DNA from: Mobula hypostoma
Taxonomy: Eukaryota
Direction of reading: 5' to 3'
Assembly (NCBI RefSeq): GCF_963921235.1
Contig: NC_086097.1
Coordinates: forward strand, 72,356,001-72,420,000
Length of the DNA: 64,000 nt
Part shown: positions 1-64,000 of the stretch, piece after piece
Layout of the letters: every line of letters begins with the position of its first letter
Numbering within the stretch: position 1 is the first letter of the stretch
Program-made: the position numbers and the translations under genes
The notes under the pieces: model-generated
Databases searched by the model: none
Told to the model about the DNA's origin: nothing
Seen by the model: only the letters and a program-made list of their open reading frames with translations

Positions 1-1779
1 TTGACACATCTATTCCAGCCTATTGTTAACTAATTTGGTTGCATTTAATGACTTCAGCGCCGTTATCTCAAAGCCACACTTTGATACTTGCAACAACATA
101 TTTTATATAGTATACAGTATGCTCAGTAAAAATTATTACAGAAGCTGACTAAAGACATCAAAGAGAATGAACACCTAATAAAACATGGATAATCTGCTGA
201 AAGATATACCAAATTTGAAGTCTAAAAAAGGTACGAGCTTGCATTTCAAAAGTGTATTCCATGACCTCAGGGTCTACTAAAACAATTCACAGCTGATTAA
301 ATACTTCGTATTTTTCACTGCACAAAACACAATAGCCATTCTTCTCATAAGAGTCTGAAACCCAGGGATCTAGACTCTGTGAAGTTAACTGAGGGATGAT
401 AATCAGGTTTGCATAAAATAGGAACTCATTTGCTTTACATTGAATTTTTTGCATCCAGCTGAGCCAACTTTGATACATAAACTACACCTGAGATGATTTA
501 GCACCTTTTCAGTACTACTTTGAAGTGTCAGTCTAACTTGTGTTCAATAGGAGCTAAACTGTGAAAATATTAATTTAGTTCATAACCATCCTGAAGCAAT
601 AGGAAATTTATTGTAAATAGAGTTAATGGTCAAGGACAATCAATACATTGTACATGTCCATGTATGTTAAGTGATCGAGGTGTTAGAGCTGTTCATTAAT
701 TTCTGGCAGAGTTCCTGTTTTCAAAGCTGACTAAAACCGTGTAGCTCAGAAGTTGCCAGCTTTATTGAATCAAAACACAATTGCTGATCCCTGACAACTC
801 CAAATATTTCTGAGTTCATAAACATGTGAATCTTCTGGAAGCAGGACCTGCATCCCACTGTTTAATTCTTTAGGCTTCCCTTAGCTGCATCTGTTCCTCG
901 TCCAACTTTGAGGACAAGAGAAACGGCCATCCATCCTCTGACTTTTGCAGCCACAAACATTTTATTTGCAAGCAACCTTCTGATGGAGAAAACAGTAAAA
1001 TAATCCAAGTGACTTAAAATAAAAAAGAAAGAAAACACTTTACAACTACTATATTTTAATGACACAGGAGAACACATTTTGAAAGCAGACCATGTCATCC
1101 TAGCAAATTCTAAGGTACAATTTATGTGATTACAAAGGTATTGGTACATTCCTTACCAGAAGACTGAAAATGTGACTTTAATTTACTTAAGTAACTTTTG
1201 CGATCCTTGCATAATTTATACAAGAATATTCTCTGAAAAATCCAGAGTAACTGGAAAACTGAGACAGCAGAATGGACAAAAGTTGGTAGGTGAAAGTAAT
1301 TTAAATTTCTCATTGATACAGCTATATTACTAACATTACTGATTTAATTTATTTGTACTAGTCATGTTAACCACCACAGTATACCATACCAATGACTTTC
1401 ACTAGATTTTCAGACCAATATATCTAACCTAAGGTCCTGGTATTCTTGCATCCTAAATGCAGATGTCAGACTAGGGTGCAAATGAAGTCTTTGTTGGTTG
1501 ACTGGAAACATATAGTTCTGTCAAGGAGCCGTAAATATTACAGATAGTTATTCCTCATTCAGTTGTCTTGATGCCTCCATAGAATAAATGCAGATTGGAT
1601 TTTGAAGTAATGTAACACAGATTCGAAGTATCAATATGGCAGAGATGGTAGCTATTTCGCCAGTTGAGTTTATGTCAGCTTTTGTTGTGCGATTCTCTTA
1701 GCTTCATTCCCCCATGCTAACCCCGTGGTTTTGCAAGTTCATTTCTGCCAAGTATCTATCCAAGACCCTTAAACTTCCA

Positions 1780-2290
1780 CAATGCGTGAAGGCAACAAGT
1801 TCCAGGTCAAATTCTCTCATTACATTGGATGTGCATCCACATAACCCCTGAACCCATCTCCTGAACCTATTACCTCAAGCTTTAAATCTATGTCTTTGAT
1901 CATAGAACATAGAACAGTACAGCACAATATTTCCTACTTTTAACCTACTCCAAGATCAATCTCACATTTCCTTCCCACATGCACAGTTGTCCTTTTACCA
2001 TCAGCTAAGGGAAACAGATTTTCTTGGTCTATCTTATGAAAATATGGTATTGTGCACAACTATTTTACATTTTCAATCAGCTTCCTTTAATCCAAGGAGA
2101 AAACTTCACAAGGCTTTCTTCAACCTTAACTTGTAGCTAAAATCTCTTGGAACCAGCCACCTTAATCCCCTCTTCAAGATCTTCAGAAACTTGCCGTTCT
2201 GTGATAACTGAGAACAATACTCTATTTGTGACTAAGCATTCACCATAACTCAGAAAAACTTCAAGATCCCACATGATACTCTATGCCCTC
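1780..2290 (-). mobile_element. Highly decayed CR1-type LINE 3' fragment(s)
   Basis: CATAGAACATAGAACAGTACAGCACA at ~1901 is the reverse complement of a LINE microsatellite tail. Neighbouring sequence resembles the minus-strand CR1 3' ends elsewhere in the window. Boundaries approximate. Confidence 0.4.
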
Positions 2291-2399
2291 AGTGATCTAT
2301 ACACATGCATTTCCAGTCTTTTGCCCTTGCACACTCTTCAGAACTGTGTCTTTAAGTCCAATTCCGTCTTCAGATCCCTTCTGCCATAATGATTCAAGA

Positions 2400-3240
2400 T
2401 TGCTTAATGTCATTCTCTGTACATGTGTAAGGAGAATGATATGGTTGTTATTCTGGATTCGATGCAACACAAAGCAAAGTACAAAAGATAAAGAGCACAA
2501 TAATAATAAAAACACAATAAATATAAATACATAAGATAGCTTATATACATAGATTATAAACCCGCAAGGTGATGCCAAGCTGTACATAAGGTGACCGACT
2601 GTAAATATTAAAGCAGTGGTGGAGCTAGGTGAGGTTTTGATCAGCCTCACTGCTTGGGGAAAGTAGCTGTTTTTGAGTCTGATGGGAGTGGGACAAACAG
2701 GCATTGAGTAGGGTGGGCGGGATGTTACTGGCCCTTTTCTGGGACTGTGCTGTATATACGACCTTGATGGTGGGTAGGCTGGTGCTAGTGATTCGTTCGG
2801 CACCTTTGACTACCCATTCCTGTCTGCAGCAGTGCAGTTTCTGTACTAAGCAGCGCTGCAGCCTGTTAGGATGCTCGGCACTGTGCATCTGTAAAATGCA
2901 CGAAGTCAGGCTCTCTTCAGCCTCTTCAGAAAGCAGAGGCATTGGTTGGCTTTCTTGACTGTGTAGGAGGTGTTCTGCGACCATGAAAGGTGTAGGTGAC
3001 GTGCACTTCTTGAAGTTTGAAACCACTTGCAGTTTCCACTGCTGTGCTATGGATGGGGGCGGGGGGGGGGGTGTTGTCTCCAACTTCTCTAACAAATACA
3101 ATCTGCCATTTGTCTGTCCATCCGTGCCAGGCATCTGATCTGTATCAAGAGCGTTTTGTGCTGGCCCTGCTCCCTGTGCTCTTGTCCCACAAGTTTTTAC
3201 TGGAGATCCACTTCTGTGTTGGACCCGCTTTGCCCTCAAC
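2400..3240 (-). mobile_element. Rex1/Babar-type LINE, decayed 3' fragment
   Basis: Frameshifted RT C-terminal remnants on the - strand (ORFs 2297..2803 and 2625..3281, e.g. RLKNSYFPQAVRL), the same family as the fragments at 35161-39470 and 49270-49785. Confidence 0.65.
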
Positions 3241-5721
3241 TGTTGAGTTTTCTGGGACTCTGAGAAATCAGTTTTAAACAATCAAGACTCACAACATTAG
3301 TATATTTAAACAGATGACTGTGTTTGCAGAGCAGGTTAGTTGTCCCCTTTACGCGTCGCCCCCGTTAAAACTGGAATTACACACTTTCAAAGACTGAATG
3401 TTGGCATACCAATCAAGATATGTGGCCAGGGCCGAATACTAGTGGTCAGCCTCTAAGGTACACGTTAAGCGTACAGTCAATGCGGTATACTAAAAATATC
3501 AAAATACGCCCCATCTTCATGACGAAAAAAAACATGATAGGTAAAATTCAGCGGGATGGGTATTTCAGAGTTGTAACGAGGCTTATTGATATAGACTACC
3601 GGCTAACATTGTAGCGGAGCCAGCGGTGATTAAAACCACATTCCGACCACAAATGTGCTGCAGAATCCCGAGCTGATTGTTGTTTGCACTAATTGTGAGT
3701 TCCTTTAGACCCCAGATTCAGCTGTGAACGGCACACCAATAAGCATCCCAGGTTGTGAGGATGACGACCAATAATACCAGAGTATTTCTCGCCCTCTAGA
3801 TTGTTTTCTACAAATTTTATTTTCAGGCTATTACTGGGATACCTAAAATACAAACTGCCTGTTTTTTCATGACAAACCCAGTCTGGGTTACCTGCGAAAA
3901 AATTTACGAAACTATTCCGTAAGTTTCGAGATATTTCACTTTCCGAAAAATGCCAGCATTTGGTTTAAGCATAACCGCTAGATATATAAAATATTTATGT
4001 AAAAGTCATGCAATAGCCTGCTTTTTCACATTGTTATTCATGCCTCGTACTGTTATTTATATTGTTTATAAATGTTTTGGTTTGTGGTTCCTACAGTCAA
4101 GCCGGAAACTTAATAATCAGATGAGAGTAGTAAAATGCGATGTAATGCAAAAGATCTTGAATTGGTGGATTTTGTTTTGAGATTAACTGTACTTTCATGG
4201 ATTTTAAAGGCCATTCAATTCCCCTTAAAACTTAATGGTGAACACAGCCATAAGATATTCAGGCAGAAAAGAGCGGGAATCGACTACTGTTTATCTCCAA
4301 TTTGTTCAGTTTTGTTTTGCAATTTACGTTGAAACTGATGTTATTAACTAAAATATTTCTAAATAATTTATAACAGTATATGGCAATACATTACATGGGT
4401 CAAATGCATTTATATAGAAACAAGCCAACGCACACTTTTACAGTGTTCACCAACTTTTAGTAAAGCGATCGAAATTGGGTGAACAACAACAAACAACTGG
4501 GTGATGTTACTATAATAAATAACGCCACCAACAACAACATATAGCTTATGTTATATACGAGCAAACGCTTTAGAAAACATTTGGGAGACTATTAAGGGTT
4601 CTGTACATTAACTTGGAGGTGTCTAATTAAATTGATTCACTTTTATATAAAAAGGCAAAACTGCAGTTTGTCAGCATTGCCTACCTTTTAGTATCTGATT
4701 TGCAAATAAATCATCCAATGGAAAACCCCTTCTTTCCATCCATTTTATCATAATTGTCTAAATCTCCCATTTTTACAGGACTCCTCATAATACATTTACA
4801 TAGACGTCAATCGCCTTCGTTGTCCGAGTCGCTACTCAGTTTTATTTGCAAAACTATTGCAATATTTATCATTTTTCAGCAGCGCAAGTGCACCTTTCTC
4901 TCAAATTATGCAAGATGTTAGATCAAACTGTATAACTGATGAGCATTTCTTTTGGTCTTCAAACCTGTTCGTTGCTTGATACTACTTGTTTCAGCGAACG
5001 ACCAAATAAACGAGAATTATCGATGATGTGCTATTTGGAATACTCAAACACTGAAGGTTCTTCTTTTTATTATTCTTGTGATCATAACAAGTTGCGTTTA
5101 TTAACACTGCGATTTCAGCTATTTCTGAGAACTGCAAATAACTAAACTGCTTTGCATTTGAGAGGGATGAAACAGCGAGCTGAATTAGGGAAGGAACGCG
5201 ATTAGAGCTTCGTGGTACCCCTCTCGCACCGCATCCTCCGGCACTACGGTTCACCCTGACTGGTATGCCAGACACGCGCTCCGGTACCCCCGGGAAGCGG
5301 GGCCCGTTACGCGCGCTCCAGCACGTAAAGAGGCTGGGCTGTGTCTTAGCACTGAGTGCACAGGAGAGGCAGGTGGCGGTCACTACCATAACATGAACAC
5401 CAGTCAGGGCTTATCTCTCTTTCTTTTCAACCAAATAAAAGCAATGAAATAGAGCCCGGCGAAGATTAGAAACACCGATGCAAGGATAAGGGGCTTTAAA
5501 TTGGGTGATACTATCTTGCTCTAGTATTTTGCGACTTGTGCGTACACACATCGCGAAAGGGAGAATTGATGCACCGTGCACAGTGACAGGCAACTCCCGT
5601 CGGCAGCGCTGCGCTCACGCGTGGGCGCGCACACATCGCGGCGCTCCGACTCCGGCGGCTCACCCCGCACCCGGCGGGGGCTGGGGGAAAGGTGGGTGTG
5701 GGAACGCCGACTGGCGATTCG

Positions 5722-5745
5722 ATTGGTCGGCCGGCGCTTGCCAAT
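5722..5745. promoter_or_regulatory. Pair of oppositely oriented CCAAT boxes (candidate NF-Y sites)
   Basis: ATTGG at 5722-5726 and CCAAT at 5741-5745 inside the CpG island, ~470 bp upstream of the ATG. Confidence 0.5.
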
Positions 5746-5923
5746 CAATGTCGCCGGGTAATTGAGCGTAGTGTTAGATTGCGTTCGCCATTGTGAGAGT
5801 GAGAGGCCGCGCGCGTATTCGCGCGGGAGCGAGGAGGTAGCTGCGTTTGCTTGAGCTGAGTGACCTCTGACCCTCTTCCCCCCCCTCCGCCTCCGCTGAA
5901 AGCGGGCAGCTGCAACGCTGACA

Positions 5924-5983
5924 ATGAGCGGAGCGGCACCGAGCGCGGCACTAGCAGCAGCTTTACCATTAGTATTAGACTAG
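5924..5983 (+). CDS. Candidate upstream ORF in the NOVA1 5' leader (MSGAAPSAALAAALPLVLD*)
   Basis: ATG at 5924 with A at -3, 19 codons, TAG at 5981-5983. It only applies if the TSS lies upstream of 5924, which the sequence alone cannot show. Confidence 0.4.
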   Translation: MSGAAPSAALAAALPLVLD

Positions 5984-5998
5984 GAGCCCCGTGCATTG

Positions 5999-6116
5999 CC
6001 ACATATCTCTTACACTCACTCACTCACTCACCCACCCACCCTCTTTGCCTCTCATTCACACCCTCCTTCCCTTCTCTCTCACTCCTCATCCCTTCCCTCC
6101 CTCACACTTCATCCAT
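5999..6116 (+). promoter_or_regulatory. Dense YCAY cluster in the presumed 5' UTR
   Basis: 14 YCAY tetramers counted in 118 nt, including (TCAC)4 at 6016-6031. YCAY clusters are the known NOVA binding motif. Confidence 0.55.
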
Positions 6117-6208
6117 TCCCCCCCTTTTCTTGTACCTTTACAAATATCTTCTATAATTACCTTCTCACCGTATTTTCTGCAGCCACACACACACACAAAC
6201 AAAACAAC

Positions 6209-6344
6209 ATGATGGCGGCAGCACCCATCCAGCAGAACGGGACCCACACGGGGGTTCCTATAGACTTGGATCCCCCCGACTCGAGAAAGCGGCCGCTCGA
6301 AGCGCCTCCTGAAGCTGGCAACACCAAGAGAACAAACACTGGCG
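6209..6344 (+). CDS. NOVA1: RNA-binding protein Nova-1, coding exon 1
   Basis: Translates as MMAAAPIQQNGTHTGVPIDLDPPDSRKRPLEAPPEAGNTKRTNTG plus 1 nt, recognisable as the NOVA1 N-terminus. 136 nt, followed by a GTGGGT donor at 6345. Confidence 0.97.
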
Positions 6345-7648
6345 GTGGGTATCTCCATTTATTCTCCTTCTGCGTCGCCCCCTCCCCCAAAAATCCCTTG
6401 GAAAAATGGCGTCTGTTTTGTTCGCAACATATTAAAATTGTAATTTTTGGGGAAAGAAGACATACCCTCGGTATTGATATCTTGCCTTTCATTCCTGGAT
6501 GACATGAATCAGTGGCAGAGCTCTGGTGGCCATGAACTGGCAAGAACTGCTACGATTTGGATTGTGGGCTGACTAGCGGTTTTAAAGGAGTCCACTTTCC
6601 ATCGTTTATTGCATATTAGCAGTAGGGCGCAAGTAGGGGAAAAGGGATTGCGTGGTTATTCGCCTTTTTGGGGGTTAGCGAGATGGTTGTGTATTTGCGA
6701 GTTGCAGACTCCGTAATGATTAACACCGTATAATTTAGTTGTAGGGGAAATTAGCTGTTTTGTTCCAAGAGTGCGAAGAATCTTGACGTGTGTGATGTTT
6801 CTTGGGCATACGTTCTCGTTATTTTTTGTGACTGACAGTGTTACCTGTGTAACAACGAAGTAGTTGGATAGAGCTGGCAGAGGCTTGAAATTAAGTGATA
6901 CTTAAAAGGATCTACTTTTACTTAAAGGATTTTACTTAAATGAGCTTAAAAGGATCACTGCTCTCTTAAGAAATCTGGGATTGTGCTGCCTCGTATCTGT
7001 GTTGTGGTAACATATCATTGTTGGGGATCAGATATAGAACCTGACTAAGTTCGGGAGAGAGGGATGCTAATCTTTCTTACACAGGGATGGTTCATTGATT
7101 CACGTGTTGTTGTTAATTATGTTCGTATCTTGTGTCTAAAAGTAAACAAACAATAAGAAATCATTAGGAGGGCTGCTGAAGAGCGTTAGCCGGTTACACT
7201 GCGTTTATTTATTTACAGTGTTGTATGTGGAGATATTTAACTGCGCTGCACGCAAACAGCGCGGTTTTATAGGTCAATTACAAATTCACAGTCACCATGG
7301 AAACCAGGACTGTCATCATCTTCTGATACATTATTCAAAATCCTTCTAAACATGGGTACGCAGAGACACTCTTTCTCCCTCTGCATCACAAAATGTCATT
7401 TATTTTTGTGACGTTTAACATTGAGTAACTATTTTTGAAATGTTCAGTAGTTGCAAATTTAATAAAATATATTATATAGACTAAAATATTTATTTCTCTA
7501 CTAAACGCGATCATTTTCTTCAAAATTACCAATATACTAATTTATGATTACTCCGTTTTGCACCGGAATCCAGGGCATAGATTTGGGGGAAATCTGTTTG
7601 CCCTTTTATCTCCGACTTTGCAATAATCTATTCGTTTTCCTTTTGCAG
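6345..7648 (+). other. NOVA1: NOVA1 intron 1 (phase 1, 1304 bp)
   Basis: GT...TTTTCCTTTTGCAG. Joining the exons restores the codon G|AA (Glu) in frame. Confidence 0.93.
7291..7304. promoter_or_regulatory. RFX X-box-like motif in intron 1
   Basis: GTCACCATGGAAAC is a near-palindromic match to the X-box GTTGCCATGGCAAC. Confidence 0.45.
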
Positions 7649-7792
7649 AAGACGGCCAGTATTTTTTAAAAGTCCTTATACCTAGCTATGCTGCCGGATC
7701 TATTATTGGAAAAGGAGGACAAACCATTGTCCAACTGCAAAAAGAGACTGGTGCAACGATCAAACTGTCCAAATCCAAAGATTTCTACCCAG
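7649..7792 (+). CDS. NOVA1: RNA-binding protein Nova-1, coding exon 2 (N-terminal part of KH1)
   Basis: Translates as (E)[47 protein letters not shown](G), with the KH GXXG loop. 144 nt, AG acceptor, GTAGGT donor at 7793. Confidence 0.97.
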
Positions 7793-8973
7793 GTAGGTGA
7801 AAGCGAGTTCAGAGATAATAATTGACAGCAGAGCAAAAGGTTCCCCCAAATCATCGGACGATGTAATAAGAACATTTAAAGCGTGTTGTTCGGGAAGTGT
7901 AAGTAAGGTATTTTGCCTTCAGTCTACACTGTCAATGAAATTCTGTTGTAGTCTTCTGGTATGACATTTGAAGTATGTGTATTTGGCTCTAGTTATTCAC
8001 CCATCCTCTTTAGCTGTTGAATTATGTTTCTGAATATGCCTATCCACCCTTCCCTGAAGATGGTTAAACGCGTGGGGGTGGGAGGGGGCAGGTGATAAAT
8101 CTGTGTCTTTATTGCATTTATCAAATACATGTCGCCCGTGCTAATCACCCCCCCCCCGTAATAATTATCAGAACTTAGCTATTGCACAGTTGTGCCTGAA
8201 AACAACTTTTGTTCTGGAAGAAATTGTAAAAAAAAAACTCTCTGAGCTTGTCTGATGATGATTATGACGAATAACATTGCCAACACTCTTAGGTTCTGGT
8301 TTGGTAAAGACTGGTGTTGGGTGTCCGATTTAGTTCTGTCATTCATTTGGCTTTGGGATTGTGGCTGAGGTGAAACGAGCTAAATTAGAAACCAGTGGCT
8401 TAATGACAAAATAAAAGATTACTGCTCTTCGTAAGCAAGCTGACTGAGAGTCCAGAGTTGCGTCCAATGGAATGAATGAATTCTGAGATCGAGATGGGAC
8501 AGCTGGTGTGACGCTGCAGTCGAGCAATTGGGGCATTTTATTTCTCGGTGACATTAACTGGGTGAGAGAACAGACACGTTTCACTAGACCCAATTCATGA
8601 ATGCTGTACAAACTACTTACCGTGTGGCTTTTCACCCTCGGTTGTTGTCAAATCGAGGCAGGCGCTCTATAATAAAATAATACCGGACTGCCGTCAAGTT
8701 GCAAGCGCCCATTCCTAAATAGAATGATTTTGACAACTGGAAACAGAGCTTCGTTCTGATTATATTATCTTATGCGATGTAGAAAGGTTTCAGGTTTATG
8801 CGATTTAATGTTTGAATTGCAAAGAATCGTTTTCTCTTCAGGCCCAGGGAGATCCATTTCATACCTACCATCACAAACGAGGCGAATACCACTTTGTGAT
8901 TGTGTTATGTTTGTGTGTTTGATTTCCACCTTTCTTTCAAGCTTCATGAACAGACCCCTGTTGCACCCCCCCC

Positions 8974-9001
8974 CACACACACACACACACACACCACACA
9001 C

Positions 9002-9054
<53 letters not shown>
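8974..9054. repeat. (CA)n microsatellite, interrupted
   Basis: About 80 bp of CA repeats with CCA interruptions. Confidence 0.97.
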
Positions 9055-9056
<2 letters not shown>

Positions 9057-12000
9057 TTGTGCCTGCTACATGCAAGCACGTGTGGTTGTGTTGGTATCAG
9101 TCTGAATAACCCAACTCAAGGTACGTGGTCTGTGATTCGGTATGCGTTTAAGTACCTTAAAGATGTTAGACTTTGTTGCTCAGCAATTATATCCCGCAGA
9201 TATGTTCTAATGGACTTGTCATGGAAAAGATGATTCCCCACCTCCATAACTGATCTCACATAAAAATAATACTCCTTTGAAAGATTCAAAATCTTCCATT
9301 TTTCTTTTATACTGAGCTAATTTCGGAATGCATTTCAATTACGTTGTAAATCTGGGAATTTTTCAGCGACGCTTGGCCCATTTCCTTACTAAGTGAAGAG
9401 TGTAAGCACTCTGCCAGCTCTCTTAATAATAAGTAGAATGTACGAATGTTTCACTATCACTCAGTAAGGCTGTCAGATTTATTTAAGGCGGTGTGAGGAT
9501 TCAAAAGGCACCCTTCTACGTGATCCACATCCTTTACGCTGTTGCACCCAAAAGATGTTTGTGGCAAAAGAGGGCAGACATAACCACGAAATACTTTACA
9601 TCTTACATTTGGCACAGGAATGACATTACAAAGTTAGTTTATTAACAAAATATAATGACTGGAATCACCCATAGCACTATGTCTAAACATTTTCTTATAT
9701 TTAACCAATGTAATATGCTTATGTTGACTGCCTTTTTGATTATTTATGCTGATCTGTGTTGCACTACATGAAATAATATTTCAAATCGTCATAATTTGAT
9801 CATTGACTTGTCAATTGTAACAGCATTGTGATTGCAGGAAGTGCATCATACCCAGTACAGCAATGCAGACTACTGAATAGCAGTGCCAAACTTTATTTGT
9901 TACCACAACACCAGGTTTCCCTTTTTTGTCACAACTAATGTACATTTAAAAGTTAAAATAAAAAAAATGTAATAAGCAAGCCTGTTGGGATTTATCCCTT
10001 CTGCACTTGATTGACAGTTAAAGCTTATACTAAAGGTGGATATCCACTTTTGCATTTACTGAGCTGTTCAGTATAATTACCAGTATTTATAGTGCTGCCA
10101 TTTGTTTTCCAGTATAAACTTTTAAAAATACTCTCGATGGAACTAATGCACTTAAGTTTTAACATAAGTTTTGGTCAATATCATCAATTAATCCGCTATG
10201 AATAGAGATAAAATGGCAATGTGGATTATTTAATGATCATGTTTTCTGTTTGCATGTAGTGTTGCTTTAGAATCTATTTTAGCCTGCATTAAATATGGTA
10301 TATGTAAATTCAGTGCATTGTTTAATAAACATATCACAATTGCCTGTTAATTGGTCATGAAGATGCTGTTTTTCTTTAAAGAAGCATATTTTTCATATTA
10401 CTCCTAGTCAAAGCACCTTAATGTTGTAGATGTTATTATGCAGTGGTATAAGATCAGTTGCGAAGTAAAAATATAGTTTAGAAAATTTGCCAATAACTGT
10501 ACCGCCGAATTCCATGATAATAGATATTTTACTGAATTGTTCGAATCAGAGTTTTTATACCATCCTGGTTGCAGCTATAATACGTTTTGAAAAAAATAGA
10601 ATGCAAAATTCAAAATGAACACAAGAAACAGAGGGGTGTACTTGATTAAGCTTTCGAAGCATTAATCTATAGGAACAAAAAGAAAATCGGCATTTCAACT
10701 CATTGGAAATACTGACTGAAACTGTAGTTATGGTTCAAATTAATGTGGAATCCTAAAAGATAGAAAGATGTTTCTGCACTACATGACAATAAACAATTAA
10801 AGTATGCTAACTGATGTATTGGAAAGTAACTGACTGCTCTGTATTTTACATTTAACATTCATAATATTTGTATGTTAATTTCAAGTTATTTTATTATTTT
10901 GTCAAATAACTGTTTATTAAAGGCAGTCTTCTTTCAAAAGAACTGCCAAATTTATTGCTGTTTGAGCTCCTCTGTGTGTAATGTTCTGAGTTGCTAAAAT
11001 GATACATTTTCTATTTCATAGTGATACATTACTTTTAACTAAAGTCGCCACTCTCTGTTAATTTTCTGATGTCTGCTGAAGCAGAAAATTGCAATCATAC
11101 CAATTTTGGGCAGAGCCACATCCTTTACTGCTTTATATCTCGTTTTTACTAATGCCATATGCATGTAGTGCTGAACTCTATTTGAGGATTGAAGACATTG
11201 ATTTCACTTTGTGAAGAACTTTCTAAAGTCTAATGATATAACTAATGCCCTATAGTTTTTAATAATTAAGTGAAATTTCAAAAATTTGAGCAGATATTAT
11301 GTTACAGACGGTACAGTTTAAGATATATCAAGTGCACCGCATGCTTAATATGTAATTGAAGTTCTAGATAATGTTATACTTTATCATTGGTGATAGGAAA
11401 GGGTGATGTGTTCCCAAAACTCTGAATTACTGCAGTAATGTCACATGTAGAATATAAAGCAGCTCCAGACATTTCATTGAACTTGGCCAGTAGCATGTGG
11501 TATGAAAGATAGTTTGTTCGAGGAAGAGCAAAAATGGTTGTGGAGATTTTTGATCTGTACAATCCCTTTCTTAAGATGATGCATGCTTTTGCCAGTCTAC
11601 TTGCCAATTATCCAGTAGAGCTGCCAGTGTCTTTGAATTACAGAAAGCTCTTGATGCTGCAGCCTTTTTTAGTGTTAAAAACCTCAGTAGAATCGGGATA
11701 GGGAGGTGACGTGTTGACATATAGTAGGTCACCAGCTGCACCCACTGACAATTCTTAACAGGACAGCTGCTGGTCATGTGATCTTTGTTGTTGGACTTAA
11801 ATGGTTACTTTCTTTTTGAACAAAGGATTTATCTGTGTCAAAGTTAAGAAATAAAGGACCAAGCACTGTTGGGATGAGGTAGAGAAAAGCAGGGATAGAA
11901 AAAACACATTCAAAAATATCAATGTGGCTGGGAATACTAATAGTTAGTCACATGCTTACTTGAAACATCCTCTATGACTTGTGGTAATTTTCAGAATCAA

Positions 12001-13534
12001 CTAAATTATGACAAAGTGTTGTGTAAAGTTAGTTTTACTGTAAGTTAGAAAGAAAAAAATTAACAATATTTATGAATTCTGAGTTAAATTTAACAAATGG
12101 ATTAACACATTTACCATTACGGGATGCAAACAAAAAATTACTTGCGATTATGTGTTGATTCATTGGTTTACTGTCTGGTGGCTTAGTTGTTACATTAGTA
12201 GATTAATAACCGAGAGACCAAAAGATATAAAATCAAATTCCACTAGGGTAGCTGATGAAATTAGAGTCAGTTAACTAAATAAATTTTGAATAAAAAGAAA
12301 GGAAGCTGTTTAAAAACCAAATATCCACTTTACTTAAGTTCTTTAGAGGAAGACCCACAATTGATTCTATACACCAGTGTCAATATTGTCCAGACATTCA
12401 GATAGGCCTACTGATTGCATCAAACCTGACTGCAAACCTTTCATCACCATGTAATCTTATTAAGAATGGAGAACTAACACTGGGCAATAATACTTCAAAT
12501 GATAAATTGTATAAATTCGGTAAGTTATGTAACTTTCCTCACTTTATTCAATTATTGTGCCACTTGTATGTAGTAATAGTTTGAACATTAAGATGCAGTG
12601 CTGACAAAAGTATTCATTGTTGGATGTTGATAGCTTAGATACCACGACCCCTATATTTACAGGAGGAGGAGCTCTGCCTGATAATCGTTACAGAGAAGCT
12701 GGGCTACCTGTAAGTTGCATGAAGCCAGCCCAGTAACAGGTGCATAGATATATGGCTGGTTGCATAGTTGGCACAGCTTGATTTGGAGGGTAGGGGAGAG
12801 AATGGAGGTCGTGGTCTGTAGAGTGTGACAATCAGGAATGAGGGTAAACTAATGCCTGATCACAGTGAGAGATTGTGCAATTGGGAAATTTGTTTGCTTG
12901 AGGGACTGTGGGAGAAGTATTTCGGCATCTCTTATCCATAAGCATTTCTGGAAAAGCACTTAGCTCTTACATGGTATCAATATTGTCTCTCTTTACCTGT
13001 AAGAAAATAGATGATACCCACACAAACTTATTTAAAATTTCTCATGTATCCCCCTTTTCCTCAGCTTCAGTTAAAATTAAGATCTGATTTTATTCTGGAT
13101 GTATTATCTGGGAATATTTATGTTTTATCACTTGTTTTTATTTGGTTTTAGTTTGGAAGTGTAGAATATTTCATGATTTTTAATTTCAGTTTATATACAT
13201 CGGAAAAAAAATGAAATGCTTTTTATTAACTTTGTGCATGGGAAAATAACACAATTTTCCTGTCCCGATTGCTCCCTTTTCCTTCCTCCCCACACCTCAA
13301 CCCCTTCCCCCAGCCAAACAAAATGTCACTAAATGTATACATTCCAACATAGAGAAATTAAGCCATGTGCTCATATCATAAGAATCAGGATTGATTCTGA
13401 CAACATAAGAAACAGTTGTCAACTGTTCAACTATTAAAAATTATTAAAATAAATCCTCACTTGTGTTTTTATAATCCAGAAATCGAATAAAGTAATAATT
13501 CTGAATAAAAATGATTTTGCATTGTTCCTGGTTA

Positions 13535-13965
13535 TATATTATTATGTAATCGTACTTACTGCCCATTACGCTGCTGGTATTTGGGGCAGCAATGAAGGTC
13601 CTCCATGTCTGTCAGTGTTCAGGGCTTTCTTCATCACATCAATAGCTTCCTCTCAGTTTTTTCTACAGTCAGTCATGCAAGTCCAGGGTAGAATCTCAGG
13701 AATACTATTGTACAAGGACTCTTCATTGCTATTTATGTAACAATTTTGTTTTTCTGGTCAGGGTTGTTAGCCCTAAGCTGAACCCTGAACCTGGAGGACC
13801 GATGGACCACTCTTAGTCTGTCCTCTAACCTTTGACCTGCTTGGCATGGGTAACCCTACCAACAGCCAAAGTATAAAACCCTGGCTTCAGCCAACATAGC
13901 TCTCTGGGTCGCTGAGGTGCATAAGCCTCCAGACCACGACAGGGTTGTGGTCCTCTTGGAGGATT
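13535..13965 (-). mobile_element. Short non-autonomous retroposon, probably RTE-related
   Basis: A ~430-bp GC-richer block with a (TAT)n tail at its left end and an RTE 5'UTR-like segment (CCTGGAGGACC...GACCTGCTTGGCATGGGTAACCCTACC). The family assignment is from pattern recognition only. Confidence 0.45.
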
Positions 13966-14554
13966 ATGTCATCATGTAGTAATTTAATCATGTAGTCTGG
14001 TTCAGCAACTGGAATGCTGGCTAAGAAAATAAAAATGTAAGTTTACTCAGATTGGTATAATCTGCAACCAAAATTCTGATCCACATCTGTTACTGGATGT
14101 AGTCAATATAAATAGTAATATATGTAAGATTTGCATTAATAATTATTACAAAGCAGTATTAATAACATGACACAAGTTTCTCTCTTGGTGGCATCTGTTG
14201 AATCTGTACTTCAACCTCAATGAGTGAGCGTTAAAGGAAATATTAAACGTGGTTTCAATGGCATTGTAGCCAATATATTGGACTGGTACATAGACTTTCC
14301 TTGTAAAGGAGTGTTGTAACATGTCAGTTTTAAAGTAGCTGGGGAAGAAGGTATTAACAAGCTGTCATGTATTAAATTAAAAATGTCTTTTATTTTTAAT
14401 AAGGCCATTGGAAATATAAATTTAGTGATAGAAATCACTGGGTTCTCATTCTTGTATGTAACGCAAAAAAATATTTTTGATAGTCAGTGCTTTTCTGATT
14501 GGAAGTCCTGATTGATGTTGTTTTTGCTTTATATCGATGGTTTGGAAATGAATA

Positions 14555-15400
14555 CGTGAGATGCAATAAGTGCGTTTGTGGATGATGCAAAAGTTTGTGA
14601 TGTGGATAGCAACGAAGCATGTTCAAGGCTGCAACAGGAAATGGATTGGGCAGAGCGTTGGGTGGCGTGTCAGCAGATGGAACTTAATTCTGATAGATGC
14701 ATTTTTGAGTAGGCCATACACATTAATTGGTGGAGTGCTAGGAATGTTGGTGAACAAGAAGACTTTGGGGTTCAAGTCCGTAGTTCCCTAAAAGTGGCAG
14801 CACAGATTAACAGGATGGTGTGAAAGATATATAGCATGCTTGCTTTCATAGGCTAGAGTTTTGGAATGTAAGAGTTGGGAGATTGTGTTGTAATTTTACT
14901 AATCACTGGTTAGGATATACTTGGAGTATTAAGTGCATTTCTGGTGGCAACACTATAGGAAGTATGTAATTGTGCTGGAGAGAGTACAGAGGAAATTAGA
15001 GGACTTTATTTATGGGAAGAGGTTGATAGGATTCACTGGAGTGATGAAAATTGAGGGGTAACTGGATAGAGCTATGTCAAATTATAAGAAACATGGATAG
15101 AGTAGCTGGTCATTTTTGCATGGTAGGAATGTCAAAAACAAAGGGGCTTGGGTATAACGTAAGAGGAAGAAGTATTAAAGGGGATTTGAAGAGCACATTT
15201 TTTTTAAAAAACACAGTTGATAACTGCATCTTGCTGCTGTTGGAAGTGGTGGAGTCAGATATGATCACCATGTTTAAGAAATGTTTAGACAGGCAGTTAA
15301 CTAAGCAAGGCACAGAGGGAAATGGATCTAATGTGAGCAAATTTGATTGGTGCATATGGGCAACAAGGTCAGCAGAACGTGGTGAGCAAGAGAGCCCATT
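14555..15400 (+). mobile_element. Decayed CR1-type LINE 3' fragment
   Basis: Remnants of FADD..K, the HLEY.V.FW..HYRK block and RG..IEL..IIR..DRV. Many stops and frameshifts. Confidence 0.8.
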
Positions 15401-15509
15401 TCTGTGCAATGTCTCGGATATTAACTGTATTTCCAGCAGCCATTTTCTATGCACTATAAAGGTCAAAGATTTGAAATATTTTGGCACTGTTGACCCTTTA
15501 GAAATGTGG

Positions 15510-15602
15510 TTCAGATGAAGGGCCAACCTGAAATGTTAACTGTTTTCTGTCCATTGTTGCTGCTGAGCCTTCTGCGTGTTTCCAGCATTTTATGATTTTA
15601 TT
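15510..15602 (+). mobile_element. Old PLE 3'-terminal fragment starting at a decayed hammerhead motif
   Basis: TTCAGATGAAGGGCCAACCTGAAATGTTAACTG...TTTCCAGCATTT resembles the terminus of the 20212-23872 element. Confidence 0.55.
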
Positions 15603-18600
15603 AATGGAATTCAAATGTGCTCTGAAATAAATTTTTGGAAGAGTTTTCATTTCATTGCCTTAGTGCAGACTATGTACTTGCACTGATGTCAACAATCTGT
15701 CATCTTCTTGTCCACTGACTGATAGAAGCCACTGATAATTATTGCTTGATGACATCAATTAGCAGGAAATAATGAAAAGCATCTTCTTTCATGGAATGCC
15801 CTTTAATTTTTTGCCATTCATCATTTGAATGTGTTTGTATGCACATTCACAGCAGATTACTGGATTACAATTTTTAATTAACACATTTGTGTAATTGGCA
15901 TAATCCTAATTGAGTAATTATTGGGAAATAATTGGTTATAATTTCTGCAATAAGTCGAAAACTGGTGCTCTTGTACTGCGCTGTAGGTAAGAACGTGGGT
16001 TTACATGTCAAATTTATGGAATGGAGAATTTGAAATTGAAAAGCATTGCAGAAGCAGATGTTGTTGCTGGTTGTACTGATTTCTAAAAATTTTATATAAA
16101 TTGTATTTTTAGTTCTCATCTGAATTACAGGAAGAGGTTTTCTAGTGTTTATGAAGTAGATTCTGACAGACCTAACTGATTCAGTGAGAGGTTTAGATTA
16201 TTAAGCAGTGAAATCACTAAGTGTAAATTAAAAGCAATTATGATTTAATTAAATGCATGTAATTAACTGTCTTTAAAGACTCTATAATTTTATACTTTTG
16301 AAATGCAATTACTATGAAGAGGTTATTCAGTAGCATGTTTTGTGTAACACAATAGATATAGCATTTCTTGTAATATCATGACTGTACTGCACCTTTAAAT
16401 TATTCCACCCTGTCAATATAAAATATTATAACTGAAATATCTTTATTCAATGAGAATAATAGGACTTTTGCTTTTTATGTATGCTATTATTAGGTATTAA
16501 TATACTCTCAGTAACTAACCATTCCATTCAAAGGTTAACTGTAGGAATAAAGTTCTTGAAAATGTGTTAAGGAGTAACATGGAGTTATTACTTTCCTTGT
16601 TGGAGTTTTAACTTTCCTGGTAGAATATTATAAAGATCTATGGTTTCTTTGAAACAGTAGAACCTGTATTTTGCAAATTTGGTCAGCATCAAACACTTGG
16701 GTCAGACACAATAGAGTAACGTTCAATCTTCTGTTTGACATTCTCACTTTCAGAAGAGCACCGTTGCTCTATTTCCTAAATTTAACATCCTGGGGTGACT
16801 AAATGTGATTGTTAATCTGTGCGTTAGTGGTGGAGGCAATATGTCGCAGTAAATTGTTTCAGTAAGTTAAAAGAAAAGACTGTATTCACATTGGACCAAA
16901 GTGGATTTGAATCCTATCTTGGGTAGTAAAATTCTGGTTTAAAATCCAGTGTGCTGCCCCATGCCTTGGAAATGAAATAACCATGAAGCTGTGATTATTA
17001 ACCACTGAATATGGCAGCTATTCCTCATTCTTTTTTTCTGCTGGAGATAAAGATGTGGTAACCCAGATCTTTGTTGTTTGTTGACCACAATGTTTAGTTG
17101 CAGCTGTGACACTGGAGACAAGCCAGGATACAAGCTCTACTGTTGTAGATCTGTCAAGCCACAACTCTTAGAAATAGAAATGACTTTTGCAGTCTGCATA
17201 TGAGATTGTCATCCCATTTCCATCTTTGGATGTAGTTCTGATATAAAATAGAACAGCATCTGCAGAGATCTGACTGACAAACCTCTCACTGGGACTCATC
17301 ATTGCATGCTGCAGCAGGTGCAGAGTTCTTTAGTCCTTTCAATGGTTTGGGAATTTTGTTTTAAAATTCATCAGGAGACTAGAGGGAATGTAGTCTTGAG
17401 AGCAGTGTGCTTGATGTCAGTTGTCCAGTGCTGGAATGCCGCAGGTAATTGGGCAGGACGGGTGAGAAATGTAGCGATGTGCTTCTCACGTTGCACTGCA
17501 GCTGCTGCCGAGTTTAATTAATCTGACCCGTAGAGGCTGTGGTGTCATGGTGCAGCATACATACACACAGACAAGAAATGGCTAGACTTGACTTTCTCAG
17601 TTCACATTGAGTCAGTAGTATCAACCAGATGGGAAGAAAAGCTTCTGCTGCTGTAAAAATGCCATACAGTGAGTTGAATCACAAAGATTAATAGTTATAC
17701 CATTTATGACTTATCAGATTTCTGATAGGATAAAGTGCATTAAAATTATTTAGTTTGTGAAACAAAAGTGCAAACAGCTTAGCTAAAAGTGGACATCAGC
17801 TGTTGTTTTAAGGGTAGAACATCAATTTTGTTAAGTATTATGATCATGTTACTTCACAATGGTCGTTTGTGTGGATGTTGGCATTTCAATAATATGCTGT
17901 GTTGTTACTTACAGAACAATGGCACCCTTAACTTGTACTATATGTTTCCAGAGTATATTTTGTTTTGACCTCTGCTTTCTGCTAGAAACTAACTGAAATT
18001 AAGATGGATTTTCTTTCAATCTAGAGAAATGCGTTCCATGTTGATTAATGTTTGTGTTTTGAAAAAGCCTGCTTTTCCTTGGGATTTGTTGCTGTCACCA
18101 CATGATATCCCCTCTAATTACTTTGTTTCCATAGATGAAGACTTTGTACAAGTATTGAAAGTAGAAAGCCTTGGGAAGTGAAATAGCATCGTCGGACATA
18201 CAGGTTTGCCTGGTAGCCTGTTAGCAATCAGTGAGTGTGAACGTGGAGAATTCCTAACTGTAAGCAGGATATTATAAAGAGGACTAGATTATTGAGCCTT
18301 GTAGGCTGCATCAGAGCGACTTCCTGGTTGAATTGTGAATGAATCTCATGCCTCTTATTCCTTAATACCATTAATTAACAAGTTATCTATCTCAGACTTG
18401 GAACTATCAATTGATCCAGCATCCACTGCCATTTGTTGAAGAGTTCTAAAATTCTGTTGCCCTTTGCATGCAGAGGTGATTTGTAACTTTTTTTTCATCA
18501 CCAAATCTTGTTCTAATTTTTAGAGCATTCACTCCTTATCTCCCAAACCAGGGTAAATGGTTTCTTGTTTTTCTCTCTCTTTACCCATTCAGTTCCCATT

Positions 18601-19237
18601 TAACAATGAAATACAATTATAGTACATTGCCTCCCAACTTTCTAAATTCGATGGAACGCAAATATTTTTTATCACTTTGCTGGATCACATGTCTGTGCAG
18701 AGAAGTATCAGTAAGCTGCAATGCACAAGTCAGCTTATTCCTGAATTCTGTGCCATGTAGCATCTAACTTCCAGCGGTGGGGCTGAGCTCAGAAGTGTGT
18801 ACTTGGCCTTACCCATAGACAGTGCAGCCCTATTCTTTGAGTCGGTCACTGAGCTGGCCTGAAAAGTTCAGTGGAGATGAGAATAGTTGTACTTTACTTA
18901 ATCCAAATATTTTAAATTGCTGCTATCACTTGTGTATTTTTAAGTCTTATAATTTTTTTTGATAATTCATCTCTGTATGACAATTTGACTGTAAGTATTT
19001 AATAAGGCCTTTGATAGTAGTGAGCTATCAACAGGTCATCAAAGTGACCTGGGGGCAGGGCTTCAGATCGCCAGTTTAGGGCTCATCATCAATTATAGTG
19101 TGGCTGCAATAGCAAGACCTGGACCTTTGGTCCCACAGGGCGACATAATATAGTGTGACCATGGGATTGACATAATCTAGCCTACAAATTTAGATATTGG
19201 AGTTAAATTATGCAGTCATTTGGCTAATTTTAGAGAT

Positions 19238-19360
19238 ACAAAATACTGCCTGCAGATACTGGAAATCTGGAGGAATTCAACCCAAAGCACCAACTATTGT
19301 ACTTCCTCTATAGTTGCTGCCTGGCCTACTCAGTAGCTTTAGCTCCTTTGTGTATTGCTC
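19238..19360. mobile_element. Old PLE terminal remnant, apparently fold-back
   Basis: CTGCAGATACTGGAAATC (minus-strand tail) followed by CTATAGTTGCTGCCTGGCCTACT...TTTGTGTATTGC (plus-strand terminus). Confidence 0.5.
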
Positions 19361-20242
19361 CGTTTGGTTTATTTGCTACACTCATTACTGAAAAATGAAT
19401 CCTTCCAAGTAATAATGGACTGGTAATGACGAATGACATTTTCCAAACCCTTCCAATTCCCTTTCTTTGCCTCTAGTAATATGACATTTGTAGTATATAG
19501 CTGTGGTGTTTAACTGTCTTAGTTAAATAGGCATTCATTTTACTACTGATCTTGTAAGGCATCATGAACATAGGAGCAAAAGAAATAAAGCAGGAGGTAG
19601 CCATTCGGTTTCAAGATTGCCTTGCTATTCATTAACCTCATGGATGATCGCCTACTTTGGCACCATTTTCCTGCCCTGCCCTGCATGCTGTAGCTGCATG
19701 TTAACTTTCAATAATTTGTTTACAATAACACCCATGTCCCTTTGAAGATGAATATTTTTCAATTTCTTACCTTTTAAATCATACGCTTAAAGCAAGATTT
19801 GTCTTTTCTCTATCAAATTGGATTGCCTTGCATTTTTCTATATTTTTCTTTAGTGGTCATGTTGCTGCTTTCTCATTAAGTTTGTCTATATCCCCTTGAA
19901 GTCTCCTAGCTATTTAGGTGACCTATATTTCTATCCCTATTCAGCCTCACCCCCTCCAGCTCTTTCACTGTGTAATAGTCAGGCTAAATCCTGGTAAAAT
20001 GAAGTGTTTGTTTTTCACTATTCTGTGGTTGCTTATTGTTTTACATTAGGTTGAATTGAGTACCATTCTTTGTTATTGACACTGGGTTGAAAAGTACATG
20101 TTTTAACATTGTTGCTTGTACCAAATATTAACATGGTGTCTAACTGCTGGAAAAATACAATGCAACCACTTGAGTGAAAAATGTAATGGAAATGAGAAGA
20201 TAAATAACGTTAACAACAGGAATTCTGCAGATGCTGGAAATT

Positions 20243-20841
20243 CAAGCAACACACATCAAAGTTGCTGGTGAACGCAGCAGGCCAGGCAGCATCTATAGGA
20301 AGAAGCGCAGTCGACGTTTCAGGCCGAGACCCTTCGTCAGGACTAACTGAAGGAAGAGTGAGTAAGGGATTTGAAAGCTGGAGGGGGAGGGGGAGATGCA
20401 AAATGATAGGAGAAGACAGGAGGGGGAGGGATGGAGCCGAGAGCTGGACAGGTGATAGGCAGAAGGGGATACGAGAGGATCATGGGACAGGAGGTCCGGG
20501 AAGAAAGACGGGGGGGGGGGACCCAGAGGATGGGCAAGAGGTATATTCAGAGGGACAGAGGGAGAAAAAGGAGAGTGAGAGAAAGAATGTGTGCATTAAA
20601 AAGAGTAACAGATGGGGTACGAGGGGGAGGTGGGGCCTAGCGGAAGTTAGAGAAGTCAATGTTCATGCCATCAGGTTGGAGGCTACCCATACGGAATATA
20701 AGGTGTTGTTCCTCCAACCTGAGTGTGGCTTCATCTTTACAGTAGAGGAGGCCGTGGATAGACATGTCAGAATGGGAATGGGATGTGGAATTAAAATGTG
20801 TGGCCACTGGGAGATCCTGCTTTCTCTGGCGGACAGAGCGT
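20243..20841 (-). repeat. 3' pseudo-LTR of the PLE (endonuclease C-terminus plus 3' UTR)
   Basis: Near-identical reverse complement of 23273-23872. It is followed by a 31-nt tail (20212-20242) that the other copy lacks. Confidence 0.95.
20309..20344 (-). ncRNA. Minimal type I hammerhead ribozyme motif (sense to the PLE ORF)
   Basis: The minus strand reads AGUC-CUGACGA-AGG(GUCUCGG)CCU-GAAA-CGUC^-GACU. It has stem I AGUC/GACU, an intact CUGANGA and GAAA core, a palindromic ACGU stem III and a GUC cleavage triplet. Confidence 0.85.
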
Positions 20842-21017
20842 AGATGTTCAGCAAAGCGGTCTCCCAGTCTACGTCGGGTCTCACCAATATATAAAAGGCC
20901 ACATCGGGAGCACCGGACACAGTATATCACCCCAGTCGACTCACAGGTGAAGTGATGCCTCACCTGGAAGGACTGTTTGGGGCCCTGAATGGTGGTAAGG
21001 GAGGAAGTGTAAGGGCA
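20637..21017 (-). pseudogene. PLE GIY-YIG endonuclease domain (out of frame with RT)
   Basis: CPYTSSLTTIQGPKQSFQVRHHFTCESTGVIYCVRCSRCGLLYIGETRRRLGDRFAEHLR...VATHFN...GMNIDF*. It has the VIY/YIG motifs and the CxxC/His residues typical of PLE endonucleases. Confidence 0.92.
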
Positions 21018-23272
21018 TTGTTCCGCTTACACAGATAAGTGCCAGGAGGGAGATCAGTGGGGAGGGATGGGGGGGACGAATGGACAAGGGAGTTGTGTAG
21101 GGAGCGATCCCTGCGGAATGTAGAGAGAGGGGGGGAGGGAAAGATATGTTTAGTGGTGGGATCCCGTTGGAGGTGGCGGAAGTTACGGAGAATAATATGT
21201 TGGACCCGGAGGCTGGTGGGGTGGTAGGTGAGGACCAGGGGAACCCTATTCCTAGTGGGGTGGTGGGAGGATGGAGTGAGAGCAGATGTACGTGAAATGG
21301 GGGAGATGCGTTTAAGAGCAGAGTTGATAGTGGAGGAAGGGAAGCCCCTTTCTTTAAAAAATGAAGACATCTCCTTCGTCCTAGAATGAAAAGCCTCATC
21401 CTGAGAGCAGATGCGGCGGAGACGGAGGAATTGCGAGAAGGGGATGGCGTTTTTGCAAGAGACAGGGTGAGAAGAGGAATAGTCCAGATAGTTGTGAGAG
21501 TCAGTAGGCTTATAGTAGACATCAGTGGATAAGCTGTCTCCAGAGACAGAGACAGAAAGATCTAGAAAGGGGAGGGAGGTGTCAGAAATGGACCAGGTAA
21601 ACTTGAGGGCAGGGTGAAAGTTGGAGGCAAAGTTAATAAAGTCAACGAGTTCTGCATGCGTGCAGGAAGCAGCGCCAATGCAGTCGTCGATGTAGCGAAG
21701 GAAAAGTGGGGGACAGATACCAGAATAGGCACGGAACATAGATTGTTCCACAAACCCAACAAAAAGGCAGGCATAGCTAGGACCCATACGGGTGCCCATA
21801 GCTACACCTTTAGTTTGGAGGAAATGGGAGGAGCAAAAGGAGAAATTATTAAGAGTAAGGACTAATTCTGCTAGACGGAGCAGAGTGGTGGTAGAGGGGA
21901 ACTGATTAGGTCTGGAATCCAAAAAGAAGCGTAGAGCTTTGAGACCTTCCTGATGGGGGATGGAAGTATATAGGGACTGGACATCCAAGGTGAAAATAAA
22001 GCGGTGGGGGCCAGGGAACTTAAAATCATCGAAAAGTTTAAGAGCGTAAGAAGTGTCACGAACATAGGTCGGAAGGGATTGAACAAGGGGTGATAAAACA
22101 GTGTCGAGGTATGCAGAAACGAGTTCGGTGGGGCAGGAGCAAGCTGAGACAATAGGTCGGCCAGGACAGGCAGGTTTGTGGATCTTGGGTAGGAGGTAGA
22201 AACGGGAAGTGCGGGGTGTGGGAACTATAAGGTTGGTAGCAGTGGATGGGAGATCCCCTGAGCGGATAAAGTCGTTGATAGTGTGGGAGACAATGGCTTG
22301 GTGCTCCTTAGTGGGGTCACGATCAAGGGGTAAATAAGAGGAGGTATCCGCGAGTTGTCGCTGTGCCTCGGCAAGGTAGAGGTCAGTACGCCAGACTACA
22401 ACAGCACCCCCCTTATCAGCGGGTTTAATAATAATGTTAGGATTAGTGCGGAGGGAGTGGAGAGCAGAGCGTTCCGAAGGAGTGAGGTTGGAATGGGGAC
22501 AAGGTGCGGTGAAGTCGAGACGGTTGATGTCCCGTCGGCAGTTGGCAATAAAGAGATCCAGAGCAGGCAGAAGACCAGAGCGGGGTGTCCATGAAGAAGA
22601 GGAGGGATGAAGACGGGAGAAGGGGTCATCGGTGGGGGTGGAAGAGTCCTTGCCGAAGAAGTAGGCTCGGAGACGGAGACGGCGGAAGAAAAGTTCCGCA
22701 TCATGGCGAACACGGAACTCGCTGAGGTGTGGGCGAAGGGGGACAAACGTGAGGCCCTTACTGAGAACAGAGCGTTCTGCCTCCGACAGTTGAAGGTCGG
22801 AGGGGATGGTAAAGACCCGGCACGGATGAGAGCTGGGATCAGAGGGGGGAGGGGGGAGGCTGGGGGTGTCAATGGAGAGGGGAGGGTTGGGGTGAGAGGA
22901 AGATGGAGCCTCTGAGGGCCCAGGAGCTGACGGTGGGATCTGAGGAAGACGGGGCTGCGGAGTGGTGGTGGGGGAAGGGGAGACGGGAGTCACAACAGCA
23001 GCACATAAAGACCCGGCCTGGAGTTCAAGGCTGGAGTCGCAGTTGGTGGTTGCGCGATCGCTTTGAATGTCTCCATGGTCGTTGCTGGAGTCCGGGTTTT
23101 GAATATGTCCTGAGGTGTTGGAGCCGCCGAGACCAACGGCAGGGGCCGCAACCGAAAGTTCATGCCTGCTAGCGTCGGGGCCGGCAGGCTCTGGAGTCCG
23201 TAGATGTAAGATCTTGCGATCTTTGCCTAACATGAGAAAGTCAAAGAAACGGCGATTGCAGGCGTGGATTGC
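21018..23272 (-). pseudogene. PLE reverse transcriptase (open for ~750 codons, 5'-truncated)
   Basis: Part of ORF 20960..23329. Motifs LSKGLTFVP, IKPADKGG, YLLPKIHK..PGRPIVS, LDVQSLYTSI, QTKGVAMGT..PSYA, RYIDD, LPFLD and DVYYKPT are diagnostic of PLE RTs. Confidence 0.95.
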
Positions 23273-23872
23273 ACGCTCTGTCCGCCAGAGAAAGCAGGAT
23301 CTCCCAGTGGCCACACATTTTAATTCCACATCCCATTCCCATTCTGATATGTCTATCCACGGCCTCCTCTACTGTAAAGATGAAGCCACACTCAGGTTGG
23401 AGGAACAACACCTTATATTCCGTATGGGTAGCCTCCAACCTGATGGCATGAACATTGACTTCTCTAACTTCCGCTAGGCCCCACCTCCCCCTCGTACCCC
23501 ATCTGTTACTCTTTTTAATGCACACATTCTTTCTCTCACTCTCCTTTTTCTCCCTCTGTCCCTCTGAATATACCTCTTGCCCATCCTCTGGGTCACCCCC
23601 CCCCCGTCTTTCTTCCCGGACCTCCTGTCCCATGATCCTCTCGTATCCCCTTCTGCCTATCACCTGTCTAGCTCTCGGCTCCATCCCTCCCCCTCCTGTC
23701 TTCTCCTATCATTTTGCATCTCCCCCTCCCCCTCCAGCTTTCAAATCCCTTACTCACTCTTCCTTCAGTTAGTCCTGACGAAGGGTCTCGGCCTGAAACG
23801 TCGACTGCGCTTCTTCCTATAGATGCTGCCTGGCCTGCTGCGTTCACCAGCAACTTTGATGTGTGTTGCTTG
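23273..23872 (+). repeat. Inverted 5' pseudo-LTR of the PLE
   Basis: Reverse complement of 20243-20841. The ORF track shows the same peptide (RSVRQRKQDLPVATHFN...NIDFSNFR) on both strands. Confidence 0.95.
23771..23806 (+). ncRNA. Minimal type I hammerhead ribozyme motif (on the NOVA1 pre-mRNA strand)
   Basis: AGTC 23771-74, CTGACGA 23775-81, stem II 23782-94, GAAA 23795-98, CGTC with predicted cleavage after 23802, GACT 23803-06. Confidence 0.85.
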
Positions 23873-23886
23873 AGATAAATAACGTT

Positions 23887-24997
23887 TCTCCTTCAAAGAA
23901 TGGGGTTTCCCTTCCTCCACCATTGATGCTGTCTTCACCAGCATCTCCTCTATTTCCTGGATATCCAAGTTCATCCTATCTTCCTGCTGCCTTGACATGG
24001 ATAGAGTTCCTCTTGTCCTTGCCTACCACCCAATGAGCCTCCGCATCCAACACATCATTCTCTGTAACTTCCGCCACCTTCAACGGGATCCTACTACCGA
24101 ACACATCAAGCACATCTTTACCTCCCCTACCCTACTCTTTGCTTTCTGCAAGGGTCACTCTCTCCATGATTATCTTGTCTGTTCATTCCTCCCCACAAGC
24201 TCCTACCTGGTACATATTCCTGAAAGCGACAGAAATGATATGCCTACCCATTCACCTCCTGGCTTGCCTCTATTCAAGGCCCCAATCATTCCTTCCAGAT
24301 GAGGCAATATGTTACCTCTGAATCTGTTGGGGTCATCTATTGTGTATGGTGCTCCTGATGGAGCCTCCTCTATATTGGTGAGACCCAACGTAAATTGGGA
24401 GACCACTTTGTCGAGCTCCTCTGCTCTGTCTGCCAAATGCAGAGTTTCCGGTAGCCAACCATTTTGATTCCTATTCCCATTCCTGTTCCATGGTTGATAC
24501 ATACCCTCCTCTTTTGTCATGCTGAGGCTACTCTCAGGGTGGAGGAGCAACACCTGATATTCCATCTACGTAGCCTCCAATCTGATAGCATGAACATCGA
24601 TTTCTCCTTCTGGTAATTATTTTTTCCCTCTCCCCTTTCCCTCTTTTTCTATTCCCCACTCTGGCCTCTTACTACTTCTCCTCACCTACTAATCACCTTC
24701 CCCTGGTGCCCTTCCTTCTTCCTTTTCTCCCATGGTCTACTCTCCTCTCCTATCATATTCTTCCTTCTTCAGACCTTTACCTTTCCCACCCACCTATCTT
24801 CACCTATTATCTTCCTTCCTCTCCTCTGTTTTTTATTCTGACATCTTCTCTCTTACTTTCCAATCCTGAAGAGGGATCTCAGCCAAAAATATTGACTGTT
24901 TATTCATTTCCATTGATGCTGCCTGACCTGTTGAGTTCCTCCAGCATTCTGTGTGTGTTACTCTGGATTTCCAGCATCTGCAGAATCTCTTGTATTT
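23887..24997 (+). mobile_element. Older PLE 3' fragment (RT thumb, GIY-YIG, 3' UTR)
   Basis: DRVPLVLAYHPMSLRIQHIILCNFRHLQRDPTT and GVIYCVWC..LLYIGET remnants, a decayed hammerhead at ~24862-24897, and the terminus TTTCCAGCATCTGCAGAATCTCTTG. Confidence 0.9.
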
Positions 24998-25784
24998 AAA
25001 ATAAATAAGATAAAATTTTAAGGCCGCATTTAATCTTGAAATAATTTATTTTTGGACCTAATTTTCTCAATATCAGTGTTATGGACATAAAACAGCTGTA
25101 ACATTTACTCTGTTCAAGAATGCTTATCGTTTAGAGCTGTTGTAAAATATAAATACAAAATGTCATTTTGGTCTACAAATTATTCACAAAATGGGATGTG
25201 CATCACCTTCTCTATAAAGTATAGAATAATTGTTAATGTTTTTTCAGCAATGTAATCTATAATATTTAATTTTCAAGTTGGTAAAGTACTATTTTTATGA
25301 TGGTTTGTTAGAGCTAAATAGTTGACTACATCTGTCAGCTGAGTGTTAGAAATAATGAATAGCTGCAGCCTTAGGTTTGTGTATTATAGCCATTGCATTA
25401 CCACCATTGCATACTTGGAAATGTTCTCCTTGGAAACTAATCTTAGGCTGCTGGATCCGAGAGCAATGAGTTTCATGTATTATCAAATGAATAATGAGAA
25501 GATATTCTCTCAAAATCTGGGGCAACAATTTTTCTTCAAATATAACACCTGAATTTTGCATGATTTGGAGGTGCAATTAACTGGAAAGTTCTCCAAAGCT
25601 TGCTAATTGTTTTAGCTATTTTATGATATAATTTACTAGTGGTTTCAATGCTATTTTTAGTAGTTAGCTGTATTTCATTTTAAAGACGTATTTACATTTT
25701 CTTGGTGTTATCGACCTCTGTAGGTCTACTTGTCCTGCACTCATTATGGCAAGGATAAGGTCCCCTGAGGTTTGCTTTAGAAAT

Positions 25785-26620
25785 ACTGAAAATGGAGTAG
25801 GCCATTCAGCCCCTGGAGCTGACTGAGATCATAGTTTATGTGACCTAGCTGAGTCCTTGGCCTCACATCCTCTAACACGTGTAGCCAGCAAAAGTTTATC
25901 CAGCATGTTTAAAATTGGTAATTGAGCTGTTATTTACTGCTTTTTGTAGGAGAAAAAAAAATTAGAATCTTAATCATTCTTTAAATTATTGCCTCTTATT
26001 TTCAAGTTGTATCCGCTTGACCTAGATTCTCCCATCAGCAGAAAATATTTTTTCTTCAACTGTGCTATCAATAGCATAAAACAGAACAAAATCTGCTGTC
26101 CATCCCCACTCCAGGGAATTTATCCGATATATGTCATTGGTCCTTTACTCACATAAATAACTTTTAGAGCTGTGGTAACATTTTTTTATACTTCTTAGCT
26201 CTTTCTAAGGTTGATTATGTTGCTTTCCAAGGTGAGGTTTCTGATGTTACCTACATGCTCAAAATCTGGTCTAACTCCAGCTTTCCATTGATGTTGCAAA
26301 ATGTTCTTTCCTTTGCATTTTAATAACAAACATTTATTTCACTACACTTAGTTTCCACCTTACATTTGTGGTCATACTCCTGTGGGCACCCGATTCTGTT
26401 TGGACTTGCACTGTTTCTGGTATTTCACCAATTACATATGTATTGCAAACTATTATTTTATTTAATCCAAAATTGATTACATTGTACTTATCTGTATTAA
26501 AATCTGGCCACCACAGGTTTGTACCCACACCTAATCAGTGACCCTGTAATTTCATGATCCTTTCTATGTTAGCTATTATATTGCAAATCTTAGTGCTGTG
26601 CATATTTGGCTAGATGGTTA
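25785..26620 (-). mobile_element. Very old CR1-type LINE fragment
   Basis: GGAGTAGGCCATTCAGCCCCTGGAGC (reverse complement of the CR1 3' stem-loop) and faint RT C-terminal remnants (WWPDFNTDKYNVINFG). Confidence 0.5.
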
Positions 26621-27376
26621 TCTGTATGGTGCTTTTATAATCCTTGGTAATTAATAAAACTATCATCTAGAACTTCCACTTTGATTGCTAAATATACATA
26701 TAGAAGTGACCATATATGGCAATCAGCTTCAAAAACTCCATTTCACCACAGCCTGAAGAATACATTCAGGAATACTATTCATTACTTGTTTAATACTACT
26801 GATCTAAAGATGAAGATCACCTATTCATGTTCAGTTGAGATTTCAGCATATATCCTTTTCTTGGTACTCATTCTCATTTCTCTTTTGCCACATCAAGCCA
26901 ATGAAAAAATCCCTTTAGTTTCATAGGCTGTAACTATAGACTCTGCTTCTGGACTGAGAAGCTCAGTGAAAATGATCTGCTAATTGGCCATGCAGTCGAG
27001 CTTGGTGACCACAAAGCTAATCATGATCGAGATCAGTTTTAGGCATAAAGTTTTTGTGTCTCTACAGTATGTTACATTCATTTCTTCTTTCTGGAGAGGG
27101 AACCCTGCTAGTTACTGTTGTAGTTATTGTCCTTGCTGCCTTTAAAAAAGACTGACTTTTGAGTGAATTGACTTTACTTTCCATACACTGTAGTCATCTG
27201 TATTGCCTTACCTTCAAATCATTGACTGACTGTGTTGTCAATAAATATTCTGTTGACTTTAATAAATAGTCTCTTCTGTGAAACTCTCTCACATACTCTC
27301 TGGAAGTCAATATAGTTTATATCTAGTGATATTTCTCTGACTGAAATATGATTTTAAAAAATCTAGAAATCTTGAC

Positions 27377-27510
27377 CAGAGTTGATGTTTTGGGTCAATG
27401 GCTTTTAATTGATCTGATAAAAGGTCATTGATCTGAAATATTAACTCTGTTTTTCTCTCTCCACAGACATCCCTTGACTTGCAGAGAATTTCTAGCACTT
27501 TATGTTTCTG
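27377..27510 (+). mobile_element. Old PLE-terminus fold-back insertion
   Basis: 27377-27407 (CAGAGTTGATGTTTTGGGTCAATGGCTTTTA) is an imperfect reverse complement of 27418-27449. The pivot sits at a decayed hammerhead (CTGATAAAAGGTCATTGATCTGAAATATTAAC). Confidence 0.6.
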
Positions 27511-28261
27511 AGTCAACCTCAGCACATCACTTCTTGTATTACCTTGAATTGTAGGTATACCCATCCCTGCCTATTCTCCTTAGTGCATTTTCTCCCATTG
27601 GTTCTCATCACTTGTGCATTGCCAGGGCGCACTGTAATGGTTACCATTAGCAATGAGTTTACATTAACTCTCTGAACATATGCCACTGGCCACTATCCCT
27701 TCTTGCAGAAGTAGAGAATCAGCCATCTTGTAACCGAGAGTGACAGAGGAAGAGATACTGAATATCAGTAGATTCACAGTGTATCTTCACAGCTACCTGA
27801 ACTTAAGTATCAGATTGCTGCTTTGCACACAACACGCACTCGTGTTGACATGATGTCAACAGGAAGTGAAATTTGTAATATCCTTACCATGATGGTTCTA
27901 ATTCATGCTTGGGCTTTACTGTAGGACCATCAGGTGCCCCATGGGAGATCATGCTGTCTATCAGCACCTCTTCATCAGTGCTCATCCGGTCCAAAGTGTA
28001 CTTCCATAAAGTTGTGATATAGCTCAGCTCAGAATTATTTAAATCATTGAGACTATTTAGACAGATAATTGGCATTTTACTTTCATCAGAACTTGGAAAA
28101 GGTAGAGGAATGCATGTGATAAGTTGGTAAGTTGGGGGCTAAGAGTAGTTGAATGACACTAGTATATGTGATGCCAACTGAGAAAAGGTAGTGAAGGCTT
28201 GTAAGTAGCAGCTGATATGTTCACTCTACCCCTCCCCCTTGTCAGAAACTTAAAACATGTT

Positions 28262-28410
28262 GATTTCTAATTTTTCCTAGTTCTGATGGAAGGTCGCCAA
28301 CTTGAAACATTAACTTTTTCTCTTTCCACAGATGCTGCCTGACCTGATATTTCCAGCATTTTCTGGTTTTATTTCAAATTTCCAGCAACTGCAAATTTTT
28401 TGGTTTTGGA
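28262..28410 (+). mobile_element. Old PLE 3'-terminal fragment
   Basis: AGTTCTGATGGAAGGTCGCCAACTTGAAACATTAACT...CACAGATGCTGCCTGACCTG...TTCCAGCAACTGCA. Confidence 0.65.
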
Positions 28411-30166
28411 TTCTCACTCTGGTGACCTGCTTATTACAAGTGAACAAGAGCAGTGTAACCAAGGCATGTCAGAAGGTGCAATTCTGTCCAGGCTTTACTT
28501 CACTGAACACTGGTGCTGTGCTCCAGAGACTACTGAATGTTGGATGTTCTCGCAGGCATCCTGGTGCAGCTGTGTGTGCTTGGAGAAAAATGAATGTGAA
28601 TCCCTCAAACACATATGGCATGAGGTCATAGGCCATTGCAGTATCTTAGACTGGGGATATGCAGACCTGAACCAATGTATTTAACACTATGAATGCCACC
28701 TTAAATAAGGTGCATGATATACCGAAAATTCTAAAGGCTTCCTAATGCTTTATACTTAAGTTATAAATTAATTTTCAAAAAACACACGGTAGGATAGCTA
28801 ATATATAATTCTGCATTTTCCCTGTCTCACTTTAAGTAAAAATAGATTCCAATTAAAAAAAAATCTAAATAATTTTGGAAGATGATAGTTGTGCAGCTAC
28901 ATTGTTTTCCTGACCTTTTTTAAAGTCATGGTATTGGGGATTAGTCACTTCCTCATTTCATTATTTTCTTTGCTGTTGTTAATTTACTTTAATTCTGGTG
29001 AATTCTTGTCTACAAGTTTCCATGGAATTTTTGGCATACACTTTCCTTTTCTGTAAGGGTACTCATGGATTAATTAACTTTTTTTCCATTTCTTTATTTT
29101 ACTTTTAGTGAAACTTCTATCACTTTTAAGGTTTATGTTGCTCCTGACTATACTATTTTTCCTAACACAACTGTAAGAAAAATCCACATTTATCTTTGAT
29201 ACTACTTGTAAATTGTCTTTAGAGTTCTCTTTCCATTACTCCTATTTTGTTATATTTATTGCAGTTCTTTGGTTTGTGTTAACTTTAATCCTTGGCTTTT
29301 ACTGCCTGTGTCTTTCTTTTCTGCCTGTGGATTTCATTTGGTGAGCTAAACAATTTCTCCTCAGAGAAGTAAGCTTGCTCTCTACCACATTAAGTGATTT
29401 GAAAACTTCCTCTTGGTGTTCTGTTACTGTATTTCATTAATGAGAAAAAATTATCTTGTGCAGTCTCTTTCTAATCATAGGGAGGTTACCTATATTTAGA
29501 ATCTTGATATCATTTTTGCAGTTTTAGATACATTGGATTTCAGTTAATAGGGACACATAGGGACCAGTATATTTTGCCCATTAAGCACCCCAATTAGCCA
29601 GAGTTTCATGGAAGTGGTTAAGATGGTATAAAAAAAGACAAACTACCATTTTAAGTGAGTAACAAATTATGCATTTAAATGAAATACAGAACAAATTATG
29701 ACACCACCACTACTACTATAGTACTGTATATGAGTTCTGACAGAGGAATTCATCCAATGTACACTACCATGTTCTTTCGATTAACTGTAAATGAACAAAA
29801 TCAGCAGACGGCTAGTGCAGAAAATGAACAGTCTGCATTGCCTTTATACATGGAATAGTGTAATCCACCAATAAATATCCTGGTGTCCTATGTAGTCACT
29901 AGATCAAGTTCAGATGTGTCAACTTCGTCACTTTCCTTGTCCTCCCACCTTGGTGTTTTGATAAAATGCTTTCAATGATTGCGTCCTCCAAAACTTCATT
30001 TTCATTGTAACATTCAAGATGATTGTCAAGACAATGGATTCTGGTTAATTAGTCTTTTGTTTAACTGGGGCAGCCACTTATTTGGGACAACTTTGAAATG
30101 AAGCGAATAGGGGTGGTTCCCTTTGTTTCTTTAGTACACTATGCAACTTTACAATAGATTATCATA

Positions 30167-30236
30167 CAGTACTGTGCAAAAGTCTTAGTCACATACTGAA
30201 TACAGCTGGGGTGCCTAAGACTTTTACACAGTATTG
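30167..30236. mobile_element. 70-bp Tc1/mariner-type MITE
   Basis: TIRs CAGTACTGTGCAAAAGTCTTAG and CTAAGACTTTTACACAGTATTG (2 mismatches), flanked by TA at 30165-66 and 30237-38. Confidence 0.8.
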
Positions 30237-30469
30237 TAGTAATTTTGTGTATTGCACTGTACTGCTACAAAGAAAAAAACAATTATCATGGGATGTGAGT
30301 GGTGATAAACCTGATTGTGATATGGGTCTCTATTGTGGATTGAGAGTGAGAAGGTGGGGATGGTGAGGGAAATCATGTTTGGGAAAGGGAGAGGAGAGGG
30401 AGCGGGAAGCATCAGACAGACATTCTGTAATGATCAATATTCTAACTGTTTGGAATCAAATGACAATCA

Positions 30470-31218
30470 ACAGAGAGCAGGGTTGAATGTAAAATGTTCA
30501 AATTGGCAGTATGTGGCTAGTGGTATTCCACAAGAACAGTGTTACAATTATTACAACTAAATCTCTTCTAAATTACTTAAGTTATGGGCAAAAACACATA
30601 TTCAAGTTTGCTTTGACAAATATTGATAGTAGAATATACTGTCTAGTAGAAAATGCTACATAAAATCAAGATTTTAATAGGTTAACCAAATAAAATTCAG
30701 TACAGGCAAATTGGAATATATTACCTCAGGTTTAAGTGCAATAAAGAGAAACATTTTCTAACTTCTGAAGAATTAGAAGCAATGGAAGTTCGTGCGCATA
30801 AACAATCAAAAATGCCAATGGAGCACTGAACTTGTATCTGGAGTACTAGATTACAAGAGAACAGAAACAATGCTACAATATAGCATACACCCGACTTGAC
30901 CATGGCTGGAATGTTGTGAGTTATCTTGGGAACTACCTGTTAGGAAGTGAACATTGGCCTTGGAAGGGGTGTATTGTAGATTCAATTGAATGAATCTGCA
31001 GACCAAAGTTAACATATTGCAAAGTAATTGTGCAGACTATTTGTATTCCTAGGCATTTACAAGGTTAAAGGACAATTTAATTGTCTGGAACGTACTAATA
31101 TGCTGTAATTCTACTGTTTGGAGAGTCAAAGGGCTAAAAGGTATTGTCTTAAAAAATGAGCAAACACTTTTACATTTATGGGTGGTAGACATTTAGACTT
31201 TATTTTTAGAATGCCAAT
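30470..31218 (+). mobile_element. Very old CR1-type LINE fragment
   Basis: Remnants of W..V.SG.PQ and KFA.DT, plus the later RP.LE.C block. Heavily decayed. Confidence 0.5.
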
Positions 31219-31233
31219 TGTAGGTTATTTGTT

Positions 31234-31592
31234 TCAGATCGAGACCCTTCGTCAGGACTAACTGAAGGAAGAGTTAGTAAGAGATTTGAGAGGGGGAAGG
31301 GGAGATCCAAAATGATAGGAGAAGACAGGAGGGGGAGGGATTGGGCCAAGAGCTGGACAGGTCTTGGCTCCATCCCTCCCCCCCGTCGTCTCCTATCATT
31401 TTGGATCTTCCTGTCCCCCTCCCACTTTCAAATCTCTTACTAACTCTTCCTTCAGTTAGTCCTGACAAAGGGTCTCGGCCTGAAACGTTGACTGTACCTC
31501 TTCCTAGAGATGCTGCCTGGCCTGCTGCGTTCACCAGCAACTTTGATGTGTGTTGCTTGAATTTCCAGCATCTGCAGAATTCCTGTTGTTTG
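31234..31592 (+). mobile_element. Non-coding PLE fold-back insertion (359 bp)
   Basis: Inverted arm ~31234-31355 against ~31362-31485, complete 3' terminus, 15-bp TSD TGTAGGTTATTTGTT at 31219-31233 and 31593-31607. The hammerhead at 31458-31493 has the core change CTGACAA and a GTT triplet. Confidence 0.92.
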
Positions 31593-31699
31593 TGTAGGTT
31601 ATTTGTTATTATTTTTGAAATTAGTCTTCATTAATGTACCTTGGGATCTGGAACAAAAGCAGTTGATTGATAAGTCAGCAATGATGCACCAGTGAGGGT

Positions 31700-34600
31700 A
31701 GAAACAGGATGATCTGGCAGATAAATATGTGGCTGAGAAGCTGGTGGAGGAGGCAGGACTTTAGGGTTTTGGATCATTGGCATCTCTTCTTGGGGAGGTA
31801 TGACCTATTCAAAAATGATGGGTTGCATCTGAACTCGAGTGGAAGAATATTCTCGCGGGCAGGTTTGTTAGAATTGTTGGAGAGGATTTAAACTAATTTG
31901 GCAGTGGGGTGGGAGTCAGAGTGGAGGGACTTGGGATGGGACAATGGTGAAAAAGCAAAGTTAACATGCAGTCAGATTGTTAGTAAAGGCAGGCAGATGG
32001 TGGGACAAAATTGCAGCCAGCAGGCTATCAGTGCAATAGGGATGCAGAATCAAAAAGGGGGTCAAATACAGTACTCAGTGTTATATCTTAATGCACTAAG
32101 AATAAGAAATAAGGTGGATGATCTTGTTGCACGATAACAGATTGTCAGGTATGATATTATCGCTGTGGCTGAAGTAAGGCTGTAGTTGGGAGCTGAATGT
32201 CCAAGGTTACACATTGCATCAGAGGAATAGGAAGGCAGGCAGAGGGGTGGCGTGGCTCTGCTGTTAAAGAATGGCATCAAATCAGTAGAAAGATGTGACA
32301 TAGGATTGGAAGATGTTGAATCCTTGAGGGTTGAGTTAAGAAACTTCAAGGATAAAACGACCCTGATGGCAGCTATATACAGGCCTCCCAACAGTAGCTA
32401 GGATGTGGACCTCAGATTACAACAGGAAATAGAACAGGTGTGTCAAAAGGACAATGTTATGATAATCATGGGATATTTCAACATGCAGATCGATTGGGGA
32501 ACATCGGGTTGGTAATGGATCTCAGATGAGTTTGTTGAATGCCTATGAGATGGCTTTATAGAGCAGCTTGTCATTCAGCCTACTAGGGTATCAGTGATAC
32601 TGGACTGGGTTTTATGTAATGAACCTGAGGCAATTAAGGAGCTTAAAGTAAAAGGACCCTTAGGAGGTCATGATCACAATATGATCAAATTCAACTTGAA
32701 ATTTGATAAGGAGAAAGTAAAGTCTGACTTAGCAGTATTTCAGTGGAGTAAAGGAAATTACAATGATATTAGAGAGGAGTTGGCCAAAGTAAGTTGGAAT
32801 GAGATGCTGACAGGGATGACAGCAGAACAACAATGGTGTGAGTTTCTGGGGAAAATGAGAAAGATACAGAATAGATGTATTCCAAAAACGAAGAAATACT
32901 GAAATGGCAAAATGATAAGGGAAGTCAAAGCTAATGTAAAAGCAAAAGACAGGACAGACAACAAAGCAAAATTAGCCGGAAGATAGACAATTGAGAAGGT
33001 TTTAAAAACCTACAGAGAACAATTAAAAGAATAATTTGCAGGGAAAAGATGAAATATGAAAGCAAGCTAGCAAACAATATCAAAGTAGATAGTAAAAACT
33101 ACTTTGAGAATGCAAACAAAAATAAGACAGATGAGAGTGGATATCGGACTGCTAGAAAATGAGGCCAAAGAAATAATAACTGGGGACAAGGAGATAGCAG
33201 ATGAGTATTTTGAGTATCTTGCATCAGTTTTCACGGTGGAAGGTACTAGCAGTGTGCCAGACATTGAATGGTGTGAGGGAAGAGAAGTGAGTGCAATTAC
33301 AATTACAAGGGAGAAAGTGCCCAAAAACTGAAAGACCTAAGAGTACAAAAGTCACCCTAGTGTTCTGTAAGAGGTAGTGGTAGAGATTATGGAGGCATTA
33401 GTAATGATCTTTCAAAAATCATTGGTCTCTGGAATGGTGCCAGTGGACTGGGAAATTGCAAATTTTACTCCACTCTTTAAGAAAGGGGGAAGGCAGCAGG
33501 AAAGAAATTATAGACCAGTTAGCCTGATCTCAGTGGTTGGGAAGAGTTGGAGTTAATTGTTAAGAATGAGGTTGTGGTGTACTTCGTGACACTGGACAAG
33601 ATGGGATAAAGTCAGCATGGTTACCTTAAAGAAAATCTTGCCTGACGAATCTGTTGGAATTCTTTGAGGAGATTACAAATAGGATAGATAAAGGGGATGT
33701 ACTGGGTGTTGTATGTTTAGACTTTCAGAAGGCCTTTGACAAAGTGCCACTTGTGAAGCTGCTTACAAAGTTAAGAGCCCATGGTATTACAGGAAAGCTA
33801 CTGGGGTTATACCGTTGGCTGATTGGTAGGAGGTAGTGAGTGGGAATACGAGGATCCTTTCTTGGTTGGCTGCCAGTGACCAGTGGTGTTCTGCAGGGGT
33901 CAGTGCTGGAACCACTTCGTTTTATGCTGTATATCAATGATTGAGATGATGGAGTAGATGGTTTTGTTGCCAAGTTTGCAGATGATACAAAGATTGGTGG
34001 AGGGGCAGGTAGCGTTGAGGAAACAGGAAGGCTGCAGAAGGGCTTCGACAGATTACGAGAATGGACAAAAAAGTGGTAAATGAAATACAATGCATGGTCA
34101 TGCCCTTTGATAGTAGAAAGAAATGTGCAGAATATTTTCTAAACGGAAAGAAAATCTGAAAAATCTGAGATGCAAAGTGACCTGGGAATTCTTGTGCAGA
34201 ACACCCTAAAGGTTAACTTGCAAATTGAGTGGGAAGGCAAATACAATGTTAATATTCATTTCAAGAGGTCTAGAATACAAGAGCAGGGATGTGATGCTGA
34301 GGCTTTGTGAGGCACTGGTGAGGCCTCACCTTGCGTGTTGTGAACAGTTTTGGGCTCCTCATCTAAGGAAAGATGTGCTGGCATTGGAGACAGTGCAGAG
34401 GGGGGTTCACAGAGATGATTCTGAGAATGAAAGGGTTATCGTAGGAGGAATGTTTGATGGCTCTGAGTCTGTACTTGCTGGAACTTAGAAAGATGAGGGG
34501 TGATCTTATTGAAACCTTAGGAATGTGGAAGGGCCTAGACAGAGTAGATGTGGAAAGGATGTTTCCCATGGTGGGGGAGACAGGACAAAAGGGCATAGCC

Positions 34601-34880
34601 TCAGGATAGAGAGGTGCCCATTTAAAACAGAGATGCAGAGAAGCTTCTTTAGCCAGATTGTGGTGAATTTGTGGAATTTGTCACCACAGGCAGCTGTGGA
34701 AGCCTGGTCATTGGGCTTATTTAAGGCAGAGATTGATAGGTTCTTGATTGACCATGGGATTGAAGGTTACAGGGAGAAGGTCAGGGAATGGGGCTGAGGA
34801 GGGGGGAAAAATGATTCAGCCAGGACTGAATGGCGGAGCAGACTTAATGGGCCAGATTCTGCTCCTATGTCTTATGGTCT
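31700..34880 (+). mobile_element. CR1-type LINE, long decayed copy (ORF1 esterase end, APE and RT)
   Basis: ORF1 SGNH-like DGLHLN, APE start SVLYLNALRIRNK and ILDWVLCNE, RT LDFQKAFDKVP / KFADDTK, and a 3' tail CTCCTATGTCTTATGGTCT. Many stops. Confidence 0.92.
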
Positions 34881-35808
34881 CATTGAATTCCATAACAGAC
34901 TGAATGAGACACATCCAATATTCCAAAACTGCCTATGCATTCTGCCATGGTATGCAGCAAAAGAATTAGCAGATTTTTGCTTTTAGGGAAATATAGTAGG
35001 CACTGTTTGTGGGAGGGGTGCAGGGTGGTGAGTTGGGCTATGCTGTTGAGACGTAGAAGTTGCCAAGACAAATTGTGGAAATGGATACTTGATTTCTACT
35101 TCTCACATTTTGTACAACATTTACTCTTCGTCTGTGATTAGGATACCACATGCTATGCTCAGAATCAGAATCGGGTTTATTATCACTGGCATGTGTCATG
35201 AAATTTGTTAACTTAGCAGCAGCAGTTCAATACAATACATAATATAGAAGAAAAAAAATAAATGAATCAATTACAGTATATATATATATTGAATAGATTA
35301 AAACTCATGCAAAAACAGAAATATACATTTAAAAAATGAGGTTGTATTCAAGGGTTCAATGTCCATTTAAGAATGCAATGGCAGAGGAGAAGAAGCTGTT
35401 CCTGAATCGCTGAGAGTATGCCTTTAGGCTTCTGTACCTCCTACCTGATGGTAACAGTGAGAAAAGGGGATGCCCTGGGAGCTGGAGGTCCTTAATAATG
35501 GACAGTATCTTTTTGAGACGCTGCTCCTTGAAGATGTCCTGGGTACTTTATAGGCTAGTACCCAAGATGGAGCCTACTAAATTTACTTTCAGTCCTGTGC
35601 AGTAGCCCCCCCCACCCAATACCAGACAGTGATGCAGCCTGTTAGAATGATCTCCACGGTACATCTATAGAAGTTTTAGAGTGTTCTTGTTGACATACCA
35701 AATCTCTTCAAACTCCTAATGAAGTATCGTCACCGTCTTGCCTTCTTTATAGCTGCATCGATATGTTGGGACCAGGTTAGGTCCTCGGAGATCTTGACAC
35801 CCAGGAAC

Positions 35809-36408
35809 GTTCCGTGCACCAGCCACTCTCTGAGTAAAAAAACCTTCCTCTAACATCCCCCTTGAACTTCCCACCCCTTACCTTAAAGCCATGTCCTCTT
35901 GTATTGAGCAGTGGTGCCCTGGGGAAGAGGCGCTGGCTATCCACTCTATCTATTCCTCTTATTATCTTGTACACCTCTATCATGTCTCTTCTCATCCTCC
36001 TTCTCTCCAAAGAGTAAAGTCCTAGCTCCCTTAATCTCTGATCATAATGCATACTTTCTAAACCAGGCAGCAATCTAGTAAATCTCCTCTGTACCCTTTC
36101 CAATGCTTCCACATCCTTCCTATAGTGAGGTGACCAGAACTGGACACAGTACTCCAAGTGTGGCCTAACCAGAGTTTTATAGAGCTGCATCATTACATCG
36201 CGGCTCTTAAACTCTATCCCTCGACTTATGAAAGCTAACACCCCATAAGCTTTCTTAACTACCGTATCCACCTGTGAGGCAACTTTCAGGGATCTGTGGA
36301 CATGTACCCCGATATCCCCCTGCTCCTCCACACTACCAACTATCCTGCCATTTACTTTGTACTCTGCCTTGGAGTTTGTCTTTCCAAAGTGTACAACCTC
36401 ACACTTCT
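35809..36408 (-). mobile_element. CR1-type LINE internal fragment lacking its 3' tail
   Basis: ORF 35777..36502: CEVVHFG...LYKTLVRPHLEYCVQFWSPHYRKDVEALERVQRRFTR...TRGHGFKVRGG. Confidence 0.9.
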
Positions 36409-36765
36409 CCGGGGGATAGATAGAGTTGACGTGGATAGGCTTTTTCCATTGAGAGTGGGGGAGATTCAAACAAGAGGACATGAGTTGAGCGTTAAAGGGC
36501 AAAAGTTTAGGGGTAACATGAGGGGGAACTTCTTTACTCAGAGAGTGGTGGCTGTGTGGAACGAGCTTCCAGCAGAAGTGGTTGAGGCAGGTTCGATGTT
36601 GTCATTTAAAGTTAAATTGGACAGCTATATGGACAGGAAAGGAATGGAGGGTTATGGGCTGAGTGCAGGTCGGTGGGACTAGGTGAGAGTAAGAGTTCGG
36701 CACAGACTAGAGGGGCCAAGATGGCCTGTTTCTGTGCTGTAATTGTTATATGGTTATATATGGTT
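36409..36765 (+). mobile_element. CR1-type LINE 3' end of a different subfamily
   Basis: RGIDRVDVDRLFPLRVGEIQTRGH...FFTQRVVAVWNELP, ending in a (TATATGGT)-like tail. Confidence 0.9.
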
Positions 36766-37112
36766 AACTTGAAACTGTTCACTCTCTCCACTTCTGATCC
36801 CTCTATGGGGATTGGTATGTGTTCCTTTGTTTTACCCTTCCTGAAGTCCACAATCAGCTCTTTTGTCTTACTGACATTGAGTGTCAGGTTGTTGCTGTGG
36901 CACCACTCCACTAGTTGGCATATCTCACTCCTGTACGCCCTCTCGTGACCACCTGATATTCTGCTGACAATGGTTGTATCATCAGCAAATTCGTACAGTA
37001 GATGGTATTTGAGCTATGCCTAGCTACATGGTCATGTGCATATAGAGCAAGGGGCTAAGCACACACCCCTGAGGTGTACCAGTGTTGATCGTCAGCGAGG
37101 AGGAGATATTAT

Positions 37113-38722
37113 AAGACCATAAGATAAGGAGCAGAAGTAGACCATTTGGCCCATCGAGTCTGCTCCGCCATTCAATCATAGGTTGATCCAATTCTTCCAG
37201 TCATCCCAACTCCCCTGCCTTCTCCCCATACCCTTTGATGCCCTGGCTAATCAAGAACCTATCTATCTCTGTCTTGAATGCACCCAACAAATTCCACAGA
37301 TTTACCGCCCTCTGATTAAAGAAATCTCTTCGCATCTCAGTTCTAAATTGACAACCTTCAATCCTGAAGTCATGCCCTCTTGTCCTAGAATCCTCGACCA
37401 TGGGAAATAACTTTGTCATATCTAATCTGGTTCAGGCCCTTTAACATTCGGAATGTTTCTATGAGGTTCCCCTTCATTCTTCTGAACTCCAGGGAATACA
37501 GTCCAAGAGCTGTCAGATGTTCCTTATATGGTAACCATTTCATTCCTGGAATCATTCTTGCGAATCCTCTCTGAACCCTCTCCAATGTCAGTATATCCTT
37601 TCTAAAATAAGAAGCCCAAAACTGCACACAATACTCCAAGTGTGGTCTCACAAGTGCCTTATAGAGCCTCAACACCACATCCCTGGTCTTATATTCTATA
37701 CCTCTAGAAATGAATGCCAACATTGCATTCTCCTTCTTCGCCACCGACTCAATCCTAAGGGTTAACTTTTAGGGTATCCTTCACAAGGACTCCCAAGGCC
37801 CTTTGCATCTCTGCATTTTGAATTCCCTCTCCGTCTAAGTAATAGTCTGCCTGTTTATTTCTTCCACCAAAGTGCATGACCAGACACTTTCCAATATTGT
37901 ACGCATTTCATTTGCCACTTCTTTGTCCATTCCCCTAAACTCTTAAGTCTCTCTGCCGGCTTTCTGTTTCCTCAACACTACCCGCTCCTTCACCTATCTT
38001 TGTACCATCGGCAAATTTAGCCACAAATCCATTAATACCGTAGTCCAAATCACTGACATACATCGTAAAAAGCAGTGGTCCCAACACTGACCCCTGTGGA
38101 ACTCCACTGGTAACCAGCAGCCAGCCAGAATAGGATCCCTTTATTCCCAATCTCTGTTTCCTGCCAATCAGTCGATGCTCCACCCATGCTAGTAACGTTC
38201 CTGTAATTCCATGGGCTCTTATCTTGCTAAGCAGCCTCCTGTACAGCACCTTGTTAAAGGCCTTCTGAAAATCCAAGTACACTGCATCCACTGCATCTCC
38301 TTTGTCTACCCTGCTTGTAATTTCCTCAAAAAATTGCAGTAGGTTAGTCAGGCAGGATTTTCCTTTCAGGAAACCATGCTGGCTTTGGCCTATCTTGTTA
38401 TGTGCCTCCAGGTACTCCGTAATTTCATTCCTAACTATCGATTCCAACAACTTTCCAACCACTGATGTCAGGCTAACAGGTCTATAGTTTCCTTTCTGCT
38501 GCCTCCCACCCTTCTTAAATAGCGGAGTAACATTTGCAATTTTCCAGTCATCCGGTACAATGCCAGAATCTTTCAGATCATTGTTAATGCCTCCGCAATC
38601 TCTCCAGCTACTTCCTTCAGAACCTGAGGTTGCATTCCATCAGAGCCAGGAGATTTATCCACCTTCAGACCACTAAGCTTCCTGAGCACCTTCTCAGTCA
38701 TAATTTTCATTGCGCATACTTC
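37113..38722 (-). mobile_element. CR1-type LINE, 5'-truncated
   Basis: AAGACCATAAGA tail at left. RT motifs YLDFQKAFNKV, SGVPQGSVLGP, KFADGTK and LYKALVRPHLEYC. Confidence 0.92.
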
Positions 38723-39641
38723 ACCTAGGTTATCACCAATCTGCACAGATTGTGGTCTTCCAGTTAGGAAGTCAAGGATCCAATTGCAGAAGGAGGTACA
38801 GAGGCCCAGGTTCTGTAACTTATCAATCAGGGTTGTGGGAAAGATGATGTTAAATGCTGAGCTATAGTTGATGGACAGTATCCTGACACAGGTGTTTTTA
38901 TTGTCCAGGTGGTCTAAGGCCGAGTGAAGAGCAACTAAGATTGCATCTGTTGTTGACCTATTGTGGCAATAGGCAAATTGCAGTGGGTCTAGATCCATGC
39001 TGAGGCAGGAGTTCAGTCTAGTCGCGACCAACCTCTCAAAGCATTTCATCACTGTAGATGTGAGTGCTACCGGGTGATAGTCATTAAGGCAGATCACATT
39101 ATTCTTCTTGGGCACAGGTATAAATGTTGCCTTTTTGCAGCGTGTGGGAACTTCCACCCGTAGCAATGAGAGGTTGAAAGTGTCCTTCAATACTTAGCCC
39201 TCCACAAATCATACCTGGTTTTCTGGTACAGACCTGGGTTCACCAGCCTTGAATGCCACAGATCTTGCCTTCAGCAGATGATATATCTCCTGGTTCATCC
39301 ACGGCTTTTGGGTTGGGAATTTACAGCAAGTCTTTGTAGGTGCACACTCATCCTCGCAGGTTTTAATGAAGTTGCAACATACTCGTCCAAGATTCTAAGA
39401 TGAATCCCTGAATACGATCCAGACCTCCGATTCAAAGCAGTCCTGAAAGCGCTCCTGTGCTGCCCTTGTTGTGTTCCAGTGATAGAGAGTGACTAAGCTC
39501 AAAGTTCAAAATACCTTTATTATCAACGTATGCATACTATATCCAACTTGAGATTTGACCTCTTACAGTCAACCACATTGTAAAATATAAGAACAAATCA
39601 TGCAAACAATAAAAAAGTAAGCAAATAAGATTCAGAACTAA

Positions 39642-40679
39642 GGCTACGTCCACACTACGCCAGATAATTTTGAAAATGCTGGTTTCGAGGCGTCCACACT
39701 AAGCGTTTTTCAAAATATCTCTGTCCACATTAGACGGATATTTGGGCGAATCTCCTCTACTGGGCATGCGCAGGACACACAGAAAACAAGCGAAGAGGAA
39801 ATGGTATACTTGGTGCGCCGTTTGTCCAGTTACAGAGTAGAAAAACTTGAAAGGAATTGCTCTTGGCTCTCGCACAGGAGGACTTAAAACTAAAAAAAAC
39901 GAATACTGGAGCGTATGGAGGCAACCAACAGGGAGTTCACGGACAGTATGACCCAACCGATGACGAACATTGAAAAACTGACTAACTCTGTTGCATTAGT
40001 AAAGCACCTTGTTAAATGTATAAAATATGTCTGCATCAGTGTTATCTTGTATTTCCATACAATGTTACATTAGACTGTTAGACATCTATTGTCAGAGAAG
40101 TACTTGCATAAATAGGTAAACCACCGTCATACAAGCAAGGACAGAAAACAGGGCAAAGTGAGTATACTTATTTATTCAGTAAGCTATGGGTCAAAGTATT
40201 TGGTGAGTACATTTCTAACTTTTCTGGCAGTCTCGTTGCCGTCTGTTCTGAAATTGTTAGGTTATGTGGGGAGTTGCATTCAAGAAAACAATGAAATGCC
40301 GTGCTGCGGCCATCTGTTCCGGCACGTCATGACAGCGTTTTTAAATAGTCAAAAAATCTCACTTTACAATTTAACTCTCACGCCGTTCACACCAACTGCG
40401 CGTTATAACAGCGGTACGGCAGTGCTTGCGCAGTACCAAGCAGAAGCAGGAAAAACATTATTGTTGTGGTGTTGTCATGACAACATTTTAAAATCTCTCC
40501 GTTTACCCTGTACACACTACAACGGATATTAGGCGTTTTCAGATTTATTCACTCTGGAGACCGGTTCTGAAAATCTCTGTTTTCGGTGGATGAAAACGCC
40601 GCTTTAGTGTGGATGGAGGGTCAAAACGAAGAGAAAAAGCTTCGTTTTCAAAATTATCCGGCGTAGTGTGGACGTAGCC
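39642..40679. mobile_element. Non-autonomous PIF/Harbinger-type DNA transposon (1038 bp)
   Basis: 35-bp TIRs GGCTACGTCCACACTACGCC(A/G)GATAATTTTGAAAA with one mismatch, TAA/TGA trinucleotide flanks, subterminal GTCCACA repeats and no transposase ORF. Confidence 0.85.
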
Positions 40680-42999
40680 TGAAGTTCACAAAAGTAAGAT
40701 AACTGCCACAAAGCCATTCACAGCCAATCTAGGAACCCATTAGTTGCAGCTGCAGCCGCAGCCACAGTTCAATGCAGAGAGAAGTAAACCTCACCGAGCA
40801 TTGAGACGAACACAGGCCCATCACTCACCTCTGGCCCTAATACCCTAACATTTCCAGTCTGGCCCGGTGCTTAAGTGAGTCAAACATCAGCTAATTCCTT
40901 GGTCTTGGACTTAGGCCCTGCCACCTCAACACTGCCTCACCTCAGAGCTGCTGCTTTGAATCGGATCAGATCCAAATCCGCTCCAGCAAACATTGGCCAG
41001 ACATTGGCTCTTCCCTCGCTCTTGTGCCTGGGCCCTGCTGCCTTGATTTGGCCTTTGCACACCATCCTGCACCTGTGAGACTTCAGTTCACAGCTCAAAA
41101 AAGCCAGTTCGCACAGAGTGTTCAAAAGCTCAACTCCAAAAGGGAAGTTAAACACTATTGATTGCAGTGATCATTTTCCAGAAAAAGTGTGATTAATAAA
41201 GTAATTAGTAGTTTTGTTTGCTACCAGTATGTTGTTGCTGTGTTTCACCAGCATCATCCTAAACCAGAAGAAGCACTTGGTGCAAGTAGACTCATAAACT
41301 CCACATTCCACAATATTTTGGCAGCTGACCAATAGCAACTCAGCAGTCAGAACAGGAATCCTAGTGGTCTCACCTCGCTCTGCTGAACACACATGGAAAG
41401 GCATATAGGAAGAGAAAAAACATAACAAGAATGTTAAAAGCACTCAGCAAATCAAACAACATAATCAGGGAGAGAAACCGCATTGGTGTTTTGGGTCAAG
41501 GATATTTCAACAAAACTGGAAAAAGAGACACATAATATCTTGGAGTGCAGAGGAGACAATGTTGAGAGAACAGAGCAACGTCTGATGGAATGCAGGCTTT
41601 GGTAACATTGATATACATGCCATCAAGGGCTTTCCTTCTATTCTCCCCACCTTCCACTGAAACGCATGTAAAATGCACTTGTCTTGTTGTTATCCCAGTA
41701 AATACATTTTGAGCCTATTGAAAGGTGCATCTTAAGTGTATCTCCTCCATATTTGAATGACTGGTTAATTAACATCTGGCAATCATCTGGCTTTCACTTG
41801 ATGTGCTCTGGACCTTTATGGCTGAGTTTGCTGTCCACATTCAAGTCATCAAATTAATTCTAAGTTATTGCCAGGTAAACTTGTATTGAAATGTGAGAAA
41901 TTGGGAAGGATGAACTGCAGAGTGAAAGCATTGTGGTATCTGCCTTGGAACCTGGTCCACATTTGGTGGTTGTAGAACAGATGTGTATTAATGTGGTAGA
42001 AGCCTTTGCAGTTAATGGAACTTTCTGGATGATCTGAATAATTTAATTACCATTTACAAGCTATTGATGATGCTCTGTACGTGTGGGAAACCAAATCAGA
42101 ATTGCAAAAACCTGACCACCTGCTTGTTCTAACTGACATCATTAAGTGATTTGTTGACATGTTGCTAGCCAACCAGCCTCCTCAGTTTGAGCTCAGCAAG
42201 AAATATTCTGCTGCAAACGTCACAGGTTAACCCAAATATGGACAAGTGTGACTTCCTTCACTGTTTGTCTGAAAATCAATAGCACTGTAAAATTAAGTGA
42301 ATAGGAGTGAACATCTCATTAACTGGAGTCATACCCATATCTGAGGAGGGTTATGATTGGCAAAGGATAATCGTATTTCTGTGGTATTCCATGGGAGAGC
42401 GTTGTAGGCGCAACCATTTTCATATCTGTTAACCTTCCCAAAGTAAATGCTCTTGCAGGTGATGAGGCCAATTGTGCTGCAATTCACAGAACATATTTGG
42501 GATTGGGCTTACAAATAGATCATGCAAGTGCTAAGCAGAAAAAATCTCCATCAAGGAAGAATACAACTTCTATGACTTCTCAATATCAGTATTCAATTGT
42601 AATAGTAGTAAATCCCATGCTATTAACATCTTGGGAAAACTGGACTGGATTAGGCACATATGGCAGTAAATTAGAAGTTTGTATTCTAGGATAAGTGACT
42701 CATCTGACTCCCCTGAGAACTTCTACCATTAACAAGGCACTTCACAAATGTGATAGGATTATTTATACTCCACTTGGTTAAGTAAGTGTAGCCTCAATAT
42801 GAAGGGTAAAGCAGTCCACTTGATCGGCACACTATCCGTCAGCCTTAAATATATCACACAGTGCACGAAAGCTGCAGTTCACATCTACAAAGTCCACTGC
42901 ACCAACTCCTCTTTGCTTCTTTGTCAGTACGTCCCAAACCTGGAATCTTCTTAACTTGGAGAGAAAGAAACAGTTAAGGGAGAGATTTGCTGATGTTCC

Positions 43000-45005
43000 A
43001 GAGAGTGTCTGTCAGGAAGGTAAAAGTATTAATAATATTAGTGCACATAAATGTACAGGGCTTGACAGGATTTATCACAGAATTCTAAGGTAAGCAATGA
43101 ACGCGACTGATAGGGGGCTGGAAATTTTTGCTTCTTTGTTAGCCAGGGGTGAGGTGGTAGAAGACTAAAGGTTAGTTAATGTTGTCCCCTTGTTCAAAAA
43201 CTACAATAGGGATAAGTTTGGAAACTACACGCAGTGAGCCCCATATCACAGAAGCTGATGAATCTGAGGGTGAGGATTTATGTTCGCATAGAAAGGTAGG
43301 AGTCAGCATGGTTTTGGATAGGGAGAGTATTCCTCATTAATCTGATTTTGTTTTTTGAGAAGGCAACTAAGAAAATTGATGAAGGCAGAGCCGAAGCCAT
43401 GTTTTTACATGGCCTTTGTTGTGGCTTGTGACAAGGTCCCAACTGATACAGTGGTACAGAAGATTAAAGCACAGGGATCCGACTAAATCCATAAGACCAT
43501 AGGAGTAGAGTTAGGCTATTTGGCCTATCAAGTCTGCTTTACCATCCCATCATGACTGTTTATTATCCCTCTCAGCCCCATTCTCCCGCCTTCTCATCAT
43601 AGTCTTTGATGCCCTAATAATCTAGAGCCTATTAACCTCTGCTTTAAATATACCCAATGACTTGGCCTCCACAGTCATCCGTGGCAATGAATTCCACAGA
43701 TTCACCACCCGCTATTCTCAGGCTGTCCCCTCTTGTCCTAGACTCCCCCACTACAGGATACACCCTCATCACACACACTCTATCTAGGCCTTTCAATATT
43801 TGATTGGATTCTGTGAAATCCCCATCATTCTTCTGAACTCCAGTGAGTCAGGCCCAGAGCTATCAAATGCTCCTCATGCATTAACCTTTTCATTCCCAGA
43901 ATAATAGTCATGAACCTCCTCTGGACCCTCTCCAATGCCAGCATATCTTTTCTTAGATAAGGGGCCCACAACTGCTCACAATACTCTAAGGGCATTCTGA
44001 CCTGTTGTCTTATAAAGCCTCACCATTACAAACTAGCTTAGTAATAAGAATCAAAGGGTAGTGTTGGATTGACGTTTTTTTGACTGGAAGGCTGTAGAAA
44101 GTGGTGCTGGGACCTTTGTAAAATATGTAAATGACTTGGATGAGAGTGCAAGTGGTATGATTAGGAAGTAGGCAGACAACTTGGTGCCTACAAATTGGTG
44201 AATTTGTAAATAGTGAAGCAAATTTTCTAAGGGTACTGCAGAACATGAATCAGCTGGAAATTCGTGTGAAGCAGTACCAGATGAAACTTAATCCAAACAA
44301 ATTGGGTAAAGGGGAGTGTAATGTACTTTAAGAAGTCAGATTCCTTTAGGACATATGGAGTAATGGCAGGGACCTTAGGAGTCATTGACATATAAAGAGA
44401 ACTTGGGGTGCAAGTTTATAGCTTGCTGAAAGTGGCACACAGTTGGATAAGGTAGCAAAGACAGTATTGAGTATAAGAGTTAAGAGATTGTGTTGCAGCT
44501 TACAAAGTATAGGTTAGAACTGATTTGGAGTATTGTGGCCAGAGCTGTACATTGCAGGAAGGATGTGGTAGCAAAAGAGACAGTGAGAAGAGATGAAACA
44601 GGATATTGCTTGAAATAGATAGTTGATGTTATAAGGAGAGATTGGATAGCCTAGCTGTATTCTTGCTGGAATGTAAGAGAGTGAGGTGTGATCTCATAGA
44701 GGGGCATAGATAGGATAGATTGGGAATGGATTCTAACAGGGCAGGGGTATCTAGCATTAGAAAGAATAGGTTTAAGTTGATAGGGAAATTCAGAGGAATA
44801 CTTTAAATTTAAATCAGGTTGGTATTTATCTGGAACAAGCTGGGGGTGGTAGAGGCAGATACAGTTATAACATTTGGAAGTCATTGGACGGGTGCTTCAA
44901 TGGAATGTGGGATTAATGCCTGCGACTACTGTGAAGAGGTATCATTATCAGCATAAATAAGGTGTGTTGAAAGGTCCTGTTTCTGTGCTGCAAATTTCTA
45001 TGATT
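43000..45005 (+). mobile_element. Old CR1-type LINE with a nested minus-strand CR1 3' end (~43490-44025)
   Basis: RT remnants (NVVPLFK, SQHGF, DKVP) and a 3' end CCTGTTTCTGTGCTG. The nested piece starts with the CATAAGACCATAGGAG tail. Confidence 0.75.
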
Positions 45006-46643
45006 CTGGAAGGTAAGAAAAGTAGCCTTTCATTCCCCCATACACAACAAGCCATTCCCAGGTAACAAATGGGTTTTTTTTTTGCAGACATCCAGAAGTC
45101 ACTTTTGTCCAATAGTCAGATAATACACAGACACTGATATGCAACCATGCCTCCAGAGTATTGCGTGTAAAAAAAAAACACGTAAACCTGATTCTAAAAG
45201 CAGCTGCTAGTTCAGCTGTTGATAGGAATGGATGTATCTACATACATTGAACTATTGAATTTACTGGGAGCTCTCTTGTACATGCAGGTGTCCATAAATT
45301 AGGTTTTCATAACCATGACAATGGTTTATATTAAGTTTATAATTCCCAGCTCTCAGTCTACGTTCCTTTCGAGTTACAATTTTATAGGTGCTCATCTGGG
45401 TATTTTGCTTTGAATGTGACAAGTGTTTATACTGTATATCTGTCAAATTTTCAGGCAGAGTTCCAGACCTTCATTATTTTTGGAGTGAAAATATTCTTCC
45501 TTGTGTCTCTCCAACCTCATTCTTTCTCCTTTCTTACTGCTTTGTCTACAAACTAACTATATCCTCCTGCTATTTGAGAAATAAAGAAGGAAAACAGTCC
45601 CTTTGGTTAACTTATTCATGCTGAGCTGCCTGTGTGTGTGTTGGTGGAAGTGGGCCTTGCCTGCTCATCTGATCTGAGCCTCGAGTGATTTGATTTATCT
45701 CTCTGCCTCATCACCTTTTTGCTCCAAAAACATGCCTTATGCAGCCCAATATATCTTCAAAATTGAAATCTTCCAGCCCTGGCAAAATGTTCATGACTAT
45801 CCAGTACTATCAGATTCTTCTATGATCTGAAAACTGTGAACAGTTCTATAGCTGCAGCATTAACTCTGTTTTATATAATTCATGTTTGACCGCAATGCTT
45901 TAATATTCTGATATCATTCAATAAAGTTTTCCAAATCATTTCTTGCCTCATTTATGCAGGCCTAGCTGTCTGAAAAGATTTGTGACAATTGCTCCTGGTT
46001 CATTCTGTTTTCTTCACTTCACAGTATCCTGTTACTTATTGTGTGTTCCATTATCTTGTTTGCCCAAGCCAAATAAATTAACTTCACATTCTGGTTTTAA
46101 TTCTACTTTCAAATCATCAATCCTGCTGACCAGCTCATTCATATCTTTCCACTAGCTGCAACAATCTTTCTACTCAGCAATTATATGGGTAGTTTCTTAA
46201 TCATGGCTCCTGTACTAAATTCAAATCATTGATAAGTACCAAAGAGAGTACTGAGCTCCTGCAGAACTCCAGACACTAAAACTTCAGTCAATCAAAATCC
46301 TTTTCTCTCTGGGCCAATTTTAGATCAAACTTACCACTTTTGTTTGGTCCTTATATATTTCTGATTTGTTTGCCACTTGGGACCTTTCTAAATTCCAAGG
46401 GAACTGCATCAAATTTGTTGCCTTCATTGATCAGACCTTTTGCCTCCTGGAAAATATATTTAATCAAGTTATCAGACCATGGTATTCTGCTACCAAAGGC
46501 CTCTGTAAAGATTCATGTTGTTCATTTGAATGTTTTCCAATAAATTGGAATAACCAGATTCTGAAATTCATTGGCATTCCATCAAGATATTGGAACTTCC
46601 ATTCTGATGACACCATAGCTGTGATTTTATTTCAAGGATTGAT

Positions 46644-47531
46644 ATAGAAACATAGAAAACCTACAGCATAATACAGGCCGTTCAGCCCACAAAGCTGTGC
46701 CGAACATATCCTTGCCTTAGAAGTGACCTAAAGTTACCCATAGCCCTCTATTTTTCTAAGCTCCATTTACCCATCCAGGAGTCTCTTAAAAGACCCGATT
46801 GTATCTGCCCCCACCACCGTTGCCAGCAGCCCATTCCACGCACTCAGCACTCTCTGCGTAAAAAAAAAACAACAACTTAGCCCTGACATCTCCTCTGTAC
46901 CTACATCCAAGCACCTTAAAACTGTACCCTCTCTTGCTTGCCATTTGAGCCCTGGGGAAAAAACCTCTGACTATCCACACGGTTAATGCCTCTCATCATC
47001 TTATACACCTCTATCAGGTCACCTCTCAACCTCCATCGCTCCAAGGAGAAAAGACCAAGTTCACTCAACCTATTCTCATAAGGCATGCTCCCCAATCCAG
47101 GCAATATCCTTGTAAGTCTCTTCTGCACCCTTTCTATGGTTTCCACACCCTTCCTGTAGTGAGGCGACCAGAACTGAGCACTGTACTCCAAGTGGGGTCT
47201 GACCAGGGTCCAACATTACCTCTCGGCTCTTACATATGCCTTCTTAACCACAGAGTCAATCTGCACTTCAGCTTTGAGTGTCCTATGGACTCAGACCTCA
47301 AGATCCCTCTGATCCTCCACACTGCCAAGAGTCTTACCATTCATACTATATTCTGCCATCATATTTGACCTACCAAAATGAACCACCTCACACTTACCTG
47401 GGTTGAACTCCATCTGCCACTTCTCAGCCCAGTTTTGCATCCTATCAATGACCCGCTGTAGCCTCTGACAGCCCTCCACACTATCCACAACACCCCCAAC
47501 CTTTGTGTCATCAGCAAATTTACTAACCCAG
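46644..47531 (-). mobile_element. CR1-type LINE 3' fragment
   Basis: ATAGAAACATAGAAA tail. SKFADDTKVGG...KWQMEFNPGKCEVVHFG and EYSAQFWSPHYRK. Confidence 0.9.
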
Positions 47532-48006
47532 TTCAAGGTAGTTGACAACAGCTTCTCAATGGCAATTTGAGATGGGTAATAAATTCTGGACTTGCCAGCT
47601 GCATACACATTCTGTGTATAGCTCTTTATTTTTAAAAAAAAATCACAAGGTTTTGCCTGGTCGCACCTTGGTGGTAAATTGTAACAATCGAGAAACGGTT
47701 TTGATTGTTGGAAGGATTCAGGAGCAAAGAATTGGAAGACCGTTGCAAATTTTACAGTTATTGTTGAAATGTGGACACTAAGTCTACTTGGCAGTAGGCC
47801 TTTCTCTAGTGGGTTGCAAATGTCTGTGAAAGTGCTGCTTTGAGTCTCCTCAGGTAGGGGTTCTCCAACATTTCAAGGGTGATTGTTTTGTTTTCATTCG
47901 TGTAAAATGCTGCAGTTTTTGTAAAAAAAAGAGAAATTTTTATTGTTGCTATAGTTTCTCTACTTGATGTTTTTCTTTACCCTGAGATCCAAGGCAAGTA
48001 ATACAT

Positions 48007-48182
48007 TAACACGAGGAAATCTGCAGATGCTGGAATTTCAAGCAACACACATAAAAGTTGCTGGTGAACACAGCAGGCCAGGCAGCAGGAAGAGGTACAG
48101 TCGACATTTCGGGCCGAAACGTCGACTGTACCTCTTCCTGCTGCCTGGCCTGCTGCGTTCACCAGTAATTTTCATGTGTGTT
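48007..48182 (-). mobile_element. 176-bp palindromic PLE-terminus insertion
   Basis: Two inverted arms meet at GTCGACATTTCGGGCCGAAACGTCGAC, inside hammerhead stem II. 13-bp TSD GCAAGTAATACAT at 47994-48006 and 48183-48195. Only the left arm has the ~30-nt tail. Confidence 0.92.
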
Positions 48183-48769
48183 GCAAGTAATACATCGTTG
48201 TTCTACTGGCCCAAGGCTGGAAAAATGAATGAAAAACATAATTCTGCAATGTTGTCAGCTGCTTCCAAAGTTATCAGAGTAAAATCTCAGCACAATTATG
48301 GTGATTAAAACCTTCTGGACAAAAAGACAAGAAAGCAGCTGTGATGATTCACTTGTGACATAGTTTCCTGTGGTCTCTGCTTTAATTGAGTGGCAAATTC
48401 CCAACCCCAGGAAACACATGAACACATAATAATTTTGGAACAGCTATTTAAGAAAACAACCTTAATTGAGCAATTAACATATCGATATTGGTGACAGTGG
48501 TGACAGGTATTTCCCTAAAGGTCTAATGAAGTCGAAACTTAGATAAATACTAAGTCAGTGGGCTGCATTGGCTTCCCAACTAGATGATCAATTTCCCAGG
48601 GTTTAACCCTGCAGCTATTTTGAAATTCACTTGCTCTTGGACATTGCACATCCATTTAAAGTATTTATGTAGGAGGTCTGCAGTTACTTTTTTTCATTTG
48701 CAATGTGACACTCTTTGACAAGGCAACACACAAAATGCTGGAGAAACACAGTGGATCATGCAGCATAAA

Positions 48770-50020
48770 TGGAGTGAAGTGTGAGGTGTTGCACTTTGGG
48801 CAGTCAAATGAGAAGAGAAAGTGTACAGTTAGTGTTAGTTCCCTTAATACCATCGAGGTACAGAGGGAACTTGGGATCCAGGTCTATAGATCACTGAAGT
48901 GACTACACATATCGACAGTGTGGTAAGAAAGGCTTGCCGTCATTGGTGGTATAATTGTAAGGAAGTCATGCTGCAACCATATATAACTTAAGTCAGACCA
49001 CACTTGGGATTATTGTGTGCAGTTTTGGTTGCCCTATTATAGGAAGGATTGTGGAGAGGGTGCAGAAGAGGTTTACCAGGATGTTTAGAAGGCATGAGCT
49101 ATCAGAAGAGATTGGCTAAACTTGGGTTCTCTCCGGAGCATTGGAAACTGAAGGAGGTTTTTAAAATTATGAGATGCATCGATAGGGTAGACAATCAGAA
49201 TCTTTTTCCCAGAGTATAAAGGTGAAACACCAGAGGATATGCTTTTAAGATAAGAGGGGATGGGACGTTAGTCATAGTCATACTTCATTAATCCCTGGGG
49301 AAATTGCTTTTCGTTACAGTTGCTCCGTACATAATAAATAGTAATAGAACCATAAATAGTTAAATAGTAATATGTAAATTATGCCAGTAAATTATGAAAT
49401 AAGTCCTGGACCAGCCTATTGGCTCAGGATGTCTGACCCTCCAAGGGAGGAGTTGTGAAGTTTGATGGCCACAGGCAGGAATGACTTCCTATGATGCTCA
49501 GTGCTGCATCTCGGTGGAATGAGTCTCTGGCTGAATGTACTCCTGTGCCCACCCAGTACATTATGTAGTGGGTGGGAGACATTGACCAAGATGGCATGCA
49601 ACTTAGACAGCATCCTTTTTTCAGACACCACCGTGAGAGAGTCCAGTTCCAACCCCATAATATCACTGACCTTACGAATGAGATTGTTCATTCTGTTGGT
49701 GTCTGCCACCCTCAGCCTGCTGCCCCAGCACACAACAGCAAACATGATAGCACTGGCCACCACAGACTCGTAGAACATCCTCAGCAAGTTCAAAGGAGCA
49801 TAAAGGGCAAATGTGTTTTCTAAGCAAAGAGAGGTAGGTGCCAGGGTGTTAGTGGAATCAGATAGTTTGGTGGAGTTTAAGAGGCTTTTAGATAGAGACA
49901 TGAAAATGAAAGGAATGGAGGAATGTGAATGACACAAGAAGAAGACGTGGTATAAATTGGCCTTAAGATTTTCACAACATCATGAGCTGAATGGCCTACC
50001 CCATGCTATACCATTCTGTG
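48770..50020 (+). mobile_element. CR1-type LINE 3' fragment interrupted by a Rex1/Babar piece
   Basis: KCEVLHFG...RPHL.YCVQFW.PYYRK remnants. The element resumes at ~49786 and ends near TTCTGTGTTCTA. Confidence 0.75.
49270..49785 (-). mobile_element. Rex1/Babar-type LINE 3' end
   Basis: AGTCATAGTCATA tail. RMFYESVVASAIMFAVVCWGS...SHPLH...RKSFLPVAIKLHN. Confidence 0.85.
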
Positions 50021-50039
50021 TTCTAAATGGACAGTCAAG

Positions 50040-51555
50040 TTTTGTTAGTGGGTGAAGGCAAGAGGATCTCTTGCTGTTATGGGGATAGTAAGATGGGGCG
50101 AATGTCCAGGAAATAGAGTAGGTATGCGTGAGGACAGCTTCGGTGGTGGAGGAAGGGAAACCCTGCTTTTTGAAGAAGGAGAACATCTCTGATGTTCTGG
50201 AAAAAGAACCTCCTACCGTATCTCTTGTAAGGACACCACCCCTTTCTCTGTTTTTCCATCTCTGCTGCAACCTTTTCTTGAGATGAGTCCTATCACTCCA
50301 GGAGATATGAGATGTCCTCCTTATTCAGGAAAAGGTGCTGTCACTCTCCTATGGTTGATGGGAGCCCTCTGCCACATTTCCTTTATTTATGCACTTCTTC
50401 CCACACTCTGCTTCTCCCAGAAAGGACAGGGGTTAAATTTCCTTTTGCCCTAGCAGTTTATGCATCGAGCACATTATTCCCTGATATTCTTTGTCAGTCA
50501 TAACGTGATCACACCACCAGTCACATTTTCCCTTTCCCCAACACTTCTTCTGTTTTCTGAAGAGATCACTCTGTCCTTGACTCTCCAGTTTACACATCTA
50601 TCTCCCTAACAAGCAGCTATCAAAGTAGTGACGTCTGTTAATATCCCTCCTCCTTCACTCCCATCCAGAGATTTGAACAGCCTTTCCAGATGTGGCAAAG
50701 ATTCACACACACTTCCTCCCATGTTGTCTAAGCTCCTCTACATCAGTGAAATTGAACTCAGGCTAAGTGTCTCTTTTGGTGAGCCCAGTGGCCATCTGGA
50801 GCTCCTGGTTGTGAGCCATTTGTTATTCTCACAGGTTCCCACACAAAGCAGTTTGTCTTGAGTCTTCCCCACTGTCAGGGTGTATCTAAACACAAATAAG
50901 AACATGAGCATTCAGGTAACCCATTCACCATTTGTCCTTTCTCTCTCCTTCTGATCTCTCATACACACCCTTCATTCCAAACCACGTAGCATCATATCTC
51001 TCAGTTTGTTTCTCTTCCTTCGCCTACTCCATCTGCCAGCAGCTACACATTCCTCTCATCAGGGTCCCCCCCCCCCACCAGATCTCCCTTATTTGGTTTC
51101 TCTTTCATCATCATCATCATGTGTCATGCCCAGATTGAGCTTTGACTGCCATGGCCCACACACTCTTGTTTCGGGTCAAGTGGATCAGTTCATTGGTATT
51201 CATTTCCAGTTCTCTGGCTGCTATCTCCACCATCATTTGTATCTGTTGCATTCATCTATCACCTCCTTTGCCTCTATCACTATCTTTTCCCTGCCCCACC
51301 CCACCCCACCCCACCTCTCCTTGACTCCATCTGTCAATCATTTCCTCCTCATCTACATCTACCTATTGCTTGCCAGCTCTTGCTGCACTTTTACCTCTCA
51401 CCTCTTAGTTCTGGCTGTCTCCTCTCCATATTTCAGTCCTGATGAAGGGTTACAGTACAAGGTGTCAACTATTTCCCTCAACAGATGCCTTGCTGAGATC
51501 CTGCAGCTATGTGTTTTTTTTTTGTTCCAGATGCCAGTGCCTTCAGTCTCTTGAG
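50040..51555 (+). mobile_element. Old PLE 3' fragment with an inverted piece at its 5' side (~50040-50210)
   Basis: Minus-strand EMFSFFKKQGFPSST, then plus-strand EMSSLFRK and endonuclease remnants. Decayed hammerhead CAGTCCTGATGAAGGG at ~51434 and terminus at ~51550. Confidence 0.7.
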
Positions 51556-51689
51556 CCCGCACAGGATATTCTTTGTTTCTTTTTGTCTTCACACAATTTT
51601 TCTCATGAATCCTGGGGAATATCTGTAAATTACCAATCCCAGTCTGAATTCAGTCACTAGGATTCAGTCATTAGACGGCAGTCAACGAC

Positions 51690-52960
51690 AGTCTCAAGGC
51701 TTGCCTTTATTAGTTGAGGTACAGTTTTTCAAGAGTCAGGAAGTTATGTTGCAGCTTTATAAAGTTCTGATTAAGTCCCATCTACAATATTGCATTCATT
51801 TCTGGCTTCCCTATTACAAGATGGATGTGGAGAACTTGGAGAGGGTACAAAGGAGGTTTACCAGGATGCTGCACAGATAGGAGGACAAGAGCCATGAGGA
51901 GAGGGTGGACAAACTTGACTTGCTTTCTCTGGAGTAGCAGAGGGAAGGCCTGATAGAATTTTATAAAATGATCAGAGGCATTGATAGAATAGATTGCCAA
52001 TATTTTTTATCCTGGAGTCAAAATGTCTAATACTAGAGGGCATGCATTTAAGACAAGAGGGGTTAGACCATAAGACACAGGAGTGGAATTGGGCCATTCA
52101 GCCCATCGAGTCTGTTCCACCATTCCATCATGGCTGATCTCGGATCCCACTCAACCCCATACACCTGTCTTCTCGCCATATCCTTTGATGCCCTGACCAA
52201 TCAGGAAACGATCAACTTCCACCTTAAATATACTCACGGACTTGGCCTCCGCCACAGATCATTCCACAGATTCACTATTCCCTGGCTAAAATAAATTCCT
52301 CCTTACCTCTGTTCTAAAAGGTTGCCCCTCAATTTTGAGGCTGTGTCCTCTAGTTCTGTGTACCCCCACCATAGGAAACATCCTCTCCACATCCACCGTA
52401 TCTAGTCCTTTCAACATTTGGTCGGGTTCAATGAGAAACCGCTCCACCCCGCCCCCCCCCGCCACCTTCTAAATTCTAGTGAGTTCAAGCCCAAAGCTGC
52501 CAAACATTCCTATGTTAATCCCTTCATTCCCGGAATCATCCTCATGAACCTCCTCTGGACATTCTCCAATGACACCAATGACAACAAATCCTTTCTGAGA
52601 TATGGGACCCAAAACTATTCCCAATACTCCAAGTTTGGCCTGACTAGTGTCTTCTAAAGGCTCAGCATTATCTCCCTGCTTTTATATTCTATTCCCCTTG
52701 AAATAAATGCCAGCATTGCATTGGGTTAATTTCAAAGGAGATGTGAGGGGCAAGTTTTTTTACACTGAAAGTGGCGGGTGCCTGGAATGTGCTTCCTGTG
52801 GCGGTGGTAGATGCAGATATAATAGAGGTATTTGAGGCTTTCAGATAGTCCCATGAATGTGCAGAAATTGGATGGATATGGACCCTGTGATGGCAGAAGG
52901 AATTAGTGCAACTTGGCATCAATAGCTAAATCATTTTGGCAGAACATTGTGGGTTGATGG
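51690..52960 (+). mobile_element. CR1-type LINE 3' fragment with a nested minus-strand CR1 3' end (~52065-52720)
   Basis: Y.C.HFW.PYY..DVE.LERVQRRFTRML remnants. The nested piece begins AGACCATAAGACACAGGAG. Confidence 0.8.
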
Positions 52961-54721
52961 GCATGTTTTATGTTTGAATTTGCATATGCATGTGCATGGA
53001 AATCTCTCAGTTCTGTGTTGAATTGGCAGCATATTTATGGTTCCCACCAAAATTCAGACCTTTGTCTTTCATAACCAAACATACACTTTTTATTTTTTCC
53101 CCTTGGCTATGTGAATTATAAAATAGACTATTGATCCTGTAATGTTTAAACTTGTTCTGTATTCTTTTTGTGCATATTTTCAATAAATAAAGGAGTCCCT
53201 GTTTCATCCAATTAAAATTAACCTTTCTAGCACTGAGCATTTCTGTAATTGACTTGAATTTCCCCTTATCATATCTAGCTTGAATTTGATCACATTGGTT
53301 CGAATCTTTGTACCCACCTGCCACTGAATCCACTGGTAACCAAACTTCTTGTATTTGAGCCCATTTCCTAAGCTTCACTGGCTCTGACCTGAAAGGCAAG
53401 ACCCTGGGGAGTGCATTGTAAACTGACATACCAACTCACAGAAACTCTTGTCAGCTGACAAAGTCCCACTCCACAGCTGTTCCAGGGTTTGACTAATCCT
53501 AAATGTAAACATTCAAAAACAGTTTGAAGATTTAATATTCAAGTTTTTAAAATTGTTAGAAGTAGGTAATGAACAACAAGATAAAACACAGAAATTAAGA
53601 GTTAATCAGGTAAATTAAATTATCTTCAGTTATGCAAACTTTTTCCCCATTGTTATAAATCAGTACAGTACTCTATTCTTGTCTGATCTGGTACAGTTGC
53701 AATTAGCAGTTTTCTCAGTTTAACTGTGGGGAAACTTGGGAAGTTCACACTATGCCAAGAAAATCACTGGAGTAGTTTAACATTTAAAGATAATTGGGAT
53801 ATCTCTTCGAATCAGCTCTTTGAAAGTTTGGAACTAGCATATTTGCATGGCAGTTCCAGTATCCCACACTGGTACAGAGATGCAGAGCCTAAAAGGCTCC
53901 TATAATTCCTGCTCCATTAGATACATGCAAAGAATTGGATCTTACATGGCAGTTCCAATATTGTATCCTGTTACAGAGTTGCAGAAGCGCCAGCATTTCT
54001 ATAGAAAAGTTAGGCAATTTACCACACAGTCCCATTCTGTGATGTTGCTTATCAAATATTTTACATAATATTAAATTTGATTTGGACAGAGATCTTTTTA
54101 TTTCGGTCTGTACTGTCTGAGTAATGGGATAATCCAACAGGATGGATGCATTTGTTTAAGAATATCTTTGTTCCCCACCCCACCAAATTTACACTGAATG
54201 TGAGGTTGAAAACACAAAGTCCAAATAATGTTGTACTATTGTAGGAAGAGAAGAGAAGTTTACTTATGTTTATTAAAATCTGATGAATTTGTGGCATTTA
54301 ATACCTGTATTTTTAATATAAATATCATTTTGGTTGTGAGTTGTCATTTATGAAGTATGCCTTTCATTTTGAACTGTAAAATAGAACCAGCAAAACATAA
54401 TTTGGAGATTTATCATTTTGGTAGATCCTCTCTGAAATTATTTTACCTCCAGATTAAACCTTTGTTAGAGTTTGTTTACAGTACTGGTCATGTTCCAAAT
54501 GATTAGATTGCACCTGTTCTTGATGTGGTAAAATGTCTTTGCTTTTACTTCTATTGTTCCAAATCAAAACTTCCACAAGCAATCAAAAAAAATTCCAAAA
54601 CTTGGTGGTATACATTTAGACACCAGTGCTGAGCCAGGGCTTTCTAGACTCCCAGTGGGACTTGACTCAGTTCAGAATAGCTCAGTGCTCAAAAGGCAGC
54701 ACTCCTTAAAGGTAACACACA

Positions 54722-54900
54722 CTAACACACACAAAATGCTGGAGGAACTCAACAGGTCAGGAAGCATTTATGGAAATAAATAGATAGTAGTCATTTTTGG
54801 TTGAGACCTTTCTTCAGGACTGAGAAGAAAGAGGGAAGATACCAGAATAAAAATGCAAGGAGAGGAAAGGGGGCTGGCTGGAAGGTGATGGGTGAAGCTG
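54722..54900 (-). mobile_element. PLE 3'-terminal fragment
   Basis: ACACACAAAATGCTGGAGGAACTCAACAGGTCAGG...GAGACCTTTCTTCAGGACTGA. Confidence 0.7.
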
Positions 54901-57362
54901 TGGAAGCAGGTCTGGGTGATTACATGGTCAAAGAGTCAAAGGACAGCAGAGAAGGCAGAGGGGAAGCAGTGAGAGAAGGGTTTGCTGAACTCCTGTTGAA
55001 TAGAAGTTTTAAATTTCTTCAGGGTAGACAGATGGCATGAATTCCTGCTATGTCTGCCATGTAAAAACATTGCCTGCAGAGGAGAGGGAAACAGTTTCTA
55101 TATTCATTCAAAGCATCCTATAAATCCTGCTTAGTTAGGTTCATGTGAAGAAGGAGATTCTGTGTGCTGGGAGGCCACCATAGACAGGAGCAGAGAAGTA
55201 CCAGTAATACTCTCTTCCGAGAGCACCAGTTTCCTCACCAGGCAACAGTGCTGAATGAAATATCAAGGCCAATTCAAGAAAATCTGGGATTGGTTAACAG
55301 AAGAAAAATATATCTTATAGGGTTCCCTGAGTTCTTTAAAGAGATGCCACTCGATAGAAATAGAAATGTTTCAGCAAGCCGTTTGAGTATTTGGAGAAGA
55401 AATTCATTCATGCATCATAATTGGTGTAGGTGGATCTACACCAATAGAATGCAAGGGATATTTATCTAATCTGGGCATGACCACATGCTGTACAATGTTG
55501 GTGGTAACAATTGTAATGTGAAGAGATTCACTCAGTGCACACTGGGGACTATGCTTTTAGAAATCTCTTAGATTCTAAAGGGGTTCCCAATCTGATGTCC
55601 ACGGATCCCTCGTTTAATGGTAAGGGTCCATGGCATAATGCTTTTCTCTCTTATCACTCTCCCTATAGAATATGATGAAAAGCCTTTCTCTCCTCCAGTC
55701 AGCGGGCAGATGAATAAGGATGTCCTAGTAGTAGCCAGTTTCCATTCCCTTCTCTTCTTCCTGTTACTCTTTTGAGCTCTGCCTTGTGACCTTCAGATTC
55801 TGGGTATCCTTTAAATCCAACTTTATCACCTGCTGTTGCTTTTGATTGATAAGTTTGTGCACTTCTCACTACATGATGTTGTAGTCTCCACTTGATGAGA
55901 GCACTCCAGACAAGCCCAGTCAAGAGAGTCTCAGCTGTCAAAGACTTGGGCTGTTTCTGCTATTGTCCTGGTAACTTGGAGGCTATTATTTTATCTCCTG
56001 TCACCTGCTTAGACAGCATGATCTTGATCTTCATGGAGTGTAGTCCAGGCACAAGAATTTCACTGTAGCTCTTCCCGTGGAATGTCACTTATCTCTGACT
56101 TGACAAATGCATTGTTCAGTAGAAAGGTCTGAGAAGCTGTTGTGTTTCTGTAGATTAGAAGTAAATGCTGTGAAGTAATTAGAAGTAAATACCTCTTTGC
56201 CTTCTGATCTGAGGTTCTGGAGTCATCTTGAGTGGCTAGCCTTGCTCATTGCCTCTGGCAATGGAGTACAATGTTGTAATTACTATGGTACCAAGCAGAA
56301 TGAGTATCTCAGCAACTAAAACATAGAGGGAATAATCCCTGGGAATTTGAGCATGCTCTGTGCACTTGAGAAGTTTATCTAAGCTGATTAAGGTCAGTTC
56401 TGTAGCTTCCTGGTCATTTGCCCCACATCTATAGAGTGGTGCTTATAAACAGTAAGATAAAAAGCAAACTAGCAATGTCTTTCTGAGATTGTTCCATGGC
56501 AGTCATAGATGGAAGCTGAAAGCTCCACATTAAGTCAGTACATGTGGAAATAGGCTTTGTGTCAGCTGTATATCATCAGTTGCACACCTAGCACTAAGGA
56601 AAATGCACTAATATGGATAGCACTTGGATATTGTCATTGAGTTTCATATTGGCATAGTTTCCCCTGGAGAGGATTGCTAATGTGATCTACTCCAGGCAAA
56701 GCTGAATTTTCCGTGACTGACACCTAAAAAATCAAATGTTCCACAATATGATTTCTAGGCCTTAGCATTTAATGTTATCCAACATATCAAATAAGAATTC
56801 CAGCGCTATCAATCAAGCAGCTAATTTTTCCACCATCTATAAATTTTGAGATTAGTTTATGTGGTTTCCTCTTTTCCAGCATGCTTTTCTCTCAGATGGA
56901 TGATTCCCCTATGCTTGCACTCAACAGCATGGCCAAAGTCAAATACACAAAGTACAGGGAATTTTCAGCAAGAATTGATCTAATTTTATTGTATATACCA
57001 TAACACAGGCTACAATAATCTGATCTTAATACTGTAATGTAATGCAGCTGTAATTGAATATGGAAGTGCTGGTGTCCATGGTGTAAAATTTGATGTTTGA
57101 GACTCTTATTACGATATTTGTAATCATATTTTATTGCTGAAAATCTCATTTGATTAGCGGGTTATCTGGTAAGTTGCTTCTTGAACTAATCAGGAAACAT
57201 TCTTGCAAAACCAAATGATATGAACACTGTTGAATTGCCACTGGTATGTTTTCTCTGTGCTGTGTTTCTGCACCCCGCACCCCTTGTGATCCTCCTCCAG
57301 TCTTACTATTTTGTCCCCTTCCCCTACCCCCTCACACATTTTCATCCCTCTCTTCCTCCCAC

Positions 57363-57620
57363 CACACAAAATACCCAAAATGTAGGAGGACCTCAACAGT
57401 TTAGGTAGCACTTATAGAGGAAATAAGCAGTTGACATTTCAGCTTGGCTTCTGCTGATGAAGGGTCTTGGCCCAAAATGTTGAATGTTTATTTTGACCCA
57501 TAGAACAGCTGAGTTCCTACAGAATTCTGAGTATTTTGTGTATACCTGACCAGCTGAGTTTCTCCAGCAATTTCTGTATTTTGTGCGTGTTGTTCAAGAT
57601 TTCCGATATATGCTGTCCCT
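57363..57620 (+). mobile_element. Old PLE-terminus fold-back insertion
   Basis: A minus-orientation arm ends at CAGTTGACATTTCAGC, directly followed by plus-orientation CTGATGAAGGGTCTTGGCCCAAAATGTTGA. Confidence 0.65.
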
Positions 57621-57749
57621 CTTATGTTCATCTCCTTCCCATCCATCTACCACCTATGCATTCTAAGCACCGCCACCCCCCACCTCCACCACCCCTCCTG
57701 GTTCTGGTTCCATCTGCCCTTCACTTCTCTCTTAATGGTTCTCATTACT

Positions 57750-59570
57750 AAGGAGAAGGTGCTTAGCAACTTCAAAAATTCTTAAGGTCAGTTGGTCAAA
57801 CTGCAACTTGATATGGTGTGAGACGTCACCATTATCTCCAAACGCACCTGGTGGGCTCATAAGTCAAGTCAAGTCAATTCATCGCTCTCCTTGCAGTGCA
57901 TTGGATGGAATCCTCCAGCTGACTGACAAACTGCAGTGCATGGTGAAGCTGAACGATAACCTAGTCAACGGTGTGCACTACCTAACAGATCAGTCAGATC
58001 TGAATGTCCTTAGCATTAATTGAATGGGCAAACATGATATCTGGAGCATCCCTCTGGATGAGGTTTGAATGAAGATATTGGTTGTTCAAATAATGTTGGT
58101 TGACACTATCCCACCATCAGTCATGAGACCATAACAATAACAACTGTAACACCACTATGCAGCAGTGTTTCAAGAAGGTTTCAGTTGTTGCACCAAACTG
58201 CAACCAGAACTCCGTCTCTGTCCAGATGCAAAGCCAGTCTTCTGTCCCAAAAGATGGGTACCATTACCAGTTGTGAAACAAAAGCTAGATGTCCTGCAAC
58301 AAGCTGGTGTAGTAAAGCTGTTAGTTGCTCATGTTGGGCAGCCCTAGTAGTCATCATCAAGAAAGACAAAGGTACAGTAAGGATACTTGCAAACTTCTCA
58401 ACTGGTCTCAGTGCAGCTCTGGAGGCACACCAGAACCTAATACTGGTACCAGCAAATCTCTTCACAGAGTTGAATGGTGGTCACTACTTGGCTGAATCCT
58501 AACTCCAGATCGAAACATCAAAGAATTCACAGGAGCTTCACAACATTACATCACATGAAGGGTTGTTTTCCATCCTCTGTCTGCCTTTTGGGATAAAGGC
58601 AGCTCCTTCAACTTTCCATTAGCTTATGGGCACTATGCTCAGTGATATTGCCACTTACCTCAACAACATAATTGTGATGGGCTCGGATCAGGCAGAACTA
58701 TGCTGATGCCTGGACCTTGTTTTCAACAAACTACAAGACTTTGGATTGCAAACACAAAATACTTTGCAGATGCTGGGATCAAAGCAACACTCACAACACG
58801 CTGGAGGAACTTAGCAGGTCAGGCAGCATCCATGGAAATGATCAATCAACCCTTTGGGCTGGAATCCTTCGTCAGGACTGAAGAGGGAAAGGGCAGAGGC
58901 CCTATGGATTGCAACTTCAGGCAGAACAATGCAGGTTGCAGAACAATGTGCTGTAGGTTTTCTGTGTTTCTAATGCAGCTTCTTGATGCCTTCAATCAAG
59001 TATCTGGGATTCATCATAGATGAGCAGTCATCACCCAGATCCCAGAAACATGACTGCAATCTTAAAGGTGCTTCCACCATCAGATGTCTGCACTTTACAA
59101 TCATTTCTGGGCATGATCAGTCATTATTCAGCATTTCTTGCAGCAATGCATTAGCTGAGGGGGCCACTCAATGTCATGCTCAACAAGGGTATTATGTGGC
59201 GATGATCCAAGCAATGCAAAGTGTTTTTTGATCAGGTGAACAATATGCTATCATCCAACTTTCTTGTGACTTATTTCAACGCAGCATTACAAATTGTTGC
59301 ACGGATGCGTCCAACTATGGGGTAAGAATTGTCATATCCCATATCTTCCTGGATGGTTCCGAAAAACTGTCACGCATGCAGCCAGATCACTGACCCTAGT
59401 AGAAAGGATCTTTTGATAACGCAAGAAGGAAGCCCTTGGGAATCATCTTAGCTGTGAAGAAATTCCACAAGATGCCTATCGCAGACACTTCACTCTTCTT
59501 GCTGATCACAAGCTCCTGTTGTCCATCTTCGGGTCTAAGAAAGACAGTTAGCTCTCAATATTGTGGGCAA
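57750..59570 (+). mobile_element. Decayed Ty3/Gypsy LTR-retrotransposon pol remnant (RT-RNase H)
   Basis: DAKPVFCPKRWVP, WAALVVIIKKDKGTVRI.A.FSTGL, LPFGIK.AP..F, and RNase H TDASNYGV, KEALGI..AVKKFH, FTLLADHK. No LTRs recognised. Confidence 0.8.
58752..58901 (-). mobile_element. Short PLE-terminus insertion inside the Gypsy remnant (no inversion)
   Basis: TSD CT(T/A)TGGATTGCAA at 58739-58751 and 58902-58914. Contains CCTTCGTCAGGACTG (hammerhead core on the - strand). Confidence 0.8.
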
Positions 59571-59769
59571 CAATGATTTCAGCCTACAATTTTCCCTTCC
59601 CTTTATCCCACCTGGCTCTCTCTGCTTTTTATTGTCTTCCTCTGTCTTCCAATTCCACTGTTCCATCTCCTCTACCTAGCTCAAACTATCCATCATCTTT
59701 CACCCCTCTCTTGTTCGCCTCTGGCCCCTGACTCACAACTCCTCTCCGTAGCTTAGGATCATCATGATC

Positions 59770-60960
59770 CTGTCAACCTGTCTTTTCAATGTATCCGATG
59801 ACTTGGCCTCCGCAGCTGCTTGTGCCAATAAATTCCACAGATTCACCACCCTCTGGCTCCTGTCTCATAGCTCCTTTTCTACATACCATAAGACCATTTG
59901 ACATAGAAGCAGAATTAGGCCATTAGGCCCATCAAATCTGCTCCATCATTCCATCATTTGATTTTGACGCCTTCATTAATCAAGAATCTATCAATCTTTG
60001 CTTTAAGTATACCCAATGACATGCCTCCACGGCTATCTGAATTCCACACACTTCTCACCCTTTATGTAAAGCAATTCCTACTCATCCCTGTTCAAAAGGG
60101 ATGTCCTTGTATTCTGAGGATCTGCCCTCAGGTCCTAGGCTCCTTCACTATGGGAAACATCTACTCTATCTAGGACTTTTAATATTAGATCGGTCTCGAT
60201 GAGATCCCCCTCCCTTCTTCTAAACTCAAGTGAGTACAGACTCAGAGACAGTAAATGCTCCTCGTGCATTAACCCTTTCAATCCCAAGCTTATTCCAGCG
60301 ATCCATTCATGGACCTTCTCCTGCACATGCTTTCTTAGATAAGAGGCTCAAAACTGCTCACAATGCTCCAAGTGCAGTCTGACAAATGCCCTTTAAAGCC
60401 TCAGCATTATATTCTTGCTTTTTTATATTTTAGTCCTCTCGAAATTAATGTTAACATTGCATTTTCTTCCTTTGCACAGACTCAAGCTGAGTTAACTTTT
60501 AGGAAATCCTGCACAAGGACTCCCAAATCCTTTCGCACCTCTAATTTCTGAATTTTTTCCTCATTCAGAAAATAGACTATGCCTTTATTCCTTCTATCAA
60601 AGTGCATGACCGTACTCTTCCCTACACTATATTTCATCTGCTACTTCTTTGTCCTTTCTCCTAATGTGTCTATGTTCTTCTGCAGATTTCTTGCTTCCCA
60701 ACACAGACTCCTGCGGAAAACTAGCAATCACTGGCAGCCAACCTGAAAAGGCCACCTTTATTCCCACTCCTTGCCTCCTGCCAGTTACTCAATCTTTTAT
60801 CCATGGTAGTATCTTTCCTGTAATACAATGGGCTCTTATCTTGCTAAGCAGCCTCATGTGCAGCACCTTTTCAAAGGCCTTCTGAACATCCAACTCAACT
60901 ACATCCACTGACCCTCTTTTGTTTTTCCTGCCTATTATTTCCTCAAAGAATTCCAACAGA
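59770..60960 (-). mobile_element. CR1-type LINE fragments
   Basis: ACCATAAGACCAT tail. LLEFFEEI...LDVQKAFEKVLHMRLLSKIRAH. Confidence 0.8.
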
Positions 60961-61149
60961 ATGTTGGCTCTCTCCCCTCTCATCACAGATGCTGCTCAAC
61001 CTGTCGAGTTCCAGCAGTAGATTGTTTGCAACAGTTTAGTAGCCGTGTGCCTACAGTGAATATCAGATGCTTATTTGCAAGGGATGAGGCAAGCATTCAT
61101 GCTTTCACTGAGACACAACAGTTATCTTATGACTTTGCAAATGGAAATA

Positions 61150-62800
61150 CAACAGTACAGGTGCTGGAATTGGAAGCAACAAACAGAAAAAAATACTGGA
61201 GGAACTTGGCAGGTAAGCAGCATCTGCGGAGTCAAGGATATGATTAATATTTCAGGTCAAGACACTGCATCAGGACTGAGAGTGTAGAGGGAAAATAGCA
61301 ACATAAAGAGCTGATAGGGAGGGTTGAGATGAGCTGGTCGATGAAAGGTGGAAATAAATTGGAAAATATAATTGGTAGATAGAGTTAGGTGGGGAAATGA
61401 GGGGGTAGCTGGCAATGGAAGCTGGATAGTGATGTAGATCCAAGTAAGGGAGGGATAATGGGTAGATGGAACCAAGTGGGGAAGGCTATAAGAAGGTTAG
61501 GCCCAGGGAGAAGAAATGCAGGTTCATGGGGGTGGGGGGTTTTGATGTGTGTGATGGACAGATGAATCCAGATGGGGAAAGAGAACAAATCTAACTAAAA
61601 GGGGTAGGGAGAAAGGAAAAATAAAAATAGAAAGAAAAAACCAAAATAGATCAGTAAGAAAAGTAGGAAAGGAAAATGAGTTGTTGGGTTATCTGAAATT
61701 GGAAAATTCAGTGTTCAGGTGGAACCTGAGCTTGGTTTGGTTCTTTAGTTTGTGTTTGGCCTCATGAAGGCAGAGGACAGATAGGCCAGTGTGACAATAA
61801 GAAGGGAAGCTGAAATGACTCTCAGCTGGAAGCTCATGCTGGCTATTGGGGATTAAGCACAAATGCTCCACAAAATGGTGGTCAAGTCTATCCCTTGTCT
61901 CGCCACTGCAGCAAAGGGCCCATTGATTGCACCAAATGCTATACATGTTGACCTCTGCCCTATCTGTAAAAACTGTTTATGTACCTAGATGATGATGAGG
62001 GAATAGGTGCAGGGGAATGTGTTGCACCTTCTCCATTTGGAGGGGAAAGTGTCAGGGGATGTGGTGAGTGTGGGGATGCGAGTTAGGGACAAATGAATTA
62101 TGGAGTCTCAGAGAGAGTCATCCCTGTGGAAAGCAGAAAGGAGTTGGCGAGGAAGATGTGACTGGCGGTGGAGTTGTAGTACAGCCGGTGGAAATGGCAA
62201 AGGACGACATGATGAATACGGAGGCTAATGGGGTGAAAAGTGAAAATCAAAGGAACGCTCTGGTCTGGAGGGGAGGGGAGTGGTCACTGAGAGCAGACAA
62301 ATGAAGGAAATGTGAGAAAGGGCTTCTCCAACCACAGTCGAAGAGAAGCCACGTTTCCTGAAAGAGAATGACATTTGTGATGCCCTGGAATGGAGGGCCT
62401 CATCTCAAAAGAGGTGTGGTGGAAATGAAGAAACTGAGAGAAGTTGGTATCCTTACAGGAGGCAGGGTGAGAGGATATGTAGCTGAGGTAGCTGTGTGAA
62501 TCAGTCAGTTTATCATAGAAAGGAGGGGATAATCTTTTATAATATATATCGGTGAATAGTGTTGAAGTGAAGAGATGCAGAAAATGAAGAGACATGTCAG
62601 AAATGGTCCAATTAAATCTGAGGGCAGAATGGAAGTTGGTAGCAAAGGTGATAAAATAGATGAGCGCTATATGACTGCATGAAACAGCACCAATTCAGTT
62701 ATTGATGCAGTGGAGAAAGAGGTGTGTACTGGCGCCCAAGTTGCTTTGGAACAAGACAGTTTCAGATAGTGGAGAAAAAGACAAGCATAGCTGGAGCTCT
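61150..62800 (-). mobile_element. Old PLE 3' fragment (RT C-terminus, endonuclease, 3' UTR)
   Basis: TDSHSYLSYISSHPASCKD..FSQFL and GETRDRLDHHFVEHL...EFSNFR. Decayed hammerhead at ~61245-61278. Confidence 0.8.
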
Positions 62801-62875
62801 TGGAAGCACCAGTGTTGTACACCATGATTAGTAGATAGTGAGAGGAGTTGAGAGAAGAGTCAGTTTCTTTTTTTC

Positions 62876-63012
62876 GTCAGTGTCCTGACGAAGGGTCTCG
62901 GCCTGAAACGGCGACTGTATCTCTTCCTAGAGATGCTGCCTGGCCTGCTGCGTTCACCAGCAACTTTTTTGTGTGTTGCTTGAATTTCCAGCATCTGCAG
63001 TATTCCTCTTGT
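62876..63012 (+). mobile_element. 137-bp PLE-terminus insertion with a micro-inversion at the hammerhead core
   Basis: 12-bp TSD TTTCTTTTTTTC at 62864-62875 and 63013-63024. TTCGTCAG (62873-80) is the reverse complement of CTGACGAA (62885-92). The cleavage triplet is mutated to GGC. Confidence 0.88.
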
Positions 63013-63179
63013 TTTCTTTTTTTCCTCATCTGTTCCCACCTCATGCAATTCTTTATCACAAAACAGTCCTTTTCCCTACCTCGCTTCATCTACCCATTAT
63101 CTTCCATCTGAGTGTCTCCTCCTATCACTGGTTAACCCCTCCCTCTCTCCTCTTTGTACTGCCTATCTTTGCTTAAAAG

Positions 63180-63285
63180 TCTTGGTCCTGATGCAGAGTC
63201 CTGACCTGAAATGTTGACAATCCTTGGCAATCTCCACAGATGTGCTTGACCTAGTGAATTCCTCAAGCAGTTTATATTTTGCTCT
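63180..63285 (+). mobile_element. Old PLE 3'-terminal fragment
   Basis: GTCCTGATGCAGAGTCCTGACCTGAAATGTTGAC...CCACAGATGTGCTTGACCTAGTGAATTCCTCAAGCAG. Confidence 0.6.
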
Positions 63286-63543
63286 CCACATTCCAAACCC
63301 TGTGAAAATTAACTGCATTGATTAAATTTAGATATCTACTGAATGGGGTTTACATAAATTTAAATACTTCCGAGAAGGCACCCATTCTCCAAGGTAAGAC
63401 ATGTCCAATCCACATCTATAAATGGTGATGGAAGCTGAGGTGATACTACATTTTCTTTATATTTTAGCTCCGTCTCTTCTACCCTTTGTGAATTCAAGAC
63501 AAGGCTGCTTAATATTAATACCGTGTATCTTCCTCCCCTGACA

Positions 63544-63740
63544 AGAAAAATAAAAATAAATAATATATATTTGAAGCAAAACCTGTTCACAAACATTTTG
63601 CTGAAATTATTTCAAAATTCTCACATTTGCTGATTATTTCAGTACAGAAAAATAAAAATAAATGTTTTTAAGCGAAACCTGTTCACAAACACTTTTGAGA
63701 TAATTGTTGCAAATTTTCCCATTTACTGATTATGTTTTCG
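63544..63740. repeat. Diverged tandem duplication, period ~102 bp
   Basis: AGAAAAATAAAAATAAA...AAACCTGTTCACAAACA...CATTT.CTGATTAT occurs from 63544 and again from 63646. Confidence 0.8.
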
Positions 63741-64000
63741 ATTGACCATAAGTAGATTAACAGCTCTTATTACATTTGCTGAAAATCTGGTAGTTATTCA
63801 CTGTAGCTTAGGTGGAGTGATATTTGCTGAATATTATTTTTTCTTTCCTCTGACTGAGTCTTGAAAAATGTACATTTTTTTTCATGAGAAATTACCAAAA
63901 CAGATGGCAGGAGAGAAGTGTATTGTGGAAGATGTAGCTTGTGAAGAATAAGACCCATGTATGCTGGAGAGCTACTTAGCCTAAGGTTTTTTTTTGCCTT

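Follow-up and report, generated by a model that had tools for sequence, protein, structure and literature searches.

The hammerhead motif and the insertion that carries it

The window, the whole 64-kb stretch of DNA that was analysed, contained a hammerhead motif on the minus strand at 20309-20344, where the preliminary description had placed it. The motif lay within a single insertion of a Penelope-like element (PLE) at 20212-23872, with a 14-bp target-site duplication on both sides. The features of the insertion are listed below; signed positions are counted from the predicted cut, and the negative coordinates used for tandem repeats and markers are one base off from those of the end maps.

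20198..20211 (no strand): target-site duplication, left copy, 14 bp.
20212..20312 (minus): PLE tail, +1 to +101 after the cut, with two copy-end sites (about +65 and +102); leader of the next ORF in tandem copies.
20309..20344 (minus): the hammerhead motif, minimal and of type I, made up of stem I (AGUC/GACU), the core CUGACGA at 20340-20334, an additional A at 20333, stem II (GGGU-CUCG-GCCU), GAAA and the ACGU palindrome; cleavage predicted between 20313 and 20312.
20345..20636 (minus): pyrimidine-rich spacer from the ORF stop to the hammerhead, resembling an intron in the older subfamilies; the present subfamily has no donor GT.
20637..21026 (minus): GIY-YIG endonuclease coding part, out of frame with RT in this copy; a 1043-aa frame is intact in locus L033.
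20960..23272 (minus): RT coding part, 5'-truncated, lacking roughly 550 nt at its start, counted from the upstream cut site, and with no upstream tandem pLTR.
23273..23872 (plus): inverted 5' arm of about 600 bp, a second copy of the element 3' end, 99-100% identical, with a short tail (+71).
23771..23806 (plus): identical hammerhead motif in the inverted arm.
23873..23886 (no strand): target-site duplication, right copy, 14 bp.

Along the minus strand, from 20344 to 20309, the parts of the motif followed one another as AGUC, CUGACGA, A, GGGU, CUCG, GCCU, GAAA and CGUC, with GACU directly after the predicted cut, and every letter of the hammerhead core (CUGANGA ... GAAA ... UH) was in place. 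Stems I and II were of 4 bp each, the latter including two G·U pairs, and stem III was the loopless palindrome ACGU, for which helix III is possible only as a dimer. Positions within the motif follow the standard hammerhead numbering scheme. The extra nucleotide between A9 and 10.1, the A at 20333, was the same in 12 of 12 aligned rows. After it, stem II closed with G10.1·U11.1 (or A-U, in a shifted register) in place of the usual G-C, a one-sided change that kept the pairing; C was present at 11.1 in 9 of 16 older copies, and the pair was G-C in 11 of 11 distant rows. G10.1-C11.1 is given as typical of the matches in PMC4209133, where it stands outside the descriptor.

The covariance models of Rfam 15 gave no hammerhead match, either at the gathering score or at E values up to 10, and the motif, with no loop III and no loop I/II contacts, lies outside the canonical Rfam hammerheads. 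A loose core pattern matched the window four times, against 0.96 expected (1 of 100 shuffles reached four), a test that is weak taken alone because all four matches were copies of the same element. Judged by its letters, the motif belongs with the published minimal type I hammerheads of PLEs, an ordinary identification in a motif class that has been in print since 2014. It shares with the minimal PLE hammerheads described in PMC4209133 the type I topology, the full core, the extra base between A9 and 10.1, the palindromic 15.2-16.2, the absence of loop III, the short stem I, the pLTR position and mass dispersal as single truncated copies; it differs from them in G10.1·U11.1, in a stem II of only 4 bp and in having a sister subfamily with A6C.

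The preliminary description had named this class, with all core nucleotides, the AGUC...GACU layout and a palindromic, loopless ACGU stem III that implies a dimer, and the minus-strand letters, including the extra A, bear it out. The motif had also been placed about 100 nt from the element 3' end and in sense to the RT; the element ended at 20212, 101 nt past the predicted cut, and the RT/GIY-YIG ORF was on the same strand. The location in a 3' UTR stood in part: the motif lies behind the ORF, but in tandem loci these 100 nt after the cut lead into a further ORF, with its first in-frame ATG some 139 nt downstream of the cut. A 16-codon upstream ORF (window 20243-20293, minus strand) starts 20 nt past the cut and precedes the main ATG in tandem copies. 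A cis dimer between the insertion's two motifs was ruled out, since the motif at 23771..23806 is on the opposite strand and has no cis partner in one transcript.

The intact 1043-aa single ORF of L033 encoded an RT with a DKG motif plus GIY-YIG at the C terminus, with CKRNKCYTC (CX4CxxC) as the linker between RT and endonuclease (EN). Its profile matches were RVT_1 (E 3e-5; 24.3 bits, below the cut-off of 29.6) and GIY-YIG (E 0.001), and the GIY-YIG piece in the window scored 24.4 bits, above the cut-off. Tandem loci had a coding unit of 3,513 bp with the motif in the pLTR, and the features of EN+ PLEs were found: partial tandem pLTRs, an inverted 5' arm and the optional 30-40 bp tail. A CX2-5CxxC linker between RT and EN is described in PMC8557442 as marking the Neptune and Nematis clades. 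The element is a young PLE, taken as Neptune-type from a linker that Neptune and Nematis share. It has in common with Neptune-type EN+ PLEs (PMC8557442, PMC3846280) the single ORF with RT, DKG motif, Cys linker and C-terminal GIY-YIG, together with partial tandems, the inverted 5' arm, a tail on one arm and the target-site duplication. The closest protein relative with a name was from Chiloscyllium punctatum (71%); further relatives, including marine-invertebrate ones, were at 43-57%. These matches point to a cartilaginous fish as the probable host.

The exact 32-base motif up to the cut was present in 35,656 copies in the 3.48-Gb genome (reversed control, 0), and a slightly relaxed pattern gave 50,694 matches; the latter figure, from one pattern, exceeds the 4,000-9,000 given for coelacanth and Xenopus in PMC4209133. 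The closest genomic copies of the element were 98-100% identical. Within the window, short copies of the element end, some 90% identical and in part of fold-back form, were observed at 31231-31590, 48002-48191 and 62801-63023, and decayed older-subfamily PLE copies with eroded hammerheads at 23885-24972 (plus strand), 28278-28346, 54711-54867, 58786-58909 and 61249-61307; the young insertion directly adjoins one of these decayed copies. A second repeat family (60-80% identity, short ORF remnants) was located at 33400-38640, 43487-44005, 46955-47209, 52065-52722 and 59758-60960. At L033 (270-361 region) and L035 (4553-4740), copies sat inside the tail or ORF of others, in nested and tail-to-tail arrangements.

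No paper was found on this PLE family, nor any report from cartilaginous fish, on the A6C form or on edited PLE copies; the motif may be present in the supplements of PMC4209133 and 10.64898/2026.07.22.740005 or in Repbase. The non-LTR retrozymes of 10.64898/2026.07.22.740005, for which one chondrichthyan was sampled, carry a type I hammerhead related to that of PLE pLTRs, but they are short non-coding tandem repeats, whereas the motif here is in a 3.5-kb coding unit.

Conservation of the fold and the A6C subfamily

Among 80 metagenome loci with PLE proteins (33-63% identity), the descriptor found 15 motifs in 13 loci, against none in 20 shuffles. When 11 distant rows were aligned with the window, the core was invariant, N7 was free, the extra A was kept and most stem positions showed three or four pair types; C3, U4, G5, G8, A9 and G12-A14 were the letters that did not vary in relatives at 33-63% protein identity. 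Stem III of the 12 aligned rows was ACGU in eight, AGCU in one, ACCGGU in two and ACGCGU in one, the palindrome being part of the descriptor filter for this alignment; a core-only search free of the filter gave palindromes in 7 of 8. The count of 90/96 paired cells in the same alignment was also partly built into the filter and was not used as a test.

The core-only search was the stronger test because it avoids the circularity of the descriptor filter. A core was found 100-215 nt behind the ORF in 8 of 24 distant loci, from four families, with about 0.9 expected (background 7 in 79,804 nt; three further loci were too short and were left out), and the other 16 of the 24 had no core behind the ORF. 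All eight had 3/3 pairs in stem II; stem I had 3/3 in seven and 2/3 in one. Within this genome, the 36-mer had a mean identity of 80% in older subfamilies compared to 20% for the 13 nt upstream, a value that is low partly because many copies start there, and 37% for the 10 nt downstream; 16 of 30 older loci reached the motif. No two-sided covariation was seen among the subfamilies of this genome, where the only change was C/U at 11.1. Since distant PLE relatives share the fold with changed stems, these alignments indicate that the hammerhead fold is under selection. The preliminary description had looked to conservation and covariation of the core and stems across subfamilies, and these were present across distant PLEs, in both the descriptor set (15 motifs in 13/80 loci) and the core-only set (8/24).

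In 9 of the 16 older copies that reached the motif, out of 30 examined, the core read CUGC, which is the A6C change. This older subfamily (CUGCYGA; L192-L203) was widely amplified, its pattern having 2,917 exact genomic matches. A natural A6C hammerhead from phage is reported to have a kobs of less than 0.1 per min (PMC3088659). With at least 2,917 A6C copies, full catalysis may therefore not be needed at all; on the sequences, the impaired core did not stop amplification, unless the protein of other elements moved the A6C copies.

The A6C copies favour an alternative in which cleavage has no role in this lineage, the fold being kept as the 5' boundary of the template, as a protein or splicing signal, or as a passenger. 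The G·U at 10.1-11.1 of the young subfamily points in the same direction, as do the Naiad PLEs, which thrive without hammerheads according to PMC8557442. A mere landmark, however, need not keep its catalytic letters, and these were invariant while N7 was free; A6C, moreover, reduces cutting but does not abolish it. We regard this alternative as unlikely.

Where the genomic copies begin and end

On the 3' side, 34,964 of the 35,656 copies (98.1%) ran past the predicted cut, and 3' ends clustered at about +65 and +102. The first 30 copies on contig C1 ended at +63 to +76 in 17 cases and at +101 to +115 in 13; none ended at the cut. Thirty of 30 rows chosen by the endonuclease region (two of them one locus, and one the window itself) passed the cut, the shortest reaching +18. 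Head-to-head pairs had one short and one long end in 20 of 21 cases, in an analysis restricted to ends beyond the cut and hence informative on the two peaks but not on a lack of ends at the cut itself. An optional PLE tail of 30-40 bp is described in PMC3846280 and PMC8557442; by analogy, the ends at about +65 and +102 likely represent this tail and two starts of reverse transcription.

On the 5' side, 6,934 of 7,271 copies (95.4%) crossed the predicted cut, a loss of 4.6% over 7 nt. Among 30 rows chosen by the ORF start, 28 extended upstream of the cut (5 to the locus edge), two began at +41 and +115, and none began at +1. Thirteen of the first 30 copies on contig C1 began between -32 and -71, and the next at -283. 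From G5 onward there were 45,444 matches, from the stem I A 35,656, and from a point six bases beyond it 28,574; the two 6-nt extensions at stem I thus retained 78.5% and 80.1% of copies, losses of about 21% and 20%. When 47 rows were inspected, mostly those among the first 100 listed that failed the longer patterns, 39 were true starts, from -26 to -38, and 8 were point changes. The peak of starts at stem I was broad, with its centre near -30 to -33, and contained both tail lengths. This clustering is also in favour of the fold as a landmark. About four in ten core-holding copies (as in L284-L318 and L132-L161) had their start in a 12-nt stretch around stem I's 5' edge, and many of these were tiny fold-back insertions.

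The 5' edge of stem I coincided with a YAG after a pyrimidine tract, which resembles a splice acceptor. In several older copies the intron-like spacer (window 20345-20640; L173:1265-1452; L040, L063 and L105) carried a GT where the ORF stops and a YAG at stem I, and the young subfamily had no donor GT. A similar acceptor-like site is found at the 5' end of helix I in the Drosophila virilis Penelope hammerhead (PMC4209133, PMC2377424); splicing was shown for that element, whereas here it is suggested by sequence only. No GT..AG joint was present among the 15 joints listed in each of two contig sets, whose RNA origin was guessed and which had 420 and 250 more. Short copies starting at stem I were considered as spliced forms joined to the ORF end and were rejected, the letters upstream being inverted arms or unrelated flank.

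These ends bear on the proposal of the preliminary description that cleavage frees a defined 3' piece of about 100 nt or cuts monomers from tandem transcripts, taken here with such linear monomers as the templates. The core is intact, the distance from the cut to the element end is 101 nt and one older copy, L051, aligns from +1, as the proposal would have it. Linear cut monomers would, however, give copies that end at the cut or start at +1, and neither kind was seen (0/30 in each set); the tail is furthermore needed on the template, because copies begin in the tail. With nearly all copies continuing past the cut on both sides, neither the release of a defined 3' piece nor the copying of cut monomers was upheld, and we consider the proposal very improbable. 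A cleavage product that was never copied would not be visible in the genome.

The copied template and the possible place of cleavage

Copies run through the cut and stop some 65 or 102 bases further on, and the reverse-transcribed RNA was therefore likely uncut. The explanation that we prefer, with moderate confidence, is that any cutting by the ribozyme is likely slow, takes place as a dimer or together with the element protein, and affects RNA that does not serve as template.

The MFE structure of the monomer was a rod in which the core GACG paired with CGUC (-10.0 kcal/mol, compared to -6.0 for a hammerhead-like fold), and the computed active double hammerhead was at -8.9 compared to -28.3 for the best co-fold of two monomers, energies that ignore core contacts and stacking energy. 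Neither the motif fold (z -0.37) nor the tail hairpin (z -0.48) was more stable than shuffles. The computed energies would fit the low activity described in PMC4209133, where the PLE hammerhead monomer was inactive and the dimer weak, and in the review PMC6765202.

For the PLE hammerhead of Anolis, it is reported in PMC11167929 that cutting occurred only with protein, that mutants inserted normally in vitro and that no reads ended at the cut. This element, Poseidon PAc of Anolis carolinensis, resembles the present one in that its hammerhead lies where pLTR and ORF join, that no ends fall at the cut and that copies end at two sites downstream of it, spaced by about 35 nt, two-site initiation here being read from genomic ends. 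It differs in belonging to the Poseidon clade and in having its start codon inside the hammerhead, whereas here the ATG lies well past the cut and the linker is CX4CxxC.

The tandem copies place the motif where the pLTR meets the ORF. As PMC11167929 and the end maps suggest, the element protein would bind the tail and start cDNA at two internal sites, and an inverted insertion would represent one internal start site per arm. By the end counts, copies cross the cut site and frequently end at the 5' edge of stem I, probably because the RT stops there. The monomer would be an inactive rod, and cutting would need two RNAs paired through ACGU, probably helped by a dimeric protein. Such a cut would part the tail from the upstream ORF and take that RNA out of the template pool; the same cut would give the downstream unit a defined 5' end.

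The repeats of 36 tandem pairs differed by 0.44% upstream of -211 (1.08% between loci), by 0.96% from -194 to -36 (1.08% between loci) and by 0.45% from -35 to +60, around the cut (1.22% between loci). In the middle interval, equivalent to window 20348-20506, the repeats often differed by older-subfamily letters, with both flanks homogenised; inverted pairs within the youngest subfamily did not show this divergence. Five lineage markers (-830, -745, -379, +9 and +61) agreed in 30 of 31 informative cases. At L101 and L120, the upstream and downstream repeats differed on both sides of the upstream cut and shared variants further up, a pattern that fits one continuous uncut template there, with gene conversion or assembly error as alternatives.

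Clusters of A>G changes were found at two loci. L120 (contig C9:135637900-135644400) had 19 A>G common to both repeats and 36 in the longer, with no T>C. L113 (contig C40:72293700-72300200) had 14-17 A>G in each of three repeats, 12 of them common to the tandem pair and 15 common to the downstream repeat and the inverted arm. Across 169 copies from 90 loci, none besides these had more than 4 A>G or more than 6 T>C. We infer from these clusters A-to-I (ADAR-like) editing of a sense template that would have been copied more than once, now or in the parent.

Read-through would also be expected from a circle that had been cut and religated, which counts against the preferred explanation. In this model, taken from PMC4209133, two hammerheads in a tandem transcript excise the 3.5-kb unit, which becomes a circle, and the RT, starting from the tail and running more than one round, restores the junction. 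The model accounts for read-through, for more-than-unit copies with scattered 5' starts, for repeats being closer within loci than between them on either side of the divergent interval, and for the same 19 A>G in both repeats of L120. A circle would, however, give identical repeats, contrary to the divergence from -194 to -36, and the differences on both sides of the cut at L101 and L120 would not come from a religated circle. A homology-guided template jump explains the shared changes without a cut, and the A6C subfamily also spread. We consider the circle rather improbable.

Three further points stand against the preferred explanation: the modelled active double hammerhead is far less stable than the best co-fold, the A6C subfamily spread, and 16 of the 24 distant loci were without the core. 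An uncut template with cleavage on a side path is nevertheless ranked first, followed in turn by the fold as landmark or passenger, the religated circle and the mechanism of the preliminary description.

It is possible, if doubtful, that the fold of the hammerhead, and not its cut, serves as the boundary mark of the copied RNA. cDNAs with the long and with the short tail both stop at stem I's 5' edge, the acceptor-like site, the A6C subfamily spread, and the ADAR-type marks may show that two-site priming and a template jump put copies of one sense RNA segment into the downstream and upstream repeats and into the inverted arm. If this were true, the genome would be a natural mutational and end-mapping record of PLE tandem and inverted ends built without ribozyme cleavage.

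The role of PLE hammerheads is still called unclear in PMC8557442, and a family with tens of thousands of young copies allows the question to be approached from genomic data. In the case of two insertions at least, the sense-strand A>G clusters argue against the antisense-template idea put forward in PMC3846280. The G·U closing pair and A6C are natural variants for assay. The genome record argues against cleavage making the template, in agreement with the one in vitro study.

What the first reader, a model, noticed from the sequence alone, without database searches (positions are those of the whole stretch)
47994..48195. Family of tiny hairpin retro-insertions whose fold-back point is the hammerhead
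Seen: this 176-bp palindrome (13-bp TSD) turns around inside hammerhead stem II. The same geometry recurs in independent insertions of different ages: 27377-27449, 57363-57540, 62873-62892 and probably 19238-19360. Non-inverted fragments at 15510, 28262 and 63180 also begin at or just before the motif. These look like MITEs but have long TSDs and asymmetric tails, so they are retrotransposition products. Inference: the ribozyme fold or its cleavage sets where PLE reverse transcription stops, snaps back or switches template, generating a SINE-like class of ~100-350 bp hairpin elements. I do not know of this ribozyme-pivot pattern having been described, and it is the best candidate for a new system in the window.
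Basis: partly seen in the sequence, partly recalled or inferred. Interest (0 to 1): 0.85.

Follow-up and report, generated by a model that had tools for sequence, protein, structure and literature searches.

The report
Penelope retroelement head-to-head hairpin insertion
The 176-base palindrome is one insertion of a very abundant Penelope-like jumping gene that landed as two truncated copies joined head to head, a known habit of these elements; the only modestly new point is that the copies tend to end at the element's small hammerhead motif.

Summary
Window 48007-48182 is a 176-bp palindrome flanked by an exact 13-bp target duplication, and its centre lies in loop II/helix II of a minimal hammerhead motif.

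It is not a new class. It is the 3' end of a Penelope-like element (PLE: reverse transcriptase plus GIY-YIG endonuclease) inserted as two head-to-head 5'-truncated arms. One arm carries the ~37-nt 'tail' and the other lacks it. This architecture is described for PLEs in papers of 2013, 2021 and 2024. Earlier notes of this scan reached the same reading on other DNA of this genome.

- In about 350 kb sampled without regard to structure, 27 of 41 mapped arm ends between 40 and 300 nt from the 3' end fall in the 36-nt hammerhead.
- In a genome-wide count of the youngest subfamily (730 arms), loss per base is 3.4-4.5 times the flanks over the 10 nt covering the hammerhead's 5' edge.
- No sampled end lies at the cleavage site.

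The main pile-up is at the 5' edge, not in helix II. The most likely cause is the 5' end of a short template RNA, but this is unproven.

Verdict: new member of a known kind, with a modest quantitative addition.

The parts
47994..48006 (.). Target-site duplication, left copy (GCAAGTAATACAT)
   Evidence: Exact 13-nt direct repeat
48007..48117 (-). Tail-bearing arm: the last ~117 nt of the PLE (d0 to d116) read on the minus strand. It carries a 6-nt deletion also present in the other arm. The last 4 nt (48114-48117, CCGA) are microhomology shared with the other arm.
   Evidence: BLAST to the long PLE copy in the window; alignment of arms
48007..48043 (-). The one-sided 'tail' (~37 nt), present only in this arm
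   Evidence: Mirror of position 48182 about the centre at 48113. Tail-less arms of 19 of 28 genomic hairpins end at d32-40 (read from the alignment).
48100..48126 (.). Junction: two 3' halves of the hammerhead motif (GAAAC, GTC|GAC) head to head. No CUGANGA box in either arm.
   Evidence: motif positions from the intact copy at 20309-20344
48114..48182 (+). Tail-less inverted arm (about d109-112 down to d37-39)
48183..48195 (.). Target-site duplication, right copy
20212..23272 (-). Parent-type copy: a 3.06-kb 5'-truncated PLE, tail-bearing arm. It holds an open RT frame of 770 aa, the GIY-YIG domain in another frame, a ~290-nt 3' UTR, the hammerhead and the tail.
20309..20344 (-). Intact minimal hammerhead motif of the parent-type copy (d133-d98): AGUC / CUGACGA / A / GGGUCUCGGCCU / GAAA / CG / UC|GACU
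   Evidence: Read. No Rfam model matches it.
23273..23873 (+). Tail-less inverted arm (d630 to d31) of the same insertion, 99.5% identical to the other arm. Target duplication GATAAATAACGTT at 20199-20211 and 23874-23886.
31234..31593 (.). A third two-armed insertion of the same family. The pivot is ~105 nt upstream of the hammerhead (arms reach d235-242). The inverted arm's outer end is at d105. Target duplication GTAGGTTATTTGTT.
62876..63012 (+). Linear 137-bp copy that begins at the 5' edge of the hammerhead (d131-132) after 7 extra bases. Target duplication TTTCTTTTTTTC.
27377..27449 (.). Head-to-head junction of another, older PLE family. Pivot beside the CUGAUGA box.
57363..57540 (.). 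Head-to-head junction of another decayed PLE copy. The inverted arm ends near GAAA and the forward arm holds the whole motif.
   Evidence: Read. Not reported by the repeat finder.

Best explanation
Shown:
- Window 48007-48182 is a single retrotransposition event of a very abundant, recently active Penelope-like element (PLE).
- It consists of two 5'-truncated copies of the element's last ~117 nt, joined head to head.
- One arm starts at the very 3' end and carries a ~37-nt tail. The other starts ~37 nt inside.
- One 11-13 bp target duplication brackets both arms.
- Both arms were copied from one template.

Inferred mechanism: as shown in vitro for a lizard PLE, the protein nicks both target strands, and each nick primes reverse transcription at one of two start sites a tail-length apart. 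The two cDNAs are then joined by a template switch. In this copy the join uses the 4-nt microhomology TCGG/CCGA, which the hammerhead's loop II and helix II happen to supply.

Shown genome-wide: arm ends pile up in the 36-nt hammerhead, most sharply at its 5' edge (d130-134) for tail-bearing arms and more diffusely inside it (d106-130) for tail-less arms.

Inferred, about 50% sure: d133 is the 5' end of a short template RNA, that is, the pseudo-LTR boundary, possibly a transcription start at a YYANWYY-like TCAGTCC/TTAGTCC. The first cDNA runs off there and jumps onto the second, still-growing cDNA.

On this reading the hammerhead marks the place but neither its cleavage nor, probably, its fold causes the stop.
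For: Identity
- Arms match the 3' end of window copy 20212-23272.
- That copy encodes an open frame with a below-cut-off RVT_1 match (24.1 bits against 29.6) and a YIDD motif.
- It also encodes a GIY-YIG domain above cut-off (24.4 against 22.6 bits).

One event per hairpin
- 26 of 30 genomic hairpins have their own exact flanking repeat of 9 nt or more, all different. The control gave 5 of 580.

One template for both arms
- The arms of a copy share 27 minority states. Shuffled arm pairs share a mean of 5.6 and at most 14 in 2000 shuffles.
- The window copy has the same 6-nt deletion in both arms.

Recurrence
- 28 of 30 fetched loci have the same junction, spread over several subfamilies. This set is biased, because the query was the hairpin itself.

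Tail
- Tail-less arms end at d31-40 in the sample, and in the 3.66-kb insertion as well.

Peak, small sample
- The sample was the window, 200 kb from random places, and the flanks of the 30 fetched loci.
- 27 of 49 mapped ends, and 27 of the 41 lying between d40 and d300, fall in d98-133. The expected share is 36/261 (binomial p = 3e-14).
- 14 ends fall in d130-139. None falls at d100-103.

Peak, genome-wide exact-match count of the youngest subfamily
- All patterns end at d60. Reversed-pattern controls gave 0.
- Arms reaching d99: 730. d119: 630. d129: 523. d139: 375. d159: 309.
- Loss per nt: 0.0074, 0.0186, 0.0333 and 0.0097.
- 148 of 523 arms are lost over d130-139, against 9.2% expected from d140-159 (p = 1e-35).
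- The excess over d120-139 is about 144 arms, or 20% of the 730.

Two-armed share
- Of the first 100 exact arms listed (contigs C1, C2), 42 form 21 head-to-head pairs. In 15 of the 21 the d99 positions of the two arms lie 100 nt or less apart (tally done by hand).
- In the three such pairs where one search identifies the tail-bearing arm, that arm is the one that reaches d129.

Literature (passages read)
- Inverted 5'-truncated copy plus 30-40 bp tail: PMC8557442.
- Palindromes at inverted junctions and a self-priming idea: PMC3846280.
- Both strands nicked and extended, two start sites a tail apart, products running to the RNA 5' end, and hammerhead mutants without effect on insertion: PMC11167929.
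Against: - The cause of the d130-134 pile-up is not shown. No RNA data with real 5' ends were available; one search listed contigs only.
- One tandem pair's upstream member runs past d159. So not every upstream copy starts at d133.
- The Inr-like motif is weak evidence. Four of its seven bases are fixed by helix I.
- Three of four long two-armed insertions have the tail-less arm longer than the tail-bearing arm (423/699, 443/615, 235/242). A simple fold-back of one cDNA therefore cannot explain all cases. Conversely, near-blunt perfect palindromes (L013, L036c) fit two cDNAs that both reach one end.
- The genome-wide count lacks its planned control for mutational loss, a pattern of equal length extended 3'-ward. 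The flank rates therefore include both truncation and mutation, and d100-129 holds four CpGs.
- The 49-end table was partly curated by eye. Arms of old copies whose upstream sequence no longer aligns were left out as undetermined (about 10 arms: L033, L034b, L035a/b, L037, L042, L045a/c/d, L048, win24864). This could favour ends that abut an inverted arm.
- In the youngest subfamily the excess is moderate (about 20% of arms), not dominant.
Confidence: 0.78

Rival explanations
1. One reading: the hammerhead's fold, or its self-cleavage, is what stops PLE reverse transcription or makes it snap back. This would create a distinct SINE-like class of hairpin elements.
For: Ends of both kinds of arm are concentrated within the 36-nt motif (counts). 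Tail-less arms end inside the motif (d106-130) rather than at its edge. The window-type junction uses bases of loop II and helix II. Other PLE families in the window also pivot in or beside their motifs.
Against: - Cleavage: 0 of 49 ends at d100-103, and the loss rate is lowest across d100-119.
- Fold: the largest peak is at the far (5') edge, reached only after the whole motif has been copied.
- The 51-nt region folds no better than shuffles (-13.9 kcal/mol, z -0.36) and the minimum-energy fold is not the hammerhead.
- In vitro, hammerhead catalytic mutants of a lizard PLE did not change insertion products (PMC11167929).
- Two-armed insertions with pivots far from the motif exist (d235-3061).
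Confidence: 0.15
2. The ~187-bp hairpins are a self-propagating non-autonomous family. Hairpin master copies would be transcribed and retrotransposed as hairpins, so the shared junction is inherited rather than remade.
For: The same junction occurs in 28 of 30 fetched loci, and the outer end of the tail-less arm is nearly constant. The first look gave 2477 candidates. Penelope of D. virilis has an internal, LINE-like promoter (PMC2377424), so short copies might be transcribed.
Against: - Variants present before insertion are symmetric in both arms (27 shared minority states against 5.6 expected; the private 6-nt deletion and two private substitutions present in both arms). One mutation in a hairpin master cannot give this.
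- The junction occurs in several PLE subfamilies that match contemporary linear copies.
- In the youngest subfamily the junction positions differ from pair to pair (gaps of 35 to 99 nt).
- The exact 27-nt junction occurs at only 6 places, though CpG decay lowers that count.
- Not excluded: a hairpin copy could serve as source if only its tail-bearing arm is copied and the second arm is remade each time.
Confidence: 0.2
3. A MITE or other cut-and-paste DNA transposon with terminal inverted repeats.
For: Palindromic shape and flanking direct repeats.
Against: Flanking repeats vary from 9 to 18 nt among copies. The two ends are unequal: a 37-nt tail on one side only, and a variable outer end on the other. 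Both arms are the 3' end of an RT + GIY-YIG retroelement.
Confidence: 0.01
4. A linear PLE fragment that became a palindrome later, by a DNA replication or repair template switch at the short inverted repeat.
For: The parent sequence holds a short self-complementary stretch (TCGGSCCGA) at the pivot.
Against: The target duplication brackets both arms together. The second arm consistently stops a tail-length short of the end, which is a signature of PLE integration. The same architecture occurs with pivots at many other positions.
Confidence: 0.02
5. A microRNA or other hairpin RNA gene.
For: Below-threshold Rfam matches to miRNA models (mir-3926: 54.4 bits against a gathering score of 82, both strands).
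Against: All matches are below threshold and occur on both strands, as expected of any long perfect hairpin. The sequence is a repeat with thousands of copies. Expression was not testable.
Confidence: 0.01

Closest known systems
Penelope-like element insertions with an adjoining inverted 5'-truncated copy (inverted pseudo-LTRs) and a one-sided 30-40 bp tail (Arkhipova et al. 2013, PMC3846280; Craig et al. 2021, PMC8557442; passages read)
   Same: Head-to-head arms, a palindrome at the inverted junction, one target duplication of variable length around the whole unit, a tail on one arm only, and a hammerhead in the terminal repeat.
   Different: Here most units are tiny (100-300 bp, no ORF) and extremely numerous. 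In the passages I read those papers do not map arm ends onto the hammerhead.
In vitro integration by the green anole PLE 'PAc' (Mob DNA 2024, PMC11167929; abstract and main text part 1 read)
   Same: It offers the mechanism: both target strands nicked and extended, two reverse-transcription start sites a tail-length apart, an AC-rich stem-loop at the start site (here GCAAC...GTTGC at d55-37), and a hammerhead ~70-100 nt upstream of the start sites.
   Different: A different host and family, and in PAc the ORF starts inside the hammerhead. No joined two-armed products or hammerhead-linked stops are reported in what I read. The paper's supplementary figures were not seen.
Minimal type-I hammerheads of PLEs (Cervera and de la Pena 2014, PMC4209133; passages read)
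   Same: CUGANGA core, an extra base before helix II, G10.1-C11.1, GAAA, a 1-bp helix III with a palindromic CG loop, and a location in the terminal repeat. That paper notes pairs of motifs 100-700 bp apart on opposite strands and many single motifs 'probably related to truncated PLEs'.
   Different: In the window palindrome the two motifs are not apart. Each arm keeps only the 3' half, and the halves are fused.
5' inversions of LINE-1 by twin priming (recalled: Ostertag and Kazazian 2001; not read here)
   Same: The second target strand primes a second cDNA, giving an inverted 5' part within one target duplication.
   Different: In twin priming the inverted part comes from RNA upstream of the uninverted part. 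Here both arms copy the same 3'-terminal segment (a true palindrome), and the second start site is fixed ~37 nt from the end.
Animal non-LTR retrozymes (bioRxiv 10.64898/2026.07.22.740005; abstract and outline only)
   Same: Short non-autonomous derivatives of PLE terminal repeats that carry hammerheads.
   Different: Retrozymes are head-to-tail tandem repeats thought to move through circular RNA. These units are head-to-head, and many lack a complete ribozyme.

Membership tests
Penelope-like element (endonuclease-containing) | Reverse transcriptase domain | tested here: inconclusive
   The 770-aa open frame of the parent-type copy matches Pfam RVT_1 at 24.1 bits, below the 29.6 cut-off (E 3.3e-5). 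LPKIHKP and YIDD motifs are read. No match among PDB sequences.
Penelope-like element (endonuclease-containing) | C-terminal GIY-YIG endonuclease | tested here: met
   Pfam GIY-YIG at 24.4 bits against a 22.6 cut-off, on the 129-aa frame 20640-21026 (-). In this copy it lies in a different frame from the RT.
Penelope-like element (endonuclease-containing) | Inverted 5'-truncated copy abutting the element, within one variable-length target duplication | tested here: met
   Window insertions at 20212-23873, 31234-31593 and 48007-48182. 26 of 30 genomic hairpins have their own 9-18 nt flanking repeat.
Penelope-like element (endonuclease-containing) | 30-40 bp tail present at one end only | tested here: met
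   Tail-less arms end at d31-40 in the sample and in 19 of 28 aligned hairpins (read). The other 9 of 28 end at d44-63.
Penelope-like element (endonuclease-containing) | Partial tandem copies forming direct pseudo-LTRs | tested here: inconclusive
   Two same-strand pairs of 3' ends, 3479 and 3513 nt apart, among 40 scored copies. Their sequence could not be fetched, and no such pair is in the window.
Hammerhead ribozyme (minimal type I of PLEs) | Conserved core CUGANGA ... GAAA ... UH cleavage site, in type-I order | tested here: met
   Read in the intact copy 20309-20344 (-): CUGACGA, GAAA, GUC. NOT met in the flagged palindrome, whose arms lack the CUGANGA box.
Hammerhead ribozyme (minimal type I of PLEs) | Helices I and II can pair; 1-bp helix III with a palindromic loop; extra base before helix II | tested here: met
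   AGUC/GACU, GGG(U)/(G)CCY, A-CG-U and the extra A are read. Other families in the window change helix II on both sides (GGUC...GACC at 27417-27440). This was read by eye and not counted.
Hammerhead ribozyme (minimal type I of PLEs) | Match to a curated covariance model | tested here: not met
   No hammerhead family of Rfam 15 matches anywhere in the window, at gathering score or at E up to 10. The minimum-energy fold of the region is not the hammerhead.
Hammerhead ribozyme (minimal type I of PLEs) | Self-cleavage | not testable with these tools
   Needs a cleavage assay. Such minimal motifs are said to act as dimers (PMC4209133).
MITE / DNA transposon | Equal terminal inverted repeats and a target duplication of fixed length | tested here: not met
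   Unequal ends (tail on one side) and duplications of 9-18 nt.
LINE-type twin-priming inversion | The inverted segment derives from RNA upstream of the direct segment | tested here: not met
   Both arms cover the same d37-d116 segment.
Non-LTR retrozyme | Head-to-tail tandem repeats, each with a hammerhead | tested here: not met
   Arms are head to head. No tandem array of the unit was found in the ~350 kb sampled.

The most novel reading that the evidence does not exclude
The hammerhead, or the protein bound to it, is a programmed end-point or turn-around for Penelope reverse transcription. It would define a minimal ~100-135-nt template, so that every transcribed copy sheds tiny one- or two-armed 'solo terminal repeat' insertions by the hundred thousand. 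That would give the long-unexplained PLE hammerhead a role in setting template boundaries rather than in cutting RNA.
Probability: 0.15. Interest if true: 0.65.

Novelty: new member of a known kind. Interest (0 to 1): 0.3.

Why it matters
What hammerheads do in Penelope-like elements is an open question (stated in PMC8557442). How PLEs make their inverted repeats is only partly worked out.

This genome offers thousands of very young insertions: 730 exact 40-mers, and 22,775 within 2 mismatches. In them the ends of both cDNAs can be read directly. They show a real, localised excess of ends at the hammerhead's 5' edge and none at its cut site.

That narrows the models to two: run-off at an RNA 5' end followed by a jump onto the second cDNA, or a stop imposed by the fold. 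It also names a cheap test, 5'-end mapping of PLE RNA.

For genome annotation it explains a very common class of 100-300 bp palindromes in this cartilaginous-fish-type genome that could be mistaken for MITEs or microRNA genes.

Tried and rejected
- Rfam at gathering score and at E up to 10: no hammerhead model matches. Only below-threshold microRNA and snoRNA models hit the hairpins, so these were rejected as shape artefacts.
- Genome search with the 62-nt tail: nothing, because very common words are skipped. It says nothing about copy number.
Loci could not be cut out, so only its table was used.
- Sequencing runs: no RNA holder listed, and all 22 runs are kept as contigs.
- Laying four runs: contigs only. 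No starts or ends can be read. Summed contig depth falls about 2.5-fold past d131 in all four runs, and one contig each in two runs joins d90 to d132 on opposite strands. The tool states that such depth cannot rank parts of a stretch, so I do not count this as evidence.
- RNA fold of the motif region: no better than shuffles. The fold is not the hammerhead.
- PDB sequence search with the RT frame: no match.
- My first reading of the 3.66-kb insertion as a 631-nt arm plus a 3030-nt arm with a 'recurrent d630|d3060 junction' was wrong. The middle part lies on the minus strand and the 'junction' is the element's own continuity.
- My first motif coordinates were one too high. They were corrected.
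- A first symmetric/asymmetric variant count used a faulty alignment. It was replaced.
- A simple single-cDNA fold-back as the only mechanism is rejected. Some centres leave 0-1 unpaired bases, and some tail-less arms are longer than their partners.
- Splice-site-like (TTCCTTCAG|) and Inr/DPE-like readings of the bases just upstream of the motif were considered. They are kept only as leads.
Full report
**What is at the coordinates**

Window 48007-48182 is a 176-bp palindrome. The arms are 78 nt and 90% complementary, with 1 nt between them. It lies between two exact copies of GCAAGTAATACAT, at 47994-48006 and 48183-48195. The window is part of a 3.48-Gb, 200-contig eukaryotic assembly. I did not test that.

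**What the arms are**

Both arms match the last ~117 nt of a 3.06-kb element on the minus strand at 20212-23272. That element has these parts:
- An open frame of 770 aa with a below-cut-off RVT_1 match (24.1 against 29.6 bits) and a YIDD motif.
- A GIY-YIG endonuclease domain above Pfam's cut-off, in another frame.
- A ~290-nt 3' UTR.
- A minimal type-I hammerhead motif, AGUC-CUGACGA-A-GGGUCUCGGCCU-GAAA-CG-UC|GACU.
- About 100 further nt to the 3' end.

This is a Penelope-like element (PLE). I number positions as d, the distance from the 3' end, using the copy at 20211-20841. The motif spans d133 to d98 and the predicted cut lies between d102 and d101. No Rfam hammerhead model matches it at gathering score or at E up to 10. 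The name therefore rests on the core motifs and helices read by eye, and on the published description of such minimal motifs in PLEs (PMC4209133, passages).

**Anatomy of the palindrome**

On the minus strand the left arm runs from the element's very 3' end (48007) up to d116. The right arm, on the plus strand, runs from about d109-112 down to d37-39. It therefore lacks the last ~37 nt, the 'tail'. The two arms overlap in a 4-nt microhomology (CCGA/TCGG, 48114-48117). In the intact element these bases belong to loop II, the 3' strand of helix II and the core GA. Neither arm keeps the CUGANGA box, so the palindrome holds two fused 3' halves of the motif and no ribozyme. Both arms carry the same 6-nt deletion.

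**The same architecture elsewhere in the window**

- Insertion 20212-23873 (target duplication GATAAATAACGTT) has a 3062-nt tail-bearing arm and a 601-nt tail-less inverted arm that is 99.5% identical to it.
- Insertion 31234-31593 (duplication GTAGGTTATTTGTT) pivots ~105 nt upstream of the motif.
- Insertion 62876-63012 is a linear copy that starts at the motif's 5' edge after 7 extra bases.
Their pivots lie beside or inside their own motifs. The '62873-62892' fold-back is only 5 bp.

**Genome-wide recurrence**

A search with the palindrome gave 2477 first-look candidates, of which 40 were scored, and I fetched 30 loci.
- 28 of the 30 loci have the same junction. L026 and L030 differ.
- 26 of the 30 have their own exact flanking repeat of 9-18 nt, against 5 of 580 mismatched controls.
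- This set is biased towards the query.
- Within it, the two arms of a copy share 27 minority states, against a mean of 5.6 (maximum 14 in 2000 shuffles) for shuffled arm pairs.
- Private variants sit in both arms in L001 (one deletion), L005 and L009.

So the two arms of an insertion come from one template. The junction was also formed repeatedly, or re-formed at every round, in several subfamilies.

**Is there a peak at the hammerhead? Small sample**

My sample, taken without regard to structure, was the window, 200 kb from places drawn at random and the flanks of the 30 loci. I mapped arm ends by BLAST and local alignment. I kept only ends fixed by a target duplication or by abutting an inverted arm. 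About 10 arms of old copies were left out as undetermined.
- 27 of 49 ends lie in d98-133.
- Of the 41 ends between d40 and d300, 27 lie there, where 36/261 is expected (p = 3e-14).
- 14 ends lie in d130-139 and none at d100-103.
- Tail-bearing arms end sharply at d129-134. Tail-less arms end at d106-132.
- Several junctions carry 5-9 extra bases.
- Pivots elsewhere also occur (d72-95, d235-3061).

**Is there a peak at the hammerhead? Genome-wide count**

I counted exact matches to nested stretches of the youngest subfamily, all ending at d60. The reversed-pattern controls gave 0.

| Stretch reaches | Arms |
|---|---|
| d99 | 730 |
| d119 | 630 |
| d129 | 523 |
| d139 | 375 |
| d159 | 309 |

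- The loss per base is 0.0074, 0.0186, 0.0333 and 0.0097 for the four successive intervals.
- 148 of 523 arms are lost in d130-139. From d140-159, 9.2% would be expected (p = 1e-35).
- The excess over d120-139 is about 144 arms, or 20% of the 730.
- Flank rates include mutation. The planned mutation-only control could not be run.
- Among the first 100 exact arms listed, 42 form 21 head-to-head pairs. In 15 of the 21 the d99 positions of the two arms lie 100 nt or less apart. The gaps differ from pair to pair (35-99 nt), so these junctions are made anew each time (tally by hand).
- In the three such pairs where one search identifies the tail-bearing arm, it is the arm that reaches d129.
- The window's own junction type is rare in this youngest set. 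At most one pair (gap 35) comes near it.

**Mechanism**

The shown facts are these: one event, two arms from one template, a fixed ~37-nt offset of the second arm's outer end, and ends concentrated at the motif.

The published in vitro work on a lizard PLE supplies the frame (PMC11167929):
- The protein nicks and extends both target strands.
- Reverse transcription starts at two internal sites a tail-length apart.
- Products run to the 5' end of the RNA.
- Hammerhead mutants do not change insertion.

I infer that each target strand primed one cDNA and that a template switch joined them. Why the ends pile up at d130-134 is open.

I favour the 5' end of a short RNA, that is, the boundary of the pseudo-LTR, for four reasons:
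- The peak lies on the far side of the motif, which the enzyme reaches only after copying it.
- The ends are sharp for the first (tail-bearing) arm.
- Extra bases and near-blunt palindromes fit run-off followed by a jump.
- Penelope of D. virilis has an internal LINE-like promoter, with the motif close to the RNA's 5' end (PMC2377424; PMC4209133).

The bases at the boundary (TCAGTCC or TTAGTCC) fit YYANWYY, but helix I fixes four of the seven. The consensus itself is recalled, not taken from a call. A stop imposed by the fold or by bound protein is not excluded. The region's predicted stability is ordinary.

**What is known and what is new**

The following are in print, in the passages I read:
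- The inverted 5'-truncated copy, the one-sided 30-40 bp tail, and hammerheads in the terminal repeats (PMC8557442).
- Palindromes at the inverted junction and a self-priming idea (PMC3846280).
- Pairs of motifs on opposite strands 100-700 bp apart (PMC4209133).

Earlier agents of this scan reached the same reading for fold-back copies elsewhere in this genome. In four literature searches and in the passages read, I found no mapping of arm ends onto the hammerhead. Three limits apply to that statement:
- The library lacks most subscription journals. Evgen'ev and Arkhipova 2005 and Lunse et al. 2017 are recalled, not read.
- I saw no supplements.
- Fig. S2 of the 2024 paper and files S1/S2 of the 2021 paper may bear on this.

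**Verdict**

The finding is a correct observation of a known kind of insertion in a new host. It adds a modest quantitative point: a localised excess of ends at the motif's 5' edge and none at the cut site. This is worth one RNA 5'-end experiment.

Noticed in passing
window 20212-23886: A very young two-armed PLE insertion whose arms are 99.5% identical over 599 nt. The RT frame (770 aa, open to the truncated 5' end) and the GIY-YIG frame overlap in different reading frames around 20960-21026. This is either a frameshift in this copy or a feature of the family.
   Followed up: partly
genome-wide: The subfamily looks recently active. A 40-nt stretch occurs 730 times exactly and 22,775 times with up to 2 mismatches. 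40 of 40 scored copies were 100% identical over 101-102 nt. Two same-strand pairs of 3' ends lie 3479 and 3513 nt apart, which suggests the unit length.
   Followed up: partly
window 31234-31593: The inverted arm's outer end is not at the usual d31-40 but at d105, 3 nt from the predicted hammerhead cut site. The second cDNA may here have started on the 3' end of a cleaved RNA, or this may be coincidence.
   Followed up: no
window 20345-20366 (minus strand): Just upstream of the hammerhead lies a polypyrimidine tract ending in CAG (CTCACTCTTCCTTCAG|TTAGTC), which looks like a 3' splice site. In D. virilis Penelope an intron is reported to end at the 5' end of helix I (PMC4209133). Two tail-less or forward arms in the sample begin at d147-148, near a possible branch site.
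   Followed up: no
window 19238-19360: An odd old copy: ~30 nt of antisense tail joined directly to a sense piece running from the hammerhead's 3' half (about d112) to d37. It amounts to a two-armed insertion whose tail-bearing arm is almost only the tail.
   Followed up: no
L012:1-2428 (G000:C40): One of the ~187-bp hairpins is nested inside an older long PLE copy. The flanks on both sides continue the same element (d2252-730, then d741-32).
   Followed up: no
window 31281-31430 and 48070-48156: PLE hairpins score up to 54 bits against Rfam microRNA models on both strands, below the gathering scores. Automatic microRNA prediction in this genome would be flooded by such copies.
   Followed up: no
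window 23892-24986: An older, ~71-77% identical PLE copy lies directly next to the young insertion. Several other decayed PLE families with their own hammerhead variants are scattered through the window (15510, 27417, 28262, 57440, 58765, 63180).
   Followed up: partly
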